Source: a virus. Taken from it: DNA of 64,000 bases. The translations under genes were made by a program, and so were the position numbers. Below the pieces are notes generated by a model, which saw nothing but the letters and a program-made list of their open reading frames with translations, was not told where the DNA came from and ran no database searches. Positions 1-64,000 of the stretch are shown here, piece after piece (the stretch's first letter is position 1; every line of letters begins with the position of its first letter). The stretch spans positions 4,084-68,083 of the IMG/VR virus record IMGVR_UViG_3300047289_000053. One strand, 5' to 3'.

Positions 1-2
1 CA

Positions 3-2945
3 GGCGTAATTGGACTTGATGTAGCATCTGATACAATTAGATTACGTGCAGATAGTACTAATCCTTTTGCTCGCCAATTAACTACTACTTTGGGTAGTGG
101 TACATTGGTTAAAATTCAAGCAGCAGGATATGGTGCAACTTACGTTACTGACTTAGGATTCTATACATCATCTGTATCATCAGTTAATAGCACACCAAAC
201 ATTTACTTAACAGGTGGCGATAATCGTGTAGGTATTAATACTATTACACCTGCTTATACTTTAGATGTAGTAGGAACTGCAGGAGTTTCAGGAGTGTTGA
301 CATTAGGTTCTACTATTTCAAATGGAACTTATAACTATACATTACCTAGTGCTTCAGGCACACTTGCTTTAACAAGTCAAATACCAAGTGTTACGGGATT
401 TGTGCCTTATTCAGGGGCAACTTCTGCGGTAAACTTAGGTATATATGCTTTATTTACTTCAGGAACATATATAACAAAAGTAGGCACTCAATCAGGTGCT
501 ATACTTTTTGAGCACGCATCGGGTGGAACATTAGCTCCTTCAGGATATTCTGCAATCGGAATTACAGGTACTGATGGAATAGTGATGGCATTTAATGGGA
601 GTTCTAATACTATAACATTTAAAAATAATTTATTATCAGCTGCACAAATCTATTCTTTACCTAATGCTAGTGGTACTATTGCCCTTACTTCTAATTTGAG
701 CTCTTATGTACCTTATACGGGTGCGACAGGTGCTGTAAATTTGGGTGCATATGATTTAACTGTCAATTCAATAAAAGTTGGTAGAGGAGCAGGAAGTATA
801 GCAGATAATACTGTAGTAGGTAATATTGCTCTTAATGCCAATACAACAGGAAGTAGTAATACTGCAATTGGTTACGCAGCTAGTAATGCTAATACAACAG
901 CGGGTAATAATACATCTGTTGGATATTTTGCCTTAGCGGGAACTACAACAGGGGGAAATAATACCGCAATAGGGTCGGGTGCCCTTATAAACAATTCAAC
1001 GGGGACTTTTAATACAGGTATAGGTAAAGATGTTCTTTCATCTAATACAACAGGTCAAAATAATGTAGCGGTTGGTCCTCAAGCTCTTTATTCTAATTCA
1101 ACTGCAAATAATAACTCTGCGTTTGGTTATCAGGCTTTATTTTATAATACAACAGGAGCAAATAATACTGCAATAGGTAAAGGAGCGGGAATAAACTTAA
1201 CAACAGGAAGCAACAATACAATTATTGGTGGTTATGCAGGTGATGCAGCAATGGCTAGTAATGTTGTATTATCAGATGGTGCGGGAAATATTAGATTTCA
1301 ATGGGATGGCACAAATATTAAGTTAAATGGAAACACAGTAGGCTCTAATGCTTATACTTCAACGGCTTACCTACCTTTAAGCGGAGGCACACTTACGGGA
1401 GCTTTAAGCGGTACAAGTGCTACGTTTAGCGGAGATGTTACTGCTGGAGATGGTACTGGTTCTGTTAGTATGGTTATTAATAGAGGAGCAGCTGGAAATA
1501 GTAATGGTTTAAGATTTAGAACTGCTGGAACTAATAATTTTTATATTGGAAGTGGAGCAACTGGAGCAAATACAGATTTAGAGATTTATAATCATAATAC
1601 TGCTACTACAAACTTAAGGTTTGCTTACTCCACAGGCGCAGCCACGTTTTCGAGTAGTGTTACGGCGAGTAAACTAATAGTAGACGGGGCTTCTAATGGT
1701 AATAATTCACAATTTGCTTTAACTAGAACAGATAGCTCTTGGGGTATTTTTAATGAAACTGATTTAAGATTTTATCAGTCTAATAGTAATACTTCTAGTC
1801 CGGCTAGTGTTAAAATGGTTATTACAACCTCTGGCAACGTAGGCATCGGAACGACGGCGCCAAGTGCTTTATTGCATATTGATAAAAGCACAAACTCAGG
1901 AGACTTTGGAGTTTACCCTTTATCAATAGTTAGAAACTCTTTAGCTACTCAAGGAGATGGCTCAACTTCATATAATTTTGCTGGTTCATTAATACAATCA
2001 GGTAATGGAGCTGTTCAATTTTATCGTCAGACAAGCTATGCTGCAGGTGCTTGGGAGCCGCAGGGTATATTAAATGTTGCAAGTAATCATCCGATGACAT
2101 TTAAGACTAACAATACCGAACGTATGCGGATCACTTCCTCTGGCAACGTAGGCATCGGAACGACGGCGCCGAGTGGTATATTTGAAATTAGTAAATCTAA
2201 TACCGATTATTTAAGTACATCTGCTGGTCACTTGATATTAAACAATCCTAGTTCGACTGGACAGACTTCTATCTATATGCAAACTAACGGAACTGTTAGA
2301 GGTAAATTTAGAGTAGATTTTAATGGAGATTTAGCTTATGTAGCAAATGGCGGAGCTCATACATTCTGGACTGGTGGAGATTATTCTGTAGGCTCCGAAC
2401 GTATGCGGATTACTAGCGGGGGCAGACTTTTAGTAGGACAAACATCTGCTTCAGCAGCTAGTGTAAGTGGAGCTTGTATATTTGGTGATACAATTATGAC
2501 TGGCTCTTATGCTGGTATTTTCTGGGAAAACAGAAGCGGAGGAGTAACGACAAATAGTAACTGGTACGGATGGTACACAACAAGTGGAACTATTTACTTG
2601 TTTAATGGTGCTTCAAACATTGCTTCAATAAATACTTCAAGTGGAGCATATACAGCTTTATCTGATATAAATAAAAAGAAAGATTTCGAAGATTCTTCAA
2701 TCGGTCTAAATGCTATTATGGGATTAAAGCCCAAATTATTTAGAATGAAAGACCAAGATGAAAGCTCAAGCAAGCAATTAGGTTTTATAGCTCAAGAGGT
2801 TAAAGATTTTATTCCTCAGGCATATATAGAAACTAAGAGCGAAAAAGAAAACTTTATCGGATTAGACGATAGACCAATTATTGCAGCTTTAACTAAAGCA
2901 GTGCAAGAATTAAAAGCAGAATTAGACACATTAAAAAATAAATAA
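3..2945 (+). CDS. Tail fibre/tailspike with C-terminal intramolecular chaperone (peptidase S74-like); 5' truncated by the window edge
   Basis: Frame is open from base 3. Ser/Thr/Gly/Asn-rich, with NTAIG beta-helix repeats and GNVGIGTTAP/ERMRI repeats. C-terminal SD..KK..GLKP..GFIAQEV motif plus terminal coiled coil. Confidence 0.9.
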   Translation, partial: GVIGLDVASDTIRLRADSTNPFARQLTTTLGSGTLVKIQAAGYGATYVTDLGFYTSSVSSVNSTPNIYLTGGDNRVGINTITPAYTLDVVGTAGVSGVLTLGSTISNGTYNYTLPSASGTLALTSQIPSVTGFVPYSGATSAVNLGIYALFTSGTYITKVGTQSGAILFEHASGGTLAPSGYSAIGITGTDGIVMAFNGSSNTITFKNNLLSAAQIYSLPNASGTIALTSNLSSYVPYTGATGAVNLGAYDLTVNSIKVGRGAGSIADNTVVGNIALNANTTGSSNTAIGYAASNANTTAGNNTSVGYFALAGTTTGGNNTAIGSGALINNSTGTFNTGIGKDVLSSNTTGQNNVAVGPQALYSNSTANNNSAFGYQALFYNTTGANNTAIGKGAGINLTTGSNNTIIGGYAGDAAMASNVVLSDGAGNIRFQWDGTNIKLNGNTVGSNAYTSTAYLPLSGGTLTGALSGTSATFSGDVTAGDGTGSVSMVINRGAAGNSNGLRFRTAGTNNFYIGSGATGANTDLEIYNHNTATTNLRFAYSTGAATFSSSVTASKLIVDGASNGNNSQFALTRTDSSWGIFNETDLRFYQSNSNTSSPASVKMVITTSGNVGIGTTAPSALLHIDKSTNSGDFGVYPLSIVRNSLATQGDGSTSYNFAGSLIQSGNGAVQFYRQTSYAAGAWEPQGILNVASNHPMTFKTNNTERMRITSSGNVGIGTTAPSGIFEISKSNTDYLSTSAGHLILNNPSSTGQTSIYMQTNGTVRGKFRVDFNGDLAYVANGGAHTFWTGGDYSVGSERMRITSGGRLLVGQTSASAASVSGACIFGDTIMTGSYAGIFWENRSGGVTTNSNWYGWYTTSGTIYLFNGASNIASINTSSGAYTALSDINKKKDFEDSSIGLNAIMGLKPKLFRMKDQDESSSKQLGFIAQEVKDFIPQAYIETKSEKENFIGLDDRPIIAALTKAVQELKAELDTLKNK
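1828..2170 (+). repeat. 34-bp exact direct repeat inside the tail fibre gene (1828-1861 and 2137-2170)
   Basis: CCTCTGGCAACGTAGGCATCGGAACGACGGCGCC occurs twice. CCGAACGTATGCGGAT also occurs at 2116 and 2395. Confidence 0.9.
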
Positions 2946-2946
2946 T

Positions 2947-3306
2947 ATGGCATTCAACTGGGTAATATCTCAATTAGATTCAATTCCAACATTAGACGGA
3001 ATGGACAAAGTAATTTCTACAATTCATTACAGAGCTCAAAAGCAAGACGAAGCCTTTACGGCTGACACTTACGGAGCTTTATCAGTAGATGCACCACACG
3101 AAGCGAGCTTCACTCCTTACGATGAAGTCACGAAAGAAATGGTCGAAGGATGGCTTGAAGCTGGACTAGATACCGAAGCAATCGAAGCTAATTTAGATGC
3201 ACAGATAGAGAACTTTTTGAATCCACCGATTGTGAACTACGGACTGCCGTGGGCTACTCCTACTTTGCAAGAAGAAATTGTTGCAGGAGACCAACCTATT
3301 GTGTAA
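2947..3306 (+). CDS. Small acidic tail-fibre-associated protein
   Basis: Directly follows the fibre gene; W..I..L..FTPY.EVT.EMV.GW pattern typical of genes downstream of fibres. Confidence 0.7.
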   Translation: MAFNWVISQLDSIPTLDGMDKVISTIHYRAQKQDEAFTADTYGALSVDAPHEASFTPYDEVTKEMVEGWLEAGLDTEAIEANLDAQIENFLNPPIVNYGLPWATPTLQEEIVAGDQPIV

Positions 3307-3328
3307 CTTTACAAAAAAAATATATATT

Positions 3329-3598
3329 ATGAAACTAAACTTTAATTTTAATCTAGTCGATTTAGACGGTAAGGAAATTGACAATGCTAATGCAGGTAAG
3401 TTAATCGCTAACTCATTAGTACAACAATCTAAGGGTGATGCTCTTAAGTTTTGGGAATGGGCTTTGGCTCTTAACAAAGGCGAAGAGTTAGACCTTGACT
3501 CATCTGATCAAGAGACTTTAAAGAACTTCATCAAGGATAGCGAGAACTTTGCTATTATTGCTAAGGCTCAGTTATTGAAAGTTCTTAAGAAGGACTAG
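3329..3598 (+). CDS. Hypothetical protein (possible tail assembly chaperone)
   Basis: ATG at 3329 after an A-rich leader; MKLNFNFNLVDLDGK. Confidence 0.65.
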   Translation: MKLNFNFNLVDLDGKEIDNANAGKLIANSLVQQSKGDALKFWEWALALNKGEELDLDSSDQETLKNFIKDSENFAIIAKAQLLKVLKKD

Positions 3599-3667
3599 TT
3601 TATTAATCACATCATCAGCAGTTATACTCCTCTGGCATTCAAATTGTCGAGGAGTATTTTTGTTTAC
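3572..3667 (-). pseudogene. Orphaned original 3' end of the glycosyltransferase gene
   Basis: Minus strand reads VNKNTPRQFECQRSITADDVINKLVLLKNFQ*, colinear with the GT C-terminus VHKGSDRMFECQKTITAEMVIEEIKKII*. Confidence 0.85.
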
Positions 3668-4401
3668 AGCAATCCCATATCAATTGCTTCTTGCTTTGTT
3701 ATAAAACCAAGTTCTGTTAAATACTTCTTTATATACTTTCTTTCTATACCAGTAATCGTTTCCGCTTGTCTTAAAGATTCGTATACATAAAACTCATTAT
3801 TAATATATCTGTATAACTCTATTCTTTTAGGACTAGTAATTCTTAATTTGTCTCTTTCTTTATCAGTAAGTTTTCTGTTTTTAGCTTTAGCAGATAATTT
3901 CAACTTATGCTCATTTGATAATTTTTTGCCATACCAGTAATTCTTATCTCCTTTTAAACTTTTAGATATTTTTAATTTCACATCATCTGAAACTTTTTTA
4001 CCTAATGCTTTTTGGGATAATATATTTTTTGTTTCTTCTGAATGATGTTTACCATAAAAAGAATTCAATGGGCCAATTGAGCTTTCTGACATCTTCTGTT
4101 TTCTTTCTTGGGTATATATCAAGTTTTTTATATCCTCTCCCCCATCAGTTAGATTAACTAAGGTACCATTATTCAAATCTTTTCTTCCATATAACTTTAT
4201 GAATTCCATTTCTTTTTCACACGCTTCTTCACGACTTAAATCATCAAATAATATATCTACTCTGTAATCAGATATATTAATAACATTATGCCAATAGTTG
4301 TTTCTATTCTTTTTACAATATGCTCTCCTAGTATTATTTCCAATACCAATATAAAACACCTTGTTAGTATCTAATCTTATATGCCTATATACTATTGCCA
4401 T
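3664..4401 (-). CDS. GIY-YIG-type free-standing homing endonuclease with NUMOD3-like repeats
   Basis: VYRH...FYIGIG...R N-terminus; repeated N.FYGKHHSEETK and N.WYGKKLS.EHK motifs. Confidence 0.85.
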   Translation of the reverse strand: MAIVYRHIRLDTNKVFYIGIGNNTRRAYCKKNRNNYWHNVINISDYRVDILFDDLSREEACEKEMEFIKLYGRKDLNNGTLVNLTDGGEDIKNLIYTQERKQKMSESSIGPLNSFYGKHHSEETKNILSQKALGKKVSDDVKLKISKSLKGDKNYWYGKKLSNEHKLKLSAKAKNRKLTDKERDKLRITSPKRIELYRYINNEFYVYESLRQAETITGIERKYIKKYLTELGFITKQEAIDMGLL

Positions 4402-6458
4402 TATATTATCTTTTTTATTTCTTCAATAACCATTTCAGCTGTTATTGTTTTTTGACATTCAAACATTCGATCAGAACCTTTATGTACGGGACACCAAGAC
4501 CAGTCCCCCTTATCGAATTTGAAGTTTTTATTGTTCCAGCATCCGGTACATACATTTTTATTGTATGGTCTAATACATTCAAATTCGTGACCTATCTCAC
4601 TAAATCCAGCTATCATTACAACCTTCTTTCCTAACCCCCAAGCGGTCCACGCAATTCCCGATCCCAAAGCAATAGTAAACTCACTGTGGTCGATTAACGC
4701 CATTGTGTCGTAGATATTGTGATTAATAATCTGCTCACAGTTATCGAACGGATTCTCTTCAAGCGATACGTTAATTACTTTGTAGCCTTTGCTAACTAAG
4801 TAGTTAATCACTCCTTGCCACCCCTCCTTTGTCCAGAACTTACATCCTGATGTAGAGTTGGTAGCAATGGTCACATACTTACTCTCAGGTAATGCTTTCT
4901 TAGATGCATACATTAATCTTGGGCTAATTTCTTTGAAGTCAAGGCCGAGAATATTGGTTGCTGCCTCTTGTAGCTTAATTGTATTTGGTAATACTGGTTC
5001 CTTGTTCGTATCGTAGAACCAGCCAATGTTATACTGAGCATAGATATTAGGAACTACTGTGCCAGGTTCTACTAACTCTATCTCAGGAATGTCCAGTATT
5101 TTATTTAAAAAAGTGGACATAATTACCTTGCATCTGTGTTTCTTTTGAAACTCTACAGCGTATGGTGCCCAAGCAATTGTGTCGCCTAATGACTTACTAG
5201 ATAGAGCAATATACACACGCTTGCCTTCTAGGTCAAGTACGTTATCGTGAATTAGTTTACCATCCATGTAGACTTTACTGTGCCACTTAGTATAGTATTG
5301 TCTGTTTAGTTTGACCCAGCTATTTGATCCGATAGTATTCTCGTAGACTAGTTTATCGCCATCAAAGTATTGTACCTTAAAGTCTGCTTTCAGTCCTGAC
5401 TTAATTTCTAGGTATGGCTGGACAACAAAGTGTTGGATGATGGTTACATCTTGTTCTTGTTTGTCTAGTGTCATTACTTTGTTGTAGAAGTCAATTTGCT
5501 TCTGAGTGAATATCTCAGTCGTATTATCTATAGGTATTATATAATTAGAATATACTGACCTTAAATCAGAGTCAATAGGTTGAATATATTTATCAAACAT
5601 TGACCCATACTGTGGTAAGTTTCTAGCTACAATAGGTAATCCATATCCTATTGCTTCCCGTAATACCAAAGGGTTGCATTCCCATGTAGAATTAAACATG
5701 AAAATATCTGCCAACAACATGAATCGGTGTGCATCATTTCTCTCTCCCCACACTTTAACATTAGTTGGCAAATCTTTCATTAATGGCTCCCAGTAATGCT
5801 TGAAATTTATAGCTTGGTTTCCGATAAAATGAAAGTCCATTTCAGGATACTTTCTAGCTATCTCAATCCCTTCAGCTTGATTTTTACCAGGAGTCCAAAG
5901 ACCTACACTAACTACATTTTCTTTACGAAAATCAAACCCTTGTCTATGTATATCCATACAAGTATCAAGGTCATCTGTCTTGTCATCAATTGGAAACTCA
6001 ATCACCTCTTTGTAAGATGGCGATGAAGCGAATGTATCCAAGTGATATGGCGTGCAGAAATAGTACGCATCAGGATGAAATATCTTTTCTTTGTCGTGGT
6101 TAAACGACACGTCGTGACACGTCTCCACAATTCGGTAACTTCGTTCTTCACGATATAACTCAGAAATCATATCACGATTAAACCTTTCGGCTGGCTCGTG
6201 AATGTGAACAATGTCGGGATTGAATTTTGCGATGATGTTGAATAACTCCATCTTGTCTTCGTGCAGAGTATGAAACGGGACTAGTTCCTTAATTTTATTT
6301 CTTTGCACGACATAGTCTAAGCTATGGCATTGATACTCTACTACCTCAATCTCAAATGTCTTATAAAGAGTTTGAACACTCTTTAAAACAAAACCGGGCA
6401 TCCCCCCAGTCGAACAGTGAGCAAGTAGGAATAATATTTTTACTTTTTCTCCTTCCAT
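4401..6458 (-). CDS. Two-domain glycosyltransferase: N-terminal GT4-like plus C-terminal autotransporter heptosyltransferase (AAH/TibC-like, GT9 fold)
   Basis: GT4-like KNQ..G..ADIF.FNS.WE.NPLVLREA.G.GLP; SKSLGDTIAW, IALGSGIAW and CTGCWN..CP..FEC cysteine cluster. Confidence 0.85.
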   Translation of the reverse strand: MEGEKVKILFLLAHCSTGGMPGFVLKSVQTLYKTFEIEVVEYQCHSLDYVVQRNKIKELVPFHTLHEDKMELFNIIAKFNPDIVHIHEPAERFNRDMISELYREERSYRIVETCHDVSFNHDKEKIFHPDAYYFCTPYHLDTFASSPSYKEVIEFPIDDKTDDLDTCMDIHRQGFDFRKENVVSVGLWTPGKNQAEGIEIARKYPEMDFHFIGNQAINFKHYWEPLMKDLPTNVKVWGERNDAHRFMLLADIFMFNSTWECNPLVLREAIGYGLPIVARNLPQYGSMFDKYIQPIDSDLRSVYSNYIIPIDNTTEIFTQKQIDFYNKVMTLDKQEQDVTIIQHFVVQPYLEIKSGLKADFKVQYFDGDKLVYENTIGSNSWVKLNRQYYTKWHSKVYMDGKLIHDNVLDLEGKRVYIALSSKSLGDTIAWAPYAVEFQKKHRCKVIMSTFLNKILDIPEIELVEPGTVVPNIYAQYNIGWFYDTNKEPVLPNTIKLQEAATNILGLDFKEISPRLMYASKKALPESKYVTIATNSTSGCKFWTKEGWQGVINYLVSKGYKVINVSLEENPFDNCEQIINHNIYDTMALIDHSEFTIALGSGIAWTAWGLGKKVVMIAGFSEIGHEFECIRPYNKNVCTGCWNNKNFKFDKGDWSWCPVHKGSDRMFECQKTITAEMVIEEIKKII

Positions 6459-6922
6459 ACGAATCCACCAGCGTGGTTGTAAATATTTTTAATATTAAAA
6501 TGAATACTCTTTCTGTCTACTTTGGTCGCTTTATAAGCATCTAATACAGACCTATGTTCGGCAATAAATTCACCTTCCTTAGTATATTGTATAACAGGTG
6601 TTTTTCTGCAATTTATAAGGCCCGTTCTATGTGCATGATATTTATTTTCGCTATCTGTAACCCACTCTAGGTTTTCAATATTATTGTTTAAAGGATTGCC
6701 ATCTATATGATTTATCTGCGGCTTATTATAAGTATTAGGAATAAATGCTTGAGCGATTAATCTATGAACAAGTTGGTGTTTCTTCTTGTTGTCTTTCCAC
6801 AATTCAACCATAAGCCTACCTTGTTTGATAGTTTGTTTAATTTTGTGCTTTGTATTGATGTTTGTAACAATCCCTTGCAAGTCGATTGTATAATTTGGAT
6901 ACGCTTCTATTAATTTTTCCAT
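6440..6922 (-). CDS. HNH homing endonuclease with C-terminal NUMOD1-like motif
   Basis: VHRLIAQAFIPN..KPQINHIDGNPLNNNIENLEWVT..EN; C-terminal VIQY..G.FI..AGGFVW. Confidence 0.9.
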   Translation of the reverse strand: MEKLIEAYPNYTIDLQGIVTNINTKHKIKQTIKQGRLMVELWKDNKKKHQLVHRLIAQAFIPNTYNKPQINHIDGNPLNNNIENLEWVTDSENKYHAHRTGLINCRKTPVIQYTKEGEFIAEHRSVLDAYKATKVDRKSIHFNIKNIYNHAGGFVWKEKK

Positions 6923-7018
6923 TTTAATATTATTATTGTGTATAATGATAATCCAAAATTACGTAATATTACGCCATAATAAAATATAATTAGTACTTTT
7001 ACAAAAAAATATAATACA

Positions 7019-7273
7019 ATGGATAAATTAACACAAGACGAGTTGGATCGTTTCAGAGCCGCTCATACAGAAATCAGAAATCTTCGCAACGCTTTAGCAG
7101 ATGCTGAGATTACAATTCACAATTCCAAAGTAGAGAAACAATCTATTTTAGCTCAGTTAGATACAGCTGGTACAACACACGTTGCTATCCAACAAGAACT
7201 ACACGCTAAGTACGGAGATATCACGATTGACTTTGCGACAGGAGAAATCAAGAATAAAGATGGTAATTCGTAA
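7019..7273 (+). CDS. Hypothetical coiled-coil protein
   Basis: ORF with A-rich start; ends YGDITIDFATGEIK. Confidence 0.65.
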   Translation: MDKLTQDELDRFRAAHTEIRNLRNALADAEITIHNSKVEKQSILAQLDTAGTTHVAIQQELHAKYGDITIDFATGEIKNKDGNS

Positions 7274-7478
7274 AATATCAGTTGGTGCAGACTACAAGAA
7301 TGCAATGAATTATATGCATAATCAAGTAGTCTTACAGGGTAACTATAGGATTCATTTGATTCGTCAGACCGAAGCAGGAGATATTGAAATCTACATTGAG
7401 TCTAGTGATGAGGTGGTCTTGTGGAAAAAGATTAATGGCAACATGCCATTCTTAATTGAATATAATATAGATTTCTAA
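7260..7478 (+). CDS. Conserved small phage protein preceding the GroES-like gene
   Basis: MVIRKISVGADYKNAMNY; overlaps the upstream stop and abuts the next gene. Confidence 0.65.
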   Translation: MVIRKISVGADYKNAMNYMHNQVVLQGNYRIHLIRQTEAGDIEIYIESSDEVVLWKKINGNMPFLIEYNIDF

Positions 7479-7479
7479 T

Positions 7480-8034
7480 ATGAAGTCCCCATTTTACTTT
7501 ATAGTGCAACCCCGTGATGGCAAGAGATATGACAACACGAGGGGAGAGCTCATTATTTCTACATCGAAAGAAGACCACCTTGCCACTATGCGTGAGGCTG
7601 TTGTTATCTCTACGCCTATTGGATACGAGGGTCCCGTTGAACCAGGTGATACGGTCATTGTGCATCACAATACTTTTAGGTTGTATTATGATATGCGTGG
7701 TAGAGAGAAGTCTGCTTGGAATTACTTCCGAGAGGACTTATACTTTATTGACGATCCATATGCATATAAGAAGCCTGGTGCTGATTGGATTGGTATTGGT
7801 CGCTACGTGTTCATCTCTCCTGTGGAGAATGACTACACAGGCATACTTACTGCAGACGCAGAGAAGCCTCTTGTAGGCACGATAAAGTATCCAAACGAAG
7901 AAGTACTAGCACTAGGATTAAAAGAGGGCGACACGGTCACGTTTGAGCCTGAGAGCGAGTATCCATTCTATATTGACGGTCAGAAAGTATACCGTATGTA
8001 TACTAAGAATCTAACAATTAAATTAGATGAATAG
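7480..8034 (+). CDS. GroES-like (co-chaperonin fold) protein, probably two tandem domains
   Basis: Two similar halves: FIVQP..LIIS..AVVIS.P..VEPGDTVIV and VFISP..GIL..GTIKY..LKEGDTVTF. Confidence 0.6.
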   Translation: MKSPFYFIVQPRDGKRYDNTRGELIISTSKEDHLATMREAVVISTPIGYEGPVEPGDTVIVHHNTFRLYYDMRGREKSAWNYFREDLYFIDDPYAYKKPGADWIGIGRYVFISPVENDYTGILTADAEKPLVGTIKYPNEEVLALGLKEGDTVTFEPESEYPFYIDGQKVYRMYTKNLTIKLDE

Positions 8035-8308
8035 AATAACAGAACTTAAGAAAAGAATTATTGAGTCAGGGTATAAGGCTGTTGAAGAATTAATTAAAGT
8101 TGCTGAAGAGAAAATCATTACCCATATGGATGACGACTTGTCTGCAGACAAACTTAAAAATGCCGCTGCAAGCAAGAAACTGGCAATACTTGATGCCTTT
8201 GAGATTCTTAAAAGAGTCGAGGAGGAGAATAATATTATTGAGGGAGTAGTTGGAAACTCTGCACCTACCAACCGTGGGTTTGCAGAACAAAGAGCAAAAG
8301 GTAAATGA
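8027..8308 (+). CDS. Putative terminase small subunit
   Basis: Helical 93-aa protein just upstream of TerL; call based on position. Confidence 0.5.
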   Translation: MNRITELKKRIIESGYKAVEELIKVAEEKIITHMDDDLSADKLKNAAASKKLAILDAFEILKRVEEENNIIEGVVGNSAPTNRGFAEQRAKGK

Positions 8309-8309
8309 T

Positions 8310-8828
8310 ATGGAAACTTGGAAAGATATAATTGGATACGAAGGTTTATACCAAGTGTCAAATATGGGAAATGTGAAGAGTTTGTCAAGAATTATTGACA
8401 GAGGTAGTTTACCAAGCAGACTTCAGAAAGAGAAATTAATGAAGAAGACTGTTAATAAGCAAGGATACCATGTTGTAAACTTGAGTAAAGATAAAAGACA
8501 GAAGTTACATAGTGTTCACTTTTTAGTTGCTTCTTGTTTTTTAGGAGATAGAAATGGGTTAGATACCAATCATATAGATAGAAATAAATCTAATAACTGC
8601 TTGTCAAATCTAGAGTATGTTTCTAGAAGAGAAAATACTTGTCACGGAAAATCAAGAAAACATTCCTTCCCAGGTATAACATTCAGGAGCAGAATAAAAA
8701 AATGGACAGCTAACCCTGTTTTCAATGGCAAAATTATTGAGTTAGGTTCGTTTGATAATCAAGACGATGCAATATCTTGCATTAAAAACTTTTACAAAGA
8801 AAATAACATTGTAAACAAATACGCATGA
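8310..8828 (+). CDS. NUMOD4-HNH homing endonuclease
   Basis: ETWKDIIGYEGLYQVSNMGNVKS (NUMOD4) and VHFLVA..NHIDRNKSNN..NLEYV..EN (HNH); likely start ATG 8310. Confidence 0.9.
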   Translation: METWKDIIGYEGLYQVSNMGNVKSLSRIIDRGSLPSRLQKEKLMKKTVNKQGYHVVNLSKDKRQKLHSVHFLVASCFLGDRNGLDTNHIDRNKSNNCLSNLEYVSRRENTCHGKSRKHSFPGITFRSRIKKWTANPVFNGKIIELGSFDNQDDAISCIKNFYKENNIVNKYA

Positions 8829-11038
8829 GTTTGTATAATGTGATTGATAATGTTGTACCACAAAAGATTCTTGATAAAAAAAACAACAAGAAAGAATGGG
8901 AATATGGATATGATCCTGAATATGACATTGTAATTATATCTAAAGATGGAACATTAGGTGAAGTATATGAAATACAAAATCTGAAAATCGGATTGCCTTT
9001 ATCTCCAGATAAGATAAATTACGAATACAACAAGTGGATAGTTAAAGATTTACCAAAAGAATTATCTAGAGTTAAAACTATTTTTGATTGGAATAGAAGG
9101 GATAATTCATTTAAGTCCAATTGGGTAGATTATATCGAAGAGGAGTTTAATCGCAGAGAGTATGGGTATTGGTTTATTAATAATAACCAAAAAACATACA
9201 TTACAGGTTCTCACTATATGTACTTACAGTGGTCTAAAACTGATGTTGGTCATCCTGATTTTCGAGAATCAAATAGAATATTTTTTATATTTTGGGCTGC
9301 TTGTATAGCAGATAACAGATGTTATGGAATGATTTATTTAAAAAATAGACGTTCCGGATTTTCGTTTATGGCTTCTTCTGAAGCAGTTAATATCGCTACA
9401 CTTGCCAAAGATGCTCGTATTGGTATGGTGTCCAAAACAGGTTCTGACTCAAAGAAAATGTTTACGGATAAAGTTGTTCCTATTGCAAATAATTATCCAT
9501 TCTTTTTTCAACCCGTAAGAGATGGTATGTCAACTCCTAAAACAGAGTTAGCATTCCGTGTACCAGCCTCTAAGATTACCAGAAAAAATATGGATCAGGA
9601 GACTGAGGATGACATTGATGGATTAGATACTACAATCGACTGGAAGAACACAGGAGATAATGCGTACGATGGTGAGAAATTGTTATATTTGATTGAGGAT
9701 GAGGCGGCTAAGTTGGAAAGGCCAATGAGTATTTTGAACGGATGGCGTGTGAGAAAAACATGTTTGCGTTTAGGGGCTAGAATCATTGGTAAATGTATGA
9801 TGGGGTCTACATCTAATGCCCTTGATAAGGGTGGTGATAATTATAAAAAATTATATTATGAATCAGATGTTAGGAAAAGAAATGCAAACGGTCAGACTAT
9901 TTCGGGTTTATACTCGTTATTTATTGAGATGGGTTATAACTTTGAGGGATATATTGATGAGTACGGTCACGCAGTCCTAGAGACACCGGAGAAGCCTGTG
10001 CGTTCAGCAGAAGGTACTTGGATAACACAAGGCGTAATTGAGTATTGGAATAATGAGGTTGCATCATTAAAGGCTAACCCTGATGCACTAAATGAATTCT
10101 ATCGTCAGTTCCCTAGAACAGAGTCACACGCTTTCCGTGATGAGACTAAGTCATCTTTGTTTAACTTGACTAAAATCTATCAGCAGATAGACTACAATGA
10201 CAGTTTAATTCAAGACCACGTCATAACACGTGGATATTTTCATTGGGCTAATGGGGAGAAGGATACCAAGGTAGTTTGGACACCCGATAAGAATGGTCGG
10301 TTCCTAGTATCTTGGATACCGGGGCCAGGCATCAATAATAATTATATTACTAAGAATGGGAATAGATACCCGGGTAATGAGCATATTGGTGCGTTTGGTT
10401 GTGACCCCTACGACATCTCAGGTGCGACCTTTGGTGGTTCAAACGGTTCGCTCCACGGGCTAACTAAGTTTAATATGACAGGGGCTCCATCTAATACATT
10501 CTTTTTGGAATACATTGCTCGTCCACAGACAGCAGAGATATTCTTCGAAGAAGTACTGATGGCTTGTGTATTCTATGGTATGCCTATTCTTTGTGAGAAC
10601 AACAAAGCACGTCTACTGTATCACTTTAAGAATAGAGGCTACCGTGGGTTCTCAATGAACCGTCCTGATAAGCACGCACATAAACTGTCATTCACAGAAA
10701 GAGAGATTGGTGGTATACCATCATCAAGTGAAGATATTAAGCAGGCACACGCCACAGCAATCGAGACATACATCGAGCGTTTTGTGGGATTAGACATGGA
10801 GGGCAACTACCGTCAGCCTGATGAAATAGGTGATATGCCGTTCAATAAGACACTTCAAGACTGGGCTAGATTCGACGTAAACGACAGAACTAAATTTGAT
10901 GCGTCAATTAGTTCGGGATATGCTATTATGGCAAATCAAAAGCACGTATATTTGCCTGAGAAAAAAGAGTCAAAAATAAGCATTAAATTTGCAACTTACG
11001 ATAACACTGGTTCCTTCAGTAGAATTAACAAGATATGA
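8825..11038 (+). CDS. terL: Terminase large subunit
   Basis: Walker A-like LKNRRSGFS, Walker B LIEDEAAK, motif III GSTSN, nuclease GCDPYD and C-terminal D residues; lies upstream of the portal. Confidence 0.88.
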   Translation: MSLYNVIDNVVPQKILDKKNNKKEWEYGYDPEYDIVIISKDGTLGEVYEIQNLKIGLPLSPDKINYEYNKWIVKDLPKELSRVKTIFDWNRRDNSFKSNWVDYIEEEFNRREYGYWFINNNQKTYITGSHYMYLQWSKTDVGHPDFRESNRIFFIFWAACIADNRCYGMIYLKNRRSGFSFMASSEAVNIATLAKDARIGMVSKTGSDSKKMFTDKVVPIANNYPFFFQPVRDGMSTPKTELAFRVPASKITRKNMDQETEDDIDGLDTTIDWKNTGDNAYDGEKLLYLIEDEAAKLERPMSILNGWRVRKTCLRLGARIIGKCMMGSTSNALDKGGDNYKKLYYESDVRKRNANGQTISGLYSLFIEMGYNFEGYIDEYGHAVLETPEKPVRSAEGTWITQGVIEYWNNEVASLKANPDALNEFYRQFPRTESHAFRDETKSSLFNLTKIYQQIDYNDSLIQDHVITRGYFHWANGEKDTKVVWTPDKNGRFLVSWIPGPGINNNYITKNGNRYPGNEHIGAFGCDPYDISGATFGGSNGSLHGLTKFNMTGAPSNTFFLEYIARPQTAEIFFEEVLMACVFYGMPILCENNKARLLYHFKNRGYRGFSMNRPDKHAHKLSFTEREIGGIPSSSEDIKQAHATAIETYIERFVGLDMEGNYRQPDEIGDMPFNKTLQDWARFDVNDRTKFDASISSGYAIMANQKHVYLPEKKESKISIKFATYDNTGSFSRINKI

Positions 11039-13467
11039 ACAAACCTCTTGGAATATTAATGCCAGATACCCAATTCCCTTCGCAGTTAGCGACTGATCAG
11101 GAAAAGGCATCATGGGAATATGGCTTAAGAATTGGGCAAAGCATTTCATATGAATGGTTTGCAAAGACAGGCAACAGTTGCCGATACTATTCACAATGGA
11201 TTGATTTCCACCGTATTAGACTATACGCTAGAGGTGAGCAACCAGTAGCTAAATATAAAAGCCAATTAGAAGTAGATGGCGATATGTCGCACATCAACCT
11301 TGATTGGACTCCTGTGCCAATTATCCCTAAGTTTGTTGACATCGTTGTAAATGGTATGCATGACCGATTATTTGAGGTTAAAGCATATGCACAAGATGCA
11401 ATGTCATCTAACAAACGATCTAAGTTTCAAGAGATGGTTGAGGCAGATATGATTGCCAAAGACTTATTAGTTCAAACTAAGCAAGAGTTTGGCATTGATG
11501 CATTCAATGTTCCTGAACAAGATTTGCCTGAGAACGACCAAGAGTTATCGTTATATATGCAGCTTAATTATAAGCCTGCAATTGAGATTGCTGAAGAGGA
11601 GGCAATCAATACTATTTTAGACTTAAACCATTATCAAGATATTCGCAAAAGGGTCGACTACGATATCACAACAATTGGCATAGGAGTAGTAAAGCACTCA
11701 TTTGTCCCAGGAACTGGTGTTCGTGTTGAGTATGTTGACCCCGCTAACATTGTTTATAGTTACACAGAATCCCCAACATTTGAAGATTGTTTCTATTGGG
11801 GAGAGGTAAAGCAAGTACCTATTACTGAACTAATTAAGATTAAGCCAGACATTACAAAAGAGGAGTTGGCAGAGATTCAGCAATTAGGAACAGCGTGGTA
11901 CAATTATTATGGAATTATGCGTCCTTACCGTAGCGACATCTTCAACAGAGATGTGGTTACGTTATTATATTTTAATTATAAAACTGACAAGACATTTGTT
12001 TACAAGAAGAAATATCTTGAGAACAATGGCGTTCGTGTAATCCAAAAAGATGAAAATTTCAACCCTCCTGAAGGAACTGAAGAAAGATTCGAAAGAATTG
12101 AGAAGAGAATTGACGTATGGTACGAAGGTATTATGGTACCTGGATCTCCTTATTTACTTAAGTGGGAGCTTGCTCGCAATATGGTTCGCCCTAAGTCTGC
12201 TTCTCAGTATGCGTTACCAAACTACATCGCTGTAGCACCAAGAATGTACAAAGGAATTGTTGAGTCATTGACTCGTCGTATGATTCCTTTTGCTGACTTA
12301 ATTCAAATGACCCATCTTAAATTACAACAAGTTCTACAACGTGTTGTGCCGGATGGTGTGTTTATCGATGCTGATGGTATCAATGAGGTTGACTTAGGAA
12401 CAGGTGGTGCTTACAATCCAGAAGATGCTCTTCGTTTGTATTTCCAAACGGGTAGTGTTATTGGACGTAGTATGACAACAGATGGTGATTTAAACCACGG
12501 CCGTATTCCTATCCAAGAACTTAATACTAATAGTGGCCAAGGAAAGATTACTGCATTAATTAATGCATACAATCAATACTTGAGTATGATACGTGATGTA
12601 ACAGGATTAAATGAAGCTCGTGACGGATCAACTCCTCATCCTGATGCATTAGTTGGTGTACAAAAACTTGCTGCATTAAATTCAAATACAGCAACTCGCC
12701 ATATCTTAGAAGGTAGTTTATTTATTACCCGTAAATTATCTGAGGCGTTATCGCTTCGTGTTGCTGATATCTTAGAATACTCTGACTTTAAAGAAGAGTT
12801 TACTATGCAAATTGGTAAGTATGCTGTTGGTCTTTTAGAAGAAATTAAAGACTTGTACTTACACGACTTTGGTATTTTCATTGAGGTTGCTCCTGATGAA
12901 GAAGAAAGAGCTCAATTAGAAGCTAACATTCAGGTCGCATTACAACGTGACCAAATATCGCTTGAAGACGCTATTGATATTCGTCAAATGAAAAATATTA
13001 AGTTAGCTAATGAGTTGCTTAAGATGAAGCGTAAGGATAAGCAGAAGAAAGATATGGAGAATGAGCAAGCTAAGATTCAAATGCAAACTCAAGGTAACAT
13101 TCAATCTTCTCAGGCAGCTGCTCAGTCTGCACTACAAAAAGTACAAGCAGAGGCTCAAGCTAAAGCACAACTTGCTGAGGCACAAATGCAGTTTGACATT
13201 CAGCGTATGCAAGCAGAAGCTCAAATTAAAGAACAACTTATGGCTGTTGAGTTTAACTATAACATGCAACTAAGAGGCATGGAAGTAGAAAAGGTTAAGC
13301 AGTTAGATATGGATAAAGAGAAAGCTAAAGACGATCGTACAAAACTTCAAGCTACTCAACAATCTAAGTTAATTGAACAACGTCAAAAAGACCTTCCAGC
13401 AATGAACTTCGAATCAGAAGAAGACTCACTAGATGGCTTTGATTTAGAGCAATTCAACCCAAGATAA
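11035..13467 (+). CDS. Portal protein
   Basis: 810 aa directly after TerL; P22/crAss-like portal layout with a long Q-rich C-terminal coiled coil. Confidence 0.8.
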   Translation: MNKPLGILMPDTQFPSQLATDQEKASWEYGLRIGQSISYEWFAKTGNSCRYYSQWIDFHRIRLYARGEQPVAKYKSQLEVDGDMSHINLDWTPVPIIPKFVDIVVNGMHDRLFEVKAYAQDAMSSNKRSKFQEMVEADMIAKDLLVQTKQEFGIDAFNVPEQDLPENDQELSLYMQLNYKPAIEIAEEEAINTILDLNHYQDIRKRVDYDITTIGIGVVKHSFVPGTGVRVEYVDPANIVYSYTESPTFEDCFYWGEVKQVPITELIKIKPDITKEELAEIQQLGTAWYNYYGIMRPYRSDIFNRDVVTLLYFNYKTDKTFVYKKKYLENNGVRVIQKDENFNPPEGTEERFERIEKRIDVWYEGIMVPGSPYLLKWELARNMVRPKSASQYALPNYIAVAPRMYKGIVESLTRRMIPFADLIQMTHLKLQQVLQRVVPDGVFIDADGINEVDLGTGGAYNPEDALRLYFQTGSVIGRSMTTDGDLNHGRIPIQELNTNSGQGKITALINAYNQYLSMIRDVTGLNEARDGSTPHPDALVGVQKLAALNSNTATRHILEGSLFITRKLSEALSLRVADILEYSDFKEEFTMQIGKYAVGLLEEIKDLYLHDFGIFIEVAPDEEERAQLEANIQVALQRDQISLEDAIDIRQMKNIKLANELLKMKRKDKQKKDMENEQAKIQMQTQGNIQSSQAAAQSALQKVQAEAQAKAQLAEAQMQFDIQRMQAEAQIKEQLMAVEFNYNMQLRGMEVEKVKQLDMDKEKAKDDRTKLQATQQSKLIEQRQKDLPAMNFESEEDSLDGFDLEQFNPR

Positions 13468-13477
13468 TTTTTATTAT

Positions 13478-13485
13478 TACTTTTG
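13478..13485 (+). promoter_or_regulatory. Bacteroidota -7 promoter element TACTTTTG
   Basis: Matches TAnnTTTG about 20 nt before ATG 13505. The same motif occurs at 16886, 22634, 23387, 52962, 53456, 53803, 56354, 57972 and 58721. Confidence 0.65.
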
Positions 13486-13504
13486 TGCAACTAAATTAAA
13501 TTAA

Positions 13505-14611
13505 ATGGATAATATTCAAGTAAAACTTGTAGACTTTGAAGAGAAGTCAGTGCAAGAAATCGAGCAACAGTTGCTTGAGGAGCACGAAGAAAAGACCGCT
13601 CCAATTGAGGAGATGGCTGCAGAATTAAGTGCAACTACCGAGGAAACTCAGGAAGTTATTGAAAGTCAGCCACAGTTTGGCGACAACGACGTTCTTTCAT
13701 ATTTAAAAACAAAGTTCAACAAGGAGGTAAACTCTTTGGATGAATTATTTACAGAACAACCACAGTCTCAACAGGAATTACTTCCTGAAGATGTAAATGC
13801 TTTCTTAAAATTCAAGAAAGAGACAGGACGTGGTTTAGAAGATTTCTATCGTGTTAACCAAGATTTTTCTAAGGTTAATCCAGAAAGACTTCTAGCTGAC
13901 TACATGCGTGAAACTAATCCTGATTTTGATGATGAGGATATCGCATTCGAATACGAATCAAAGTTTGGATACGATGAGGAGATGGATGACGAGAAAGAAA
14001 TTAAACGCAAGAAGTTAGCACTTAAAAAAGAACTTGGCAAGGCATCAAAGTACTTTGAAGAACAAAAGGAAAAATATAAAGCTCCCCTTGAGTCGAGGAT
14101 GGATGCTACTATTCCTGCTGAGGACAGAGAGGCTTTGGAATCTTACAAGCAATACATCAGCCAATCTGCTGCTATGCAGCAAGAGCAGGCTAAAAAGTCG
14201 GAGTACTTTATGAATAAGACAAACGAATTATTCTCTAATGAATTCAAAGGTTTTGATTTCAAAGTTGGAGATAAGGAAGTATCTTATAAACCAGGAACTC
14301 CAGAGCAGCTGAAAGCTCAACAAACAGATATTGCCAAATTCTTTAGCAACTTTGTTAACGAAGATGGATTTATTAAGGATGCTAAACAGTATCATAAAAC
14401 AATTGCTGCGGCAATGAACCCTGATGCAATGGCTAAGTTCTTTTATGACTTAGGCAAATCGGATGCAATCGATGACAGTGCACGTCAAAGTAAAAATATT
14501 GACATGAGCGTTAGAAATGCTCCACAAAACATTGAAAAAGGCGGGTTTAAAGTTACAGCGTTGGATAATGATCATGGTAGTGGACTTAGGATTAAATCAT
14601 TTAAAAACTAA
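13505..14611 (+). CDS. Putative capsid scaffolding protein
   Basis: Very acidic, helical, between portal and MCP. Confidence 0.6.
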   Translation: MDNIQVKLVDFEEKSVQEIEQQLLEEHEEKTAPIEEMAAELSATTEETQEVIESQPQFGDNDVLSYLKTKFNKEVNSLDELFTEQPQSQQELLPEDVNAFLKFKKETGRGLEDFYRVNQDFSKVNPERLLADYMRETNPDFDDEDIAFEYESKFGYDEEMDDEKEIKRKKLALKKELGKASKYFEEQKEKYKAPLESRMDATIPAEDREALESYKQYISQSAAMQQEQAKKSEYFMNKTNELFSNEFKGFDFKVGDKEVSYKPGTPEQLKAQQTDIAKFFSNFVNEDGFIKDAKQYHKTIAAAMNPDAMAKFFYDLGKSDAIDDSARQSKNIDMSVRNAPQNIEKGGFKVTALDNDHGSGLRIKSFKN

Positions 14612-14627
14612 AAACTAAAAAAAAACA

Positions 14628-16043
14628 ATGGCTGGATCAGTTCAAGCGTCCCCGGGTTATCAATTACAACCCTCGGCAGTAAAGGCAACATTGCCTACAA
14701 ACTACATTACTAACTTCAATTTCTTAAACCAGTATCTTCCTGATACTTACGAATCAGAATTTGAGCGTTATGGTAATCGTTCTATTGCATCTTTCTTACG
14801 TATGGTAGGTGCAGAATTACCTTCTAACTCTGACTTAATCAAATGGGCAGAGCAAGGTCGTTTACACACTAAGTATGTTAACTGTACTTCAGCTGCTGCT
14901 GTTGGAGCAGATACAGCTACTTGGACTGTTAACGATGCAAACGTAATCGTTAACTTCCGTGTTAACCAAACTGTATTCTTATCTGCTAACGCTGGTTCAG
15001 CTTCTGACAAAGCGGTTATCACTGCAGTAGATACAGCTGCTAACACTTTCACAGTTGCTTACTATGCTGGTGCTGGACAATCAATCGCAATCAATACAGC
15101 TTCAACTGCATTCGTTTACGGTTCTGAATTCACTAAGGGTTCATTAGGAATGGATGGTTCTCTTGAGTCTCAAGATATTTTCTTCGAGAACAAGCCAATC
15201 ATCATCAAAGACAAGTACACAGTATCAGGTTCTGATATGGCTCAAATCGGTTGGGTTGAAGTAACTTCTGAGAACGGTGCTACTGGTTACTTATGGTACA
15301 TCAAGTCTGAGCACGAAACTCGTTTACGTTTCGAAGACTACTTAGAGATGTCAATGGTTGAAGGTGTTCCTGCACAAGCTAACTCTGGTGCTTTACCTTA
15401 CTTAACTGTTGCAGCTTCTCAAGTACAACCTGGTGCTGCTGGTACTCAAGGTTTATTCAATGCAGTTGAGACTCGTGGTAACGTATGGAAAGGTGGTAAC
15501 CCAACTACTTTATCAGACTTCGATTCAATCATCCAACGTCTTGACAAGCAAGGAGCTATCCAAGAGAACGTGTTATTCGTTAACCGTAAATTCTCTTTCG
15601 ATATCAACGATATGTTAGCTGCACAAAACTCTTACGGAGCAGGTGGTACTTCATATGGTTTATTCGACAACAACGAGACTATGGCGTTAAACTTAGGTTT
15701 CACAGGCTTTAAGCGTGGATACGATTTCTACAAGACTGACTGGAAATACTTAAACGATGCAACTACTCGTGGTGGAATCGTAGGTGGAGCTATCAACGGT
15801 ATCTTGGTACCTGCAGGTTCTACTAACGTATACGATCAAATCTTAGGAAAGAATGCAAAACGTCCGTTCTTACACGTTCGTTACCGTGCTTCTGAAACTG
15901 AAGATCGTCGTTACAAAACTTGGATCACTGGTTCTGCTGGTGGTGCTCAAACAAGTTCATTAGATGCAATGGAGGTTAACTTCTTATCTGAGCGTGCTTT
16001 ATGTACTCTTGGTGCGAACAACTTCTTCATCTTCGAGAACTAG
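14628..16043 (+). CDS. Major capsid protein
   Basis: 471 aa after the scaffold gene; strongly biased codons (TTC/AAC/GGT/CGT); followed by a strong terminator. Confidence 0.8.
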   Translation: MAGSVQASPGYQLQPSAVKATLPTNYITNFNFLNQYLPDTYESEFERYGNRSIASFLRMVGAELPSNSDLIKWAEQGRLHTKYVNCTSAAAVGADTATWTVNDANVIVNFRVNQTVFLSANAGSASDKAVITAVDTAANTFTVAYYAGAGQSIAINTASTAFVYGSEFTKGSLGMDGSLESQDIFFENKPIIIKDKYTVSGSDMAQIGWVEVTSENGATGYLWYIKSEHETRLRFEDYLEMSMVEGVPAQANSGALPYLTVAASQVQPGAAGTQGLFNAVETRGNVWKGGNPTTLSDFDSIIQRLDKQGAIQENVLFVNRKFSFDINDMLAAQNSYGAGGTSYGLFDNNETMALNLGFTGFKRGYDFYKTDWKYLNDATTRGGIVGGAINGILVPAGSTNVYDQILGKNAKRPFLHVRYRASETEDRRYKTWITGSAGGAQTSSLDAMEVNFLSERALCTLGANNFFIFEN

Positions 16044-16050
16044 TAAACTT

Positions 16051-16078
16051 AGGGGGAGGCTTCGGTCTCCCCTTATTT
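16051..16078 (+). terminator. Rho-independent terminator after MCP
   Basis: GGGGAGGC-TTCG-GTCTCCCC followed by TTATTT. Confidence 0.85.
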
Positions 16079-16108
16079 AATTTTCTTTAAAATTTAAAAT
16101 CAAATATA

Positions 16109-16852
16109 ATGTCAACTACAGAATTCAAGGACAAGGTCTATGTCCTTAAAAGAGCAACATTTCCTATTTCATTTATGATTTCTGGTAGAAATACCAATCG
16201 TAAACCTTTACTTTACTTTGATGAGAAGTTAGGTGTTAACCGTGCATTACGTTATGCAGTTAACCAAAAGTCTCCATTTGAAGATGAGCAAGATGGAAAC
16301 TACATTTTAGAACCAATCGTTTTTGAAGATGGTTTGTTAGCAGTTCCAAGACACAATCAAGTGTTACAATTGTTCTTAAAATACCACCCAGATAATGGTA
16401 CTTTATTTGAAGAGGTTGATACTCAAAGAGATGCGAGTAAACAAATTGATTCATTAAATGTTGAATTAGATGCACAAATTGCTGCACGTGAATTAGACAT
16501 TAATACAGCTGACGCTTTAGGTCGTGTATTCTTGGGTGCTCGTGTTGATAGATTATCTAGCGAAGAACTTAAACGTGACTTAATTCTTTATGCTCGCAGC
16601 TATCCTCATGAGTTCTTAGATATGTTAAATGATCCAGAGCTTAAGTTAAATGATATTGCTGCTAAAGCATTGATAGATGGAATCTTTGTATTGAAAAATA
16701 AAAAGAGAGATATTTTCTTTAATTTACCTGACAATAAAAACAAATTAATGGGTATTCCTTTTGGAGATGACCCAGTGAAGCTCTTAGCATCTTACCTGCA
16801 GAGCAACGATGGTCTCGATATTTATGAGACGTTAGTTAAAAAATATCGTTAA
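16109..16852 (+). CDS. Hypothetical virion/morphogenesis protein
   Basis: 247-aa ORF in the head-tail block. Confidence 0.6.
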   Translation: MSTTEFKDKVYVLKRATFPISFMISGRNTNRKPLLYFDEKLGVNRALRYAVNQKSPFEDEQDGNYILEPIVFEDGLLAVPRHNQVLQLFLKYHPDNGTLFEEVDTQRDASKQIDSLNVELDAQIAARELDINTADALGRVFLGARVDRLSSEELKRDLILYARSYPHEFLDMLNDPELKLNDIAAKALIDGIFVLKNKKRDIFFNLPDNKNKLMGIPFGDDPVKLLASYLQSNDGLDIYETLVKKYR

Positions 16853-16855
16853 ATT

Positions 16856-16883
16856 AAGAGGGCACACTGAGTGCCCTTTTTTT
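16856..16883 (+). terminator. Rho-independent terminator
   Basis: AGGGCAC-ACTGA-GTGCCCT followed by a T-run. Confidence 0.8.
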
Positions 16884-16898
16884 ATTATCTTTGTCATT

Positions 16899-17591
16899 AT
16901 GATAAATTCTGTAAGAGCTACTGTCCTAAATATTATCAACAAGGATAATAATGGGTTTATTACACCAGAAGAATTCAACAGCTTTGCAAAGCAAGCTCAG
17001 TTAGAATTGTTCCAACAATACTTCTATGACTTTCAGAAGGCTAAAATTAGCGATATGAAAGGATTGGAGTCTAGTGGATATTCAGATATTACAAAACAGA
17101 TAGACCAAACTATTGACTACTTCTCTAAGAATGAAGACTTAGTATATAATTCTGGAGATGGTAAGTTTGACTTACCTGCTAACTTTTTCTTATTAAATGT
17201 ATTATACTACAATGGTAAAGAGGTTACTCATGTGGACCAAGGTAAATTATATTATTTGCTTAATTCCAATTTGACAGCACCTACGGAAACATACCCTACG
17301 TATGTAATGCAGGGTGATCAAGTTACTGTGTATCCTGATACTATTACAAATAATATTAATATCTATTACGTTAGATACCCGTTAGACCCTAAGTGGACTT
17401 ATACAGTAGTTAACGGAAGCCCTTTGTTTAATCAATCAGCTAATGACTACCAAGATTTTGAGTTAGCTATTTCCGATTTCCCTAAATTAGTTGTTAAGAT
17501 TTGTGAATATGCAGGAGTTAACATTAGAGAGATGGATGTAGTACAAGCGGCAAGAGCAGAAGAAGCATACACTGATCAAAAACAACAATAA
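16899..17591 (+). CDS. Putative head-tail adaptor/tail ring protein
   Basis: ITPEEFN.FAKQAQLE..LPANF..Y.R.P.DPKW pattern of podovirus adaptor-type proteins; position. Confidence 0.6.
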   Translation: MINSVRATVLNIINKDNNGFITPEEFNSFAKQAQLELFQQYFYDFQKAKISDMKGLESSGYSDITKQIDQTIDYFSKNEDLVYNSGDGKFDLPANFFLLNVLYYNGKEVTHVDQGKLYYLLNSNLTAPTETYPTYVMQGDQVTVYPDTITNNINIYYVRYPLDPKWTYTVVNGSPLFNQSANDYQDFELAISDFPKLVVKICEYAGVNIREMDVVQAARAEEAYTDQKQQ

Positions 17592-18487
17592 TGAATCAGG
17601 AAAAATATTATACCAATGATGGGGTAACACCCACTGATGCCAATTGGGGCTCGTATCAGAATGTAACATTAGGTGATGTTGTAAACAACTTCATCTTAAT
17701 GTATACAGATGATGGCGATTTGTTGAATAATATCAACAGATATAAAGTATTGTTCCACGCTAAGAGAGCGGTGCAGGAACTGAATTACGATGGTAATCGC
17801 CAAATTAATGCATTGCAACTAGATGTGGCCCACGATCTAAAGTTTGTGTTGCCTCCAGACTACGTGAACTATGTTCGTGTTTCTTTGTTCTGGGGTGGCA
17901 ATTTATACCCTATGTACGAAAACGTACAAGCTAATAGCTCTACTGAATTCTTGCAAGACGAAGAGTATCAAATCTTATTTGATGACCAAGGTAATGCGTT
18001 GCAGGGAACATCTAAGTTAGACTTATCCCGTATTGATGGAGTTAACTATATGTTATGCCCATTCAATAATCAGTGGGGTTGGTATGTAGATGGTCTTTGG
18101 TATTTCACTTGGGGATTCGGTGCTGCTTATGGATTGAATACAGAAGTAGCTAATGTTAACCCAACATTCAGAGTAGATAAGGCAGCTGGTGTTATTAACT
18201 TCAGTTCAGGCGTATTTAATAAATCAGTAGTATTAGAATACATTTCTGATGGATTGTATCCAGGTGATGACAATGACATTGTTATTAACAAGTTAGCAGA
18301 AGAGTATATCTACTCATATATCAAATGGGCTATCTTAAATACTAAGGCAAATCAGCCTGAGTATGTTATTAATAGAGCTCGCAAAGAAAAAGTTTCTAAT
18401 TGGAGAAACGCAAAGATTAGATTAAGTAATTTACACCCAGGTCGCTTATTGATGAACATGAGAGGCCAATCTAAGTGGATTAAGTAA
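17591..18487 (+). CDS. Putative tail ring/structural protein
   Basis: LPPDYVNYVRVS and LEYISDG; translationally coupled to both neighbours. Confidence 0.6.
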   Translation: MNQEKYYTNDGVTPTDANWGSYQNVTLGDVVNNFILMYTDDGDLLNNINRYKVLFHAKRAVQELNYDGNRQINALQLDVAHDLKFVLPPDYVNYVRVSLFWGGNLYPMYENVQANSSTEFLQDEEYQILFDDQGNALQGTSKLDLSRIDGVNYMLCPFNNQWGWYVDGLWYFTWGFGAAYGLNTEVANVNPTFRVDKAAGVINFSSGVFNKSVVLEYISDGLYPGDDNDIVINKLAEEYIYSYIKWAILNTKANQPEYVINRARKEKVSNWRNAKIRLSNLHPGRLLMNMRGQSKWIK

Positions 18488-21400
18488 ATGATAGAACTTC
18501 AAAGAAATTTCCTTTCGGGGGTCATGAATAAAGATCTTGACCCTCACTTTTTACCTGATGGTGCATATAGAGATGCACTCAATATTATTGTGGGCGATTC
18601 TGATGGGGCATTTGTCTCTGAGGAAGGCTCACATAATGGGGTGGCTCAGAATTATCTAGGTAATGTTTTGAAGGGAGGCAACTTAAATTTAACCAATGCA
18701 ACTTGTATTGGTTCTCTTGCTTATGAGACTAATAACTCTATTTATTGGTTAGTAGCATCTGATAACTTAGATGCTATTTATGAGTATAACGAAACAACAA
18801 ATACGTTAACTCCTGTAATTAGAGCTACTAAAACTTCTACTACAGTATCAAAACTTGGCTTTAACAAGAAGTTTTTTGTAACAGGTATTAATTATATCAA
18901 CGGACTTCTTTTTTGGACTGACAACTTAAATCCTCCACGTAGGATTAATATTGACCGTGCAAAGAATTATGCTGTAGATGGTTTTACCGAGGCTGACATT
19001 AATGTTATCCTAGCACCACCGTTATCTGCACCTACAATTAATTTATATTCAGAAGGAGAAGCTAATAACTTAGAGAATAAGTTTTTATATTTTTCTTATA
19101 GATATAAGTATTTAGATAATGAGTATAGTGCTTTGGCTCCATTCTCCCCTGTAGCATTCTTTCCAAAAGAATATGCTTATGACTATGGTGTTTCAGAGAA
19201 TATATCTATGGTTAATAATTTTAACACAGCAGATATAACTTTCAACTCAGGATCAAAAAACGTAAAAGAAATACAATTAGTATTTAGAGATACGCAAAGC
19301 ACCAATACATATGTGATTGATAGTTTAGTTAAAGAACTTAACAATTACGATGACAATACAGATTATGTATTTACATTCAAGAACAATAAAGTATTTACCT
19401 TATTGCCAATTGAGCAAGTAAATAGATTATTTGATAACGTACCAATTAGAGCTAAATCACAGGAGCTAATTGGTAGCCGATTGGTATATGGTAACTACAC
19501 TCAATTCTTTGATTTATTAAAAGAAAACAAAGAACCTATCAATCCAGCTTTCTCTGTATCATTGTTATCTGAATCCATCACAAGTGGAACACCTACTCCT
19601 ACATTCAAGAGTAATAGAGATTATGAGATTGGTATTGTTTATTTAGATGATTATGGCAGAACTACTACTGTAATTACACCAACAGACAATACCAACACTA
19701 TTTATATTCCTGCATCGAATGCTATTGATGCAAACAATATTCGTGTTACAATTGATGGCACTTATCAGCCACCTGCTTTTGCTACAAATTATCGGTTTAT
19801 GATTAAACAAGATAAGCAAGAGTATTATAATGTATTCCCATTAACTTATTTCGAAGATGGGCAGTTTAAGTGGTTTTTGATTAACCAAGCAGACCAAGAC
19901 AAAATATCTGTAGGGTCTTATCTTTATCTTAAAGGAGCTACAAATAATACAAATACACAATATAAGGTATTAGATATTCAATCTAAAAATGCAAACTTCT
20001 TAAACAGTGCAGATAGCAATCAGCCTGCAGGAGTTTATTTTAGACTAAAAATAGAAAGTACTGTATTGCCTCCGATTACATACTTCTATGATTACAACGT
20101 AGGAGGTGGTGTAAATCCTCCTAGTACATTGGTTTCTAATAGATTTAATGTAGCAGAAGATGCTATATTTTACGGTATTGGAATTGATGACATGATAACA
20201 GGTGCAAGTAATGCTTACACTGGTACTAATGATGCTAGATTTTATGTAGAAATTGATTCTACGGGTGGGTCAGCTGATACATTTAAGTATTATGTTTCAT
20301 ATAATGCAAATTATAAAGTATTAGTTGCTAGTGGAGTTGCTATTAATTCTGCAGCAGACCAAACATTAACTTATTCAGGAAGTACTTGCTCTATCAGATT
20401 CCTATCTAATACAGGTCATACGACTAAGGATTATTGGGTTGTAAACTGTAGAGGTAATTTAGAGAATGTATGCTTAAACATATTTGGTGGAGCTATTGAT
20501 TATAGCACTCCAGTTCCTGGTGTATTCTTTACTTTAGATAATTGGAGCCCATCACCAGCGAACAATCAAGACAGACCTATTAAAGCAGGAGCTATCTTGA
20601 CTTTTAAATACAAGGAAACCAATGGCACTGACCAATGGATTACTCAAACATTTATCTCGACAAAAGATTATGTTAATATTGAAGAGTGGTTCATTGAAGA
20701 TGGTGCATATCAAAAATGGATTGCTTTGGATGAAAATGACCAAAGTGTTGGGCCAAAGAATGTTTGCTTTAGACGTGGTGTATTAGTTTCTACTGGTAGA
20801 CCAGGTCTTATTTCACAAGGATCAACAATAGCTCCGACTACGTTGTCTTATCCTGTGTATATGTATTTTTACTCATTCCAAGGAGGAGTTGAGCCTGCTA
20901 TTGACACTAAGTTTTCTTTGCAGCAATCTGATTTCCCTTCTTTGTTTGAGACTGTTCCAACTGACACCAACCAAGATATATACTATGAGCTTTCACAAAC
21001 GTATCCTATTATCAATGGTAATCACTATGGAAATGTTGACAATCAGAACATTGCATTGGGTGCTCCGGCGATAATAGATTTAAACACGTTTGATTTTAAT
21101 TCAGATTTTAATGCATTCTCATTTGGCAACGGAGTAGAAAGTTTTAGAATTAGAGATGATTGGAATTCTGCAACTATGCAGTTTAGTCCACGTGCTAACT
21201 CTACCATAGAAGGATATGAACAACAAACACTTGTTCAAGCATTAACTTATAGCGGAATTTATACTCAAACATCTGCAATCAATAGATTAAATGAGTTCAA
21301 TTTATCACTTGGAAACTTTAAATACTTGGATAGATTCTTTGGTTCTATTCAGAAACTATTCTCTCGTGATACAGACTTAGTTGTATTCCAAGAGAATAAG

Positions 21401-22621
21401 ATATCTAAAGTACTTTATGGTAAGAACTTATTGAGTGACTCAACAGGTGGAGGTGTAGTTGCATCTATTCCTGAAGTATTGGGTACTCAGATTTCTTACG
21501 AAGGTGAATATGGTATTAGTTTAAACCCTGAAAGTTTTACTAGATGGGGCAATGACTTATTCTTTACCGATGCAAGACGTGGTGCTGTAATGGCATTACA
21601 ACCTAATGGCTTATTTGAGATATCATCTCAGGGAATGAAGAACTGGTTCAAAGCAAACTTAGATACCAACACGGTAAAACTAGGTATGATGGATCCGTAC
21701 TTTGAGCATTATGTATTAGCTATAGATAATGACAGACAGATTAAAACTTGTGCAATATCGGTAGCTCCTACAAGTTTATCATTTAATGGTACAACACAAA
21801 AGAAATCATTCTATATTCAATCTAATACAGATTGGTCAATAACAGTTCCAACAAATAGTTGGTTAACGGTTAGTGATAAGTTTGGCTCAAACAATCAGCT
21901 TATTTATGTTGAGGTTGTAGAGAATTTAGGTTCTCCACGTAACTTAAATATAACTGTGTCTGGTTGCTCAGGCAATATTACAATACCGGTTACACAAGCT
22001 ACTAAACCAGTAGTGTATGATTGGTATCAATTATTGAATTGCACGACACTTGCGACTGCGTATTCTGAACAATATGCGGAAAATGCATTTGATATAAATG
22101 AAAGAGTAACTTCAGATGGTGCTACATATACTATTACAAACATTCTTCATACAGCACCTGTTGGAACATTATTACCGATTGTAACAACAGGATTAACAGG
22201 TTGTCCTGGTCCTACGTATGATTGGTATGCATTATATAAATGCTCTGATGGCTCTACTGCTAATTCCCAATCATATGCAATTGGAACATTCGCTGTAAAT
22301 GATAGAGTTGAATCAGGTGGATCTACATACACTGTAACTAGTGTATTAACATCAAGCCCTGGTGGAACATTATTGTCTATTACAGATACAGGATTAACAG
22401 GTTGCCCTACTTTAACAACATATTACGAATTGTCTGAATGTTCTCCTGGAACAGGATATGCATACACGACAATTAATCCAGGATCTGTTGGAAGAAGATT
22501 TGTATTGCCATATCCAACTGAGAAATTCTATACTTACACAGGAGCAACTTTAGTACAAAGCTCGCCTCCTCCATTGTATAATGGTTCAATTCAAATAACA
22601 TCGTTCTATAGTTGTCCGTAA
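18488..22621 (+). CDS. Tail stabilisation/nozzle protein with C-terminal BACON-like domain and three Cys-bounded repeats
   Basis: N-terminal GVMNKDLD..LP.G.YRDALNI and LFWTDN.NPPRRIN beta-propeller motifs; IQSNTDWSI..WLTVS..G..N..R (BACON-like); repeats ending TGLTGCP. Confidence 0.72.
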   Translation: MIELQRNFLSGVMNKDLDPHFLPDGAYRDALNIIVGDSDGAFVSEEGSHNGVAQNYLGNVLKGGNLNLTNATCIGSLAYETNNSIYWLVASDNLDAIYEYNETTNTLTPVIRATKTSTTVSKLGFNKKFFVTGINYINGLLFWTDNLNPPRRINIDRAKNYAVDGFTEADINVILAPPLSAPTINLYSEGEANNLENKFLYFSYRYKYLDNEYSALAPFSPVAFFPKEYAYDYGVSENISMVNNFNTADITFNSGSKNVKEIQLVFRDTQSTNTYVIDSLVKELNNYDDNTDYVFTFKNNKVFTLLPIEQVNRLFDNVPIRAKSQELIGSRLVYGNYTQFFDLLKENKEPINPAFSVSLLSESITSGTPTPTFKSNRDYEIGIVYLDDYGRTTTVITPTDNTNTIYIPASNAIDANNIRVTIDGTYQPPAFATNYRFMIKQDKQEYYNVFPLTYFEDGQFKWFLINQADQDKISVGSYLYLKGATNNTNTQYKVLDIQSKNANFLNSADSNQPAGVYFRLKIESTVLPPITYFYDYNVGGGVNPPSTLVSNRFNVAEDAIFYGIGIDDMITGASNAYTGTNDARFYVEIDSTGGSADTFKYYVSYNANYKVLVASGVAINSAADQTLTYSGSTCSIRFLSNTGHTTKDYWVVNCRGNLENVCLNIFGGAIDYSTPVPGVFFTLDNWSPSPANNQDRPIKAGAILTFKYKETNGTDQWITQTFISTKDYVNIEEWFIEDGAYQKWIALDENDQSVGPKNVCFRRGVLVSTGRPGLISQGSTIAPTTLSYPVYMYFYSFQGGVEPAIDTKFSLQQSDFPSLFETVPTDTNQDIYYELSQTYPIINGNHYGNVDNQNIALGAPAIIDLNTFDFNSDFNAFSFGNGVESFRIRDDWNSATMQFSPRANSTIEGYEQQTLVQALTYSGIYTQTSAINRLNEFNLSLGNFKYLDRFFGSIQKLFSRDTDLVVFQENKISKVLYGKNLLSDSTGGGVVASIPEVLGTQISYEGEYGISLNPESFTRWGNDLFFTDARRGAVMALQPNGLFEISSQGMKNWFKANLDTNTVKLGMMDPYFEHYVLAIDNDRQIKTCAISVAPTSLSFNGTTQKKSFYIQSNTDWSITVPTNSWLTVSDKFGSNNQLIYVEVVENLGSPRNLNITVSGCSGNITIPVTQATKPVVYDWYQLLNCTTLATAYSEQYAENAFDINERVTSDGATYTITNILHTAPVGTLLPIVTTGLTGCPGPTYDWYALYKCSDGSTANSQSYAIGTFAVNDRVESGGSTYTVTSVLTSSPGGTLLSITDTGLTGCPTLTTYYELSECSPGTGYAYTTINPGSVGRRFVLPYPTEKFYTYTGATLVQSSPPPLYNGSIQITSFYSCP

Positions 22622-22648
22622 TATTAAAATAAGTAAATTTGTAAGCAT

Positions 22649-23377
22649 ATGGCTAACTATACAATAACATATTCTCCGAGATTATCAGGATGGACATCAT
22701 ACCACTCTTACTTACCAGAGTGGATGGTGTCTATGAATAATTATTTGTACACATTTAAGAACGGTAACTTATATAAGCACAATTCTAATACGACTAGAAA
22801 TAGTTACTATGGTGTGCTATATCCATCCAAGATTACGACTGTATTCAACAACGAGCCATCTCAGACAAAGTCATTTAAAACAATCGCCACTAACTCAACG
22901 AATGCTTGGGATACAGCTATATTATCTGACCAAGGAGAAGGGTATATTGATGCAGATTGGTATGCATTAAAAGAAGGCACATGGTATGGATATATTAGAC
23001 GCAATGAAGCAACTCACAATGATGTATCTATGACATCTGTGCAAGGCATAGGTAATGTTACTACCTATGCATCTAATGTGCTTACATTTGCGTTTAACAT
23101 AGGCGATATAATTAGCACAGGAGATAAACTTTATTGGGTTAATGCAGGCGTACTTACGCTCATTGGACCAATCACCGCACATACTTCGACTACAGTAACC
23201 GTGAGTGTGACTGGCACCGCACCAACAAATGGTAGCTTTATTCTTTATGAGAAGAGCCCAGTAGCAGAGTCTACTCCCACACGAGGAACTTATTTAAGCG
23301 TAGAGTTTACAAATACTGATACAACATACACTGAAATGTTTATGGTAACTTCTGATGTATTCAAGAGTTATCCTTGA
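22649..23377 (+). CDS. Tail structural protein (resembles a detached C-terminal part of the stabilisation protein)
   Basis: TITYS....GWTSYHSYLPE, FNNEPS..KSFKTI and KEG.WY motifs. Confidence 0.6.
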   Translation: MANYTITYSPRLSGWTSYHSYLPEWMVSMNNYLYTFKNGNLYKHNSNTTRNSYYGVLYPSKITTVFNNEPSQTKSFKTIATNSTNAWDTAILSDQGEGYIDADWYALKEGTWYGYIRRNEATHNDVSMTSVQGIGNVTTYASNVLTFAFNIGDIISTGDKLYWVNAGVLTLIGPITAHTSTTVTVSVTGTAPTNGSFILYEKSPVAESTPTRGTYLSVEFTNTDTTYTEMFMVTSDVFKSYP

Positions 23378-23398
23378 TAATTTAATTATATTTGTAGA

Positions 23399-23806
23399 AT
23401 GAAATTTAATATTAGGTTACTAAACGAAAGTGACTACGATAATACATTGGTAAAATGGTGGAAAGATTGGAGATGGCAAGCCCCTCCAAAAGAAATGCTA
23501 CCCAACAATGGATTAGGTGGTTTTATGATTTCAAAAGAGAATGTGGATGTCTGTGCAGGTTTTGCATATTTCACTAATTCAGGAATCGCATTTTGTGAGT
23601 TTATAGTATCTAATTTTGAATACAAGGATAAGGATAGACACGAAGCCATTGAGTTATTAATTGAAACAATATCTCAGGCTTGTAAAGATGCAGGGCATAA
23701 AGCTGTTTGGACTTGTCTTACTAACAATAGTTTGATTAATAAATATGAGAATTGTGGATTTACAAAGTCAAACACCAATTGTACAGAAATGATTAAATTA
23801 TTATAA
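23399..23806 (+). CDS. GNAT-fold acetyltransferase-like protein
   Basis: IRLL..DY..L..WW and L..KYE.CGF; typical position before the ejection genes. Confidence 0.6.
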   Translation: MKFNIRLLNESDYDNTLVKWWKDWRWQAPPKEMLPNNGLGGFMISKENVDVCAGFAYFTNSGIAFCEFIVSNFEYKDKDRHEAIELLIETISQACKDAGHKAVWTCLTNNSLINKYENCGFTKSNTNCTEMIKLL

Positions 23807-23807
23807 T

Positions 23808-24599
23808 ATGGCAGCAATAACAGCAGCAGTAATCGCAGCAGGTGGTGCTGCATATAGTATTATTCAAGGAGCAAACGCTAAGGCAGAGGCAGAACAAGCA
23901 GCTGGCAAGGCTGCTCAATCTTTAGCTCAAATGCAAGAGGCTGATAAGTTCGCAAACTTACAAGTACCCACTCTTGGATTAGAGATGGCTCAACAAAATG
24001 TTCAAGCACGTCAGGCACAACAACTTCAAGGTTTAAGAGATATTGGAGCTGCTGGAGTATTAGGTGGGCTTACTGCATTAAATCAACAAGGTCAACAAGA
24101 AGATTTAGCTTTATCGGCTCAAGCTCAACAAGCTCAGTATGCTCGTGATTTAGCTCAAGCAGAAAACGCTCAAGCAGTACAACAAAGAAATGTAGCAAGA
24201 TTAGCATCATTAGAACAACAAAGATTAACAGGTGCACAAGCTGCTGCTGCTTATGGTCAGCAACAAATCAATTCAGGTATTCAGGGATTAGCTCAAACAG
24301 CAGGAAATGTATTGGTTCAATCTGTCAAGGATCAACCTTTGTATAAAGCCGAAGACGCAGTTGTTGCAGGTACAAAAAATCAAGATTTTTTAAAAACACA
24401 ACAATTATCAGACCAAATGTATAACAGGGGGCAAGGAGTATTAAAAACACCTATGCCTACTGGGCTACAAGCTATACCAAATGTAAATATTCTTAGTCCG
24501 CAACAATTACAAAATAATTATATGCAAGGTTTAAGAAATGCTCAGGGCCAGTTTGATGCTCAATATCAATGGTCACCTGGTTTAGGATGGGCTCAATAA
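23808..24599 (+). CDS. Internal virion/ejection protein 1
   Basis: Ala/Gly-rich hydrophobic N-terminus and Gln/Ala-rich helices. Confidence 0.6.
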   Translation: MAAITAAVIAAGGAAYSIIQGANAKAEAEQAAGKAAQSLAQMQEADKFANLQVPTLGLEMAQQNVQARQAQQLQGLRDIGAAGVLGGLTALNQQGQQEDLALSAQAQQAQYARDLAQAENAQAVQQRNVARLASLEQQRLTGAQAAAAYGQQQINSGIQGLAQTAGNVLVQSVKDQPLYKAEDAVVAGTKNQDFLKTQQLSDQMYNRGQGVLKTPMPTGLQAIPNVNILSPQQLQNNYMQGLRNAQGQFDAQYQWSPGLGWAQ

Positions 24600-24610
24600 T
24601 TTTATAAAAT

Positions 24611-26080
24611 ATGGCAGAATTTGCAGGATATGTAGGCAATCAAGTACCTCCAATAGATTGGGGTAAAATTGGTACGGACTTATACGATAAAATAAATAAG
24701 GTCAACGACGAGAGAAAGGCTGAGAAGCAAAAAATCGACGATGATTATAATGAAGCATTTTCTAAAATAGGGGAGTACGAACAAACCACGGATCAATCTC
24801 TAAACGAGATGATTTATAAAGGTGTTGATGAAGTTCGCAATGCTATGAAAACTCAATACGATTTATTAAAAAAAGGAGCCATTACAATGGCAGACTATAA
24901 GTTGTATAAGAACACTGCAATGACCGATTGGTCTACATTGAATAAAGCAGTTAAGGGTTATGGAAATACTATTGCTGGAGTTCAAAAGATAATTACAGAA
25001 GGTAAAATGTCTGGACTTGGTCAGTACAATGCATTGAGTTATGCTAAACTTAGCAACCTAAAAGATGCTAAGATTATGGTTAATCCTGAAACAGGTAGAC
25101 TATATCGTGCAAACATTGATCCCAAAACAGGAACTATAGCTTCTGACTCAGACGTTTATAGCCCATCAGCAATGCTTAACCCAGGGAACTTGGTTGACTT
25201 GAAGGTTGATTTAAATGACGGTGTTACTAAATTCTTAAAAACCATAGCAGATTATGGCGGTGTCAAGAATTTAGGAGGTGGAAGAATTGAGGTAACAGAA
25301 GATGCTCGCAAAAACCCTGCGTATCAAAAAGCGTTGGAGGCTCAAGTTAATTCATTTACAGTTACACCACGCTCTACAACTAGTATTCTTACTGACTATG
25401 TTGGAGACTATCAATTTTTTGAGTCTGAAGCACAAAAAAATGAGTTAATAGGAAAAGGTGTTAAGAAAGAAAAATTAATCAAGGTGGAGAGAAAGAATGG
25501 TGTATACGAGCCTATTCCAACTGCTGACCAAGAGACTGCCGCAAAAGAGTATGTTAGAAGTCAAATTGAAGTAGGTGTTGGTCGCAAGGAAACACAAACG
25601 CAAGGATTTGCTCCTCAACAACCAAGAGAAGTAAAAAAGCCAAGTGCTACTGAAATTAAAGAAGATAAACGTATTCAAACTATTACTACTAAAGCGGAAA
25701 CAGCTAATAAGATTTGGGCTGCTAGACAAAATAGTCCTCAATGGCCTTTGCTTAGATCTGCTGCATCTGACCGTGGTTTAGATTCTCCTAAAGTTACTTT
25801 CGTTAGAGAAAGAGATTCCGCAGGAAATTTACTTCCTCCAATTATTAGGATTACTGGTAACGAGATGACTGTAGATGCAGGAGGTAGAAAAAAGAAAGGT
25901 GCATTGGTTGTTAGAGACTTAAGGAGTCCTGAAGATGTATACACTTATATTAGTACTAAGCAAGATCCATTAGCCGCATCTTCTGATTATATTGAAGGTA
26001 ATGAGTATTTTGAAGCAAATAGAGGTCAATCTGCAGCACCTGCAACAAGAACAAGAGTTTCAGCTAAAGGATGGCAATAG
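24611..26080 (+). CDS. Internal virion/ejection protein 2
   Basis: 489 aa, second of three consecutive genes of increasing size ending the late operon. Confidence 0.55.
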   Translation: MAEFAGYVGNQVPPIDWGKIGTDLYDKINKVNDERKAEKQKIDDDYNEAFSKIGEYEQTTDQSLNEMIYKGVDEVRNAMKTQYDLLKKGAITMADYKLYKNTAMTDWSTLNKAVKGYGNTIAGVQKIITEGKMSGLGQYNALSYAKLSNLKDAKIMVNPETGRLYRANIDPKTGTIASDSDVYSPSAMLNPGNLVDLKVDLNDGVTKFLKTIADYGGVKNLGGGRIEVTEDARKNPAYQKALEAQVNSFTVTPRSTTSILTDYVGDYQFFESEAQKNELIGKGVKKEKLIKVERKNGVYEPIPTADQETAAKEYVRSQIEVGVGRKETQTQGFAPQQPREVKKPSATEIKEDKRIQTITTKAETANKIWAARQNSPQWPLLRSAASDRGLDSPKVTFVRERDSAGNLLPPIIRITGNEMTVDAGGRKKKGALVVRDLRSPEDVYTYISTKQDPLAASSDYIEGNEYFEANRGQSAAPATRTRVSAKGWQ

Positions 26081-26096
26081 TTAATATAAATATATA

Positions 26097-29000
26097 ATGG
26101 CAAAACAAAGATTAGTAAAAAAAGGTAGCCAATATGGTATCTTAGACGAAGCGTCTAACACAGTATTACCTATTTCAGAGAACATGAAACTTGTTCAAAA
26201 GCAGGGGCAATATGGTGTTCTTGATGGTGATTCTGTTATCCCTATTGATAACTTTTCTGAAACCATTACTGATTCAGACTTAGATATATTAAAAAAAAAA
26301 AATTCTACGGAATCCGTTGGTCAACCAACTCCAAAACCTACTTCATCGGTATCTCCAAAGATTCAAGGGAGTGGACTTGTGGCTTCTCCTGCAAAAGCAG
26401 GTAAGGAAGAAGTTGGAATGATTGATGACATTTGGAATTCATTCAAAGGAGCTGGTGCTAAAGCATTAGCTTCTATTGCTTCTGTTCCTCAGTTTGCACA
26501 AAATGCTGCTATAGATATCATGTCTAGTGTAACTGGACGTTCTAGTGATTTCAATAAATTACCATCAAATGTTAAGAAGCAAGTAAGAGATGCAATAGCA
26601 GGATCTCTTAGTGCAGCTACACCTACAGGTCGCTTTGCACAAGCATCTCAAGAAGCTACAGATTATCTTAATAAAAAATCTGAAGACATCTACAAGAAGA
26701 CTCGTCAAGAGGAGATTGATGTCGTAGATGAATTAGCTAAGTTTGGAGAAAACCCAAATGCGGAATCTATTAAAAAGGTTCTTTACCAAGGATTAAAAAC
26801 CACATTCGAATCTGCTCCTTATATGGCCATTGGTATGGCAAGTTTACCAGCTTTAGCAATCACTTCTGCTGCAGGTAAAAGAGAAGAGGATATTTCTAAA
26901 GAAGGAGATGTAGGTATTGGTAATCTATTAAATGCTGGTATATATGGTGCAGCTGAGGCTGTATTTGAAGGCACAACTAATAAGATTTTAAGAAAGGCTG
27001 CTAATTCCGCAGTCGGTAATCCTAAGGCTGCAAAAGCTGTTGCTGAAGGTTTTGTTAAATCTGTATTGAAAGATTTTGGTCAAGAAGCCACTTCTGAAGG
27101 AGCAACTACTGCTATTCAAGATTTATCAGACAGAATAACAAAAGGAGAAAACATACAAGATATAAATTATTATAAGTTAGCAAAAAATGTAGCTAACAGT
27201 GCTATACTCGGGGGTATATCAGGTGGAGGCATATCTCTTACTGCATCAACAGCAGGTGCCGCACGTAAATATGTGGCATCTAAAATAATGCCTAAAAATC
27301 AAATAGAGAAAATTAATAACAATACTAAAACAATTCAAAGTCTAAATCTTGAGCACGGAGAAGATGTTGATCCACGTGTAAACGAAATTGTTAATAAAAA
27401 AATAGATGAATTGGTAGCTGAGAATGAAGCTATCATTGCAGAAAATGAAAAGATTGCTGAGAATTTATCTGCTGATCAAATCAAACAAGTATTTGATATT
27501 GACGATAAATTAGAAGAAAACTATAATAGTGCAAAGTCTATTATTGACGATGCGGCTATGGATGATAATGCAAAGAAGTTATTATTAGATGATTTACTAA
27601 AACAACAAAATAACCTTAAACAAGAAAAAGATGCCATTCAAAAGCAAGCAACAAGTGAAATACCTGTACAGCCAGAAACCGGAATTAGCGGAGAAGTGGC
27701 GAAAGGAGAACCCCAAGCAGAACCTCAAGTCCCTACCGAAGAAGTTAAAGTCGAAGAAGTAACAACTCCTTCTGAAACAATTGAAGTATTTCATGGTGGA
27801 GATTTGCCTTCATTAGAAGAAGGTAGACCTTTGTACGTATCAGAAGATGCTAGTCAAGCGAATGAGTATGCAAAGATGTCTGGTGGAGAAGTATCAAAAT
27901 TCTTTTTAGACAAAAATAAAATAGCTAGCGAACAAGATGCTTTCGATATAATGGAAGAATTGGGGTTAGACTCATTTGGAAACTTCTTTGAACTTATTGA
28001 TCCTAGATTTGATGAGGCATTTTCTGAAGAAGACATAAAAAGAGTTTTTGACACATTAAAAGAAAGAGGATTTGAGGCGGTAAAATATACTGATATTGAT
28101 CAGAAAGATTTAAAGTCAGGTATTGAAAATATACTAGTTCTTGACGCCTCTAAATCACTTAAAACAGAACCAACTCCTACCACAGAAGTAAAAGAAGAAG
28201 TAATAGTTAGACCTGAACAAAAGGTAGAACAAGCTACTGCAGTTAAAAAAGGCATTGATGCTGTCAATAAGGCTGTAGAGCGTGGTAGACCTTTAAAGAA
28301 AGCAGTCGAAGGTGGTATTGCATTTATGCAAAAAACAATTGCCTATGAGCAAGCGGATGACGTTACTCGTGAGCAAATGCTTCGTGACATCAATAAGAAG
28401 TTTGGTGTAAAAGAAAAGAAGGCTCCATCCGTTAAAAAAGTATTAGGTAAAAAACCTGATATGATTTTAATTGATGAAATGGAATCAATAAAAAAACAAC
28501 TTAAAATAGAAGCAAAAGCTGCTAAGAAAGCATCTGATATAGCTACAAAAGAAGGTAAACAGATACTAAAGTCTACGGTTAAAGATATCAAACAAACAAG
28601 AAAGGATGTAATCAGTAAGTTAAAATCAATGATTACACGTGGTTCGTTAAGTAAAGCACAACAAAAATCATTATTAAATGCTTTAGAAAAAACAAATATA
28701 TTTAATCCTGTAATGCGTGAACGTATGTTTGAACGTATGCAGAAGATGTTTGAGCGTGCTGATTACAAGGATCGTATTAAAGAAGCAACTACTTTTAGAA
28801 ATAGAATTAAAAAGTTAGCTAAATCAGAAACACTACAGGCTTCGGTGTCTAATATGGCAAAAGACTTTTCAAAAGTTATACCAGACCTTACTGATGTAGA
28901 TAAGTATTTAGAGAAAGCAAGAGACGTTTATAATGCAATTAAAAACCCTTTAAGGGTAGCTGTTGTTATTGATGATGTTAATAAGTTTTCTGAAACTGAA

Positions 29001-31721
29001 TTAAAAAAACAAGAAGAGAAACTTAAAAATACTTTACTAGACCAATATGATTATTTGGTTGAAGATGGTCTTATTGATGCATCAATGAGTTTATCTGAAA
29101 TCCAAAAATATGTAATGGATGTAGAGAAAGGTCTTAAGCCTGATACAGAAGCTAATGAAGCCAAAATAAAAAATAACTTAACAGAGTTATTTGATTCTAT
29201 GAAAGAATCAGTTGATTCTATTTTAGAAGATGGATACAATCCTGTAACAACTGAAGAAGTTGAATTAGATGAATATACTAGACAATTGCTAAGTAATTAT
29301 TCTTCTATGGATATTGATAGAATGTCTATATCGGAGGCTTATAGAGCAACAGAGGCACTAGAAAATTACTTAGTAAATGGTATTGTTGATAACATGGAGT
29401 CAATGTACCGTGTTTACGAAGGAGCATTAAAGAATGCTAAATTAGCAAGTCAAGGAGTTGTAGCACAAAATTTAAAAAGATTTGGAATTTTAGGTAGATC
29501 TAATTTATACGCTAGATCCTGGGCTGCTAATATTTCACCATTAAAATCTGTTATTGATTTAATGTTTAGATCAAGAGAGATGGGTGCTAAATTCTTAAAA
29601 GAATCTGGACTTAGAGATATTGCAAATTCTTCTAGTAGAGCTAAAACAGAAACTCAAAATATCGATAAAGCATATGATGAGAAGTTTAGCAAAACAAAAC
29701 CTAATGGACAACCATTCTATTCGGCAGAAAATACCTACGAAAGAGGTATGTATGCTCATCTAAGAAGAACATTTGAAGGCACTACAGATGAAATAAACAA
29801 CGAGTTTAATAGACGCAAAAAACAAATTGTTGATACTATTGACAAGTTGATGAAATCTGGTGATGATAAATTAATTAATAGAGCAAAGGTATACCAAAAG
29901 GTATTTGATAAATTCAAAGATGCAAAAAACATCCAAGAGGTTGAAGACTCTATTGATGTAACTAATGCTAGTGCTGTAAAATGGTGGAATGCTATATTTG
30001 ATAAATACTATCCTGAAGTTAAAAAGATAGCGTCTTCTGTATATAATACTGTACTAGAGGATGATATAAATTATTCTCCTGATAATTATGAGAAGATATT
30101 AGAAGATAGTGTACCTGATGTGAATGAGGTTTCTACATATAGAATGGCATTCAACTTTTTGAATTCAGAGAAGTCGGGTACATTAATGAAGAATAATAGA
30201 CTTCAAGAATTGCCTAAGAATAGAGCAATGAATTTTGATTTTGATTTTAATAATTCATCTGCTTTAGGTAAAATGTTAGTAGATGTTAGGACAGCTCCTT
30301 ATGTACAACAATACAGAGGATTTTCTAACGCACCTAGTTTTGATGAGATATTCAAAGATCCTAAAGACAGAGATGTTATTAAGGAGAAAATGAATTGGTA
30401 TGTTAACGAGGTTCGTTCTAAAAATTATTCTACTGCTAATGTTAGAGCAAAAGATGCTGAAAAAATATTTAGAGAAATATCCCGTATTGGTACTGGTCGT
30501 GCATTAGGTTCTGCTTTATCAATATTTAAGCAATTCTCTACAGCAATGATAAACACTTCTATTAATTTAGCGAATAATCCTAAAGCATTGATCCAAGGAC
30601 TTTCAACTATTAAAGATAAAAGTGCAATGAAATGGCTTGAGAATTCAGGTTATGCTATTGCTAATAGAGGATTAGAATCTCAAACAGCAATTGAATCAGC
30701 AGATAGGATATTGAACCAAACAAATCCAGAAGCGGTAAACAAACTTGTTGGATCAACTCAAAAAATACTTAATACAATTGAGAAAGTAAACCAATTCTAT
30801 TTAAAATCATTCTTACAGAATGGTGACGTATTTGGTGCTCGTGCTTCCTGGATGGCTTATTACTTAAATAAGTTGGATAGTATGGGTATTAATACTTCTA
30901 ATATTGATTGGTCTAAACATAAATTGGTTACGGAAGCTGCTGATTATGCTCAAGATAAGGTTGATCTTCAGCAAAACGTATCAGAATCGGCAATGTTGGG
31001 TAAACTATTAAATAGTAAAAATCCATACATTAATATGGGTAAATCGCTATTTATTCCTTTTAGTAGTTTTGTTTTTAATGCTAAAGATAAAATAGCTACA
31101 GACTTAACTATTTTATCATCCAATGCTAATGATAAAGAAAAATTAGATGCAATAAAATCTTTATCAGGTACAGCCGTTGAAATGATGATATTTGAAGTTA
31201 TGGGTAGCTCAATTACTTTGGGAATTGAATTATTAGCTAACTCTTTACTTGGATATGATACTGATGAGGATGAGTTGAGAGAAAAGTTAGATAAAGGATT
31301 ACAGAAATCTACAACTAGAATGTTTACTGATTCGTTCTCTCCAATGCCAAACTGGGGTGATAAGATAATGGTATCATTAGCTAATAAAGCACTTAATTTC
31401 TTGCAAAAAAATATAGATGAAGAGGACCGTAAATTATTTTATGCTTATGAAGCTAAAGGTGATTTCAATAATATAATGGGGTTAATTGGAGGAATTCCTG
31501 AAATTGCACTAAAGCCTTTAGTTAATTTTGGATTCACATTAGATAAGATTTTATCTGATACCTATGTGGATGATTTTGGGAATGAAGTTCAATTCTCTGA
31601 TGAAGATAAAGAAAAACTAGTTGGAATACTAGCCGCTCAACTAGCCGCACCATTCTTACCTACAGAGTACGGAAGAACATTAGACAAAATGGAACAGAAA
31701 ATAGAAAAAGAAGCTAAATAA
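26097..31721 (+). CDS. Large internal virion/ejection protein with an inserted ADP-ribosyltransferase-like (polyvalent-type) domain
   Basis: 1874 aa, mostly helical, with a Gly/Ala-rich membrane-like segment; VFHG..LYVSED...A.EYA..GFEAV domain at about 27770-28150. Confidence 0.65.
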   Translation: MAKQRLVKKGSQYGILDEASNTVLPISENMKLVQKQGQYGVLDGDSVIPIDNFSETITDSDLDILKKKNSTESVGQPTPKPTSSVSPKIQGSGLVASPAKAGKEEVGMIDDIWNSFKGAGAKALASIASVPQFAQNAAIDIMSSVTGRSSDFNKLPSNVKKQVRDAIAGSLSAATPTGRFAQASQEATDYLNKKSEDIYKKTRQEEIDVVDELAKFGENPNAESIKKVLYQGLKTTFESAPYMAIGMASLPALAITSAAGKREEDISKEGDVGIGNLLNAGIYGAAEAVFEGTTNKILRKAANSAVGNPKAAKAVAEGFVKSVLKDFGQEATSEGATTAIQDLSDRITKGENIQDINYYKLAKNVANSAILGGISGGGISLTASTAGAARKYVASKIMPKNQIEKINNNTKTIQSLNLEHGEDVDPRVNEIVNKKIDELVAENEAIIAENEKIAENLSADQIKQVFDIDDKLEENYNSAKSIIDDAAMDDNAKKLLLDDLLKQQNNLKQEKDAIQKQATSEIPVQPETGISGEVAKGEPQAEPQVPTEEVKVEEVTTPSETIEVFHGGDLPSLEEGRPLYVSEDASQANEYAKMSGGEVSKFFLDKNKIASEQDAFDIMEELGLDSFGNFFELIDPRFDEAFSEEDIKRVFDTLKERGFEAVKYTDIDQKDLKSGIENILVLDASKSLKTEPTPTTEVKEEVIVRPEQKVEQATAVKKGIDAVNKAVERGRPLKKAVEGGIAFMQKTIAYEQADDVTREQMLRDINKKFGVKEKKAPSVKKVLGKKPDMILIDEMESIKKQLKIEAKAAKKASDIATKEGKQILKSTVKDIKQTRKDVISKLKSMITRGSLSKAQQKSLLNALEKTNIFNPVMRERMFERMQKMFERADYKDRIKEATTFRNRIKKLAKSETLQASVSNMAKDFSKVIPDLTDVDKYLEKARDVYNAIKNPLRVAVVIDDVNKFSETELKKQEEKLKNTLLDQYDYLVEDGLIDASMSLSEIQKYVMDVEKGLKPDTEANEAKIKNNLTELFDSMKESVDSILEDGYNPVTTEEVELDEYTRQLLSNYSSMDIDRMSISEAYRATEALENYLVNGIVDNMESMYRVYEGALKNAKLASQGVVAQNLKRFGILGRSNLYARSWAANISPLKSVIDLMFRSREMGAKFLKESGLRDIANSSSRAKTETQNIDKAYDEKFSKTKPNGQPFYSAENTYERGMYAHLRRTFEGTTDEINNEFNRRKKQIVDTIDKLMKSGDDKLINRAKVYQKVFDKFKDAKNIQEVEDSIDVTNASAVKWWNAIFDKYYPEVKKIASSVYNTVLEDDINYSPDNYEKILEDSVPDVNEVSTYRMAFNFLNSEKSGTLMKNNRLQELPKNRAMNFDFDFNNSSALGKMLVDVRTAPYVQQYRGFSNAPSFDEIFKDPKDRDVIKEKMNWYVNEVRSKNYSTANVRAKDAEKIFREISRIGTGRALGSALSIFKQFSTAMINTSINLANNPKALIQGLSTIKDKSAMKWLENSGYAIANRGLESQTAIESADRILNQTNPEAVNKLVGSTQKILNTIEKVNQFYLKSFLQNGDVFGARASWMAYYLNKLDSMGINTSNIDWSKHKLVTEAADYAQDKVDLQQNVSESAMLGKLLNSKNPYINMGKSLFIPFSSFVFNAKDKIATDLTILSSNANDKEKLDAIKSLSGTAVEMMIFEVMGSSITLGIELLANSLLGYDTDEDELREKLDKGLQKSTTRMFTDSFSPMPNWGDKIMVSLANKALNFLQKNIDEEDRKLFYAYEAKGDFNNIMGLIGGIPEIALKPLVNFGFTLDKILSDTYVDDFGNEVQFSDEDKEKLVGILAAQLAAPFLPTEYGRTLDKMEQKIEKEAK
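26291..26404 (+). other. A12 slippery run followed by a 33-codon -1 frame extension
   Basis: TTA AAA AAA AAA AAT; the -1 frame reads FYGIRWSTNSKTYFIGISKDSREWTCGFSCKSR* (stop 26402-26404). Confidence 0.5.
27631..27762 (+). CDS. Nested (+1 frame) small basic protein MPFKSKQQVKYLYSQKPELAEKWRKENPKQNLKSLPKKLKSKK
   Basis: ATG at 27631 after an A-rich leader, TAA at 27760. Resembles small stand-alone phage proteins beginning MPFKS..Q.RYLY...PE.A.RW. Confidence 0.7.
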   Translation: MPFKSKQQVKYLYSQKPELAEKWRKENPKQNLKSLPKKLKSKK

Positions 31722-31722
31722 T

Positions 31723-31750
31723 AAAAATGGGGACCATGAGTCCCCTTTTT
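31723..31750. terminator. Bidirectional terminator between the converging late and replication blocks
   Basis: AAAAA-TGGGGAC-CATGA-GTCCCC-TTTTT. Confidence 0.8.
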
Positions 31751-31773
31751 AATTAATCACCTTATACGCAATT

Positions 31774-32127
31774 CTAACTTAAAAATCTTAGTTTGTATAG
31801 AGTTGTACTTAATAACTCTTGAGTGTTGTCTACTAATTGCTGCAAGTATCCGTCAGTTAATGTAGACTTATACGTTTCAAATGCTGTCATCTTTTCTTTT
31901 AAGTAATCTACCATATCAAGACCCTCTTCTAATTTAAAAGACTTATATCCTTTAATGATGCCATACTTACCTTGGTATGCCTCCACATAAGCGTCAAACT
32001 GGTCAGCAATGCCGTCATATAATTCATTCAAAGCCTTATGCTCTGCGAATGATGTCGTCTGCAAATGTGCAATGTGTGAGATATCTTGAATCTCTAGTAA
32101 TGAGCTAACGTATTCTTGAACTGTCAT
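31774..32127 (-). CDS. Ferritin/Dps-like four-helix protein
   Basis: H..H.QT.SFAEHKAL.ELYD....D.YVE.YQG and TLYKL.FL. Confidence 0.75.
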   Translation of the reverse strand: MTVQEYVSSLLEIQDISHIAHLQTTSFAEHKALNELYDGIADQFDAYVEAYQGKYGIIKGYKSFKLEEGLDMVDYLKEKMTAFETYKSTLTDGYLQQLVDNTQELLSTTLYKLRFLS

Positions 32128-32150
32128 AATCTTATATTTTCACAAAAATA

Positions 32151-33284
32151 CTAAAATATATTCACTAGTCTTGCAACTTGGCCATTCTCTTTGTGGTGAA
32201 TAAAGCCCTCAACTGCCTTAGGAGAGTGCTGATACCCAGAACGGTGATGCCATGAATCGGTACCACTGGGAGATCGGAGAGACTCGACGCAAACGCCCAT
32301 ATAATCCTTAGAAGACTTGTGGTGCACGTGATGAGTATAAATGTAGCGGTGTTTTGAGTCTGCCCACTCTTTACTTGCTTCATGAGCCATTAATAGGGGT
32401 AAGTCTGATACCTTAGCCCCATCTCCGTGTGTTGTACCAATTAGGTTTGAGCCATACTGAGTGTACTTACGGTGGGCAATAGAGCAATCAAATGTGATGT
32501 TTGGATTATTGTGGAACCAAGACTCGATTGCATCGGCTAAAAAGAAGCCATTAGTGTAGTCGTGGTTTGATGGATTAAATACAAAGTGAACGTCAGCTAT
32601 ACCAATCAACATCTCGATGACCTCGATATATAGCTTCTTAGCGACTCTAAAGTTGTCGTACCACATTCCATCCGTATCTTGTGGAGTTCCGCTTGTAGTC
32701 GTGCGTTTTGGGGTGTCTATGTGAAGGATGTCGTTGCCACCTACAAAAAGAATTTTGTCAATGTTAAAACCAGATGCTTTCTGTATAATTCCACGCACAC
32801 CATCAAGTACACGCTGAACAGCAATCTGATTATTATAGTCATCTCCAGTCTCAAAAGAGGAAGCTAATTTGCCGATGTGAATGTCAGCTGGGTCAACGAC
32901 TAATAGGTGACCATCCTGAATGTTACTGCGATCTAACTTAGGGTATACAGGTGCGTGCTTTTGCATATCAGCCACGATATCAGCTCGCATGTCATGATAT
33001 GTTTGCACCGGGTCTTTCTTATCAACCTTGACAAAAATAGACTGCTTATTAGTCTTCAGCCAGTAGTGCGATACCTCACCGATTGGTGCACCTTCTTTAT
33101 CACACTCATCGTTTAGGCTGCGATGTTCTGTTCTTAAAATGTATTCGGAAATTCTTTTGCGTAGCGTATCGACATTTCTGTCGTGCATATTATAATTCTC
33201 CTGTACTCTTCTAGCAATCTCAGCTTTGTTAAGATCGCCTTGTTGGTGTAGTTCTAGTGCGTATTCTAGGTAAGGTTTCATCAC
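32151..33284 (-). CDS. Metallophosphoesterase with N-terminal HTH-like region
   Basis: DIHIG, GNDILH, SNHD, THGD and HHVHH motifs. Confidence 0.8.
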   Translation of the reverse strand: MMKPYLEYALELHQQGDLNKAEIARRVQENYNMHDRNVDTLRKRISEYILRTEHRSLNDECDKEGAPIGEVSHYWLKTNKQSIFVKVDKKDPVQTYHDMRADIVADMQKHAPVYPKLDRSNIQDGHLLVVDPADIHIGKLASSFETGDDYNNQIAVQRVLDGVRGIIQKASGFNIDKILFVGGNDILHIDTPKRTTTSGTPQDTDGMWYDNFRVAKKLYIEVIEMLIGIADVHFVFNPSNHDYTNGFFLADAIESWFHNNPNITFDCSIAHRKYTQYGSNLIGTTHGDGAKVSDLPLLMAHEASKEWADSKHRYIYTHHVHHKSSKDYMGVCVESLRSPSGTDSWHHRSGYQHSPKAVEGFIHHKENGQVARLVNIF

Positions 33285-33429
33285 GTAATTGATTTAATTT
33301 TTCGATTAGAATTGAAATAGAGTCTTGAAGGTCTTCGTACTCTTTGTCTATAAGAGCCTCATATATCTCGTCTGTCATCTTATTGATGAAGCGAATTGTT
33401 GTGTTAGTATAGTCAATATGCTCTTTCAT
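33229..33429 (-). CDS. Hypothetical protein
   Basis: Short helical ORF overlapping the next start. Confidence 0.55.
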   Translation of the reverse strand: MKEHIDYTNTTIRFINKMTDEIYEALIDKEYEDLQDSISILIEKLNQLRDETLPRIRTRTTPTRRS

Positions 33430-33612
33430 AAACAAATAAAGGGGAAGTGTAAAACGATAAACACCTCCCCTTCAAAAAAATTATCACTTTAACCTTTGTA
33501 AATTTAGTTAAATATCTAATTACTTGTACATTTTTAATAAAAAATTTATAAGAACCCATTTTCAAGGACACCACCGACCAAAGCCTTAGTGGTTTTAAAT
33601 GGGTAAACCTTA

Positions 33613-35376
33613 TTAACCATCACAAGATAAACAATCAGGATCCGTTGCACGTGTAGCAATATCAGCCCGCAAAACAGATTCTGTACGCATATAATACAAT
33701 GTCTTAATACGTTGTCTCCAAGCCTCCATGTGTACCTGATTAATCCACTTAGGTGTAGCCTGAGATGGGAACGCTAGGTTTAATGAAACAGATTGGTCAA
33801 TGTACTGCTGACGGATACCTGCCTGCTTAATTAATTCTAATTGGTTTATCTCCTTAAATGTTTTGAATACATCCTTAACTGGGATATGGTCATCGCCTTC
33901 AGGATTCTCAGTCAACTTTCCGTTCACATAGAACCAGTTATCTAGTTCAGCAATGTCTTGGATTGATCCACCATCAGCAAGAATCTTATCCCATATCTCC
34001 TTGGTGTTAATACCAATCTTCTTCAATACTTTCTCGAGCTCTTTGTTCTTGCGAATGAATGTACCCTTAGCTGATTGGTCTGTGAATACGTTAGCAGCCC
34101 AAGGCTCAACACCAGCAGATACGTTACCACTTAGCTTAGAGTTAGATACGGTTGGAGCTATTGCACGTAAGTGTGTGTTACGCATGCCTGTCTCAACACA
34201 CCATAATGGCTCGCCATATTCTACAGCCATGTCACGTGATGCACGCTCAGACTCAATCTTAATTTGAGAGAATATCTTACGTGTCTCAAACTGAGCAAGC
34301 AATCCTTCGAACGGAATACCTTTCTGTTGTAAGTATGTATGCCATCCTAGAACACCTAGTCCAATAGCACGACCTTTCTCAGCAAATCGAACTACGTTCT
34401 CGAAGCCTTTCATATTCTTAGCTTTCTGAATGAACTCTTCAAGCACACCATCTAGAAACCATGTAGATACATAGATTAAGTCTGTGTCTTTCCACTCGTC
34501 ATACTTAGCTAAGTTGACTGATGATAGACAACACACAAAGCTATGGCTCTCATCTGTATGCAACACGATCTCCGAGCAGATGTTAGTCATGTAAACCTTC
34601 AAGCTATTCTTCTTGTATGCCTCAGGGTTCTGCTTGTTCACGTTACCCTTGAACATAATGTACGGCTCACCTGTAGCCTTACGCTTCTGTAATAACTTGC
34701 CCCACTTGCGACGTGCATCCGGGTCACCATCTTCTAGCTTACGCATAAACTTATCGCCCACCACAGCACACTGGTGTAGGTTTAAGCACTGGCGATTCAC
34801 ATCACCCTTAGGCTCACGAATCTCCAACCAATCCTCAAAGTCTTTGTGCTCAATGTTTAAGTTACTAGATGCCGCACCACGACGTACATTGCCTTGTGAT
34901 GTTGCAAGAATAGTAGAGTCAAAGATTTTAGTGAATGGGATAACACCATCAGATGTTCCGTTCTTAGATATCTTTGATCCTGCAGGACGGATACGGTTAA
35001 AGCCTACGCCTACTCCACCTCCATGTTTAGCAAGTAGCATCATCTCTAAGTTCTTGGTACCAATGTCATATACTGAGTCAGCTATGTCAATACCATAACA
35101 AGAGATAGGTAAGCCACGATCAGTGCCTGTGTTAGATAGCACAGGTGTAGCTAGGTTTAACCATCCATTCCAGATGTATTGAAAGAACTTGTCAGCCATC
35201 TCAGGCTTACCAAGTCTATCAGCTACAGCACGAGACACACGTGCGTATGCATTAATTGGCTTCTCTCCTGCAAGCAGGTATCCACCTGAGATTGTCTTTA
35301 CGTATTCGGGTGAGTTACCCCAAGCTGGGAAGTCTACATCTAGTTCCCATCCTAGGTTCTCTGCGTGATTAATCAT
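33613..35376 (-). CDS. nrdA: Ribonucleotide reductase class I alpha subunit (short, no ATP cone)
   Basis: ATPVL, ISC, GGGVG, RRGA, NICSEI, IAPT, TLYY and C-terminal CLSC. Confidence 0.95.
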   Translation of the reverse strand: MINHAENLGWELDVDFPAWGNSPEYVKTISGGYLLAGEKPINAYARVSRAVADRLGKPEMADKFFQYIWNGWLNLATPVLSNTGTDRGLPISCYGIDIADSVYDIGTKNLEMMLLAKHGGGVGVGFNRIRPAGSKISKNGTSDGVIPFTKIFDSTILATSQGNVRRGAASSNLNIEHKDFEDWLEIREPKGDVNRQCLNLHQCAVVGDKFMRKLEDGDPDARRKWGKLLQKRKATGEPYIMFKGNVNKQNPEAYKKNSLKVYMTNICSEIVLHTDESHSFVCCLSSVNLAKYDEWKDTDLIYVSTWFLDGVLEEFIQKAKNMKGFENVVRFAEKGRAIGLGVLGWHTYLQQKGIPFEGLLAQFETRKIFSQIKIESERASRDMAVEYGEPLWCVETGMRNTHLRAIAPTVSNSKLSGNVSAGVEPWAANVFTDQSAKGTFIRKNKELEKVLKKIGINTKEIWDKILADGGSIQDIAELDNWFYVNGKLTENPEGDDHIPVKDVFKTFKEINQLELIKQAGIRQQYIDQSVSLNLAFPSQATPKWINQVHMEAWRQRIKTLYYMRTESVLRADIATRATDPDCLSCDG

Positions 35377-35462
35377 TTTCTAAAGATTTAATTAGTTCAA
35401 GTAAAAATTCTATCATTTGCACAGCACTCTCTGAGCTACTTGCATCTATCGAAGCGGTTGAC

Positions 35463-35762
35463 TTATCGGGCAACACTATCTCCATTTTTATTGGGGAATT
35501 TGGCATAGCTAAATGATGTTAAAAAATTTGTTAGCGGCTCTATCTCATCAAAGTACATATACTCATCATCAAATATATAAGCCTTCCATGTACTAAGTTT
35601 TGCCTCATCGTCTGTATTTGTTATTAATGATGTATGCCTAGATACTACATATAAGTAATAATAGAAATCTTCCGGGTATCCTGACTCATGTTTAGAGACA
35701 AAGATTTTCTCAAAACCTAAATCTATTAGGTCTTGTTCATGGATAGGATGGTGCTTTATCAT
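35463..35762 (-). CDS. Hypothetical protein
   Basis: ORF overlapping the upstream MazG-like stop. Confidence 0.55.
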   Translation of the reverse strand: MIKHHPIHEQDLIDLGFEKIFVSKHESGYPEDFYYYLYVVSRHTSLITNTDDEAKLSTWKAYIFDDEYMYFDEIEPLTNFLTSFSYAKFPNKNGDSVAR

Positions 35763-36067
35763 TCCTTTATGAAGACTCCGTTAGTTGTTTTTCCCTTGCG
35801 ATGCTTAATCTCGTTCCATGCGGAGTTCAATGCTTCTTGTGGTGTTAACCCACATTGCATTGTCAAGATGATAAGAGTAACGAACGTGTCACCTAAGCCG
35901 TCGATCAATTCATCAGGATTGTTCTTGCTGATAGCGGAGGCCGCTTCACCCAATTCTTCAACAACCTTGACGAATTGAGACTTTACAAATGATGGGTCAA
36001 TCAAACCTTTGTCGTTAGCCCAGTCATGTACGTTGATAATTAGTTGGTCAAAAGATAATTCTTCCAT
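35759..36067 (-). CDS. MazG-like NTP pyrophosphohydrolase
   Basis: WA..KGL..Q..K..EE.GE..D..GD..VTL..EIK.RKGK..NG.FIKE. Confidence 0.85.
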   Translation of the reverse strand: MEELSFDQLIINVHDWANDKGLIDPSFVKSQFVKVVEELGEAASAISKNNPDELIDGLGDTFVTLIILTMQCGLTPQEALNSAWNEIKHRKGKTTNGVFIKE

Positions 36068-36088
36068 TGTTATTATATTTAGTTTAAG

Positions 36089-37081
36089 TTAAAACATGTC
36101 ACTCCAGTCCTCGCCTTCGTTGGCTTTACTGTATGCTGTTGGTCTAGTTGCAAAAAAATCTGAGTGCTCAACGCCTGCTGTCAATTGGTAGAACCAATCT
36201 AATTGCTCAGCGGCCGCAGGATCGTAAGCAAAGATAGGGTCATAGCCTAACTCTACTAACTTATCATTGATGCGTTTGTGCATAAAATGTTTAAGGTCGT
36301 AAGCCTTTAGGTTTTCTAAGTCACCTCTTTCAAATATCTTGTCGATAAAGTTCATCTCCATCTCTAAGGTTAACTTAGCCGCTTCAATGATGGCATCCTT
36401 TGCATCTGTTTTTAAGTCAGGGAATTCATCACACATGTGACGGAACAATTGACATCCCATCTTAGAATGTAACGCCTCATCCCTTACAGACCACTTCATC
36501 TGTTGGCCAACACCTTTTAGCTTGTTGTTCAATTGGAATGAGTAGAGCACAGCGAATGAGCTGTACAAGGCTACACCTTCAGTGAACGCTGAGAAGATTG
36601 CTAGTGATCTAGCCACATCTCTACGGGCCGGTGCACTGGTGCACAGAATCTTATAATTGTAATGGTGAGGTACAGATGTTAATGCCTCAACACGACTAGC
36701 AATAGCAGGCTCATGCATGAACCCTTCATAGTCATCAAGACCAAGGGTATCATTAAGATATGAGTAAGCCGTTGCGTGAACAGTCTCCTGAGCTCCGAAC
36801 ATCATAGCCATCTGAATGATCTCATACTTAGGAAACCAATCAGTCACCATGCCTGTCCAATAGTCTGACACAGCACACTCCGTCTGAGCAAAGCCTAATA
36901 GGATATTGCCTACTACGTGCTTCTCATTCTCTGTTAGATTCTCATTCCAATCCTTTACATCAGATGACATAGGAATCTCTGTGTGCAACCAGAATGCTTG
37001 TGCTTGTTTCAGCCATCCCTCTGTGTAGTACTCTGGATACTCAAAAGGTTTGTATGCAATACGTTTTTCAAATAAGCTCAT
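36089..37081 (-). CDS. nrdB: Ribonucleotide reductase class I beta subunit
   Basis: KPFEYP, FW...EI, ETVH..AY, EGV.LYSSF, RDEALH and DFF. Confidence 0.95.
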   Translation of the reverse strand: MSLFEKRIAYKPFEYPEYYTEGWLKQAQAFWLHTEIPMSSDVKDWNENLTENEKHVVGNILLGFAQTECAVSDYWTGMVTDWFPKYEIIQMAMMFGAQETVHATAYSYLNDTLGLDDYEGFMHEPAIASRVEALTSVPHHYNYKILCTSAPARRDVARSLAIFSAFTEGVALYSSFAVLYSFQLNNKLKGVGQQMKWSVRDEALHSKMGCQLFRHMCDEFPDLKTDAKDAIIEAAKLTLEMEMNFIDKIFERGDLENLKAYDLKHFMHKRINDKLVELGYDPIFAYDPAAAEQLDWFYQLTAGVEHSDFFATRPTAYSKANEGEDWSDMF

Positions 37082-37463
37082 AAGATGCTATAAATCGTTT
37101 TATACTGTTGTCTTTAATAATTTGATTGCCAGCTAGTACCTCGTCTAAAAATTCGTCGATGTCTATCTGTTCTAGTAACTCAATGGCTACCATATTTTTA
37201 GGTGTGTCTTGGCCTGCAAGCGTAAGTTCTCCCATCTCTGCAAAAAACCTGAAGTACTTGGGCTCTTCATCCACTACGCTGAAAACAATTCTTCTTTCGT
37301 CTTCCTTATTTATTTCGTTTGAGAAGTGGACCAATGCGTCTGCTATCTGATCAAAAGTATCCTCCCGCATCGAGCTCATCCATTTGAAAAGACTCTGTGA
37401 TACTGCTACCATCTGTCTCTCCTCGAAATACCTCAACCCTAAATCCGTGTTTTCTGAGTTCAT
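37068..37463 (-). CDS. Hypothetical acidic protein (true start uncertain)
   Basis: ORF overlapping the nrdB start and the end of the VRR-NUC gene. Confidence 0.5.
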   Translation of the reverse strand: MNSENTDLGLRYFEERQMVAVSQSLFKWMSSMREDTFDQIADALVHFSNEINKEDERRIVFSVVDEEPKYFRFFAEMGELTLAGQDTPKNMVAIELLEQIDIDEFLDEVLAGNQIIKDNSIKRFIASYELI

Positions 37464-37656
37464 TTAGTCTAAATTTTTGTAAGTCTGATACTTTTCCTGT
37501 TGGTGTTTTAACCTCGCTAAACAAAACTCCCTTTGTCGGATGCAAAGCTAGTAAGTCAGGTATGCCGTTCTTGTTAGTCTTAATTAACTTAAGAACATAG
37601 TACCCTTCTTTCTCTAGTTGCTTAATTCGTTTGGATTGTATTTGTTGTTCTGACAT
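37351..37656 (-). CDS. VRR-NUC nuclease / Holliday junction resolvase-like
   Basis: SEQQIQ..GIPDL..F.EVK...G.VS.LQ..GF.VEV. Confidence 0.85.
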   Translation of the reverse strand: MSEQQIQSKRIKQLEKEGYYVLKLIKTNKNGIPDLLALHPTKGVLFSEVKTPTGKVSDLQKFRLNELRKHGFRVEVFRGETDGSSITESFQMDELDAGGYF

Positions 37657-37660
37657 GGGG

Positions 37661-38896
37661 CTACGAATTTAAGAAATCTTTCTTGAAAAAATTTAGAGTG
37701 TAGTCTTTTTTCTGTTGGACTACTTCGTAAATCTTCTCTTCAATTCCTCCAATCGTAAACACCCAATACACCTTGTTAAACTTGCGGTCGATGGTGGTCA
37801 TCCTATCCTTGCTTTGCCAATAAGATGTTGCACTAAAGTCTATGTTATAGTACACCAAGGAGTCAGCGTTGCGGAGGCTGATGCCTTCACGTCCTGATAC
37901 AATCTGAAGAGCGATGTTCTTACTAGTTGTATTGAACTCTTCAAGGTCATCGGTTAGTTCATCTCCAAAGATAAACTTCAATGCATCCCACTCAGCCTTA
38001 AACTTATAAAAGATTCCTATCTTCTTATTCTTGAACTTATCCTTAATAAAAGTAGCCTTGGTATAATCAAACACTAACCTTCTTCCTGACTCCAGGATGA
38101 TGGTGCCCGAGTACATTTGATGTAACTTGTTCATCATCTTAGCACCAGTGTCAGCAAGTATCGTGTCATCATCACCTTGCACAACCGACTCTTTCTTTAA
38201 CTTGTTAGCTAACTTATAAGTCATAGGACTCATGCCAACCCTAAGTACTGCCTCCTCTACTGATGTAGTGAAGCCTGCCTTCTCTTGGGTGAACGATATC
38301 ATTAGATGCTTGATGGCATCCATAATTTTATCTTTCAACGCACCTGAGTAGTCATTAACTTTCATTGCACCTATGTACTTTATTTTTACTTTAACATAGT
38401 CATTAGCCCACCGGTAAAAGTTGGCATAAGATTTAAATGGGTTGTTAGGATGCACATAAAGCTGGTGGTAAATCTGAGAGTAACTCTCAGGTGTCGGTGT
38501 TCCCGACAGAAAGATAACCTTTGCGTTAGACTTCTTTACCAAATCTTTAACCTGCTTCGCTCTTTTGCTAGGCTTAGGGAATGCACCCATCGTGTGTGCT
38601 TCGTCGCAAATTATGAGGTTCCAATTTGTCCCCTCAAGTTTATGAATCGACTCGTAGTTTACACACGTAAGGTTAAAGTTACAACCTAAATCTTTATGAT
38701 CTTTCTTAATACCTGGCACCACCTTTAATTTGGTGATGAACAATACTTCTTTAGCACCTAAGGCATCGCAGATAGCTAGTGATGTCATGGTCTTACCGGT
38801 CCTTACTTCCATAGAAAGATACAGCAGACCATCCTCTTTAATAATGCCAAGCCCGTCGTTTACTATCTTCTTCTGGTAATCCCTTAGTTGTATCAT
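37661..38896 (-). CDS. SNF2-like superfamily 2 helicase
   Basis: LRDYQ, RTGKT, DEAH, SGTP, GREGISL and Q..DR; likely start 38896. Confidence 0.85.
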   Translation of the reverse strand: MIQLRDYQKKIVNDGLGIIKEDGLLYLSMEVRTGKTMTSLAICDALGAKEVLFITKLKVVPGIKKDHKDLGCNFNLTCVNYESIHKLEGTNWNLIICDEAHTMGAFPKPSKRAKQVKDLVKKSNAKVIFLSGTPTPESYSQIYHQLYVHPNNPFKSYANFYRWANDYVKVKIKYIGAMKVNDYSGALKDKIMDAIKHLMISFTQEKAGFTTSVEEAVLRVGMSPMTYKLANKLKKESVVQGDDDTILADTGAKMMNKLHQMYSGTIILESGRRLVFDYTKATFIKDKFKNKKIGIFYKFKAEWDALKFIFGDELTDDLEEFNTTSKNIALQIVSGREGISLRNADSLVYYNIDFSATSYWQSKDRMTTIDRKFNKVYWVFTIGGIEEKIYEVVQQKKDYTLNFFKKDFLNS

Positions 38897-39113
38897 TTGC
38901 GTATGTTTCGTTGTAATATTGTTCAAAATCTTCCCCGCTTCCATGTTCTAGTAATGAATAGCTGCCACGTTTCCAAGTTTCACTATGCTGCTCTTTTTCC
39001 ATTTGTTTGGCTTGTTCAAATAATTCAAGATATCTTGTTCCCCTCCATCTAATTTCTTGATTCTGTGTTATCTTTTCAAATAACCAATCAACTGCTGTTT
39101 GTTTATTTTCCAT
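38838..39113 (-). CDS. Hypothetical phage protein
   Basis: KQTAVDWL..FEQAKQMEKEQ..EQYYNET pattern. Confidence 0.6.
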   Translation of the reverse strand: MENKQTAVDWLFEKITQNQEIRWRGTRYLELFEQAKQMEKEQHSETWKRGSYSLLEHGSGEDFEQYYNETYANDTTKGLPEEDSKRRAWHY

Positions 39114-39306
39114 TGTCTTCTAGTTTATTATGGAATGCTCCTTCTGCTGGATATTCTTCGTTGTCCCAATAGTACTCACATGTACCATCTTCTTTATTTG
39201 GTGGAGTCATAAAGTATGACTGGTAATCACTCGCTTTTGCTGTGTGCCTATAGCACATCTGCTTCTTTTGGCACCCATCTCCTGGGCACATTGCTATATC
39301 TGGCAT
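39103..39306 (-). CDS. Small Cys-rich protein
   Basis: MPDIAMC.G.GC.KK..CYR..QSYF..CEYYW. Confidence 0.65.
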   Translation of the reverse strand: MPDIAMCPGDGCQKKQMCYRHTAKASDYQSYFMTPPNKEDGTCEYYWDNEEYPAEGAFHNKLEDNGK

Positions 39307-39308
39307 AG

Positions 39309-40163
39309 TTATAGTCCGCAGAAACCTGAGTCGCATTCGTTAAAGTCTGACTCAAATAACTCCACTTGTTTAAATGATTCTTTAATTTTATTATAAGATG
39401 TACCCTTGATAAATCTAGCCGAGTCAGTCTCCTGATTAGCAAACCAATCAAACTTATTTGGTTGCATCTCAGACATCAATTTAAGTAGTGCAGGATTACG
39501 ATGGAAACATCCAACACAGTTGTTCATATAAGCGAACCTAACTGGTTTATCTTTCCAATACTCGTGCACCTGCTCTCGTAAGATATTCTGCTCGATCAAG
39601 GGAAATCTTGGTGTGCGGTATGGGATAGAGTGCCACTTGTGTCTTCCACGCTCGTTAGTTGACTTGATAACTCTAAAGTTCTCAATGCCATCTACGCAAC
39701 GCTTCAACATATTGTTGGCACGTCTAGTCTCATTAGCCCTAAACCCAATTCTCATTTCAACAGGTAGATCCGTGTTGGCTCTACACCATTCAAAGATTGG
39801 GTTAACTTTCATATGAACCGTGCAGAATCTTTGCATCACATTAGGTAAGTATTTATAATACTCCCCATTGTCTTTGCGATTCTTGTTAACGATTGAGTCA
39901 AAAGTTGGGCCGGTTATCCAAGTAATCTTTCTACCTAAATACTGCTCTAAATCTAGCATCGTGTAGATAATTGCATCCTCTTCTAGCGTACCAATAAAAT
40001 CAGTCTGAAGTCTGTCCTCTACAATCTTTCTGATTGCATCATCCTTAAACTTACACGACTCATCTGTGGTTCTAACCAAAGAGAACAAATCTACGTCAGC
40101 TGGGAAATGAGCCGCCATATACGATGATGTTTTGCCTCCACTTAAAGAGTTGACTGTTGTCAT
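39309..40163 (-). CDS. PAPS-reductase/PP-loop family protein with Cys clusters
   Basis: SLSGGKTS PP-loop, RFCT..MK, IGFRA.E..R, FPL, NCVGCF and C-terminal C.SGFCG. Confidence 0.8.
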   Translation of the reverse strand: MTTVNSLSGGKTSSYMAAHFPADVDLFSLVRTTDESCKFKDDAIRKIVEDRLQTDFIGTLEEDAIIYTMLDLEQYLGRKITWITGPTFDSIVNKNRKDNGEYYKYLPNVMQRFCTVHMKVNPIFEWCRANTDLPVEMRIGFRANETRRANNMLKRCVDGIENFRVIKSTNERGRHKWHSIPYRTPRFPLIEQNILREQVHEYWKDKPVRFAYMNNCVGCFHRNPALLKLMSEMQPNKFDWFANQETDSARFIKGTSYNKIKESFKQVELFESDFNECDSGFCGL

Positions 40164-42538
40164 AATAATTCTAATTGTTTATCTTCTTTTAATGGGAACA
40201 CCATCCACTTACCTGCACCATCACGACCCTCTACAGGGTTGCTACCAGTTAAATGCAAGCAGTAGGTACGTAGCCACGAATTGAATCGTTGCTTAGATAG
40301 CATACGGAACATGCCGTTGTTATCCGCTATAAACTTATCGAACACATCATCAGGTCTGAATCGCTGATTCATCGGTATGAATGATGGCCCAAACTCATGA
40401 GCCCACTCAGCAAACTCAGCGTTAGTCTCTGCTCTGAACTTACGTTCTTTAAGGTTCACAAAGTTACACTTGACAAGCCCGGTATTGAGGTACCCCTGCA
40501 ACACTTTGATCATATAGTTATCGAATGCACACCAATCATCTTGGCTCCAATCGTTGAACAATAACCGACCAAACTCATCCTGAGGTGTGAAGTCTTTGGA
40601 ATAGAATTGCTTGAACTCCATCTCCCACTTACGTCTCTCAAATGAATTACCCTTACCTTGGATAGCATAGTTAGTCGTGATGACCACCTTGGGTGACTTA
40701 TGGAATGGAATCTTTATCGCATCTTTGTTCTTACGCTCAACCGTTATACCCTCAGTAACTACCGAGAATAATCGCTCAAAGTCAAAGTTCTTCTTGACAT
40801 CATCGAACACCAACACCTGCGTGTCTGTACTCACTAACTGATAAGCAAAAGACTTATCAAACGAGAATGACTTACCATCAATAGTGACTGCCTTCTTCAT
40901 GCGACTAATGCCGTTCATGAACAGACCTTTACCAGTACCACCCTCAGGGTTCTCTGATATCACCTCATCATTAATGATTACCGCAGGGCAGTAGCCACCA
41001 TTCTTAAATGCGTGAAGGATGAAGCCTATGGTCGACTCGATGGATGCCACACGTTGGTCATCATTGCCACCGATATTGCGAATGAATGTTTTGTAGTCAC
41101 ACTCATCTGCAGGACAAAAGATGAAGTCACGTTGGATGACTTGGTCTGACCACACGTAACCGCCTAAGTCCTCATAGTTTAATAGGACAGTTTGATTCTT
41201 AGTCACCTTGACCACACCATTCTTGAAGTATAGGTACGCCTCATCCTTTGTGTCCTCCACGAAATAGATGTTGACCGAGTCAAGCATAGACAAGAAGTCC
41301 TCTCTAAAGAATCGGGTCTTATCAGCAAAGTAATTGTACACGCTTAGATCCTGAAAGTTATCAAGGATGTGGTTTAACACGAAGTCCTTGATGTCATCCT
41401 CCGTACACATCTCAATTAGATTCTGATTGATACGTACAAAGATGAAGCCCTTGTTACCCTCAGGCACATACTTGCGATACCCATTGTTTTCTAAGAATGT
41501 CTTGAGCTCGTAGTGAATTAATGTCACCACACCCTTGTCACTCTTAGTCCAGAATGTATTCTTGCTTTGCTCCTCCTCGATTCTAGTTAGTACTGAATCA
41601 ATCGTTCCGTCCTCTACACCGGAGGCTTTAAGTTGAGAACGGATGTCCTTTTTTGGCACGCCACGGCTAAGTTGATTCTTTGCAAAGTCAACACGTGAGG
41701 TGTCCTCAAAATACTTGGTGGCATACTTGTCAGTATGGCGATAGGCTGAGTCAATGATGGATTGAATCTCCTTAGTTGTAAAGTCCTCAGATGCAAATGC
41801 CATCATGCGATACATCGCCTCAGACTTAGACACACCATACTCGTTGAACGCCATGGCAAGCACGAACAAGTTATTGTTACGTGCACCTGACACGAAGCCA
41901 AACTTATTGTCCCACCACTTAGCTAGTCTATTAATGATTTCGTTCTCATCATCGATAGGAATGGTTGGTCTCATGTCCTTGGTCACATGCTCAATCTCCG
42001 CATCATCCACCTTGTTCCACTCGATAGAGTTTACATTAACAAAGATGGTCGGATCGTAAGACTCGTAGCACACACGTGACACATTCTTGGATGTCTTATC
42101 AAACTGCTCGCAGTTATAGTAAGCCTCCAGTGCATTGAAGAATGACTTGTGCTTGCTTGCATCCTTTGGTATCTTAACCAATACCTTTAGGCCATTACCT
42201 GATGGGGATATAAAAACTGAAAACGTATAAGGGTCATTAGCCAATTCATCTTTCTTGGCTAGTATCTCATCATTGGATGGGAAGTTGTCAAAGTCTAAAC
42301 ATATCAGACCACTATGCTCCATAAGAGCCGAGTCCTCACGCTTAGAGAACGTACCTGAGAAACATATCGCAGGCAACTCTTGCTTGAACTTATTTCTAAG
42401 TTCCTTATCTTTCTCCAATCTAATCTTACGTACAATGTCTTTAGACTTACCCTCCTTGACTCTCGAGAGTATAGCCAAGACATCCCGATAGAATGGGACA
42501 GATGTCTCTTTTATGTTAGAAAAAATAGTTACTTGCAT
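40160..42538 (-). CDS. Primase-helicase (BT4734/VirE-N-like, PriCT, SF3-like ATPase)
   Basis: K..LPAICFSG.F..R, SGLICLDFD, FISPSGNGLK, G.RNN.LF, GGTGKG, VFDDV and ITTN. Confidence 0.88.
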   Translation of the reverse strand: MQVTIFSNIKETSVPFYRDVLAILSRVKEGKSKDIVRKIRLEKDKELRNKFKQELPAICFSGTFSKREDSALMEHSGLICLDFDNFPSNDEILAKKDELANDPYTFSVFISPSGNGLKVLVKIPKDASKHKSFFNALEAYYNCEQFDKTSKNVSRVCYESYDPTIFVNVNSIEWNKVDDAEIEHVTKDMRPTIPIDDENEIINRLAKWWDNKFGFVSGARNNNLFVLAMAFNEYGVSKSEAMYRMMAFASEDFTTKEIQSIIDSAYRHTDKYATKYFEDTSRVDFAKNQLSRGVPKKDIRSQLKASGVEDGTIDSVLTRIEEEQSKNTFWTKSDKGVVTLIHYELKTFLENNGYRKYVPEGNKGFIFVRINQNLIEMCTEDDIKDFVLNHILDNFQDLSVYNYFADKTRFFREDFLSMLDSVNIYFVEDTKDEAYLYFKNGVVKVTKNQTVLLNYEDLGGYVWSDQVIQRDFIFCPADECDYKTFIRNIGGNDDQRVASIESTIGFILHAFKNGGYCPAVIINDEVISENPEGGTGKGLFMNGISRMKKAVTIDGKSFSFDKSFAYQLVSTDTQVLVFDDVKKNFDFERLFSVVTEGITVERKNKDAIKIPFHKSPKVVITTNYAIQGKGNSFERRKWEMEFKQFYSKDFTPQDEFGRLLFNDWSQDDWCAFDNYMIKVLQGYLNTGLVKCNFVNLKERKFRAETNAEFAEWAHEFGPSFIPMNQRFRPDDVFDKFIADNNGMFRMLSKQRFNSWLRTYCLHLTGSNPVEGRDGAGKWMVFPLKEDKQLELL

Positions 42539-42825
42539 TTGCGTACTGGTGGTTCGAAGTTTTGTTCTAAAAATTCTCTGTATTTTAAGTCGCTATCATC
42601 GTAAGACCATTCACTATAAATTGATTTCCAAGTAGGTTTAGTTTTTTCTAATGTAAATCCATCTAGTGTATACTCAGTATAGGAAACCAAAGATTGTAAA
42701 GCAGTACCAAATCCGGCTGAATTACCATGATCAAACTTAACATAGAAAGCACCCGATGGTCTTGTATCATATACTGTACCCCATCCATATTGGATGTGAA
42801 ATACTCTATCATCTATTTCAAACAT
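42529..42825 (-). CDS. Hypothetical protein, paralog of 44337-44759
   Basis: F...DRVF..YGWG.V and SYTEYTLDGF are shared with 44337-44759. Confidence 0.65.
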   Translation of the reverse strand: MFEIDDRVFHIQYGWGTVYDTRPSGAFYVKFDHGNSAGFGTALQSLVSYTEYTLDGFTLEKTKPTWKSIYSEWSYDDSDLKYREFLEQNFEPPVRKCK

Positions 42826-42839
42826 ATCGTTTTAAGTTA

Positions 42840-43035
42840 AAGTTGTACACTTTTTAGTTTTTTTATGTACAAAATTTTTAATTTGTACACTAGTTAACTA
42901 ATTGATTATTAGTATATTATATTCTTTTATGTACAAAGTGAACAAAATATATAAGAAAAAGAGAAAAAATAATTTACCTGTAAAATAAAAAATATATTTC
43001 ATCTAAGTCAGACATATTTTGTTCATTCGTACACA
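42840..43035. promoter_or_regulatory. Origin-like element 1 (TGTACA iterons plus IHF consensus)
   Basis: TGTACA at 42844, 42866, 42884 and 42930; the reverse complement of 42895-42907 is AATCAATTAGTTA (WATCAAN4TTR); AT-rich; upstream of the primase-helicase. Confidence 0.6.
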
Positions 43036-43038
43036 AGA

Positions 43039-43347
43039 TTAGAATGGAAGGTCTTGGCTATCTTCCACTACAGTTGGTGCAGGAGCCGGAGCAGGTGCAC
43101 TTTGCTTGGCCGTAGAGCCACCATCAGATGACCAAGCAATCTTGCCATTACCTAGGTAGTTCTTCTTCTCCTTAGCCTCACGCTCTTCCTTAGATTGTGA
43201 CTCATAGATACCTGCTTGGTTTCCGTACTGGTCTACCTCATCATTAATAGAGATAGTAATGTTAAGGTACGTGCCCTTGTCTCCTTTGATTAATTTATCC
43301 TTAGAGATTTTTGATACATCAATAGATGCTGAAATTAATTGTGCCAT
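43039..43347 (-). CDS. Putative single-stranded DNA-binding protein
   Basis: KGTYLNITI..DQYGN..YLGNGK; Pro/Ala linker and acidic DLPF tail. Confidence 0.7.
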   Translation of the reverse strand: MAQLISASIDVSKISKDKLIKGDKGTYLNITISINDEVDQYGNQAGIYESQSKEEREAKEKKNYLGNGKIAWSSDGGSTAKQSAPAPAPAPTVVEDSQDLPF

Positions 43348-43361
43348 AATTTATTGTTTGT

Positions 43362-43610
43362 TTAATTGTTTACTGATTCGTAAGTCATTTCAAAAATGTC
43401 GGGCTTGCAAGGGTAGAACTCTCCCTTTACTCCCTTGATGATATAATCACCTTTACTTGCTAACATATCGCCTTCAAGTGTTTCAATAACAACACCCGTA
43501 AGTGGATGAGATTTTATTTTATCACCGCAGAATCCCAACAAAAGGTCTACGTTCTCGTCTACCAATTGAATCGCTTCAATAACTACTGGTTTCTTTCTGT
43601 ATTGTGCCAT
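43362..43610 (-). CDS. Conserved phage protein (PGDYG-like)
   Basis: YRKKPVVIEA..TLEG.M.AS.GDYIIKGV.GEFYPCKPDIF..TY. Confidence 0.8.
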   Translation of the reverse strand: MAQYRKKPVVIEAIQLVDENVDLLLGFCGDKIKSHPLTGVVIETLEGDMLASKGDYIIKGVKGEFYPCKPDIFEMTYESVNN

Positions 43611-43612
43611 AA

Positions 43613-44347
43613 TTACAATGTTTCTAATTTAAAATACTGAGTAATGTCATCGGTTGCATTGGGCCCGAAGAACTTTTGGTAGACTTCAATAGCCTTGTAG
43701 ACCTTCTCTCTGCCACGATCCAAGAACTCATCTGAGCACTCAAACAAGCCCGTACGACAACTATCTTTCTCTACTGCGATAAATACCATAGGCTTACCAA
43801 ATAACTGGTTGTAGATGTAAGCCTGAGAGTCGTAGTTGTACTTGCGTGCCGAGAACTTGAAGTCATCAAGGTTAGCCGTTGTCTTGAGGTCGATAAGAAT
43901 CTCATCACCCACAATGTCCGACTTGCCTTTCCATTGGATGCCACCAATCTCACCGATGGCTGGAACTTCATAAGAGTTTGATGAGTCACGAATCATATCG
44001 TAAAACGTGAGGTTACCCATCAACGCCTTAGCCATGCGTTCACAATCATCAACTTCTTTCTGAAGCAATAACATGTCAGCACCTGATGAGGCCAACGCAT
44101 CTTTGTACAAGTTAGTCGTACGTGTGGATGCCTCCACTGCCATGAAGTTCTTTAACTTCTCAGGCTCAAGAATGAACGTATGAAAGTAAGATCCTGCAAG
44201 CATAGCAGGAGTCTTTTCTTTTGGTACACCATACTGCGTAGGGTTATACAATAATGCACCGATATCTGAGTTAGATAGGTACTGTTTACCAATTCCAGAA
44301 TAGTATTCTGAATCGTTTTTCAATGTTTCTAAAATGTTATTGCTCAT
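43613..44347 (-). CDS. PD-(D/E)XK exonuclease, RecE/exonuclease VIII-like
   Basis: LSNS, G...H..ILEP, KGK.D, IDLKTT and Y.YD.QA.IY. Confidence 0.85.
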   Translation of the reverse strand: MSNNILETLKNDSEYYSGIGKQYLSNSDIGALLYNPTQYGVPKEKTPAMLAGSYFHTFILEPEKLKNFMAVEASTRTTNLYKDALASSGADMLLLQKEVDDCERMAKALMGNLTFYDMIRDSSNSYEVPAIGEIGGIQWKGKSDIVGDEILIDLKTTANLDDFKFSARKYNYDSQAYIYNQLFGKPMVFIAVEKDSCRTGLFECSDEFLDRGREKVYKAIEVYQKFFGPNATDDITQYFKLETL

Positions 44348-44759
44348 TTGCGTATGGGTTTTTGGTTGTTAAGTATTTATAATAATAGATTTGTTCTATA
44401 TCATCTGAGTTTCTCGCATTTGTTCCATATTTTAATGGGCCATAAGAAGAAAATCTTCTAAAATAAGTAATCATCCAATTGTCGTATTGTTTGTCCCTAA
44501 CCCAAACCACGTCGCCTGGCTTAGGTATTTCATTTGGTCGCTCTTGGCTAAATCCATCAAGCGTGTATTCAGTGAAAGATAAAGTAGATGGAGCTTCTTC
44601 ATAAAATCTACCATCCCAAGTAAATGAGGCTTTACCTATTGGGAAAGAACACCTAATTGTAAATGGAGTAAGTTCAGGATTCTCTTCTTTAATTACTTCG
44701 CCCCATCCTCCTAATTGTAAGCAAAATACTTTGTCTCCTTTTTTAAATATAGTCTCCAT
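44337..44759 (-). CDS. Hypothetical protein, paralog of 42529-42825
   Basis: FKKGDKVF..GWG.V..LSFTEYTLDGFSQERP. Confidence 0.65.
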   Translation of the reverse strand: METIFKKGDKVFCLQLGGWGEVIKEENPELTPFTIRCSFPIGKASFTWDGRFYEEAPSTLSFTEYTLDGFSQERPNEIPKPGDVVWVRDKQYDNWMITYFRRFSSYGPLKYGTNARNSDDIEQIYYYKYLTTKNPYANEQ

Positions 44760-45352
44760 TACTTCTTAAGTTTATTGATTGCTGACTTGACATCATCTGA
44801 TAACTCATACTTCTTGGATAAGTTTTTGAATACATCCTCAGACTTTAACCCTATGTTATCGACAACATAGTTGACTACTTTCTCCCAGTTCGCATCACCT
44901 ACTGCCAATGCTATCTTGCCCGCAGGTTTAGCCACCACCTTAGCAGGTGTGCCATCAGTTGCCTCAGGGAAATCTTCTTTGGCATAGATGTTAAGAGCCA
45001 ATCCATGTAATGCCAATGCCTTCACCGTTGAACGCTGAATAGTTTTGTTCACATCGAACGATGTAAGACTTGCTAATGGAATTGACTTGTTCATGTGGTT
45101 CATCACTGGTAAGTAGTCAATGTACTCCAAGCCATTGATAGTTACACCCACCTTGACCCAAGCCGTAGCCCCATCTGAAAAGTAGTTCATCCCAGTCTCT
45201 GACTCGTACACAGTACGTGTCATGTCAGGGAATAATTTCTTGCATTCTGCCCAAGCAGTAGCCCATGATAGGTAAGATAATTGACCTCTCTTTTCTACTT
45301 TAGATGAGAGGTTGAGAGCAGATAACTGCTCGAACACTGATTTGTTAGACAT
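44759..45352 (-). CDS. Sak-like single-strand annealing protein (DUF1071-like)
   Basis: LSYLSWA.AW, LPVM...NK and IQR..VKALALHGL.L.IY..ED; lies near the exonuclease. Confidence 0.8.
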   Translation of the reverse strand: MSNKSVFEQLSALNLSSKVEKRGQLSYLSWATAWAECKKLFPDMTRTVYESETGMNYFSDGATAWVKVGVTINGLEYIDYLPVMNHMNKSIPLASLTSFDVNKTIQRSTVKALALHGLALNIYAKEDFPEATDGTPAKVVAKPAGKIALAVGDANWEKVVNYVVDNIGLKSEDVFKNLSKKYELSDDVKSAINKLKK

Positions 45353-45381
45353 AATAAATTAGATTAAAGTGAACGACAAAT

Positions 45382-45690
45382 TTAATTTTTTTCTTGGAAT
45401 AAACAATAGCCAAGCAATAAATAGTTATACAAATCTGCAAATCTTGATGACAAAGGTTCAGCAGGTTTTAGATCAGGATTCTTGATGTGTGCCTGAATAG
45501 AGCTCAGTTGCTTATCAAAAAAGATTGACCACACTTGTAATGGAGTGACACCAGCTCGCTTGGCTGACTCCTTAAAATTGTTGAGAATATCTACATTCTC
45601 TAACGTGTACTCAGGTTGCTTTGCCTCTCTGATGGACATCGCATGGTTGTATAGCGTATCGTACGCCTCGTTGAATTGTTCTTGTGTCAT
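45382..45690 (-). CDS. Nucleotide-modification-associated (DUF1599/Nmad1-like) helical protein
   Basis: K..EY...D.L.NF..G.T..W.....K..DL.NY pattern. Confidence 0.6.
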   Translation of the reverse strand: MTQEQFNEAYDTLYNHAMSIREAKQPEYTLENVDILNNFKESAKRAGVTPLQVWSIFFDKQLSSIQAHIKNPDLKPAEPLSSRFADLYNYLLLGYCLFQEKN

Positions 45691-45694
45691 TTTA

Positions 45695-45928
45695 TTAAAA
45701 GTTTTCGTTAAACCTATCTACTCTTGCTTCTAATTCCCCAGTACCTATCTTAGCTAAAAAGAATCTTACTTCTTGCTGATAAGCTGAGTCTAATTCTTTC
45801 TCTATTAGTACATCTATGATTTCATATACTGCCAATGATGCACAGCGTTTGGCCATATCAAAATCTAATCCTAGCCCCTTGTATCTATCAATCATTTGTA
45901 GAGCTTTATCTTCTGGTGTCTGTATCAT
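45695..45928 (-). CDS. Hypothetical protein
   Basis: TP.DKA..AK.CA..AV.EII pattern; coupled to neighbours. Confidence 0.55.
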   Translation of the reverse strand: MIQTPEDKALQMIDRYKGLGLDFDMAKRCASLAVYEIIDVLIEKELDSAYQQEVRFFLAKIGTGELEARVDRFNENF

Positions 45929-46203
45929 ACTAAATATCTGTCTATTGCGTTAGTTAATTGTTCGTAATTTAAAGCACTCGCTATCTTAATATTAAAGTAG
46001 CGTTGTTGCTCCAACCAGTGCTCAGGTAGAGCATCGAATTGGATGAGTAGGTAGTGGTAATCGCCTGATGCTTTAAGCACCAATAGATTCTTACCGCCTA
46101 CCACACTTGCGTACCGCAACCCTCTCTCCCGAAGGTATCTGCGTGTTCTAGCCATCAGGCTATTAAGCGTAATCTTGCGTCCCATTGCGTAGTACTGGCA
46201 CAT
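45925..46203 (-). CDS. Hypothetical protein
   Basis: ORF in a tightly packed minus-strand operon. Confidence 0.45.
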   Translation of the reverse strand: MCQYYAMGRKITLNSLMARTRRYLRERGLRYASVVGGKNLLVLKASGDYHYLLIQFDALPEHWLEQQRYFNIKIASALNYEQLTNAIDRYLV

Positions 46204-46447
46204 GACCAGATTTAATTAAACGTCTTTTTTTGTAGTCAATGTATTTGTAAAAAGTAAAATGACCTAGCTTGTGGCGTTGCAACCGCACACGCTTATCACA
46301 CTCATCGCAGGTAATGTGCATCGTGCACACATTGTTTGAGCGTTCAAATATCTTACGCAAGACATTCACATCATGCTCGTGCCCACACCATGGGCATGCC
46401 GTGTTGGATTCCTCGAATCCTTGTCGGGATCTAGCTACCCTTTGCAT
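46163..46447 (-). CDS. Zinc-ribbon protein
   Basis: CPWCG and CDEC pairs. Confidence 0.6.
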   Translation of the reverse strand: MQRVARSRQGFEESNTACPWCGHEHDVNVLRKIFERSNNVCTMHITCDECDKRVRLQRHKLGHFTFYKYIDYKKRRLIKSGHVPVLRNGTQDYA

Positions 46448-46707
46448 TATTCTTCAAAGTATTTAATTTGATTATAGTTTGTATCCATCAAGCCTCTTGA
46501 TATTAAGTATTCCGTAGCATCTTCTAAGACAACTCTACCATATTGATTAATACCTCGTTTTGTTGCGGGGTCAAAAAAGACATACCAATAACGACTTGTG
46601 TTATATAGTACCATGGTGTCTCTATTAATTTCAACTTCTTCTAAATCCCAGCGTGGATTCATAAATCCTAAATCGCCTGAATAATTTAATTCTTTATTTT
46701 CCATCAC
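46447..46707 (-). CDS. Hypothetical protein
   Basis: ORF coupled to the downstream gene. Confidence 0.5.
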   Translation of the reverse strand: MMENKELNYSGDLGFMNPRWDLEEVEINRDTMVLYNTSRYWYVFFDPATKRGINQYGRVVLEDATEYLISRGLMDTNYNQIKYFEE

Positions 46708-46818
46708 GATAGTCTAATTAAAATGTAAGCACATAGTATTGCACTTAGTGTACCAGTTACACCAATGATAGCACCAATAACAAATTGTCTAAAGGCAATC
46801 TCTGAGACTTCCTTGCAG

Positions 46819-47154
46819 TTATATTTTTCTTCCATCTCTTTCACGAGCTAGTTCTTGTTTAGATAATGCCGTTACTAAGTTCTTAGTACCAGTTTGATTT
46901 TCTTCAAATTCCTTCATCTTGTTAATGCCATACAAAACAGATGCATGATCAATAGGGTAGCCGTACCGCTCGCAGTACCTCTGTATCTCCCATATCTTTA
47001 CATCCTCCTTGTCACATAGTGCATAGAAATGATGGCGAGCTGATACAATGGGGAATGCCTTCGTGTTAAGAAACATATCCCTCTTTCTGATTCGGTGTCG
47101 ATAACAAATTCGCCTAGCGATTCTGTCTATCTTGTCAATGTCTGATATAATCAT
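46819..47154 (-). CDS. DnaA C-terminal-domain-like HTH protein
   Basis: IVSARH..Y..I....DHASVLYGI.K matches the DnaA domain IV signature DHTTV.H. Confidence 0.65.
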   Translation of the reverse strand: MIISDIDKIDRIARRICYRHRIRKRDMFLNTKAFPIVSARHHFYALCDKEDVKIWEIQRYCERYGYPIDHASVLYGINKMKEFEENQTGTKNLVTALSKQELARERDGRKI

Positions 47155-47369
47155 ATAATAGATATTAAAAAGTAAATAATGTAAGCCCAAAACAACCCGA
47201 GTAGGACTAAAAATAATCTAGCGTTCTTCATTTGTGTCATCTATTGCAACCGCCATAGCTAAAACTAGGACGGCAACTGTGAAGAATAAGAATGTAGCAA
47301 CTAGATATGTTAACAAACCCGACACCAGTGCAAGGGCAAATAGCCCATAAGAAATTTTATATAATGAAT

Positions 47370-47612
47370 TCATAGTTCTGTATATTGTGAGATTATCTCA
47401 TCGAAATCTCTGATTAAATTTTTACTTACATTATCGTAGCTAGTCCATAGCCAATCGCTACCATCGTAGCACTGGAGAATATACTTCTTGGTGATTGGGT
47501 CTCGTGTAAACTTCATTTGCACCGTACGTTTGGTTGCGGTCGGTAGGTAGAATGTTCCCCCTTTCTTGCCAGAAATTATCAGTTCTCTGAACCGATCTAT
47601 TTGCTCTATCAT
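47370..47612 (-). CDS. Hypothetical protein
   Basis: ORF in the minus-strand early block. Confidence 0.5.
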   Translation of the reverse strand: MIEQIDRFRELIISGKKGGTFYLPTATKRTVQMKFTRDPITKKYILQCYDGSDWLWTSYDNVSKNLIRDFDEIISQYTEL

Positions 47613-47748
47613 TTTCTTGTTGGTCTAAAAATTGCTGATGCTTCGCATTATTGTATTGCTCCACAAATTGTAAGATTTGATTGTCGTATTCGCAAGCCTG
47701 CCCGAACTGGGCATACTCACACCATTCGTTGTATGTCATTTGCTCCAT
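47458..47748 (-). CDS. Hypothetical protein (C-terminal half overlaps the next ORF)
   Basis: MTYNEWC start overlaps the methylase stop. Confidence 0.4.
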   Translation of the reverse strand: MEQMTYNEWCEYAQFGQACEYDNQILQFVEQYNNAKHQQFLDQQENDRANRSVQRTDNFWQERGNILPTDRNQTYGANEVYTRPNHQEVYSPVLRW

Positions 47749-48410
47749 TGTTTAGCGATGGCCTTAGCCATTCCTTGAAAAGTTTTACTGCGTAATGTTC
47801 TGCGTTGCTCGGGTGTATTGGCTTCGCTCAATGCTTTATAGTACCACATAGGTTGACGTTTGATCTTACCGCTTTTACCATCAGTCCATTCAAAGAATTC
47901 ACCCTTATCAACTATCTCGGTAGGGACTAGTTTAGGTAGACCCTTCAACCAAAAGCATGTAGACTTACTTGCCTTATCCCCAAACATCCAAGGTTGCACA
48001 ATCTGATCCGGCTTTCGCCATAGACTAGAAAGCGAGCCAATTGGATTCTCGATTGCGATGCACGGAATATCAGACTCATATAATCTCTTGGCAAATGCTA
48101 CTGCATCATCTCTATCTTTAATTCGATTAGGATATCTAGGATGAGGTCTTCTCTCCTGGGTTGGCAAATGTTTATCATCTGGATGATACAACCATCCTGC
48201 ACCACTAGCAGACAAGAATGTACAAGGTGGATGAGCAATCATTACATCCCATTTTAATTTAATTGCTTCAAATACATCACATTGTAAATGCCACTCGGGA
48301 TGACCACCACTGCATGGCAATAGATCGCAACTAAATGCATCATGACCTAAGGCCCTTAATTCTTTTGTTATCGCTTGGCTTTCCTCACAAGCTACTAATA
48401 TTCGTTTCAT
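47736..48410 (-). CDS. DNA cytosine methyltransferase-like protein
   Basis: ILVACEES, SCDL, IAHPPCT, IENP, QPWMFG, K.TC.WL and RSKTF.G.A.A.A.QW. Confidence 0.82.
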   Translation of the reverse strand: MKRILVACEESQAITKELRALGHDAFSCDLLPCSGGHPEWHLQCDVFEAIKLKWDVMIAHPPCTFLSASGAGWLYHPDDKHLPTQERRPHPRYPNRIKDRDDAVAFAKRLYESDIPCIAIENPIGSLSSLWRKPDQIVQPWMFGDKASKSTCFWLKGLPKLVPTEIVDKGEFFEWTDGKSGKIKRQPMWYYKALSEANTPEQRRTLRSKTFQGMAKAIAKQWSK

Positions 48411-48413
48411 TTT

Positions 48414-48653
48414 TTAATTATTTTCAGCTACAATAATTGCCCCGTTAATATCATTAACATCGCTTTCATTAACTTCTAAGTAAGCATCCCAACCTATTAC
48501 ATGCTCTAACAATTCCGTCACGTCATCTTTGCTAGGATCAAATCCTATTAATTCCCACCTATCCTGGAAGTCTACTAAAAATCTATAGTCTTTCTTTTTG
48601 AATGATGTGATCGCATCAAAACCTAATAAAAAGTATCTCATGTTAATTTTCAT
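48414..48653 (-). CDS. Small early protein
   Basis: Packed ORF. Confidence 0.5.
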   Translation of the reverse strand: MKINMRYFLLGFDAITSFKKKDYRFLVDFQDRWELIGFDPSKDDVTELLEHVIGWDAYLEVNESDVNDINGAIIVAENN

Positions 48654-48840
48654 TTGGATTATTTAAAAACATAATTGATATCAACTCAGAATTTGTTTCT
48701 TCATCGTACAAATCCTCCTCCACATGGTGGATAATTTCTACATCTGAATCTCTGTCTTCACGATAGTAAAGACTCACACTTGATAGGTCATAGACCTTGT
48801 CTAATTCCAATAGATAACTTAAAAGTTCTTTAGCATTCAT
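48643..48840 (-). CDS. Small acidic early protein
   Basis: Packed ORF. Confidence 0.5.
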   Translation of the reverse strand: MNAKELLSYLLELDKVYDLSSVSLYYREDRDSDVEIIHHVEEDLYDEETNSELISIMFLNNPNEN

Positions 48841-48874
48841 ATTATAGTGTATTTAAAAAGTTAAAAATTGATCA

Positions 48875-49159
48875 CTAACGTGTCATCGCAAGTTTGCGGT
48901 TTGGGTTATCATTAAATGCTTTATCGCATTCCGCTTTTATGTCGGCATCTACAATTTCGCTTATGCCTTCATATTGTCCAAACCTACTAGCATAAGTACG
49001 TACATTAAGTACCCCTTTATTATTTTTAATGTAGTCTTTTATTTCATACATATCCTTTCCAAAAACTTCATAAATACTTAATGTACCCTTTTGACCCCAC
49101 TTATCTACATCGCAAGTGGCGTGAAATTCTACTAGTTTTTGTTTGATTAAATTTTGCAT
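48875..49159 (-). CDS. Small early protein
   Basis: Packed ORF. Confidence 0.5.
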   Translation of the reverse strand: MQNLIKQKLVEFHATCDVDKWGQKGTLSIYEVFGKDMYEIKDYIKNNKGVLNVRTYASRFGQYEGISEIVDADIKAECDKAFNDNPNRKLAMTR

Positions 49160-49166
49160 CTTATGA

Positions 49167-49367
49167 TTATTTATTGATTTGATTTATTAATTCATTTTGT
49201 AAATACATGGGTAATTCGGTACATGGCCACACAATTGCACCTGCCTTTTGGTCGTACAATGCTTCTTGCTTATCGCCATATATAACTATTTCCCCGTTAG
49301 AGAATCTAATTACATCTTCTTTATTTTGATTATAAAGAACGAAATCAGTTTTAGATAATGCTTTCAT
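49167..49367 (-). CDS. Small early protein
   Basis: Packed ORF. Confidence 0.5.
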   Translation of the reverse strand: MKALSKTDFVLYNQNKEDVIRFSNGEIVIYGDKQEALYDQKAGAIVWPCTELPMYLQNELINQINK

Positions 49368-49368
49368 C

Positions 49369-49578
49369 TTATAAGGTATTTAAAAAGTTTAGAATTGATT
49401 GCGTTTTAGTAGTGAATTGACCTATATATTCAGTCAAGGCTTCACCTGGATCAGTAAAAATTGAGCACTCTAATAAATCTTGATCCGATCTATTAAATAC
49501 TTTTACAATAATTACGCCACCTTCTGAGGCCACCACGTGTAGGCTATAATCGCCTTGATTAATTATCTTGCGTGCCAT
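49369..49578 (-). CDS. Small early protein
   Basis: Packed ORF with coupled stop/start. Confidence 0.5.
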   Translation of the reverse strand: MARKIINQGDYSLHVVASEGGVIIVKVFNRSDQDLLECSIFTDPGEALTEYIGQFTTKTQSILNFLNTL

Positions 49579-49856
49579 TAGTCTATTATTAATTGTTTTT
49601 TAATTTCTTGCGTTAAAATTGATATTACAAAATCGTTTACCCTTTTGGATGCTAGGACGTCATTCAAAATTTCCATTAGCTTTTCCTTAGGTAGCTCAAA
49701 TTCCTCCTCATATAATTCCCGCAAATGCTCTTGAATTTCTACGGCCTCATCAATGGCCCAAATGCATTCAGTTACTGCATATTCTTTCGGATCTAGTACT
49801 TCATATCCCCTTGAATATAATTCTTTTGTTAGTTCTCTCGTGCTATAATTTTTCAT
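49578..49856 (-). CDS. Small acidic early protein
   Basis: Packed ORF. Confidence 0.5.
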   Translation of the reverse strand: MKNYSTRELTKELYSRGYEVLDPKEYAVTECIWAIDEAVEIQEHLRELYEEEFELPKEKLMEILNDVLASKRVNDFVISILTQEIKKQLIID

Positions 49857-49860
49857 GATC

Positions 49861-50085
49861 TTATACGTTTGATAAAATATAGGTTTCTATTTCGTTTGCT
49901 TTGCTAGTGCATAGCCTAGCCATTAGGAAATTATTTAAGTACTCAGCCTCAGCATTTGCGTGCCTGGGATTGCCCATAAAGAAATTTATTTCCTCAGTGC
50001 CCGTAGTTATATTAACTTTTTTGTTTCGGCTAATTAATACCTTGTATTTATCGCCTAATGAATTTAATTTAAAGGTCTTTTGCAT
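49861..50085 (-). CDS. Small early protein
   Basis: Packed ORF. Confidence 0.5.
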   Translation of the reverse strand: MQKTFKLNSLGDKYKVLISRNKKVNITTGTEEINFFMGNPRHANAEAEYLNNFLMARLCTSKANEIETYILSNV

Positions 50086-50088
50086 TGC

Positions 50089-50775
50089 CTAGTGTTTAAG
50101 GATTTTTACTGATTTAGCTTTTGATTGCGTGCCCATGCATAGCTTGCATTGATCGCAAGTAGATTTATTTCCAGCTTCTTTTGAAGCGGGACACGTCACG
50201 TTTTCGCTACCTACGCTATCCCCTACAAAGAATGTACGCCACCCCATATTTTTAGCGGCCTTGTCTAATAGCGTCGTTTCTACGCTCGCCATGAAATAAT
50301 CTTTTGCCCATGAATTTTTGTGCCATTGATGGGTATAACCCGTCCAAAATTTAGCTCGCTTGCTAATTTTGTTTACTAGATCATGGCCTAACAAAATAGG
50401 CTCGCCATATGATCCGAAGCGTACGCCTCGGCCCTCGATCGCTTCGAGTAGATCAGCTTCTAATTCGGGGCTCAATTCGGGTATATTATCTAGGCCCAAA
50501 TTTCTAAGGCTTCTAACTTTTGAAGCTAGGCCCATTTCACTAGGTCCTTTGCGTACGTAGCATGTTTTTTTCTTGTCTTTCGAATGATCGCAATCGAAGC
50601 AAACGGCCTTGTCTGATAAGGTAGAAATTTTGGCGTCGCTTTCGATCCATTCAAAAGGAATGAAATTATTTTGGATCAAATCCCCCGTTTTGGAATTGCT
50701 TGTCTCAAACTGGAAATTAACTATAATTCCGTTTTGCTTGAAATAGATATTGTCTAGTTTTATTTTACGTTTCAT
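50089..50775 (-). CDS. Cys-rich Gp88-like (putative Fe-S/radical-SAM-related) protein
   Basis: N.KTG, C.DC...CYV, VRFGSYGEP, WTGYTHQW, MASV, GWRTF and CPAS...C..C.LC. Confidence 0.6.
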   Translation of the reverse strand: MKRKIKLDNIYFKQNGIIVNFQFETSNSKTGDLIQNNFIPFEWIESDAKISTLSDKAVCFDCDHSKDKKKTCYVRKGPSEMGLASKVRSLRNLGLDNIPELSPELEADLLEAIEGRGVRFGSYGEPILLGHDLVNKISKRAKFWTGYTHQWHKNSWAKDYFMASVETTLLDKAAKNMGWRTFFVGDSVGSENVTCPASKEAGNKSTCDQCKLCMGTQSKAKSVKILKH

Positions 50776-50786
50776 TGCGTAGATTT

Positions 50787-51128
50787 TTAATAGTTATTTA
50801 ATACGTTTTGGATCAATGTATCTAAATCTGAATATGGCTTAGATAGGGCCTTTATAAGATCGGTAATTATTGACAAGTACCTTTCGTTTTGTGCCTCTAA
50901 ATTGTAAGGCTCGCCTAGGCTAAATTCGAAGCCCTCGGAAATATTTTCGTCTACTTGAATTTGAAGCGAGCATATCCCCTCTAATTCGTCCCATTGAGGG
51001 CTTGCATAAATATCTGTTTTGCCATCCGTCCAAAATAAACTTTGACAATGAAAATCTGAATATAGACTAAAATCCAGTATTTTATCAGATCCAAAATTTG
51101 GCTTAATGTAGTTTATAAACTTTTCCAT
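50787..51128 (-). CDS. Acidic early protein
   Basis: Packed ORF. Confidence 0.5.
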   Translation of the reverse strand: MEKFINYIKPNFGSDKILDFSLYSDFHCQSLFWTDGKTDIYASPQWDELEGICSLQIQVDENISEGFEFSLGEPYNLEAQNERYLSIITDLIKALSKPYSDLDTLIQNVLNNY

Positions 51129-51129
51129 T

Positions 51130-51348
51130 TTAATTATATATTTCTATTTGAGGATATTTTTTGCCTAGGTATTTAAATAATGTTTCTCTTTTTCTAAACC
51201 TTATTTTTGTTTCCTTATCATTCCAGGGCGTTTGGTAGCTATATTCTTTCAATATAGCTATATAACCCCCTTTAAAAATTTCGTTTTCGTTTGCAAGCAT
51301 TAAAATATTATCGCTTAAAACATTTTCTTTTAAAATGTACGTTTCCAT
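51130..51348 (-). CDS. Small early protein
   Basis: Packed ORF. Confidence 0.5.
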   Translation of the reverse strand: METYILKENVLSDNILMLANENEIFKGGYIAILKEYSYQTPWNDKETKIRFRKRETLFKYLGKKYPQIEIYN

Positions 51349-51734
51349 TATATTGTTTTTATTTGATCTAAATTTTGATTTGTTACTATATATTTAACGG
51401 CCTCCTCAATAGTATTGCATTTGGGTACTTTTATTTCTATTGTATTATTTCTAAAATATATCTTATTCAATTCGGGTGCATAAGCGTGACGCTCTAACCC
51501 GCTAATTAATTTGTATTTATTCTTTTCGAAATAATATAATTTTTCAATATTTAAAGCCGCTTCTAAAATTTCGGCTAAAAAATTATGCTTTTCTATTGTA
51601 TCTACATGTAAGCCCTCTAATTCGCTTACATGATCCGAATAGTACTCTATTCTTTTGGCTTTTGCTAGTTTTATAAAACGTGTATTCTGTTTAATTGCAT
51701 TAATCTTAGTTTGAATTAATTGTAAATTTTTCAT
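51348..51734 (-). CDS. Early protein
   Basis: Packed ORF. Confidence 0.5.
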   Translation of the reverse strand: MKNLQLIQTKINAIKQNTRFIKLAKAKRIEYYSDHVSELEGLHVDTIEKHNFLAEILEAALNIEKLYYFEKNKYKLISGLERHAYAPELNKIYFRNNTIEIKVPKCNTIEEAVKYIVTNQNLDQIKTI

Positions 51735-51753
51735 TTTGTTATTTTTTAGGTTA

Positions 51754-52047
51754 TTATAATAATTCCGTTAATTCATGTATATTTATTTCACTTTCTGTAA
51801 ATTCCAGGAGTGAATAAAAAGCAAGTTCTGTAATGTTATAAGCAAGACCGAAGCCCGTCTCAAAATCCGTAGCTCCTAGGCTTGCACAAATTGCAAAACA
51901 ATTTGAGTAATAAATACAAGCCGTATCTATTTCGGACCTAATAAATTCATGAATTTCATCATAATCAGTTAAATTACCCTTTTCAATTTCGGCTTCAATT
52001 TCAGTCGTTAAATTTTCGATAAATAAGTACTTGTTAAAATTTTCCAT
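51754..52047 (-). CDS. Highly acidic early protein (possible Ocr-like DNA mimic)
   Basis: Very Glu/Asp-rich 97 aa with IHE..D..IYY..C; among the first genes of the early block. Confidence 0.5.
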   Translation of the reverse strand: MENFNKYLFIENLTTEIEAEIEKGNLTDYDEIHEFIRSEIDTACIYYSNCFAICASLGATDFETGFGLAYNITELAFYSLLEFTESEINIHELTELL

Positions 52048-52229
52048 TTTATTATATTTTATAAGGTGATTAATAATTATATTTTATTTAGTAGGTTTTA
52101 TATCTAATTTATATTTCTGTATTATATGAAATTGCTCCCAAAAGGCTAGCCACGTAAAATATTCAATACCAAATATTTTTTGGGCTAATTTGTCTTGTTT
52201 CTTATATTTACTTTTCATGATATTATATT

Positions 52230-52379
52230 TTATAAAGTGATACATTTTTTTTGCACTATCTGAAATTCCAGGAATTGAGAAGCATATTTTTTAGCATCTG
52301 AAATTTTAATAAACGCCTTAGCTTGTATAAACTTTTCGTTTATCTTTATTTGAACTGAATACATTTTAATATTTCTCAT
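52230..52379 (-). CDS. Small early protein
   Basis: ATG at 52379 downstream of a minus-strand TAGGTTTG promoter motif (52403-52410). Confidence 0.45.
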   Translation of the reverse strand: MRNIKMYSVQIKINEKFIQAKAFIKISDAKKYASQFLEFQIVQKKCITL

Positions 52380-52567
52380 TTTATTATTTCGTTTTGTTGA
52401 TACAAACCTAGGTAAACTTTTATACATAAGTCAATAGCTTGTAGAAAACTTTTTTGTGATTATTAGAAAAATGCAATGAATAGAGCCTAAATAAACAAAA
52501 GTTCTTTAAAAAATACAACAAAGTTTTTGCAAGTGTTTAAGCGTTATTTTGTAGGATCTTAAAGTCT

Positions 52568-52685
52568 ATTTAACATAATGTTAGGTTTGTGGCGGGGGCA
52601 AACGAGTCACTCCCCTCCCTTAATTTTTATTTTGATCGCCCGAAATAAATTTTTAGACTAACCTAAAAAATTCTATTTAACATAA
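52568..52685 (-). repeat. Two XerD-arm (dif half-site) motifs
   Basis: TCTATTTAACATAATGTT occurs twice. The reverse complements of 52568-52578 and 52675-52685 are TTATGTTAAAT. Confidence 0.7.
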
Positions 52686-52709
52686 TGTTTCGAATGCAAT
52701 GGGAAACAA

Positions 52710-52782
52710 TTAGACAAACGTCTAAACGATCGCGATCAATTGTTAGATAGTTAGATAAATATTTAATTAGACAAACGTCTAA
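52710..52782. promoter_or_regulatory. Duplicated palindromic operator-like site TTAGAC-AAAC-GTCTAA
   Basis: Identical 16-mers at 52710-52725 and 52767-52782. Confidence 0.65.
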
Positions 52783-52991
52783 CTAGGTCCGAACGTGCAC
52801 GGCCCAAAGCCCCAAGCGTAGCACCTAGAAAAAGCTAAAAATCCCCCGCAAAAAAGTCAAAATCCGACCCCCCCTGCCAAGATCCAGGGCGTTTCCGGAT
52901 CGGCCCCGGCAGTTTAGGATGGGGGTGTTACCCACTACCCATATATATGCCACATTCTTTTTAACTTTGCGTAAACCAAAACAAACAGACA

Positions 52992-53132
52992 ATGGCAAAA
53001 ATGATTAAAGAATATGGTGGTAAAGAGAAGTATGCTTCGAAGGCCGCTATGATGAAACACGAGAAAAAGGAAGGCAAGAAGGTAGAGAAAATGGAGAAGA
53101 AAGGTGTCTTTCCTAAGATGAAAAAGAAGTAG
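52992..53132 (+). CDS. Small Lys-rich protein (46 aa)
   Basis: MAKMIKEYGGKEKYASKAAMMKHEKKEGKKVEKMEK...; lies between a TAACTTTG promoter motif and a terminator. Confidence 0.7.
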   Translation: MAKMIKEYGGKEKYASKAAMMKHEKKEGKKVEKMEKKGVFPKMKKK

Positions 53133-53158
53133 TCAAGACCTTTAGGTTTTGAAAGATT

Positions 53159-53189
53159 GACCTGAGTTTTAAGACTTGGGTCTTTTTTT
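53159..53189 (+). terminator. Rho-independent terminator
   Basis: GACCTGAGT-loop-ACTTGGGTC followed by T7. Confidence 0.65.
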
Positions 53190-53199
53190 GCCCTTATAT

Positions 53200-53470
53200 T
53201 TTGTACAGATTCTACATTTGTACACAATTATGACTTCTTTGTGTACAAAATATGTACAAAAGTATTTTTCTACAATCTTATAACTTATTGATTATTAGTT
53301 ATTTATATTAAGTATTTATTCTTTTATGAACAAAATGAACAAAATAAATAAGAAAAGTAAAAAAAATTTCACACGCTCAAAATAAAAAAATATATTTACG
53401 TAATACGGCAAAAAAGTTTGCAAGTTTACATATTGTACATTTGGTTTGTTTTTGTTATATTTGTACAAAC
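53200..53470. promoter_or_regulatory. Origin-like element 2, homologous to 42840-43035
   Basis: TGTACA at 53202, 53219, 53242 and 53253; the reverse complement of 53281-53293 is AATCAATAAGTTA; shares ATTCTTTTATG(A/T)ACAAA(A/G)TGAACAAAATA. Confidence 0.6.
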
Positions 53471-53483
53471 AATAAAATATAAT

Positions 53484-53777
53484 ATGAAACTCTACAATTC
53501 CAAACCCCAAAAAATCATCAGGGTAAACATCAAGCAGGCTGGTCAGCCAGTTATACATTTGGCATTTGACGAATGCGAATTATTAGATTGTGCAGAGGCA
53601 CTATTGTCTTATATCAATTCGGGCTTGCCGAAAAAGAATAGTTCTGACAGATACAAGATTACTATTCAGTGTCGTGAATGGGAGAACTCTAAGAATGGGC
53701 TGTCGACTAGTTTTAGTTTTGTTGGGTCAGATAGTTCATTTGTAAGAGATTGCATTGTCAGCCATTTTGACAATTAA
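53484..53777 (+). CDS. Hypothetical protein
   Basis: ATG at 53484 after TATATTTG. Confidence 0.55.
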   Translation: MKLYNSKPQKIIRVNIKQAGQPVIHLAFDECELLDCAEALLSYINSGLPKKNSSDRYKITIQCREWENSKNGLSTSFSFVGSDSSFVRDCIVSHFDN

Positions 53778-53828
53778 TTTTGTTTGGCGTTATAATTGTA
53801 TATAGATTTGTAACAAATTAAATTTAAC

Positions 53829-55376
53829 ATGATAGTAAAAGACATCGTCTTCGGAGATGAAGGCAGAAAGAAATTAATTAAGGGTGTTAATACCATAGCA
53901 GATGCTGTGGGTTCAACATTAGGGGCTCGTGGTCGCACGGTGCTCATTGAGTCGGAGCAACACATTGGTGGCATTACAGTAACCAAGGATGGTGTGACGG
54001 TCGCTAAGTCAATTAACTTAATGGACCCAGCTGAGAACTTGGCGGTCATGATCATGCGAGAAGCATCTGAGAAGACGGCTAACTCTGCAGGTGATGGGAC
54101 GACGACCAGTATGGTGCTGGCACAAGGCATCATCCATGCGGCAATGGACGAGATTAAGCCAGATGACAACATTACCCAGGTGCTACGTGACATTCAGGCT
54201 GCAGCATTACGTGTTGCAGAAGAGTTGACGGCTATGTCGACTGAGATCACATCAGACAAGTTGGTGGACGTGGCGACTATCTCGGCAAATGGCGATGCGG
54301 AGATTGGCAAGATTATCGCTGATGCGTACAATCAAGTTGGCTTATCAGGCGTGGTGACCGTTGGAGCATCTGAGACATCGGACACATATGCTGAGGTGGT
54401 GAGTGGTATGAAGATAGACAGAGGCTTTGCGAGCAAGTACTTTGTAACAGACCACAAGAAGCAAGAGGCTGTGCTAGAGAAGCCATATATTTTGGTGACT
54501 GACCAGCCCATTACAAACCTTAACGACATCTTGCCAATCTTAGAGTTCATCCACCAAGGCAGACATTCATTGCTCATTATTGGGGAGCTAGATGAGAACT
54601 CACTAAATTCACTAAACGTGAACAAGATTAAGTTGGGCTTAAAGGTGAGCACTATTATTCCTCCATCATTTGGCTACAAGCGTCATCAGATCATGCAGGA
54701 CATCGCTATTGCGACAGGGGCTAAGTACTTTTCTGAGCAGACGGGTGACAACTTAATGATGGTCACTATTGACGACTGCGGACAAGCAGGCAAGGTGGTG
54801 AGCTCACGGTTCAATACTATTATCTTCGATGCTATCGGAGCAGGGGAGGAGAGAGTGCAAGAGTTGCAAGAGCAGATAGAGGTGGAGACGCAGGCGATCG
54901 AGAAAGAGTTCTTAAAAGAACGCATTGCTAATCTAGGCGGTGGCGTGGCTATCATTAAGGTGGGTGCTAACTCAGACATTGAGCAGAAGGAGAAGAAGGA
55001 CCGGGTGGACGATGCGGTGTGTGCGGTACGTGCAGCACTAGAAGAGGGTATCCTTCCAGGTGGAGGCGTGGCGTTGCAAGACATTGCTATTAAGATGGAG
55101 TCAAGTAATAAGGGGGATGACATATTAAGAGAGGCGATGGTGACACCCATGATCAAAATACTTAAGAATGCTGGCATAAGCATAGACTCTATTGATAGAG
55201 ACAAGATATACAAAGAAGGCATCGGCATTAATGTGGTGACGGGTGCATACTGCCACATGATGGACATGGGGATCATTGACCCGACCAAGGTGACTAAAGA
55301 AGCTCTTAAGAATGCCGTGTCAGTGGCAACTACATTGCTATCCACAGAGACGGTCATCACTAATATTCGTGCATAA
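53829..55376 (+). CDS. groEL: Phage chaperonin GroEL
   Basis: TLG.RGR.V, TKDGVTVAK, AGDGTTT, GM.IDRG, GANS..E.KEKKDRVDDA, PGGGVAL and GIIDP.KV. Confidence 0.97.
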   Translation: MIVKDIVFGDEGRKKLIKGVNTIADAVGSTLGARGRTVLIESEQHIGGITVTKDGVTVAKSINLMDPAENLAVMIMREASEKTANSAGDGTTTSMVLAQGIIHAAMDEIKPDDNITQVLRDIQAAALRVAEELTAMSTEITSDKLVDVATISANGDAEIGKIIADAYNQVGLSGVVTVGASETSDTYAEVVSGMKIDRGFASKYFVTDHKKQEAVLEKPYILVTDQPITNLNDILPILEFIHQGRHSLLIIGELDENSLNSLNVNKIKLGLKVSTIIPPSFGYKRHQIMQDIAIATGAKYFSEQTGDNLMMVTIDDCGQAGKVVSSRFNTIIFDAIGAGEERVQELQEQIEVETQAIEKEFLKERIANLGGGVAIIKVGANSDIEQKEKKDRVDDAVCAVRAALEEGILPGGGVALQDIAIKMESSNKGDDILREAMVTPMIKILKNAGISIDSIDRDKIYKEGIGINVVTGAYCHMMDMGIIDPTKVTKEALKNAVSVATTLLSTETVITNIRA

Positions 55377-55567
55377 TTTGGTAGTAATACTACTGATAAT
55401 AACAAAAATCCAAACCAATATGGCGAGGAAAATGATAATTATCCAAACCAATAGTTTATATTAGTAATGCACACTATTGACGAAACTTGTTAAAAGTTGC
55501 AAGTTCTGATAATAAGGTTAAATAAAATTTACAAATTTGTAAATAAATGTAAAATATAATTAATGTT

Positions 55568-55825
55568 ATGAAGGTAATCGGAAAGAATATTCTAATCGTT
55601 CCTCAAGAAGAGGAGACAAAATCAAAAGGCGGCTTAATTATGACCGCAATGGATGCAAATGAGCTACGCTACAAGAAAGCAACCGTGGTATCACAAGGCT
55701 CGCTAGTAGATGGCATCAAGCCAGGCTCATTTATCTACTTTGATCGTGCAGCTGGCCACACCATTCGCATCAATGAGGACCTATATACGGTCATCACTGA
55801 GAAAGATGTGGTAGTGGTGCTTTAA
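55568..55825 (+). CDS. groES: Co-chaperonin GroES
   Basis: K.IG..ILI.P.EEE.KSKGGLIM..VVS.G..I.E.DVV.VL; follows groEL. Confidence 0.85.
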   Translation: MKVIGKNILIVPQEEETKSKGGLIMTAMDANELRYKKATVVSQGSLVDGIKPGSFIYFDRAAGHTIRINEDLYTVITEKDVVVVL

Positions 55826-56328
55826 AAATCTTTATTAAGTCTACCAATGACCCTGTCATATTGCCTTGTGGCAAAGTGATGGGGTTTATTGCTTTTAGGC
55901 TTGATGTCAGATAGCTTTGGAATGGGTTTTTGACCCTGCAACATCTCATAAACTTGACGCATAATGGCTTTTGCTTGGTGAGATAGCTCATAAATCGCAC
56001 GTTTGCCTGGCTCAGGCTTGCGAAAATGGACAATTAAGCCTTTCTCCATCAAATCTCTACGTCTATTCTCAGTAAATCCAAAGATTTGGCAGTATTGGTC
56101 GAACTGATTGGCATCAAATACGTGCTCGGAGTACAAATAACACAATAGCTCAAAGTCTTCTAAGCTCAATCCGTGCTTATGACGGGCCCAAGCACGCACA
56201 ACTTTGATGTATTTTAAAAAGTCTTTGTCGACAGCCTCACGTCTAACGACAATTGGCTTGACCTTATACTCACGCACTTTGATAGCTCTAGGCTTAATCT
56301 TCCTAGGCTTCATGTATGTTTTTATCAT
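55822..56328 (-). CDS. Winged-helix-like putative transcription regulator
   Basis: LS..DFELL.YL..L...GLI..F....YELS..AK pattern. Confidence 0.55.
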   Translation of the reverse strand: MIKTYMKPRKIKPRAIKVREYKVKPIVVRREAVDKDFLKYIKVVRAWARHKHGLSLEDFELLCYLYSEHVFDANQFDQYCQIFGFTENRRRDLMEKGLIVHFRKPEPGKRAIYELSHQAKAIMRQVYEMLQGQKPIPKLSDIKPKSNKPHHFATRQYDRVIGRLNKDF

Positions 56329-56381
56329 TGAATTAAAATTTAACAAAATTAGTTATCTTTGCCAAATAATAATAAAAAATT

Positions 56382-56642
56382 ATGGCAAAGAAAATCACGG
56401 CATTGCAAACAGTGCAAGCCGCAAAGAAATTAGAACAAGATGCTCAATTAGAAATGGACAATGTTCGTGGTCTAATGGGCTCAGGCACAAAAGGTGCAGA
56501 TAAAATTATTTCAGATGCTCGCAAGCGTGCTGATTATATGAACGCAAATGCTAAACGCTACCGTTCATTAGCAAACGCTGCAGTTAAAAAAGCAACAGGC
56601 AGGGATTACCCTTTAGCTGCATCACCTTCATTCCCAGAATAA
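56382..56642 (+). CDS. Small Ala/Lys-rich protein, paralog of 56645-56977
   Basis: Shared ..ITA/ISA.. start and A.AA..KA.GRD.PL tail. Confidence 0.65.
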   Translation: MAKKITALQTVQAAKKLEQDAQLEMDNVRGLMGSGTKGADKIISDARKRADYMNANAKRYRSLANAAVKKATGRDYPLAASPSFPE

Positions 56643-56644
56643 TT

Positions 56645-56977
56645 ATGGCTAAGATGAAACCAGGGCAGATATCTGCCAAACGTGCTTATGAGGTAGCTGA
56701 TTCGTTAGCTAAAGAATCTCAATCTTCTTACAGAGTGGCTGATTTATATTATAACAAAGCTAATAATAAAGGCAAAATAATGGATATGAGTCCTACTGAT
56801 TTGAGATATTATGCAGAAAAACAAGTAAGATTAGCTGATTATAATTCAGAGAAATCTACACGTTTAAAATCTCGTGCTGATGCAGCAATGGCTAAGGCTA
56901 ATGCGGCAGCAGGTCGTGATACACCACTTCCTTCTTCTGAAGGATTGTTTTCAAAAATAAAAAATTGGTTTGAATAA
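56645..56977 (+). CDS. Small Ala/Lys-rich protein, paralog of 56382-56642
   Basis: ADAAMAKANAAAGRDTPL tail. Confidence 0.65.
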   Translation: MAKMKPGQISAKRAYEVADSLAKESQSSYRVADLYYNKANNKGKIMDMSPTDLRYYAEKQVRLADYNSEKSTRLKSRADAAMAKANAAAGRDTPLPSSEGLFSKIKNWFE

Positions 56978-57117
56978 TGGCAAAGCAAGAAAAAACACCA
57001 ATGACACGCCCGATGCCTAAGACATCTATGGGTATTTCTAAGATTGGAGCTGCTAAGAAGGCAGTTAAGGTTGCTAAAGTAGTTAAGGCTGCTAAAGCAA
57101 TCAAAAAAATGTGCTAA
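56977..57117 (+). CDS. Small histone-H1-like Lys/Ala-rich protein (46 aa)
   Basis: ...GAAKKAVKVAKVVKAAKAIKKMC*; TAATG coupling to the upstream gene. Confidence 0.6.
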   Translation: MAKQEKTPMTRPMPKTSMGISKIGAAKKAVKVAKVVKAAKAIKKMC

Positions 57118-57118
57118 C

Positions 57119-57301
57119 ATGAAAGGCTTAGGAGACGTAGTCGAGCATGTTGCTAAGGTAACAGGCGTTGCAGCCGCTGTTAAAGCCGTCGCAGGTGATA
57201 ATTGCGGCTGTGCTGCTAGAAGAGACGCACTAAACAGGGCATTCCCATTTAATAAACCACAAGATGGCAAAGACAGCAGCTTGGACAAGAAAAGAAGGTA
57301 A
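57119..57301 (+). CDS. Small conserved phage protein
   Basis: GLGD.VE...TG...CGC..RR..LN motif. Confidence 0.65.
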   Translation: MKGLGDVVEHVAKVTGVAAAVKAVAGDNCGCAARRDALNRAFPFNKPQDGKDSSLDKKRR

Positions 57302-57536
57302 GGATCCAAAAGGTGGGCTTAATGCTAAAGGCGTTGCGTCATACCGACGTGAGAACCCTGGTAGTAAACTGCAGACAGCGGTGACCACTCCCCCATCTAA
57401 ATTAAAGGCGGGCAGCAAAGATGCTGCTAGACGCAAGTCATTCTGTGCTCGCATGTCAGGGGTAGATGGACCAATGAAGAAGCCAAATGGCGAGCCAACA
57501 AGAAAAGCATTAGCCCTTAATAAGTGGAATTGTTGA
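57264..57536 (+). CDS. Small basic phage protein (DUF6321-like)
   Basis: AAW.RKEGK.P.GGLNAKG.ASY..RRKSFCARM.G..W.C. Confidence 0.75.
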   Translation: MAKTAAWTRKEGKDPKGGLNAKGVASYRRENPGSKLQTAVTTPPSKLKAGSKDAARRKSFCARMSGVDGPMKKPNGEPTRKALALNKWNC

Positions 57537-57537
57537 C

Positions 57538-57681
57538 ATGAAAAAGAAACTAAATAAGTTAGGAGTAGAAAACTCTTTGTGGAATAATATCCGTGCCAAA
57601 TCCGGAAGTGGAAAGAAGCCAACTTCGGAAATGCTAAAGCAAGAAAAGAAAATTATTGCTAAAGAAAAGAAGAAAAAATAA
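57538..57681 (+). CDS. Small basic protein (47 aa)
   Basis: MKKKLNKLGVENSLWNNIRAK.GSGKKPT; fills the gap between neighbours. Confidence 0.6.
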   Translation: MKKKLNKLGVENSLWNNIRAKSGSGKKPTSEMLKQEKKIIAKEKKKK

Positions 57682-57971
57682 TGGCAGGACGCACATCTGA
57701 ATATTATAAGACTCACCCGGAGGCTAGAGCTAAACGCTTGGCTTATCAGGCTGAATATAACAAGAGAGCTGATCAATTAGAGAAACGAATTGAACTGAAC
57801 CGTGAGAACCGCAAAAGAGGGACATACGGTGATAAAAATGGACCGCACGCTGGAAAAGATCTTGCTCATCATTCTAGTGGTAGATTGACTTATAAATCTC
57901 CATCAAAAAACCGAGGAGATAAAAATGACACAAAAGGAGATGTTCGTGCTAGGGGATCAAAGAAAAAATAG
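57681..57971 (+). CDS. Basic protein with degenerate HNH-like C-terminus
   Basis: R.ELNR.NR...G.D....DLAH......S.NRG. Confidence 0.55.
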   Translation: MAGRTSEYYKTHPEARAKRLAYQAEYNKRADQLEKRIELNRENRKRGTYGDKNGPHAGKDLAHHSSGRLTYKSPSKNRGDKNDTKGDVRARGSKKK

Positions 57972-57988
57972 TATATTTGTATTGTAAA

Positions 57989-58080
57989 TGTATCACCTGT
58001 AGTGGGCGTGATATATTAAAAGATTTTTAATTGGAACACTTGTTAGTAGGGGCCACTACCCCCGAACACAAGTGTTTTTT
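57989..58080 (+). ncRNA. Structured 5' leader with two hairpins whose loops are complementary
   Basis: TATCAC/GTGATA stem with loop GTAGTGG; AACACTTGT/ACAAGTGTT plus GGGG/CCCC stem with loop CCACTAC. Confidence 0.6.
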
Positions 58081-58085
58081 GTTTT

Positions 58086-58712
58086 ATGAAAAAGTGTTAT
58101 AAATGTGGTATTATTAAATCATTATCAGATTTTAATAATAATAAAAATAAAAAGGACGGAAAGGCTAGTGAATGCAAATATTGTAAAAATAAAATTGATA
58201 GAGAGTATAATTTTAAAAACCGCAAACCTATCAAAAAATATACTTTAGAAGAAAAATCATTAGCAATAAAATTGGCCAAAAGAAAATACAAGGAGAATAA
58301 TAAAGAAAAATTAAAAATTAAAAATAGAGAGTATGATTTACGTAATAAAGAAAAAAGAAATAAACGTATAGTAGAAAGAAGAAAAACAGATTCAATGTTT
58401 AAATTAAAAGGTCTACTTCGTCATAGGATATATGAGGTTTTTAGAAAAACAAGATGGATTAAAAATAATGGAAGTAAGGCTTTACTTGGTGCAGAATATG
58501 AAATTGTAAAGTTGCATATAGAAAATCAATTTGATGAACGCATGTCATGGGATAATCATGGACCTAAAACTTGGCATATAGACCACATAATTCCTTTAGC
58601 ATCAGCTACAACAGAAGAAGAATTATATAAATTATGTCATTATACTAACCTTCAACCATTGTGGTGGAGTGACAATCTTAGTAAGGGTTCAAAGCTAAAT
58701 TTCAATACATAA
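58086..58712 (+). CDS. HNH endonuclease with N-terminal zinc finger (free-standing mobile gene)
   Basis: KKC.KC...K..F...C.YC; MSWDNHG..WHIDHIIPL..HYTNLQPLW..N; much lower GC than flanks. Confidence 0.85.
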   Translation: MKKCYKCGIIKSLSDFNNNKNKKDGKASECKYCKNKIDREYNFKNRKPIKKYTLEEKSLAIKLAKRKYKENNKEKLKIKNREYDLRNKEKRNKRIVERRKTDSMFKLKGLLRHRIYEVFRKTRWIKNNGSKALLGAEYEIVKLHIENQFDERMSWDNHGPKTWHIDHIIPLASATTEEELYKLCHYTNLQPLWWSDNLSKGSKLNFNT

Positions 58713-58748
58713 AAGTTTTATATCTTTGTGTTATAATAACATATAGAC

Positions 58749-58877
58749 ATGGCAAAGGTTACTAAGAAAACAGCGTTCAATATCAAGGAAGCAAGCAATC
58801 AAAAGTTGACAGCAACTGCACGTAAGCACTACGCAGAGAATGCTCAAGCTGCAATGAAAAACAAAAAGAAGAAATAA
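58749..58877 (+). CDS. Small basic protein (42 aa)
   Basis: MAKVTKKTAFNIKEASNQKLTATARKHYAENAQAAMKNKKKK*; follows TATCTTTG. Confidence 0.6.
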   Translation: MAKVTKKTAFNIKEASNQKLTATARKHYAENAQAAMKNKKKK

Positions 58878-58878
58878 G

Positions 58879-59142
58879 ATGGGTGTTTTAAATTATATGC
58901 AGTCAGGGCGTGCTGCAGCAGTAACGCCTTCAAACAGCGATAACATTCCAAGTATCTCTGGCGGCACAAATGATGAAGGATGTATCCTTTACATTGGTGG
59001 AGCTGGTAACTTGCGTGTGTTAACTATCGGTGGAGATGACGTAATTTTCTACGCAGTTCCAGCAGGTACTACTTTACAAGTTCGTGTTCTAAGAGTTTTC
59101 TCTACAGGAACAGCAGCTACAAACATTGTTGCTCTCTGGTAA
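58879..59142 (+). CDS. Head-spike base-like virion protein (RcGTA Rcc01079-like)
   Basis: AAAVTPS.S..LYIGGAGNL.V...G..V.F..VPAG..L.VRV.RV..TGT.AT.IVAL. Confidence 0.7.
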   Translation: MGVLNYMQSGRAAAVTPSNSDNIPSISGGTNDEGCILYIGGAGNLRVLTIGGDDVIFYAVPAGTTLQVRVLRVFSTGTAATNIVALW

Positions 59143-59306
59143 TGACAGAAGAGGATTTGAAAATAGGAATCTTAAATTCGATAACTCTTATGTTATCGTT
59201 TACCACTATAGAGGCTACTCTTCGTGTGGCGTTATTGGCTGTGTCCATAGCGTACACGGGGTTTAAGCTATATAAACTTATAAAAGAAAGAAAGAAATGG
59301 CTTTAA
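59142..59306 (+). CDS. Small membrane protein, holin-like (54 aa)
   Basis: MTEEDLKIGILNSITLMLSFTTIEATLRVALLAVSIAYTGFKLYKLIKERKKWL*; hydrophobic core with basic tail. Confidence 0.6.
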   Translation: MTEEDLKIGILNSITLMLSFTTIEATLRVALLAVSIAYTGFKLYKLIKERKKWL

Positions 59307-59584
59307 TTGACATTTTTAAAGACGATAATGAGATCAACGAAAAGTCGGTTCTAGGCTTCGCATCATTCGCAGTATTGGTGGTCTATGGATCAGTTGACAT
59401 CGTTACAGGTGCAATGCAACAGCAATTTGTTATTGAGCCCATTATTTTAGAGATTTTCGCAGGATTAACTGCAGCTTGTTTCGGTATCTCAGCATTTGAG
59501 AAAGTGAAGAACCGTGAGAACGAGACAGAAAGACAAAAAGCCCTAGGTGGCCAAATCGAGCCATATGAAGAGTCTGAAGGTTAG
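59297..59584 (+). CDS. Two-TM membrane protein, holin-like
   Basis: Two hydrophobic helices; upstream of the endolysin. Confidence 0.6.
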   Translation: MALIDIFKDDNEINEKSVLGFASFAVLVVYGSVDIVTGAMQQQFVIEPIILEIFAGLTAACFGISAFEKVKNRENETERQKALGGQIEPYEESEG

Positions 59585-60179
59585 TATTATTATGTTTGTT
59601 GTCAGCATGGTGCTTCTAGCTCTCTTAATGAGAGAAAGAGGCAAGAATGCTGAGTCAAGACCTAACGATACGATTACTGTTCACGACACAGCTTGGCAAA
59701 TTCACGATTCAATTCGGATTAAGAAAGTACCTGTATACAAAGAGGTGATTGTAGAGATAGCATCCAAACCGCAGATGCTACCTGATACAAACTATGCACG
59801 CTTAAAAGAGCAGTACATGGCTTTGTTGCAGTTATATATAAACAAAGTTGTTTACAAGGATACCATCAAAGTAGGCAATTACGGGTACATTGCTGTGTTA
59901 GATACAGTTAAAGAAAATAAAATAGCATACAGACGCACACGTGATAATTTTAATATACCAATCGTTAAGGAAACTAAAACTATTACTAAGTATGCACCAC
60001 CAGTCCGTCAATTATACGTTGGAGGTGGCGTTATGGTTAACAACACCCTTGGGATAAGAGGTGCAGAAGCTGGCTTGCTCTACAAGACAAAGAAGGATGA
60101 GATATATAATATCACAGCCGGAGCAAATCTTGATGGGACAGTAATCTATGGTGTGCATTACTATTATAAACTAAAGTAA
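59565..60179 (+). CDS. Membrane-anchored lysis-module protein (spanin-like position)
   Basis: N-terminal TM, DT-rich stalk and beta-strand C-terminus ending YYYKLK. Confidence 0.5.
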   Translation: MKSLKVSIIMFVVSMVLLALLMRERGKNAESRPNDTITVHDTAWQIHDSIRIKKVPVYKEVIVEIASKPQMLPDTNYARLKEQYMALLQLYINKVVYKDTIKVGNYGYIAVLDTVKENKIAYRRTRDNFNIPIVKETKTITKYAPPVRQLYVGGGVMVNNTLGIRGAEAGLLYKTKKDEIYNITAGANLDGTVIYGVHYYYKLK

Positions 60180-60180
60180 A

Positions 60181-61050
60181 ATGCTATTAAGAGTTGGATC
60201 GACAGGTGATGATGTAAAGAAGCTCCAAGAATTACTTGGCGTAGATGTCATTGGTAAGTTTGGGCCAAAGACTGAGGCAGCTGTGAAGGGATGGCAAGCG
60301 GCTCATGGGCTGACCCCTGACGGGGTGGTTGGCGATGCTACTTGGGCGAAGATGTTCGCACCGGTGGTTGTGCCGCCTTCTTATAATTCAGTAGTAATAA
60401 ATACTTCTGCATCATTTGCACCACCATCACCGAATGTAAGTTTACCTGTATTTAAATTAGATTCTCTTAAGGGTCACGTTCCACAAGCAGTGATTGATGC
60501 AATACCTGATACGGCTGCACGATTTGGAATTACAACATCTTTAAGACTTGCTCATTTCTTAGCTCAGTGTGGTCACGAGTCAGGAGGGTTTAAAGCTGTG
60601 CAAGAAAATCTAAACTACGGAGCCAAAGGGCTTCTTGGCATTTTTAAGAAATACTTTAAGACCATAGCTCAAGCAACAGCGTACGAGCGTAAACCTGAAA
60701 AGATTGCTAACTTAGTTTATGCGAATAGAATGGGTAATGGCGATGAGGCCAGTGGTGATGGATGGAAGTTCCGTGGACGTGGGTACATTCAGTTGACAGG
60801 TAAAGAAAACTACAAAGCATTTGATGCGACTGTTCCTGAGGATATTATAGCTACTCCGGATCTTGTAGCTACAAAGTATGCACTAGCTTCGGCAGCATTT
60901 TTCTTTAAGAAGAATAACCTGTGGTCTATTTGCGACAAAGGTAGTTCGCCAGAAGTTGTAACTTTGGTAACCAAAAGGGTAAATGGCGGTACAATTGGAC
61001 TCGCTGACCGTCAAAAACATTTTAAAGAATACTATAACCTACTAAGCTAA
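60181..61050 (+). CDS. Endolysin: peptidoglycan-binding domain plus GH19 lysozyme/chitinase-like domain
   Basis: GS.G.DVK.LQ..G.FGP.T..AVK.WQ..GL.PDG.VG..TW; AHFLAQ..HESG, ENLNY, RGRG.IQLTG..NY and T.RVNGG..GL.DR. Confidence 0.92.
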   Translation: MLLRVGSTGDDVKKLQELLGVDVIGKFGPKTEAAVKGWQAAHGLTPDGVVGDATWAKMFAPVVVPPSYNSVVINTSASFAPPSPNVSLPVFKLDSLKGHVPQAVIDAIPDTAARFGITTSLRLAHFLAQCGHESGGFKAVQENLNYGAKGLLGIFKKYFKTIAQATAYERKPEKIANLVYANRMGNGDEASGDGWKFRGRGYIQLTGKENYKAFDATVPEDIIATPDLVATKYALASAAFFFKKNNLWSICDKGSSPEVVTLVTKRVNGGTIGLADRQKHFKEYYNLLS

Positions 61051-61178
61051 TGGCAAAAGCAAAATCATCATCTGAAGCAAAGAAAATTGTGTTCGGAGTA
61101 CGTCGCAAAGGGAAGCACGCTAAAACGTCTTCACCAAAAGACAAACAAACTAAAAAATACAGAGGCCAGGGAAGATAA
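61050..61178 (+). CDS. Small basic protein ending KKYRGQGR (42 aa)
   Basis: TAATG coupling to the endolysin; followed by hairpin CAGGGAAG/CTTCCCTG and a T-run. Confidence 0.65.
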   Translation: MAKAKSSSEAKKIVFGVRRKGKHAKTSSPKDKQTKKYRGQGR

Positions 61179-61204
61179 TACTTCCCTGTTTTTATATAAG
61201 CATT

Positions 61205-61741
61205 ATGAAAGTACTATTATTTCTTGTATCGTGTATAGTTGGAATTGCAGGAACAACGCAAGGCTATTTTGTGTATTTGCATTTCTTTGATTCTGCAAAA
61301 GCTAGAGAAATTATTCTGTCTCATAACGAGAGTATTGACATCTCATCTGTACAGAATAATGTACAGATTGGTGCACTAGCTGGCAACCGTAACCTAGAGT
61401 TTGGTGTAAAAGGTATGTTAGAAGAATTCTTAGAGGAGAAAGACTATTTGCTTAATCCATACGCAACTAAGAAGATAGAGGTTGAGATATTATACTTAGA
61501 TGTTATTAAGACTCAATCTAATTTATCTGTATTCCATCGCAATAGTGATGCGGTGGTGATACGTATGCGTGGTAAATTAATTAACAACGGTAAGGTTGTC
61601 AAGACAGTTATTGTAGAAGAGTCAGCAGAAGAGGTATCGATGGCTACTCTTTTAATTGACGAGGGTGGAAAATTTAATCAAACTAATTTAAGTTCAGCTT
61701 TAAAGAAAACTTGTAACACTTTGATTAATAAACTTCTATAA
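61205..61741 (+). CDS. Exported protein with CsgG/TolB-N-like alpha/beta pattern
   Basis: Hydrophobic N-terminus; V.N....L.FGVK.MLEE.L..I.VEI..V.I.M.GKL..GKV..S.ALKK. Confidence 0.5.
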   Translation: MKVLLFLVSCIVGIAGTTQGYFVYLHFFDSAKAREIILSHNESIDISSVQNNVQIGALAGNRNLEFGVKGMLEEFLEEKDYLLNPYATKKIEVEILYLDVIKTQSNLSVFHRNSDAVVIRMRGKLINNGKVVKTVIVEESAEEVSMATLLIDEGGKFNQTNLSSALKKTCNTLINKLL

Positions 61742-63489
61742 TGAAACACCTAATTCTTGTTACCTTTTTATTTGTATTTGTAACAAACACTTATGCTCAA
61801 ACGGTAAAACTTTATTTCCCTAATGACACGAATAATGTGAACATTAGAGGTTCTGTGATTAATAAAGGAGATACGTTGAACGTAGAAGTGCACGCAGACG
61901 GTAATGGTAATCTAACTACTCGTGCTTTGTACTTTGACTTTGAGTACCCTAACAATGCCTTGCAGTTAATTAACGTAACTAATTCTAATACCATCTTGCC
62001 TGCTAACTCGCAGTCAACAATGAGCTATTATGCTTATCCTGGATACTCTTGGCAATCTACGACAGCTAACAATGTTACAGATGGAAATGTGAGGTATCGT
62101 TATTCATCTTACACGTATACGCAAGGTGGCACAAAGACTATTCTTAGGGTATACCTAAACTGGTCAGTTAACCAAGGAGGATTAGGTGTGGGCAAGTTAT
62201 TAACCTTAAAGTACAAGTTGAAGACGGATGCACCAGGATACTCTTGGGATCCGATTAGAATGAACTTTGCTGCAGCCTACAATCAAAATGGAACAGATGG
62301 ATCAACATTAATGACTACTCCACTAACGAGTGTTATTATGCTTGACCCTACGGCTAGTAAATACGTTACAGCAAGTATTGGTAACAATGCTAACGTAGAT
62401 GAATTTAGTTTACATAGAGTAGCGTTCACTGACTCAGTTACAAACCAAACTTATCTAGTGGATGCCTTGTCAGATGGAAGCATCCCAGTTGACCAAACTA
62501 GATTTAGTCCAAATACAGTTTACCACGTACGTGTTATGTTTAACATGGACAGTATTAAAGATTTAGCAACAGCGGCTGTTACTGTATCTGATTACACTAC
62601 AGCACAGGCTGAGTTTGTAACACAGAACTTAGATGGTACATTTAAGAATCAATCTATCATCACAGGGATGGGTTATTTTGCTGCAGATGTGAATAGAAGT
62701 AAGTTGTTTGATGGAGGCGACTTAGTGAGGCTATTCTCGCACGTATCAGGAGTGGACAACTTGGTTACATTACCCACAGGATACGCAGCTGGAACAGATA
62801 TGTACATGAGTGCTCCAACATTTACAGAGGCTGAGTTTAATGCAGCCTCCGCATCTTCTTGGAAGGACATTACTAAGAACTATGTTCGATTTAAGACAGG
62901 AGTGATTGGAGAGAACTTGCCGTTAAAATTACGCTTTGTAATTCCTGGTGATATTAACCGTAGCCATAGCTCTCAGGTTATTGTTGGTGGATCTATTGCG
63001 ACTAATGCAATACCTAGTTTAAAGAAAAACTTTGATGCATCTCAAACAGCAAGATTGTTAATAAACACGCCTGATGGCATTGATGTGAGTTTAAAGAATG
63101 TAACGATTACTTCTAATACAATTGATATTCCTGTTAAAATTAACACTAATACGAAACAGGTATCTGCGTTGCAGTTTGAGTTTACTTATGACCCAACTAA
63201 AGTTAAATTTGAGCAACTTATTAATGAGGTGCCAAATACTTGGTACACATTTGTGGATAACAAAGAGGGAAAGGTTAGATTTGGTTCATTAGATAAAGAG
63301 TTAAAGACTCCTATCTCAGGAGAATCTACTCCATTCAAATTACGCTTTAGCTCAATAGGTAACCCATTAGATATTAACACTTATATTAAAGTAACTCCTA
63401 ATATGGATGCAAGTTCTAAGACTGGCTATCAGTTAGGGATTAATTTATCAACCGACTCGATCAAGTTGACGGGTTATAATAACTTCTAA
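61741..63489 (+). CDS. Secreted cohesin-like / dockerin-like / cohesin-like protein
   Basis: Signal peptide ending TYA-Q; DTL.V.V..AL.FDF.Y...LQL; AADVN.S..FDGGD; GDIN.S; IPV.I..VSALQF.FTYDPT.V.F. Confidence 0.65.
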   Translation: MKHLILVTFLFVFVTNTYAQTVKLYFPNDTNNVNIRGSVINKGDTLNVEVHADGNGNLTTRALYFDFEYPNNALQLINVTNSNTILPANSQSTMSYYAYPGYSWQSTTANNVTDGNVRYRYSSYTYTQGGTKTILRVYLNWSVNQGGLGVGKLLTLKYKLKTDAPGYSWDPIRMNFAAAYNQNGTDGSTLMTTPLTSVIMLDPTASKYVTASIGNNANVDEFSLHRVAFTDSVTNQTYLVDALSDGSIPVDQTRFSPNTVYHVRVMFNMDSIKDLATAAVTVSDYTTAQAEFVTQNLDGTFKNQSIITGMGYFAADVNRSKLFDGGDLVRLFSHVSGVDNLVTLPTGYAAGTDMYMSAPTFTEAEFNAASASSWKDITKNYVRFKTGVIGENLPLKLRFVIPGDINRSHSSQVIVGGSIATNAIPSLKKNFDASQTARLLINTPDGIDVSLKNVTITSNTIDIPVKINTNTKQVSALQFEFTYDPTKVKFEQLINEVPNTWYTFVDNKEGKVRFGSLDKELKTPISGESTPFKLRFSSIGNPLDINTYIKVTPNMDASSKTGYQLGINLSTDSIKLTGYNNF

Positions 63490-63490
63490 G

Positions 63491-63853
63491 ATGAATAGAC
63501 TTATTATAGTATTATTTTTGTTATTCGTAATTTCGTGTGAAGAAATTAGCGTAGTTGAGCAGCCAATTAATCTAGGCGTTGAGTCTAAGGTAATGGTTGT
63601 TAACTCAGCAGTCGTTAAGGACAATGTATTGCACGTTAGCATTGCTACTACACCAGGGGCCAAGTATTTACTAGAAGTATATACTTTTGGAGGCAAAGAG
63701 CCTGTAAAGAAACTAGGCTTTACTGCAGATGCAGAAGTTAGTAATAAAAGTATTCCAATGGATACACTTAAGAAGGGTATGTATGATTTAAAAATCATTA
63801 ATATCTCAGGAGAAGAAATTAAAAGACCAATTAACCACAATAATTATTTATAA
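63491..63853 (+). CDS. Lipoprotein
   Basis: MNRLIIVLFLLFVIS-C-EE lipobox; C-terminal L.KG.Y.LKI beta-sandwich motif. Confidence 0.7.
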   Translation: MNRLIIVLFLLFVISCEEISVVEQPINLGVESKVMVVNSAVVKDNVLHVSIATTPGAKYLLEVYTFGGKEPVKKLGFTADAEVSNKSIPMDTLKKGMYDLKIINISGEEIKRPINHNNYL

Positions 63854-63854
63854 A

Positions 63855-64000
63855 ATGTCAGAAGAAAAAGAAGGAGGCTCAATTAAAGGAGCTATAATCG
63901 GAGGAGTAACATTGCTCATTACAACCGTCACAGGTGTGGTAGCTACTAAGTTTGAGTCTATATTTGGAGACAAAGAAGAGCCAAAGACTGAGGTGGTGCA
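63855..64000 (+). CDS. Membrane protein, 3' truncated by the window edge
   Basis: MSEEKEGGSIKGAIIGGVTLLITTVTGVVATKF... Confidence 0.6.
   Translation, partial: MSEEKEGGSIKGAIIGGVTLLITTVTGVVATKFESIFGDKEEPKTEVV

What the first reader, a model, noticed from the sequence alone, without database searches (positions are those of the whole stretch)
27631..27762. Complete small gene nested in the +1 frame of the giant ejection-protein gene
Seen: an ATG...TAA 43-aa ORF (MPFKSKQQVKYLYSQKPELAEKWRKENPKQNLKSLPKKLKSKK) with an A-rich leader like other starts in this genome. The host frame over the same bases is a featureless acidic linker (DAIQKQATSEIPVQPETGISGEVAKGEPQAEPQ). From recall, it resembles small basic phage proteins starting MPFKS..Q.RYLY...PE.A.RW that occur as stand-alone genes, and it matches the style of the basic mini-proteins at 56.4-58.9 kb. 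Inference: the linker is a by-product of an embedded gene that standard annotation misses, possibly a DNA-condensing or co-ejected peptide.
Basis: partly seen in the sequence, partly recalled or inferred. Interest (0 to 1): 0.9.

Follow-up and report, generated by a model that had tools for sequence, protein, structure and literature searches.

The report
Hidden small gene inside giant phage gene
A 43-codon gene for a small, very basic protein is written one base out of step inside a 1874-codon phage virion-protein gene, and many related phages keep it under strong protein-level selection although its function is still unknown.

Summary
Window 27631-27762 (+) is an ATG-to-TAA 43-codon ORF in the +1 frame of the 1874-codon ORF 26097-31721.

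The ORF alone is not beyond chance: 19 same-strand alternative-frame ATG ORFs of 43 aa or more lie inside the window's long ORFs. Homology and selection make the case.
- An HMM built only from 30 stand-alone small phage ORFs hits it at E = 3.9e-14. The next best of 1652 six-frame segments is 0.7.
- Among loci picked through a distant part of the giant protein, 60 of 71 carry the ORF. It is always inside the giant ORF and always +1.
- In those loci, dN/dS is 0.075 in the nested frame and 3.3 in the host frame.

The host frame there is an unconstrained acidic linker that is only kept open.

The peptide belongs to a very large uncurated phage family, 3644 clusters. It has an invariant M-P-F-K-S N-terminal two-helix module. 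This module occurs stand-alone, as the N-terminus of varied proteins, or nested.

Function is inferred only: probably a head-interior or DNA-associated basic peptide. At least five lineages have lost it.

The scan found the same thing earlier on other DNA (e1-6001903, e1-6176189). I found no paper describing it.

The parts
27631..27762 (+). Nested small gene: 43 codons plus TAA. The product has an N-terminal two-helix module (M-P-F-K-S..Q..YLY..P..A..W) followed by a Lys-rich tail.
   Evidence: ORF and translation. Homology to stand-alone ORFs: E = 3.9e-14. Conserved in 80 of 80 peptide-picked loci and 60 of 71 host-picked loci. dN/dS 0.075. AlphaFold2 model with helices 6-15 and 17-26 and a disordered tail, mean pLDDT 74.
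27611..27630 (+). A-rich, G-poor leader before the nested ATG. Presumed Shine-Dalgarno-independent initiation region.
   Evidence: A 0.60 and G 0.10, against A 0.34 and G 0.22 for 645 internal ATG contexts. Resembles the 41 gene starts of the window, none of which has an SD motif. In 56 distinct homologous leaders the bases differ, but A-richness and lack of G from about -20 to -1 are kept. Translation itself was not tested.
26097..31721 (+). Host gene: 1874-codon giant virion or polyvalent-type protein gene, read in frame 0.
   Evidence: Single open frame. Lies in the late or structural block after terminase, portal, a 471-aa capsid-position protein and a 1377-aa virion structural protein. 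No Pfam family for this copy. A homologous giant ORF (L094) carries ART-PolyVal PF18760, E = 1.6e-15.
27630..27764 (+). Host-frame linker (DAIQKQATSEIPVQPETGISGEVAKGEPQAEPQVPTEEVKVEE) that overlies the nested gene. It is kept open but not conserved as protein in its own right.
   Evidence: Host-frame amino-acid identity is 0.538 against 0.825 in the nested frame. There are 0 stops in the host frame in 75 distinct blocks, against stops in 64 of 75 in the third frame. Apparent host dN/dS is 3.27. In L095 the stretch is replaced by an unrelated linker while the flanks stay 88% identical.

Best explanation
Window 27631-27762 is a real protein-coding gene, wholly embedded in the +1 frame of the giant virion (polyvalent-type) protein gene.

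Shown:
- The nested frame is under strong purifying selection at the protein level.
- The host frame over the same bases is only kept free of stops and otherwise drifts. It is a disordered acidic linker.
- The peptide belongs to a very large phage family that also exists as stand-alone genes. It is therefore an old gene lying inside a linker, not a chance ORF.

Inferred:
- It is translated by internal initiation at its own ATG on the late mRNA of the giant gene. This would use the A-rich, Shine-Dalgarno-free type of leader that all genes of this phage have.
- The product is a 37-residue two-helix mini-domain with an invariant N-terminus (M-P-F-K-S), plus a polycationic tail.

More weakly inferred (my odds about 0.35): the module takes the peptide into the head interior or onto the packaged DNA. 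The Lys-rich tail would neutralise DNA, and the peptide may leave with the DNA at ejection. The reasons:
- The same module is the N-terminus of head-internal or ejection-type proteins.
- In sister lineages the gene is nested in the gene that sits between portal and capsid genes.

The confidence figure below refers to the core claim, a real and selected nested coding gene. It does not refer to the function.
For: 1. Homology.
- tblastn finds the first 23-26 residues at the starts of small ORFs in unrelated phages. These ORFs are 35, 36 and 73 aa and have basic tails.
- An HMM of 30 distinct stand-alone peptides scores the nested ORF at E = 3.9e-14. The next best of 1652 six-frame segments of the window is 0.7.
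- A profile search of 1.84 billion representatives gives 3644 clusters at E <= 1e-3. The match almost always covers residues 1-40.

2. Conservation of the arrangement.
- In 80 of 80 peptide-picked loci the ORF is intact (41-66 aa) and +1 inside an open span of 762 to 3339 aa.
- In the host-picked set, found with Q[IL][KR]LEA[KR]AA far downstream, 60 of 71 loci with a complete upstream part have it. It is always inside and always +1. One more has a divergent copy, and 10 have none.

3. Selection (host-picked set, 50 distinct sequences).
- Pairwise differences at nested codon positions 1/2/3 are 0.140/0.061/0.333.
- NG86 dN/dS is 0.075 in the nested frame and 3.27 in the host frame.

4. Control block of the same giant genes.
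- Host positions 1/2/3 are 0.264/0.205/0.599 and dN/dS is 0.17.
- The +1 frame has stops in 41 of 47 sequences.

5. The nested stretch is the conservation peak of the whole giant protein. Ten of 80 host proteins show no blastp similarity to the window's at all, yet carry the peptide at 65-79% identity.

6. Independent population data.
- All 5 listed variants inside the ORF are nested-frame third positions.
- 22 of 35 variants outside it are host third positions.
- Contigs of other phages align only to about 27618-27770.

7. Start context.

8. Links to the head interior.
- The gene is nested at aa 42-68 of a 289-410-aa ORF in 8 loci.
- In L228 that ORF lies between the portal and the capsid-position gene. 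It is 39% identical to window 13505-14611.
- The module is fused N-terminally to Phage_Mu_F, to a 1477-aa SLT protein and to EncFtn-like and other domains.
Against: There is no direct evidence of translation: no ribosome profiling and no peptide data. The RNA-library contigs that cover the stretch do not show transcription, let alone translation.

The gene is not universal.
- 10 of 71 host-picked relatives lack it.
- None of their 10 whole records has a family member at E <= 1. Four of these records are at least 99% complete.
- Absence needs at least 5 changes on the host-protein tree.
- In L095 the gene body was swapped for another linker.
So it is dispensable in some backgrounds.

A few database proteins join the upstream part of the giant protein in frame to the peptide (P0031, P0225). 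This keeps a frameshift-fusion reading alive at a low level.

Against the functional part:
- No curated family or solved structure informs it.
- Stand-alone copies are not always in structural modules. The P-RSP2 copy sits among small genes of unknown function, and FlowerPower gp48 sits next to a holin.
- The cargo domains fused to the module are very mixed: cupin, NUDIX, P-loop, ParB-like. That fits any general N-terminal adaptor.

The first, larger locus set was picked by the peptide itself and is biased. The host-picked set was seeded from loci that have the gene.
Confidence: 0.88

Rival explanations
1. The basic peptide is not made from its own ATG. It is made as the C-terminal end of a truncated giant protein, through programmed +1 ribosomal frameshifting or transcriptional slippage just upstream. 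The product would be the N-terminal third of the giant protein with a basic tail.
For: P0031 (1075 aa, a cluster of 3 members) and P0225 (539 aa) are database proteins in which the upstream part of a giant protein runs in frame into M-P-F-K-S... and ends at the peptide's stop. The leader is an A-rich stretch.
Against: - Met1 is invariant in every family member. It is the true N-terminus of the stand-alone proteins.
- The +1 frame is closed by a stop 0-24 codons upstream of the ATG in all 80 peptide-picked loci.
- The sequence in that short space is not conserved, and no shared slippery motif is seen in 56 distinct leaders.
- 62 of 62 host-picked copies are out of frame with the host.
- The in-frame forms are few: 5 of 86 longer relatives have the module at the C-terminus. 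P0031 shares a 90% cluster with a 3577-aa member, which fits an indel or an assembly error.
Confidence: 0.04
2. The ORF is a fossil. A once stand-alone small gene was swallowed when two neighbouring genes fused into the giant gene, and it is no longer expressed. The conservation seen reflects constraint on DNA or RNA (a structure, a binding site) or on the host protein.
For: Stand-alone homologues show that the family predates the nesting. The gene has been lost at least five times, and whole records of 10 relatives lack it.
Against: - Substitutions follow the 3 > 1 > 2 pattern of the nested frame. dN/dS is 0.075 at a dS of about 1.1, that is, after saturation of silent sites.
- Host third positions are the least variable, the opposite of host-protein constraint.
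- Tail length varies (41-66 aa) while the frame stays open and basic in 80 of 80 loci.
- The nesting persists in giant genes of loci with 33 to 64% G+C.
- An RNA or DNA element would not conserve amino-acid class while letting third positions vary.
Confidence: 0.05
3. Chance ORF. An E/Q/P-rich linker read one base later gives a Lys-rich open frame for compositional reasons, and the resemblance to small phage proteins is low-complexity noise.
For: - 19 comparable alternative-frame ORFs exist in the window.
- Acidic linkers do give K-rich +1 frames without any N-terminal module. L147 shows this, as does the replaced linker of L095, which leaves a 62-codon open basic +1 frame.
Against: - E = 3.9e-14 to an HMM of stand-alone ORFs, carried by the non-repetitive N-terminal module.
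- Invariant M1 P2 F3 K4 S5 Q8 P17 A20 and the L-P motif are shared by nested and stand-alone forms.
- Selection statistics.
Confidence: 0.01

Closest known systems
Rz/Rz1 spanin genes of phage lambda (and T7 18.5/18.7). Recalled from established knowledge; also named by earlier scan note e1-6001903.
   Same: A small gene lies wholly embedded in the +1 frame of a larger gene on the same strand. It has its own start codon, and both frames stay open.
   Different: - Rz1 is a secreted lipoprotein with a signal peptide and lipobox, and its product binds the product of its host gene. The peptide here is hydrophilic and polycationic, with no signal or lipobox in its sequence.
- The host here is a 1874-aa virion protein, and the overlapped host segment is an unconstrained linker.
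- The embedded family also occurs widely as stand-alone genes and as N-terminal modules.
Overprinted genes of phiX174-type microviruses (B in A, E in D, K across A/C). Recalled.
   Same: Out-of-frame coding of a small protein inside another gene of a phage.
   Different: - Those genes are thought to have arisen de novo inside constrained genes of tiny genomes. Here the genome is 68 kb, so packing pressure is not an obvious reason.
- The nested gene is the older, widespread partner, and the host frame is the unconstrained one.
phrog_1375 (PHROGs, function unknown)
   Same: The only library family that touches the peptide: E = 0.0066, residues 3-42 on profile 17-59 of 70. Two relatives also hit it, the C75C1 stand-alone ORF (E = 0.0047) and the L139 nested ORF (E = 0.047).
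   Different: The hits are weak and partial. Five other relatives give no hit. The family carries no function.
Pfam DUF3008 (PF11450)
   Same: A small basic family with a KSKAQQ-like start (the motif is recalled). The protein atlas lists a cluster in which 15% of members carry it as the nearest named neighbour, score 0.85.
   Different: No Pfam hit at E <= 1 for the peptide or for 8 relatives. Treated as a lead only.
N-terminal capsid-targeting sequences of T4 internal proteins, cargo-loading peptides of encapsulins, and the basic helix-turn-helix coat-binding end of P22 scaffolding protein (all recalled)
   Same: A short terminal module shared by otherwise unrelated proteins of the head interior. 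Here the module heads Phage_Mu_F, SLT-bearing giant proteins, EncFtn-like and other proteins. It is predicted as a basic two-helix hairpin.
   Different: This is functional analogy only. No sequence or fold match was found and no binding was shown.
Polyvalent proteins of phages (Iyer et al. 2017, PMC5512222), for the host gene
   Same: A giant multi-domain virion-type protein. A homologue carries ART-PolyVal.
   Different: In the passages returned for my search terms, the paper has 0 occurrences of 'overlapping' and no mention of an out-of-frame gene. The window's own copy has no Pfam hit.

Membership tests
MPFKS-module small phage proteins (uncurated; overlaps phrog_1375) | Significant profile match to members that are stand-alone genes | tested here: met
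   An HMM of 30 distinct stand-alone peptides gives E = 3.9e-14 and 49.6 bits. The next best window segment is 0.7.
MPFKS-module small phage proteins (uncurated; overlaps phrog_1375) | Invariant N-terminus M-P-F-K-S, then Q8, P17, A20 and a later L-P motif | tested here: met
   All are present in P0001. The same columns are invariant in nested (A1, A4) and broad (A5) alignments.
MPFKS-module small phage proteins (uncurated; overlaps phrog_1375) | Short members end in a basic tail | tested here: met
   P0001 ends in LPKKLKSKK. In 55 short members, the tails average K+R 0.34 and D+E 0.07.
Out-of-frame embedded phage genes (Rz1-in-Rz type arrangement) | Wholly inside a larger ORF, same strand, other frame | tested here: met
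   The same +1 relation holds in all 80 peptide-picked loci, all 62 host-picked copies and all 34 nested broad-family loci.
Out-of-frame embedded phage genes (Rz1-in-Rz type arrangement) | Purifying selection acting on the embedded frame itself | tested here: met
   dN/dS 0.075 in the nested frame against 3.27 in the host frame. Control block. Population variants.
Out-of-frame embedded phage genes (Rz1-in-Rz type arrangement) | The embedded product is actually translated | not testable with these tools
   Only the start context could be examined. RNA-library contigs do not show translation.
Spanins (Rz1-like outer-membrane subunit) | Signal peptide with lipobox Cys | tested here: not met
   The 43-aa sequence has no Cys and no hydrophobic leader. 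It is not a spanin.
Pfam DUF3008 | Match to PF11450 at or near the gathering score | tested here: not met
   No Pfam family at E <= 1 for P0001 or for 8 relatives.
Programmed frameshift product | Conserved slippery site, and an open +1 frame reaching back from the peptide into the host frame | tested here: not met
   A +1-frame stop lies 0-24 codons upstream in 80 of 80 loci. No conserved motif appears in 56 leaders.
Polyvalent proteins (host gene) | Giant protein carrying effector domains such as ART-PolyVal or zincin | tested here: inconclusive
   P0002 has no Pfam hit. The homologous giant ORF of L094 has ART-PolyVal at E = 1.6e-15. The ART-like stretch noted in e1-6181921 was not tested by me.

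The most novel reading that the evidence does not exclude
The M-P-F-K-S module is a general head-interior address tag of tailed phages. It would be a roughly 37-residue basic two-helix domain that docks proteins to the inside of the procapsid or to the DNA being packaged, so that they are delivered with the genome.

Phages attach it to many cargoes: Mu-F-type head proteins, SLT-bearing ejection proteins, nucleases, kinases, NUDIX and ferritin-like domains.

The minimal form, the tag plus a poly-Lys tail, is a co-packaged DNA counter-ion. It has been parked repeatedly, out of frame, in disordered linkers of head-interior protein genes (the giant polyvalent gene, or the gene between portal and capsid genes). 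There it would be made from the same late mRNA in step with them.
Probability: 0.25. Interest if true: 0.9.

Novelty: new variant of a known kind. Interest (0 to 1): 0.78.

Why it matters
Embedded out-of-frame genes are textbook curiosities of tiny phages and of the spanin pair. Here one sits in a 68-kb phage, where space is not obviously limiting. It is retained across giant genes whose own proteins have diverged to 24-35% identity or beyond recognition, in loci from 33 to 64% G+C.

Three points follow.
- The overlapped partner is an unconstrained linker. That gives a clean natural case of how a disordered segment can host a second gene at little cost. It also reverses the usual polarity, since the nested gene is the old one.
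- The family is very large (3644 clusters at 50% identity). It has no curated model and is unannotated in several deposited phage genomes. A profile for it would therefore add a gene to many phage annotations.
- Its invariant N-terminus on very varied cargo proteins makes a concrete and testable candidate for a packaging or delivery tag. If true, that would be useful for loading proteins into phage heads.

The phage group is abundant in freshwater metagenomes. Near-identical DNA is held by runs of 13 studies, two of which may be the source.

Tried and rejected
I could not see how gene callers placed the 16 called peptides on their contigs. I used the search for related loci instead.
- The 32-sequence host alignment A2 was too diverse for a collection scan. 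The 14-sequence subset A3 worked.
- Megablast of the giant gene against deposited phages found no match. tblastn of the giant protein found only Maribacter phage Panino, aa 111-350 at 27.7% identity.
- tblastn with a broad-family member (P0020) found only seven Streptomyces phage records. No cultured phage with a nested copy, and hence no virion proteome, was found.
- Pfam and PHROGs gave no informative family for the peptide or its relatives. Ten longer members gave only a cupin.
- Foldseek against BFVD returned only uncharacterised family members, none at E <= 0.001. I did not search PDB with the 43-residue model, because such a small helical hairpin gives meaningless matches.
- Complex prediction of the 471-aa capsid-position protein (A6) with the peptide (A4) gave no verdict: score 0.00 and controls not run. 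This says nothing either way.
- The 471-aa protein has no sequence relative in the PDB. Its identity as major capsid protein rests on position and on a PHROG 'virion structural protein' hit.
- Lead from e1-6188559 (in-frame FKSKSQ linkers in polyvalent proteins): no in-frame copy of the module lies inside any giant ORF of my 284 sources. In-frame N-terminal fusions to giant proteins do exist in the protein database.
- L147's K-rich +1 stretch was considered as a relic of the gene. I rejected it as compositional, because it has no N-terminal module.
- Microvirus idea: several 4-6-kb contigs carrying the gene looked like microvirus genomes by size. L228 and L177 proved to be fragments of tailed phages, with a portal and a tail sheath respectively.
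- RNA-library runs X19 and X20 hold parts of the stretch only as contigs. This is no evidence of transcription, and uncovered parts mean nothing.
- The genome-contig scan found 40 loci, all in metagenome-assembled genomes of many phyla. The best is a Chitinophagaceae MAG at 94%. Binning of phage contigs is unreliable, so I name no host from it.
- Literature: searches for 'MPFKS', overlapping genes in phages, embedded or out-of-frame small proteins and small genes in phage genomes listed nothing on this gene. I saw only listings for those papers.
- Of PMC5512222 I saw the listing and six passages.
- The first tree run timed out and was repeated with FastTree. Long branches make some placements unsure.
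Full report
THE OBSERVATION

It lies in the +1 frame of a single 1874-codon ORF, 26097-31721. The host frame over the same bases is the acidic stretch DAIQKQATSEIPVQPETGISGEVAKGEPQAEPQ....

An ORF of this size is not remarkable in itself. The window (37% G+C) holds 19 same-strand alternative-frame ATG ORFs of 43 aa or more inside its long ORFs. Everything therefore depends on homology and comparative evidence.

SETTING

The window is bases 4084-68083 of a 68,083-base IMG/VR virus record rated 100% complete. That record holds only this one copy of the family.

The giant gene follows these genes:
- a terminase (phrog_6681);
- a portal (phrog_6547);
- a 368-aa gene;
- a 471-aa capsid-position gene (phrog_13704);
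- a 1377-aa virion structural protein.

None of 41 presumed gene starts has a Shine-Dalgarno-like motif. Their leaders are A-rich and G-poor (A 0.49, G 0.07). The nested ATG has the same kind of leader (A 0.60, G 0.10), matched by only 1.9% of 645 internal ATGs.

Near-identical DNA occurs in freshwater metagenome runs of 13 studies, two of which are possible sources.

HOMOLOGY TO STAND-ALONE GENES

tblastn against deposited phages matched residues 1-23/26 to the very starts of small ORFs. Reading them out gave the following:
- a 35-aa unannotated ORF in phage C75C1;
- a 36-aa unannotated ORF in Synechococcus phage S-CBS2;
- the 73-aa gp48 of Streptomyces phage FlowerPower;
- an annotated 39-aa gene in phage 023Pt_psg01.

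All begin M-P-F/Y-K-S, continue ..Q.[KR][YF][LM]...P..A..[WF], and end in a basic tail.

A profile of nested forms (A4) searched against 1.84 billion representative proteins gave 3644 clusters at E <= 1e-3 and 236 at <= 1e-10. The match was almost always at residues 1-40.

Lengths of the best 150:
- 68 are 70 aa or shorter;
- 27 are 71-100 aa;
- 36 are 101-200 aa;
- 19 are longer than 200 aa;
- 125 start MPF or MPY.

As a clean test I built an HMM from 30 distinct stand-alone peptides only. I scored all 1652 six-frame segments of 20 aa or more in the window. The nested ORF scores E = 3.9e-14 and the runner-up 0.7.

No curated family covers it. Pfam gives nothing at E <= 1 and PHROGs gives only weak hits to phrog_1375.

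CONSERVATION OF THE NESTING

A scan of IMG/VR with the close-family alignment A1 found at least 366 relatives, and the best 80 were kept. In 80 of 80:
- the ORF is intact (41-66 aa);
- 78 start M-P-F-K-S/G and two start one codon later;
- it lies in the +1 frame of an open span of 762 to 3339 aa, with many spans cut by the locus end;
- the +1 frame is closed 0-24 codons upstream.

The host proteins are only 24-35% identical to the window's in their flanks. Ten show no blastp similarity at all. Often the only host-frame match is the nested stretch itself, which is the conservation peak of the whole protein.

This set was picked by the peptide and is biased. I therefore made a second set, picked through a host-protein block about 230 residues downstream of the nested gene in the window and up to about 1500 downstream in relatives. 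The pattern was Q[IL][KR]LEA[KR]AA. There were 127 relatives, of which 80 were kept.

Of 71 loci with the whole upstream part of the giant ORF:
- 60 carry the ORF at E < 1e-3, all inside and all +1;
- one has a divergent copy (E = 0.0044);
- ten have none.

SELECTION

In the host-picked close family (54 loci, 50 distinct sequences, 37 ungapped codons), one search gives:
- mean pairwise differences of 0.140, 0.061 and 0.333 at nested codon positions 1, 2 and 3;
- nested position 2 is host position 3, and it is the least variable;
- NG86 dN/dS of 0.075 in the nested frame (dS about 1.1) and 3.27 in the host frame;
- with all 62 copies over 27 codons, the values are 0.118 and 2.19.

The peptide-picked set gives the same picture: 0.165/0.079/0.361, amino-acid identity 0.825 nested against 0.538 host. 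No host-frame stop occurs in 75 distinct blocks, while the third frame has stops in 64 of 75.

A control block of the same giant genes behaves normally. Host positions are 0.264/0.205/0.599, dN/dS is 0.17, and the +1 frame has stops in 41 of 47.

Contigs of four public runs laid on the stretch add independent data:
- all 5 listed variants inside the ORF are nested-frame third positions;
- outside it, 22 of 35 are host third positions;
- several contigs of other phages align only from about 27618-27630 to 27750-27770 and run on unlike sequence on both sides.

Conclusion for this part: the nested frame is the one under protein-level purifying selection. The host frame is merely kept open.

THE WIDER FAMILY

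A scan with a broad alignment (A5) kept 80 further loci. They classify as follows:
- 26 nested in giant ORFs, with spans of 1000 aa or more and locus G+C from 0.33 to 0.64;
- 8 nested at aa 42-68 of a 289-410-aa ORF;
- 37 stand-alone ORFs of 100 aa or fewer;
- 3 N-terminal modules of longer proteins;
- 6 ambiguous, mostly G+C-rich.

In all 34 nested cases the relation is again +1. Some of the distant giant hosts are recognisably homologous to the window's (6 of 22 by the A2 profile, 7 by blastp).

In L228 the 383-aa host lies between a portal of the window's family and a capsid-position gene of the window's family. It is 39% identical (E = 6e-56) to window 13505-14611. The nested ORF sits in its non-homologous acidic N-terminal part. 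So within one phage supergroup the small gene sits in a disordered part of either of two genes of the head module.

Among 86 longer relatives, 80 have the module at the N-terminus. It is joined to the following domains:
- Phage_Mu_F;
- an SLT domain in a 1477-aa protein;
- Hva1_TUDOR in 1218- and 1554-aa proteins;
- DUF5661;
- a ParB-like nuclease;
- P-loop domains;
- cupin;
- NUDIX plus DUF6321;
- an EncFtn-like domain.

Five have the module C-terminal after an in-frame upstream part.

LOSS

The ten host-picked relatives without the gene have no family member anywhere in their records at E <= 1. Four of those records are at least 99% complete.

On a FastTree tree of the host C-terminal part (73 rows; the 7 upstream-cut loci without a hit were left out), absence needs at least 5 changes.

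L095 shows how one loss happened. Its flanks are 88% identical in protein to L088. From 22 bases into the nested ORF, however, the sequence is replaced by an unrelated linker and only ATGCCG remains. The giant protein thus needs a linker there, not this linker, and the small gene is dispensable in some backgrounds.

STRUCTURE AND FUNCTION

AlphaFold2 on A4 predicts helices 6-15 and 17-26 and a disordered basic tail, with mean pLDDT 74. BFVD holds only uncharacterised relatives.

Function is therefore an inference from association:
- the invariant extreme N-terminus;
- the very mixed cargo behind it, including head-internal and ejection-type proteins;
- the nesting in genes of the head module;
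- the polycationic tail.

Points against this are listed in the Against line. The main ones are the non-structural neighbourhoods of some stand-alone copies and the lack of any direct evidence.

COMPARISON AND NOVELTY

The arrangement is of the Rz1-in-Rz kind, but the peptide is no spanin because it has no Cys and no signal. It differs from classical overprinting in that the nested gene is the old, widespread partner and the host frame is the free one.

Four literature searches and the passages seen of the polyvalent-protein paper show no description of it. Supplements were closed.

Earlier notes of this scan report the same nested gene on two other genomes (e1-6001903, with a follow-up that confirmed it, and e1-6176189). 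These are not independent evidence.

VERDICT

It is a real, selected nested gene of a large uncurated phage family, and its function is still open.

Noticed in passing
window 57264-57536 (+): A 90-aa basic ORF in the cluster of mini-proteins is a clear DUF6321 member (E = 2.2e-25). DUF6321 also occurs fused behind the MPFKS module plus NUDIX in database proteins P0253 and P0256.
   Followed up: partly
window 57681-57971 (+) and L002 2687-3001: A 96-aa basic ORF is 41% identical (E = 3e-14) to S-CBS2 gp045. That gene ends exactly where S-CBS2's unannotated stand-alone MPFKS ORF begins. Small basic phage genes seem to travel together.
   Followed up: partly
L001 2998-3105; L002 3001-3111; L246 about 2501-2578: The deposited genomes of phage C75C1, Synechococcus phage S-CBS2 and Prochlorococcus phage P-RSP2 have no annotated gene at the place where a stand-alone family member (or, for P-RSP2, the tblastn match) lies.
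   Followed up: partly
L228 2336-3487 with 2448-2567; also L178, L181, L199, L202, L208, L218, L226: In a sister group with the same portal and capsid-position families, the small gene is nested near the 5' end of the gene between them (a scaffold-position gene), not in a giant gene.
   Followed up: partly
L094 (host ORF 2270-13720, aa 2405-2531): A 3817-aa homologue of the giant protein that lacks the nested gene carries an ART-PolyVal domain (E = 1.6e-15).
   Followed up: no
window, all gene starts: None of 41 presumed gene starts has a Shine-Dalgarno-like motif. Leaders are A/T-rich with 7% G. This fits a host with SD-independent initiation such as Bacteroidota, but the host was not established.
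   Followed up: partly
database proteins P0031 (1075 aa) and P0225 (539 aa): In a few metagenome contigs the upstream part of the giant protein is in frame with the small ORF and ends at its stop. This could be an indel, an assembly error or a real split of the giant gene.
   Followed up: no
window 14628-16043 (+): The 471-aa capsid-position protein has more than 8000 relatives at E <= 1e-10, and the best 120 are 79-99% identical. This is a very abundant and uniform freshwater phage group without a solved or named capsid protein.
   Followed up: no

Follow-up and report, generated by a model that had tools for sequence, protein, structure and literature searches.

A conserved A run as a probable programmed slip site early in a giant podophage virion-protein gene

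A_AAA_AAG is the classic E. coli -1 frameshift site, and dnaX makes its tau and gamma forms by -1 frameshifting at this heptamer in E. coli and by slippage at A9 in Thermus thermophilus. In Citrobacter rodentium tssM1 and Yersinia pseudotuberculosis tssM (PMC4256274), RNA polymerase adds A's at an 11-A run in a large structural gene, yielding two length variants with one N-terminus, and both forms and their ratio are needed. In the Potyvirus P3N-PIPO, as reviewed by Atkins et al. 2016 (PMC5009743), the viral RdRp inserts one A at GA6, which joins an N-terminal part to a trans-frame tail encoded by a short -1 ORF. For the ribosome, Koutmou et al. 2015 (PMC4363877) report that A11 or longer within an ORF reduces the yield of full-length protein and leads to products terminated out of frame. 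Here we describe an A12 run near the 5' end of the giant virion-protein gene in a podophage clade; judged by sequence comparison, it is probably a programmed slip site that has been conserved. We found no paper on this phage slip site among open-access texts.

The giant gene and its A run

The window, that is, the whole 64-kb stretch of DNA that we analysed (37% GC), comes from an uncultured lake phage. The features that matter here are the following.

26097..31721, + strand: giant ORF, 0 frame, 1874 aa, the final gene of the virion-structural module
26097..26290, + strand: N-terminal module (N-module), aa 1-64, common to both predicted products
26291..26302, + strand: run of 12 A, proposed as slip site, TT[A] AAA AAA AAA [AA]T
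26303..26404, + strand: trans-frame (-1) tail ORF, FYGIRWSTNSKTYFIGISKDSREWTCGFSCKSR, ending in TAA at 26402-26404
26301..26402, + strand: 0-frame S/T/P/G linker, aa 69-102, on which the tail is overprinted; weak protein conservation
26403..27596, + strand: stretch that opens the giant protein's conserved body (KEEVGMIDDIWNSFKGAG...), directly at the -1 stop

The A12 lies early in the giant gene, as an earlier note on this DNA had stated, and covers codons 65-69, read as L65 K66-K68 N69. After the run, the 0 frame reads on as NSTESVGQPTPKPTSSVSPKIQGSGLVASPAKAG; the low complexity that the same note had seen there corresponds to the S/T/P/G linker. The -1 frame across the run reads KKKKFYGIRWSTNSKTYFIGISKDSREWTCGFSCKSR, giving the tail (K)FYGIRWSTNSKTYFIGISKDSREWTCGFSCKSR*; this frame contains no start codon and is open for just 6 codons 5' of the A12. 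A message with one additional A (+1A) would encode a predicted product of 102 aa. In the DNA run X3, contigs end at 26285 and restart at 26313, with adapter-like loose ends; this gap carries no evidential weight.

The A12 is the longest homopolymer of the window, followed by an A9 at 14617-14625. At least one A12 arose in 18 of 100 dinucleotide shuffles of the window (mean 0.35). Hence, a single A12 in this 37% GC window is within chance, and the evidence lies in its conservation among relatives. In an alternative reading, there is no second product: the run would simply spell lysine three times as AAA in an AT-rich genome, and the linker would leave the -1 frame open as a by-product. One A12 per 64 kb agrees with this, as does the use of AAA for 54-63% of Lys codons. 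KKK triplets number only 6 in the window, with 1 encoded as A9 against 0.9 expected, too few to be informative on whether such runs are avoided.

Conservation of the run and of the -1 frame

We compared 24 sequences: the window, L002-L010, L017, L021-L029, L031, L032, the cultured phage Panino (L030) and L038, of which L028 is a duplicate of L007 and L038 is known as a pattern match only. All 24 have a run of A9-A12 (A12 in 13, A10 in nine, A11 in one and A9 in one), as read from assembled contigs, which drop rare variants. The sole A9 is that of Panino, a Nanopore-only record; every non-Nanopore sequence has at least 10 A. Homologs do keep the poly-A, as the earlier note had anticipated. Two of the ways in which the idea might have failed, lysines encoded by AAG in homologs and a run length due to assembly error, are countered by the same set: none of the 24 sequences breaks the run with AAG, and A12 recurs in 13 assemblies, including two RNA-library contigs from two studies.

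We found eight unrelated N-terminal modules across the 24 sequences (seven further ones in relatives at the place of the window's own), all ending at the A run, and body identity falls to 46% (L029) and 27.7% (Panino). The first A of the run occupies codon position 3, 1 or 2, and two to four Lys are encoded. Since its phase and the number of lysines vary among relatives, the run itself is kept rather than the lysines, and its persistence over eight module types argues against a run that merely encodes lysine. In a 10-lineage DNA alignment, the sole invariant block is T followed by nine A.

These run lengths also bear on whether the run is a heritable phase-variation tract, in which replication slippage would create A13 genome subpopulations making the short protein only. 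Homopolymer switches are known in phage virion genes, and three public gene calls fit a run one A longer. Against this, A12 was found in 13/13 group-1 assemblies, including 7/7 IMG/VR contigs retrieved with a pattern allowing 10-15 A; the giant protein is in frame in all Illumina-type assemblies; and an 'off' genome would be without the 1874-aa virion protein that all relatives keep. Among near-identical genomes, we met no run-length difference apart from the three +1A gene calls. Hence, we consider phase variation very unlikely.

We found that the -1 frame after the run is open and conserved in homologs, a check that the earlier note had proposed; it also keeps its length and is conserved above the 0 frame. 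Cross-lineage BLOSUM62 local scores sum to 406 in the -1 frame vs 289 in the 0 frame. When a frame is rich in Ser/Thr read from TCN/ACN codons, its -1 frame tends towards hydrophobic residues (F/I/L/V), a point for a linker by-product; since this bias inflates the protein-like look of the -1 frame, we resampled the 0 frame synonymously as a control. With one codon table, the resampled -1 score was 211 ± 21, and 0/1000 resamples reached the observed 406. The fraction of resamples that stayed open as far as the observed -1 frame was 0.024-0.196 per lineage.

Substitutions corroborate these scores. In 11 group-1 sequences, the -1 frame has synonymous/non-synonymous counts of 2/44 over the N-module and 7/14 over the overlap, and the 0 frame 32/14 and 7/15; in five other pairs they are 9/30 in frame 0 and 20/20 in frame -1, and these counts are not independent events, as the pairs share L010 and the group-1 sequences are related. 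Two changes separate L009 from L026, and each replaces a residue in frame 0 but leaves frame -1 unaltered. The L029-L031 pair runs opposite, with the 0 frame better conserved (5/4 vs 3/6 in frame -1); between these two, the overlap is the best-conserved DNA (94/100 vs 0.81-0.84 in the body). The motif Gly of the tail is constant while the 0 frame there reads SV, TE, SG or LE, and the rare codons ACG, TCG and TCC occur at sites where the tail calls for Gly or Ile. Downstream of the run, the +1 frame is not conserved and stops after 2-5 codons in some lineages. Hence, the -1 frame is more conserved than the 0 frame, apparently under purifying selection. The resampling result, the rare codons and the tail residues that stay while 0-frame residues change all oppose the absence of a second product, which is disfavoured and the least probable reading we considered.

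The tail appears to be reachable only by a frame shift, Panino aside. In 9/10 lineages the -1 frame lacks a start codon 5' of the run and is open there for just 0-15 codons, and in relatives the -1 stop lies just 5' of the conserved body motif. In Panino, the tail frame is open for 41 codons upstream and contains ATG/TTG codons, and the tail may be initiated separately there. All known relatives keep the A run plus what looks like a hidden -1 coding stretch of 30-45 residues.

Predicted products and the slipping machine

Standard decoding would give the N-module, the S/T/P linker and the body, that is, the 1874-aa protein, and a one-base slip into the -1 frame would give the N-module, lysines and an aromatic/glycine tail. 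The predicted one-base-slip product has 102 aa in the window and 57-103 aa in relatives, and its tail (about 30-45 aa) has the core [FY][FY]G[IF][KR]x, 6-7 residues, [FY][IF]G[IF]S, often W.xG[FI]. Three public gene calls, P0002 (102 aa, Logan), P0003 (102 aa, ENA) and P0004 (67 aa, JGI/IMG), are exactly predicted +1A products; their source could be DNA variants, RNA or assembly noise. A tail profile found nothing beyond these three among 1.84 billion representatives.

The N-module of the window consists of two copies of a motif of about 25 aa, modelled by AlphaFold as beta hairpins. The AlphaFold model of the 102-aa product, built with a shallow alignment (20 rows, many partial), has beta strands in the N-module and tail, the tail forming a three-stranded beta meander; in a single-sequence fold of P0002, tail pLDDT is <50. 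The idea that the tail echoes the two upstream repeats did not hold up: BLASTP of the tail against the N-module gave no alignment at E<=100, and relatives have the same tail behind unrelated N-modules. Foldseek with the 102-aa model reached best E values of 0.11 against PDB and 0.023 against BFVD, with low TM-scores. No family or fold matched the tail in Pfam or Foldseek, so the slip site draws no support from a known function.

Family searches with the rest of the locus gave little. The giant protein matched no Pfam family above the cut-off (E<=0.01), no PHROG family and, among PDB sequences, nothing below E 0.029; the short product and the N-modules had no Pfam or PHROGs match above the cut-off. 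The N-module has a likeness to a WG-type beta-hairpin repeat, but Pfam at E<=1 returned no repeat model, only a sub-threshold Rv2993c-like_N match. For polyvalent virion proteins (LPD3, PBECR3 or MuF_C), the giant protein had no Pfam match at E<=0.01; the sole lead to them was Atlas look-alike clusters with a score of 0.90. Against cultured phages, megablast of 25000-28000 found no match, and tblastn with the window body or the Panino body found Panino alone. Panino, the sole cultured relative, is a podophage with the host genus Maribacter (Flavobacteriaceae) (PMC11590407). With the A9 of its record, the N-module is in frame with neither product, and its annotated gene is begun at an internal GVG-type start (GTG) and has a doubtful name.

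We infer the occurrence of slippage, the slipping machine and the ratio of the two products. Whichever machine slips, the site would divert part of expression from the giant protein. RNA-polymerase stuttering, with one extra A in part of the transcripts, is the most likely mechanism, by our estimate a little better than even. The run is a conserved A/T homopolymer of at least 9, about the length of the RNA:DNA hybrid, as expected for transcriptional slippage, and Illumina-type assemblies have at least 10 A, beyond both a 7-nt ribosomal site and the 9-bp hybrid. At A/T runs, according to PMC5574713, single-base insertions dominate and rise exponentially with run length, and a one-base insertion gives exactly the conserved -1 frame; the slippage thresholds cited here come from E. 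coli and Buchnera, and the host group in this case is Bacteroidota. The two RNA-library contigs that bridge the run have plain A12, and rare variants drop out of contigs.

The ribosome might instead make both products from transcripts faithful to the DNA, by -1 frameshifting on A_AAA_AAA/G or by poly-A sliding. Every run holds a phased A_AAA_AAN heptamer (A_AAA_AAG in L029), as the X_XXY_YYZ pattern demands; any run of at least 10 A holds one, so this pattern follows from run length. The ribosomal peptide would be identical to that of the +1A message, and the A12 of the window is within the range, A11 or longer, in which sliding and frame loss are described for E. coli systems in PMC4363877. 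However, nine of the 24 sequences have only A10, at which the same study reports little sliding in E. coli extracts, A11 being needed. Runs of at least 10 are kept although 7 would suffice, and sliding exits the frame both ways, yet only the -1 frame is conserved. The stimulatory hairpin or pseudoknot expected 5-9 nt downstream was not found: 70-nt downstream folds in six lineages had no structure in common (z -1.54 to +0.55), and a hairpin 5' of the run, with z -1.88 in the window, is absent in L006. Hence, we rate a purely ribosomal origin as unlikely, though well ahead of phase variation, and polymerase and ribosomal slippage could both contribute.

As for function, our guess is that the two forms work together, via the N-module they share, when the virion is assembled or cargo is loaded. 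A bolder and rather doubtful proposal gives the A run a double purpose, as slip site and as the fixed right-hand border of an N-module swap cassette, with a short adaptor, made of the exchangeable N-module and the beta-meander tail, that would be needed in a set ratio with the long form to load or position the giant protein, as for TssM or G/GT. If so, short-tailed phages would have a recoding-dependent assembly factor of a new class.

Comparison with known systems

If the A run is a slip site, the largest virion gene in a whole freshwater and marine clade of Flavobacteriia-type podophages also yields a small protein that is not annotated, and the case would contribute an example from a DNA phage in which a poly-A run gives access to a long conserved trans-frame peptide. 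Gene callers miss the predicted short product, and the Panino record shows the A run derailing annotation. Panino on Maribacter halichondriae would be a tractable system for telling polymerase slippage apart from that of the ribosome in Bacteroidota, a group with few studies of recoding.

In phage lambda G/GT, conserved recoding in a virion-assembly gene sets the ratio of two proteins sharing an N-terminus, and the same would apply here. G/GT is upstream of the tape-measure gene in long-tailed phages, where shifting makes the protein longer; in the present case the site sits within the 5' end of the giant gene, shifting would make the protein shorter, and the cultured relative is the podophage Panino (PMC11590407). 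On these grounds the site does not fit a G/GT-type chaperone frameshift, which would call for two overlapping ORFs just upstream of a tape-measure gene and a shift that extends the product.

In tssM1 (PMC4256274), the short form is what the DNA frame encodes, and the long form arises by slippage; in the phage, the DNA frame encodes the long form. The phage case, known from sequence alone, also differs from tssM in its conserved trans-frame peptide of 30-45 aa overprinted on a linker. It is like P3N-PIPO (PMC5009743) in having a short -1 ORF without its own start inside a very long ORF, which would be reached when the polymerase inserts one A. P3N-PIPO belongs to a plant RNA virus and its RdRp; here a DNA phage and a DNA-dependent RNA polymerase (host or phage) would act on A10-12. 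Koutmou et al. 2015 (PMC4363877) treat sliding as a cost to avoid, whereas here the out-of-frame product is itself conserved. Finally, the predicted pair is like that of dnaX, long and truncated forms with one N-terminus via a slip on an A run; the dnaX gamma tail is one or few residues, whereas the length and conservation of the phage tail imply a role for the tail itself.

The giant gene and its A12 run

The window covers the larger part of a 68-kb virus record in IMG/VR that is rated complete. The features needed here are:

8825, terminase gene, phage structural module
11035, portal gene, phage structural module
downstream of the portal, several genes matching 'virion structural protein' PHROGs, same module
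26097..31721, + strand, giant ORF of 1874 aa, last gene of the structural module
26291-26302, A12 run, longest homopolymer of the window
after the A12 run, −1 frame reading FYGIRWSTNSKTYFIGISKDSREWTCGFSCKSR, stop at 26402-26404

Re-reading the window, we found the earlier note correct on the position of the run, on the linker in frame 0 and on the −1 reading: the context TT[A] AAA AAA AAA [AA]T gives L65 KKK N69 in frame 0, and an S/T/P/G linker follows in that frame. At least one A12 arises in 18 of 100 shuffles of 64 kb at 37% GC; hence, a single A12 is unremarkable alone. The second-longest homopolymer of the window, A9 at 14617-14625, takes up the bulk of the 16-nt spacer separating ORF 13505..14611 from a 471-aa virion structural gene (start 14628).

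The 1874-aa ORF matched no Pfam family above cut-off and no PHROG family. Atlas look-alike clusters (score 0.90) carry LPD3, PBECR3 or MuF_C in a minority of members, a lead that Pfam did not confirm. The position at the module end, together with the podoviral morphology of its cultured relative Maribacter phage Panino (PMC11590407), suggests an internal or ejected virion protein. The phage also has one homing-endonuclease-like and two HNH-endonuclease ORFs around the terminase gene (3664-4401(-), 6440-6922(-), 8250-8828(+)), GroEL-like (53829-55376(+)) and GroES-like (7480-8034(+)) chaperonin genes, both ribonucleotide reductase subunits and a PAPS-reductase-like gene (39309-40163).

Conservation of the run among relatives

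We queried IMG/VR and metagenome contigs using the N-terminal 500 aa and a conserved-body alignment, which gave 9, 10 and 9 loci, many of them sharing a contig; two scans that took the most distant bodies as queries added loci L031 and L032. Among cultured phages, tblastn gave a single match, Panino (27.7% identity over 240 aa), within a syntenic 1829-aa gene. A pattern scan permitting 10-15 A found seven IMG/VR contigs, all with A12, one of them new. The set comprised 24 sequences including the window; L028 duplicates L007, and L038 is known only as a pattern match.

The earlier note had asked whether homologues keep a poly-A here, and all 24 do: A12 in 13, A10 in nine, A11 in one and A9 in one (Panino). 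The first A of the run falls on codon position 3, 1 or 2, the lysines encoded number from two to four, and the sole invariant block in a ten-lineage DNA alignment is T plus nine A's. Since both codon position and lysine number vary, the homopolymer, not a lysine motif, is on these alignments the conserved object. A12 is present in 13 assemblies, and two RNA-library contigs from two different studies span the run gap-free, which is evidence for its length, not for transcription.

Panino's A9 would put its N-module (the residues before the run) in a different frame from both the body, the conserved downstream part, and the −1-frame tail; A10 restores the body frame. A MinION Flongle was the sole sequencing platform for its genome and Canu the assembler (PMC11590407), and the Illumina-type relative L032, 50% identical to Panino, has A10 in frame. 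A homopolymer undercall is therefore the most likely source of the A9, which may also be genuine, with reading dependent on slippage. In the GenBank record (PP540027.1, 5729-5993), the giant CDS, named 'tRNA methyltransferase', begins at an internal GTG (locus 5911), and a 62-aa minus-strand CDS is called across the run; all of this probably stems from an A9/A10 homopolymer undercall, the assembly being Nanopore-only.

The overlapping −1 frame and the exchangeable modules

Every lineage has 28-46 open −1 codons downstream of the run (KFWGIRGRKWFIGFFRPEGGGWFFGISRKSD in Panino), which encode an aromatic/glycine tail with the core [FY][FY]G[IF][KR]x, 6-7 residues, [FY][IF]G[IF]S, often with a third W.xG[FI]. 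Its stop falls directly ahead of the conserved body motif (E)E[IV]GxIDD[IL]WN. The product predicted from one added A (N-module, lysines and tail) has 102 aa for 11 of 12 group-1 sequences (the window and A12 relatives of its N-module type), with L023 at 103; group 2, another module type, gives 57-58 aa, L017 67, L024 97 and L029 84. Only 0-15 codons of the −1 frame are open ahead of the run, with a start codon in one of ten lineages; the exception is Panino, with 41 open codons including ATG and TTG. In group 1, 36-55 codons past the run are open in the +1 frame as well (window 26303-26420, ILRNPLVNQLQNLL...); since this frame ends 2-5 codons past the run in group 2 and L029, we treated it as not conserved.

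After synonymous redrawing of the frame-0 codons according to the codon usage of this phage, 2.4-19.6% of redraws per lineage kept the −1 frame open to the observed extent. Summed local BLOSUM62 scores over 10 pairs among five module types were 406 for the −1 frame versus 289 for frame 0. Redraws gave −1 scores of 211 ± 21 (maximum 297; 0 of 1000 reached 406) and residue-shuffled tails 206 ± 15, while the frame-0 score barely exceeds its own shuffle null (241 ± 16; 8 of 1000 reach 289). The conserved open −1 frame that the earlier note had proposed to check is present in the homologues.

Among 11 group-1 sequences, synonymous/non-synonymous changes in the N-module were 32/14 (frame 0) versus 2/44 (frame −1), and in the overlap 7/15 versus 7/14. 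The first 25 nt past the run hold only two singleton changes in group 1, both silent in −1 and non-synonymous in 0. Five other pairs, which are not independent (L010 is used three times), gave 9/30 in frame 0 versus 20/20 in frame −1; the L029-L031 pair went in the opposite direction (5/4 versus 3/6). Together, the openness, similarity, substitution and DNA-identity tests show, at the level of sequence, constraint on the overlap in both frames, at least as strong in −1 as in 0.

Eight unrelated N-module types occur (window 26097-26290, L006, L017, L024, L029, L031, L032 and L030, which is Panino), and seven, all except group 2, contain a two-fold repeat of a 10-30-aa motif such as KPKFNPxxPF or KYPEY. 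The L029-L031 comparison shows 90-93% identity in the upstream gene, no alignable N-module from gene start to run (L029:2246-2350 versus L031 about 1237-1333), 94/100 matches in the overlap and 81-84% identity in the body. The N-module behaves as an exchangeable cassette in these comparisons, and the run may be a recombination border.

Shifted forms also occur among public protein calls. The window's −1 ORF, searched against 5.8 billion proteins, found P0002 (102 aa), identical letter for letter to the predicted product of a group-1 relative; a twelve-tail profile run on 1.84 billion representatives matched only P0003 (102 aa) and P0004 (67 aa), the latter the predicted L017-type product. The three calls come from different sources, one contig each, of DNA or RNA origin; these searches gave no other protein with the tail in frame.

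The probable slipping machine, the predicted short product and known systems

Insertion of one A would lead into the conserved −1 frame, and deletion into the +1 frame, which is not conserved. At A/T runs in the transcriptomes of E. coli and Buchnera, single-base insertions prevail and become exponentially more frequent as the run lengthens; in Buchnera, 151 of 157 insertions lie in runs versus 16 of 57 deletions, deletions at runs being rarer (PMC5574713). E. coli extracts show robust ribosome sliding on A11 but little on A9 and A10 (PMC4363877), and nine of the 24 runs are A10. A ribosomal contribution is plausible, especially at A12. Seven A's would suffice for a ribosomal shift, whereas the run is at least 10 everywhere (Panino's recorded A9 being a likely undercall), and the 70 nt downstream form no structure beyond that of shuffles in six lineages. 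From run length, insertion bias, the A10 ribosome data and this lack of downstream structure, we favour RNA polymerase as the probable slipping machine, with thresholds taken from bacteria outside this phage's host group.

AlphaFold, given a 20-row alignment, modelled the short product with a mean pLDDT of 80.5: the N-module as beta hairpins with a short helix after them, and the tail as three strands (69-76, 80-89, 92-101; pLDDT 65-79, below 50 when modelled from the single sequence). Foldseek, Pfam and BLASTP gave no relatives of it. Since both forms share the exchangeable N-module and the short form carries a tail conserved across the clade, our guess is that the short form would act beside the giant protein in assembly or cargo loading, in parallel with TssM length variants (PMC4256274) or lambda G/GT (PMC5009743).

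In architecture, the closest systems are potyvirus P3N-PIPO and tssM1, where a short ORF hidden in a long one is reached by one-A insertion. In outcome, dnaX tau/gamma is closest to the predicted long/short pair. The site lacks the defining features of the G/GT class and of the phase-variable tract class, and we found no description of it in open-access texts. Comparative support for the predicted slip site is good.
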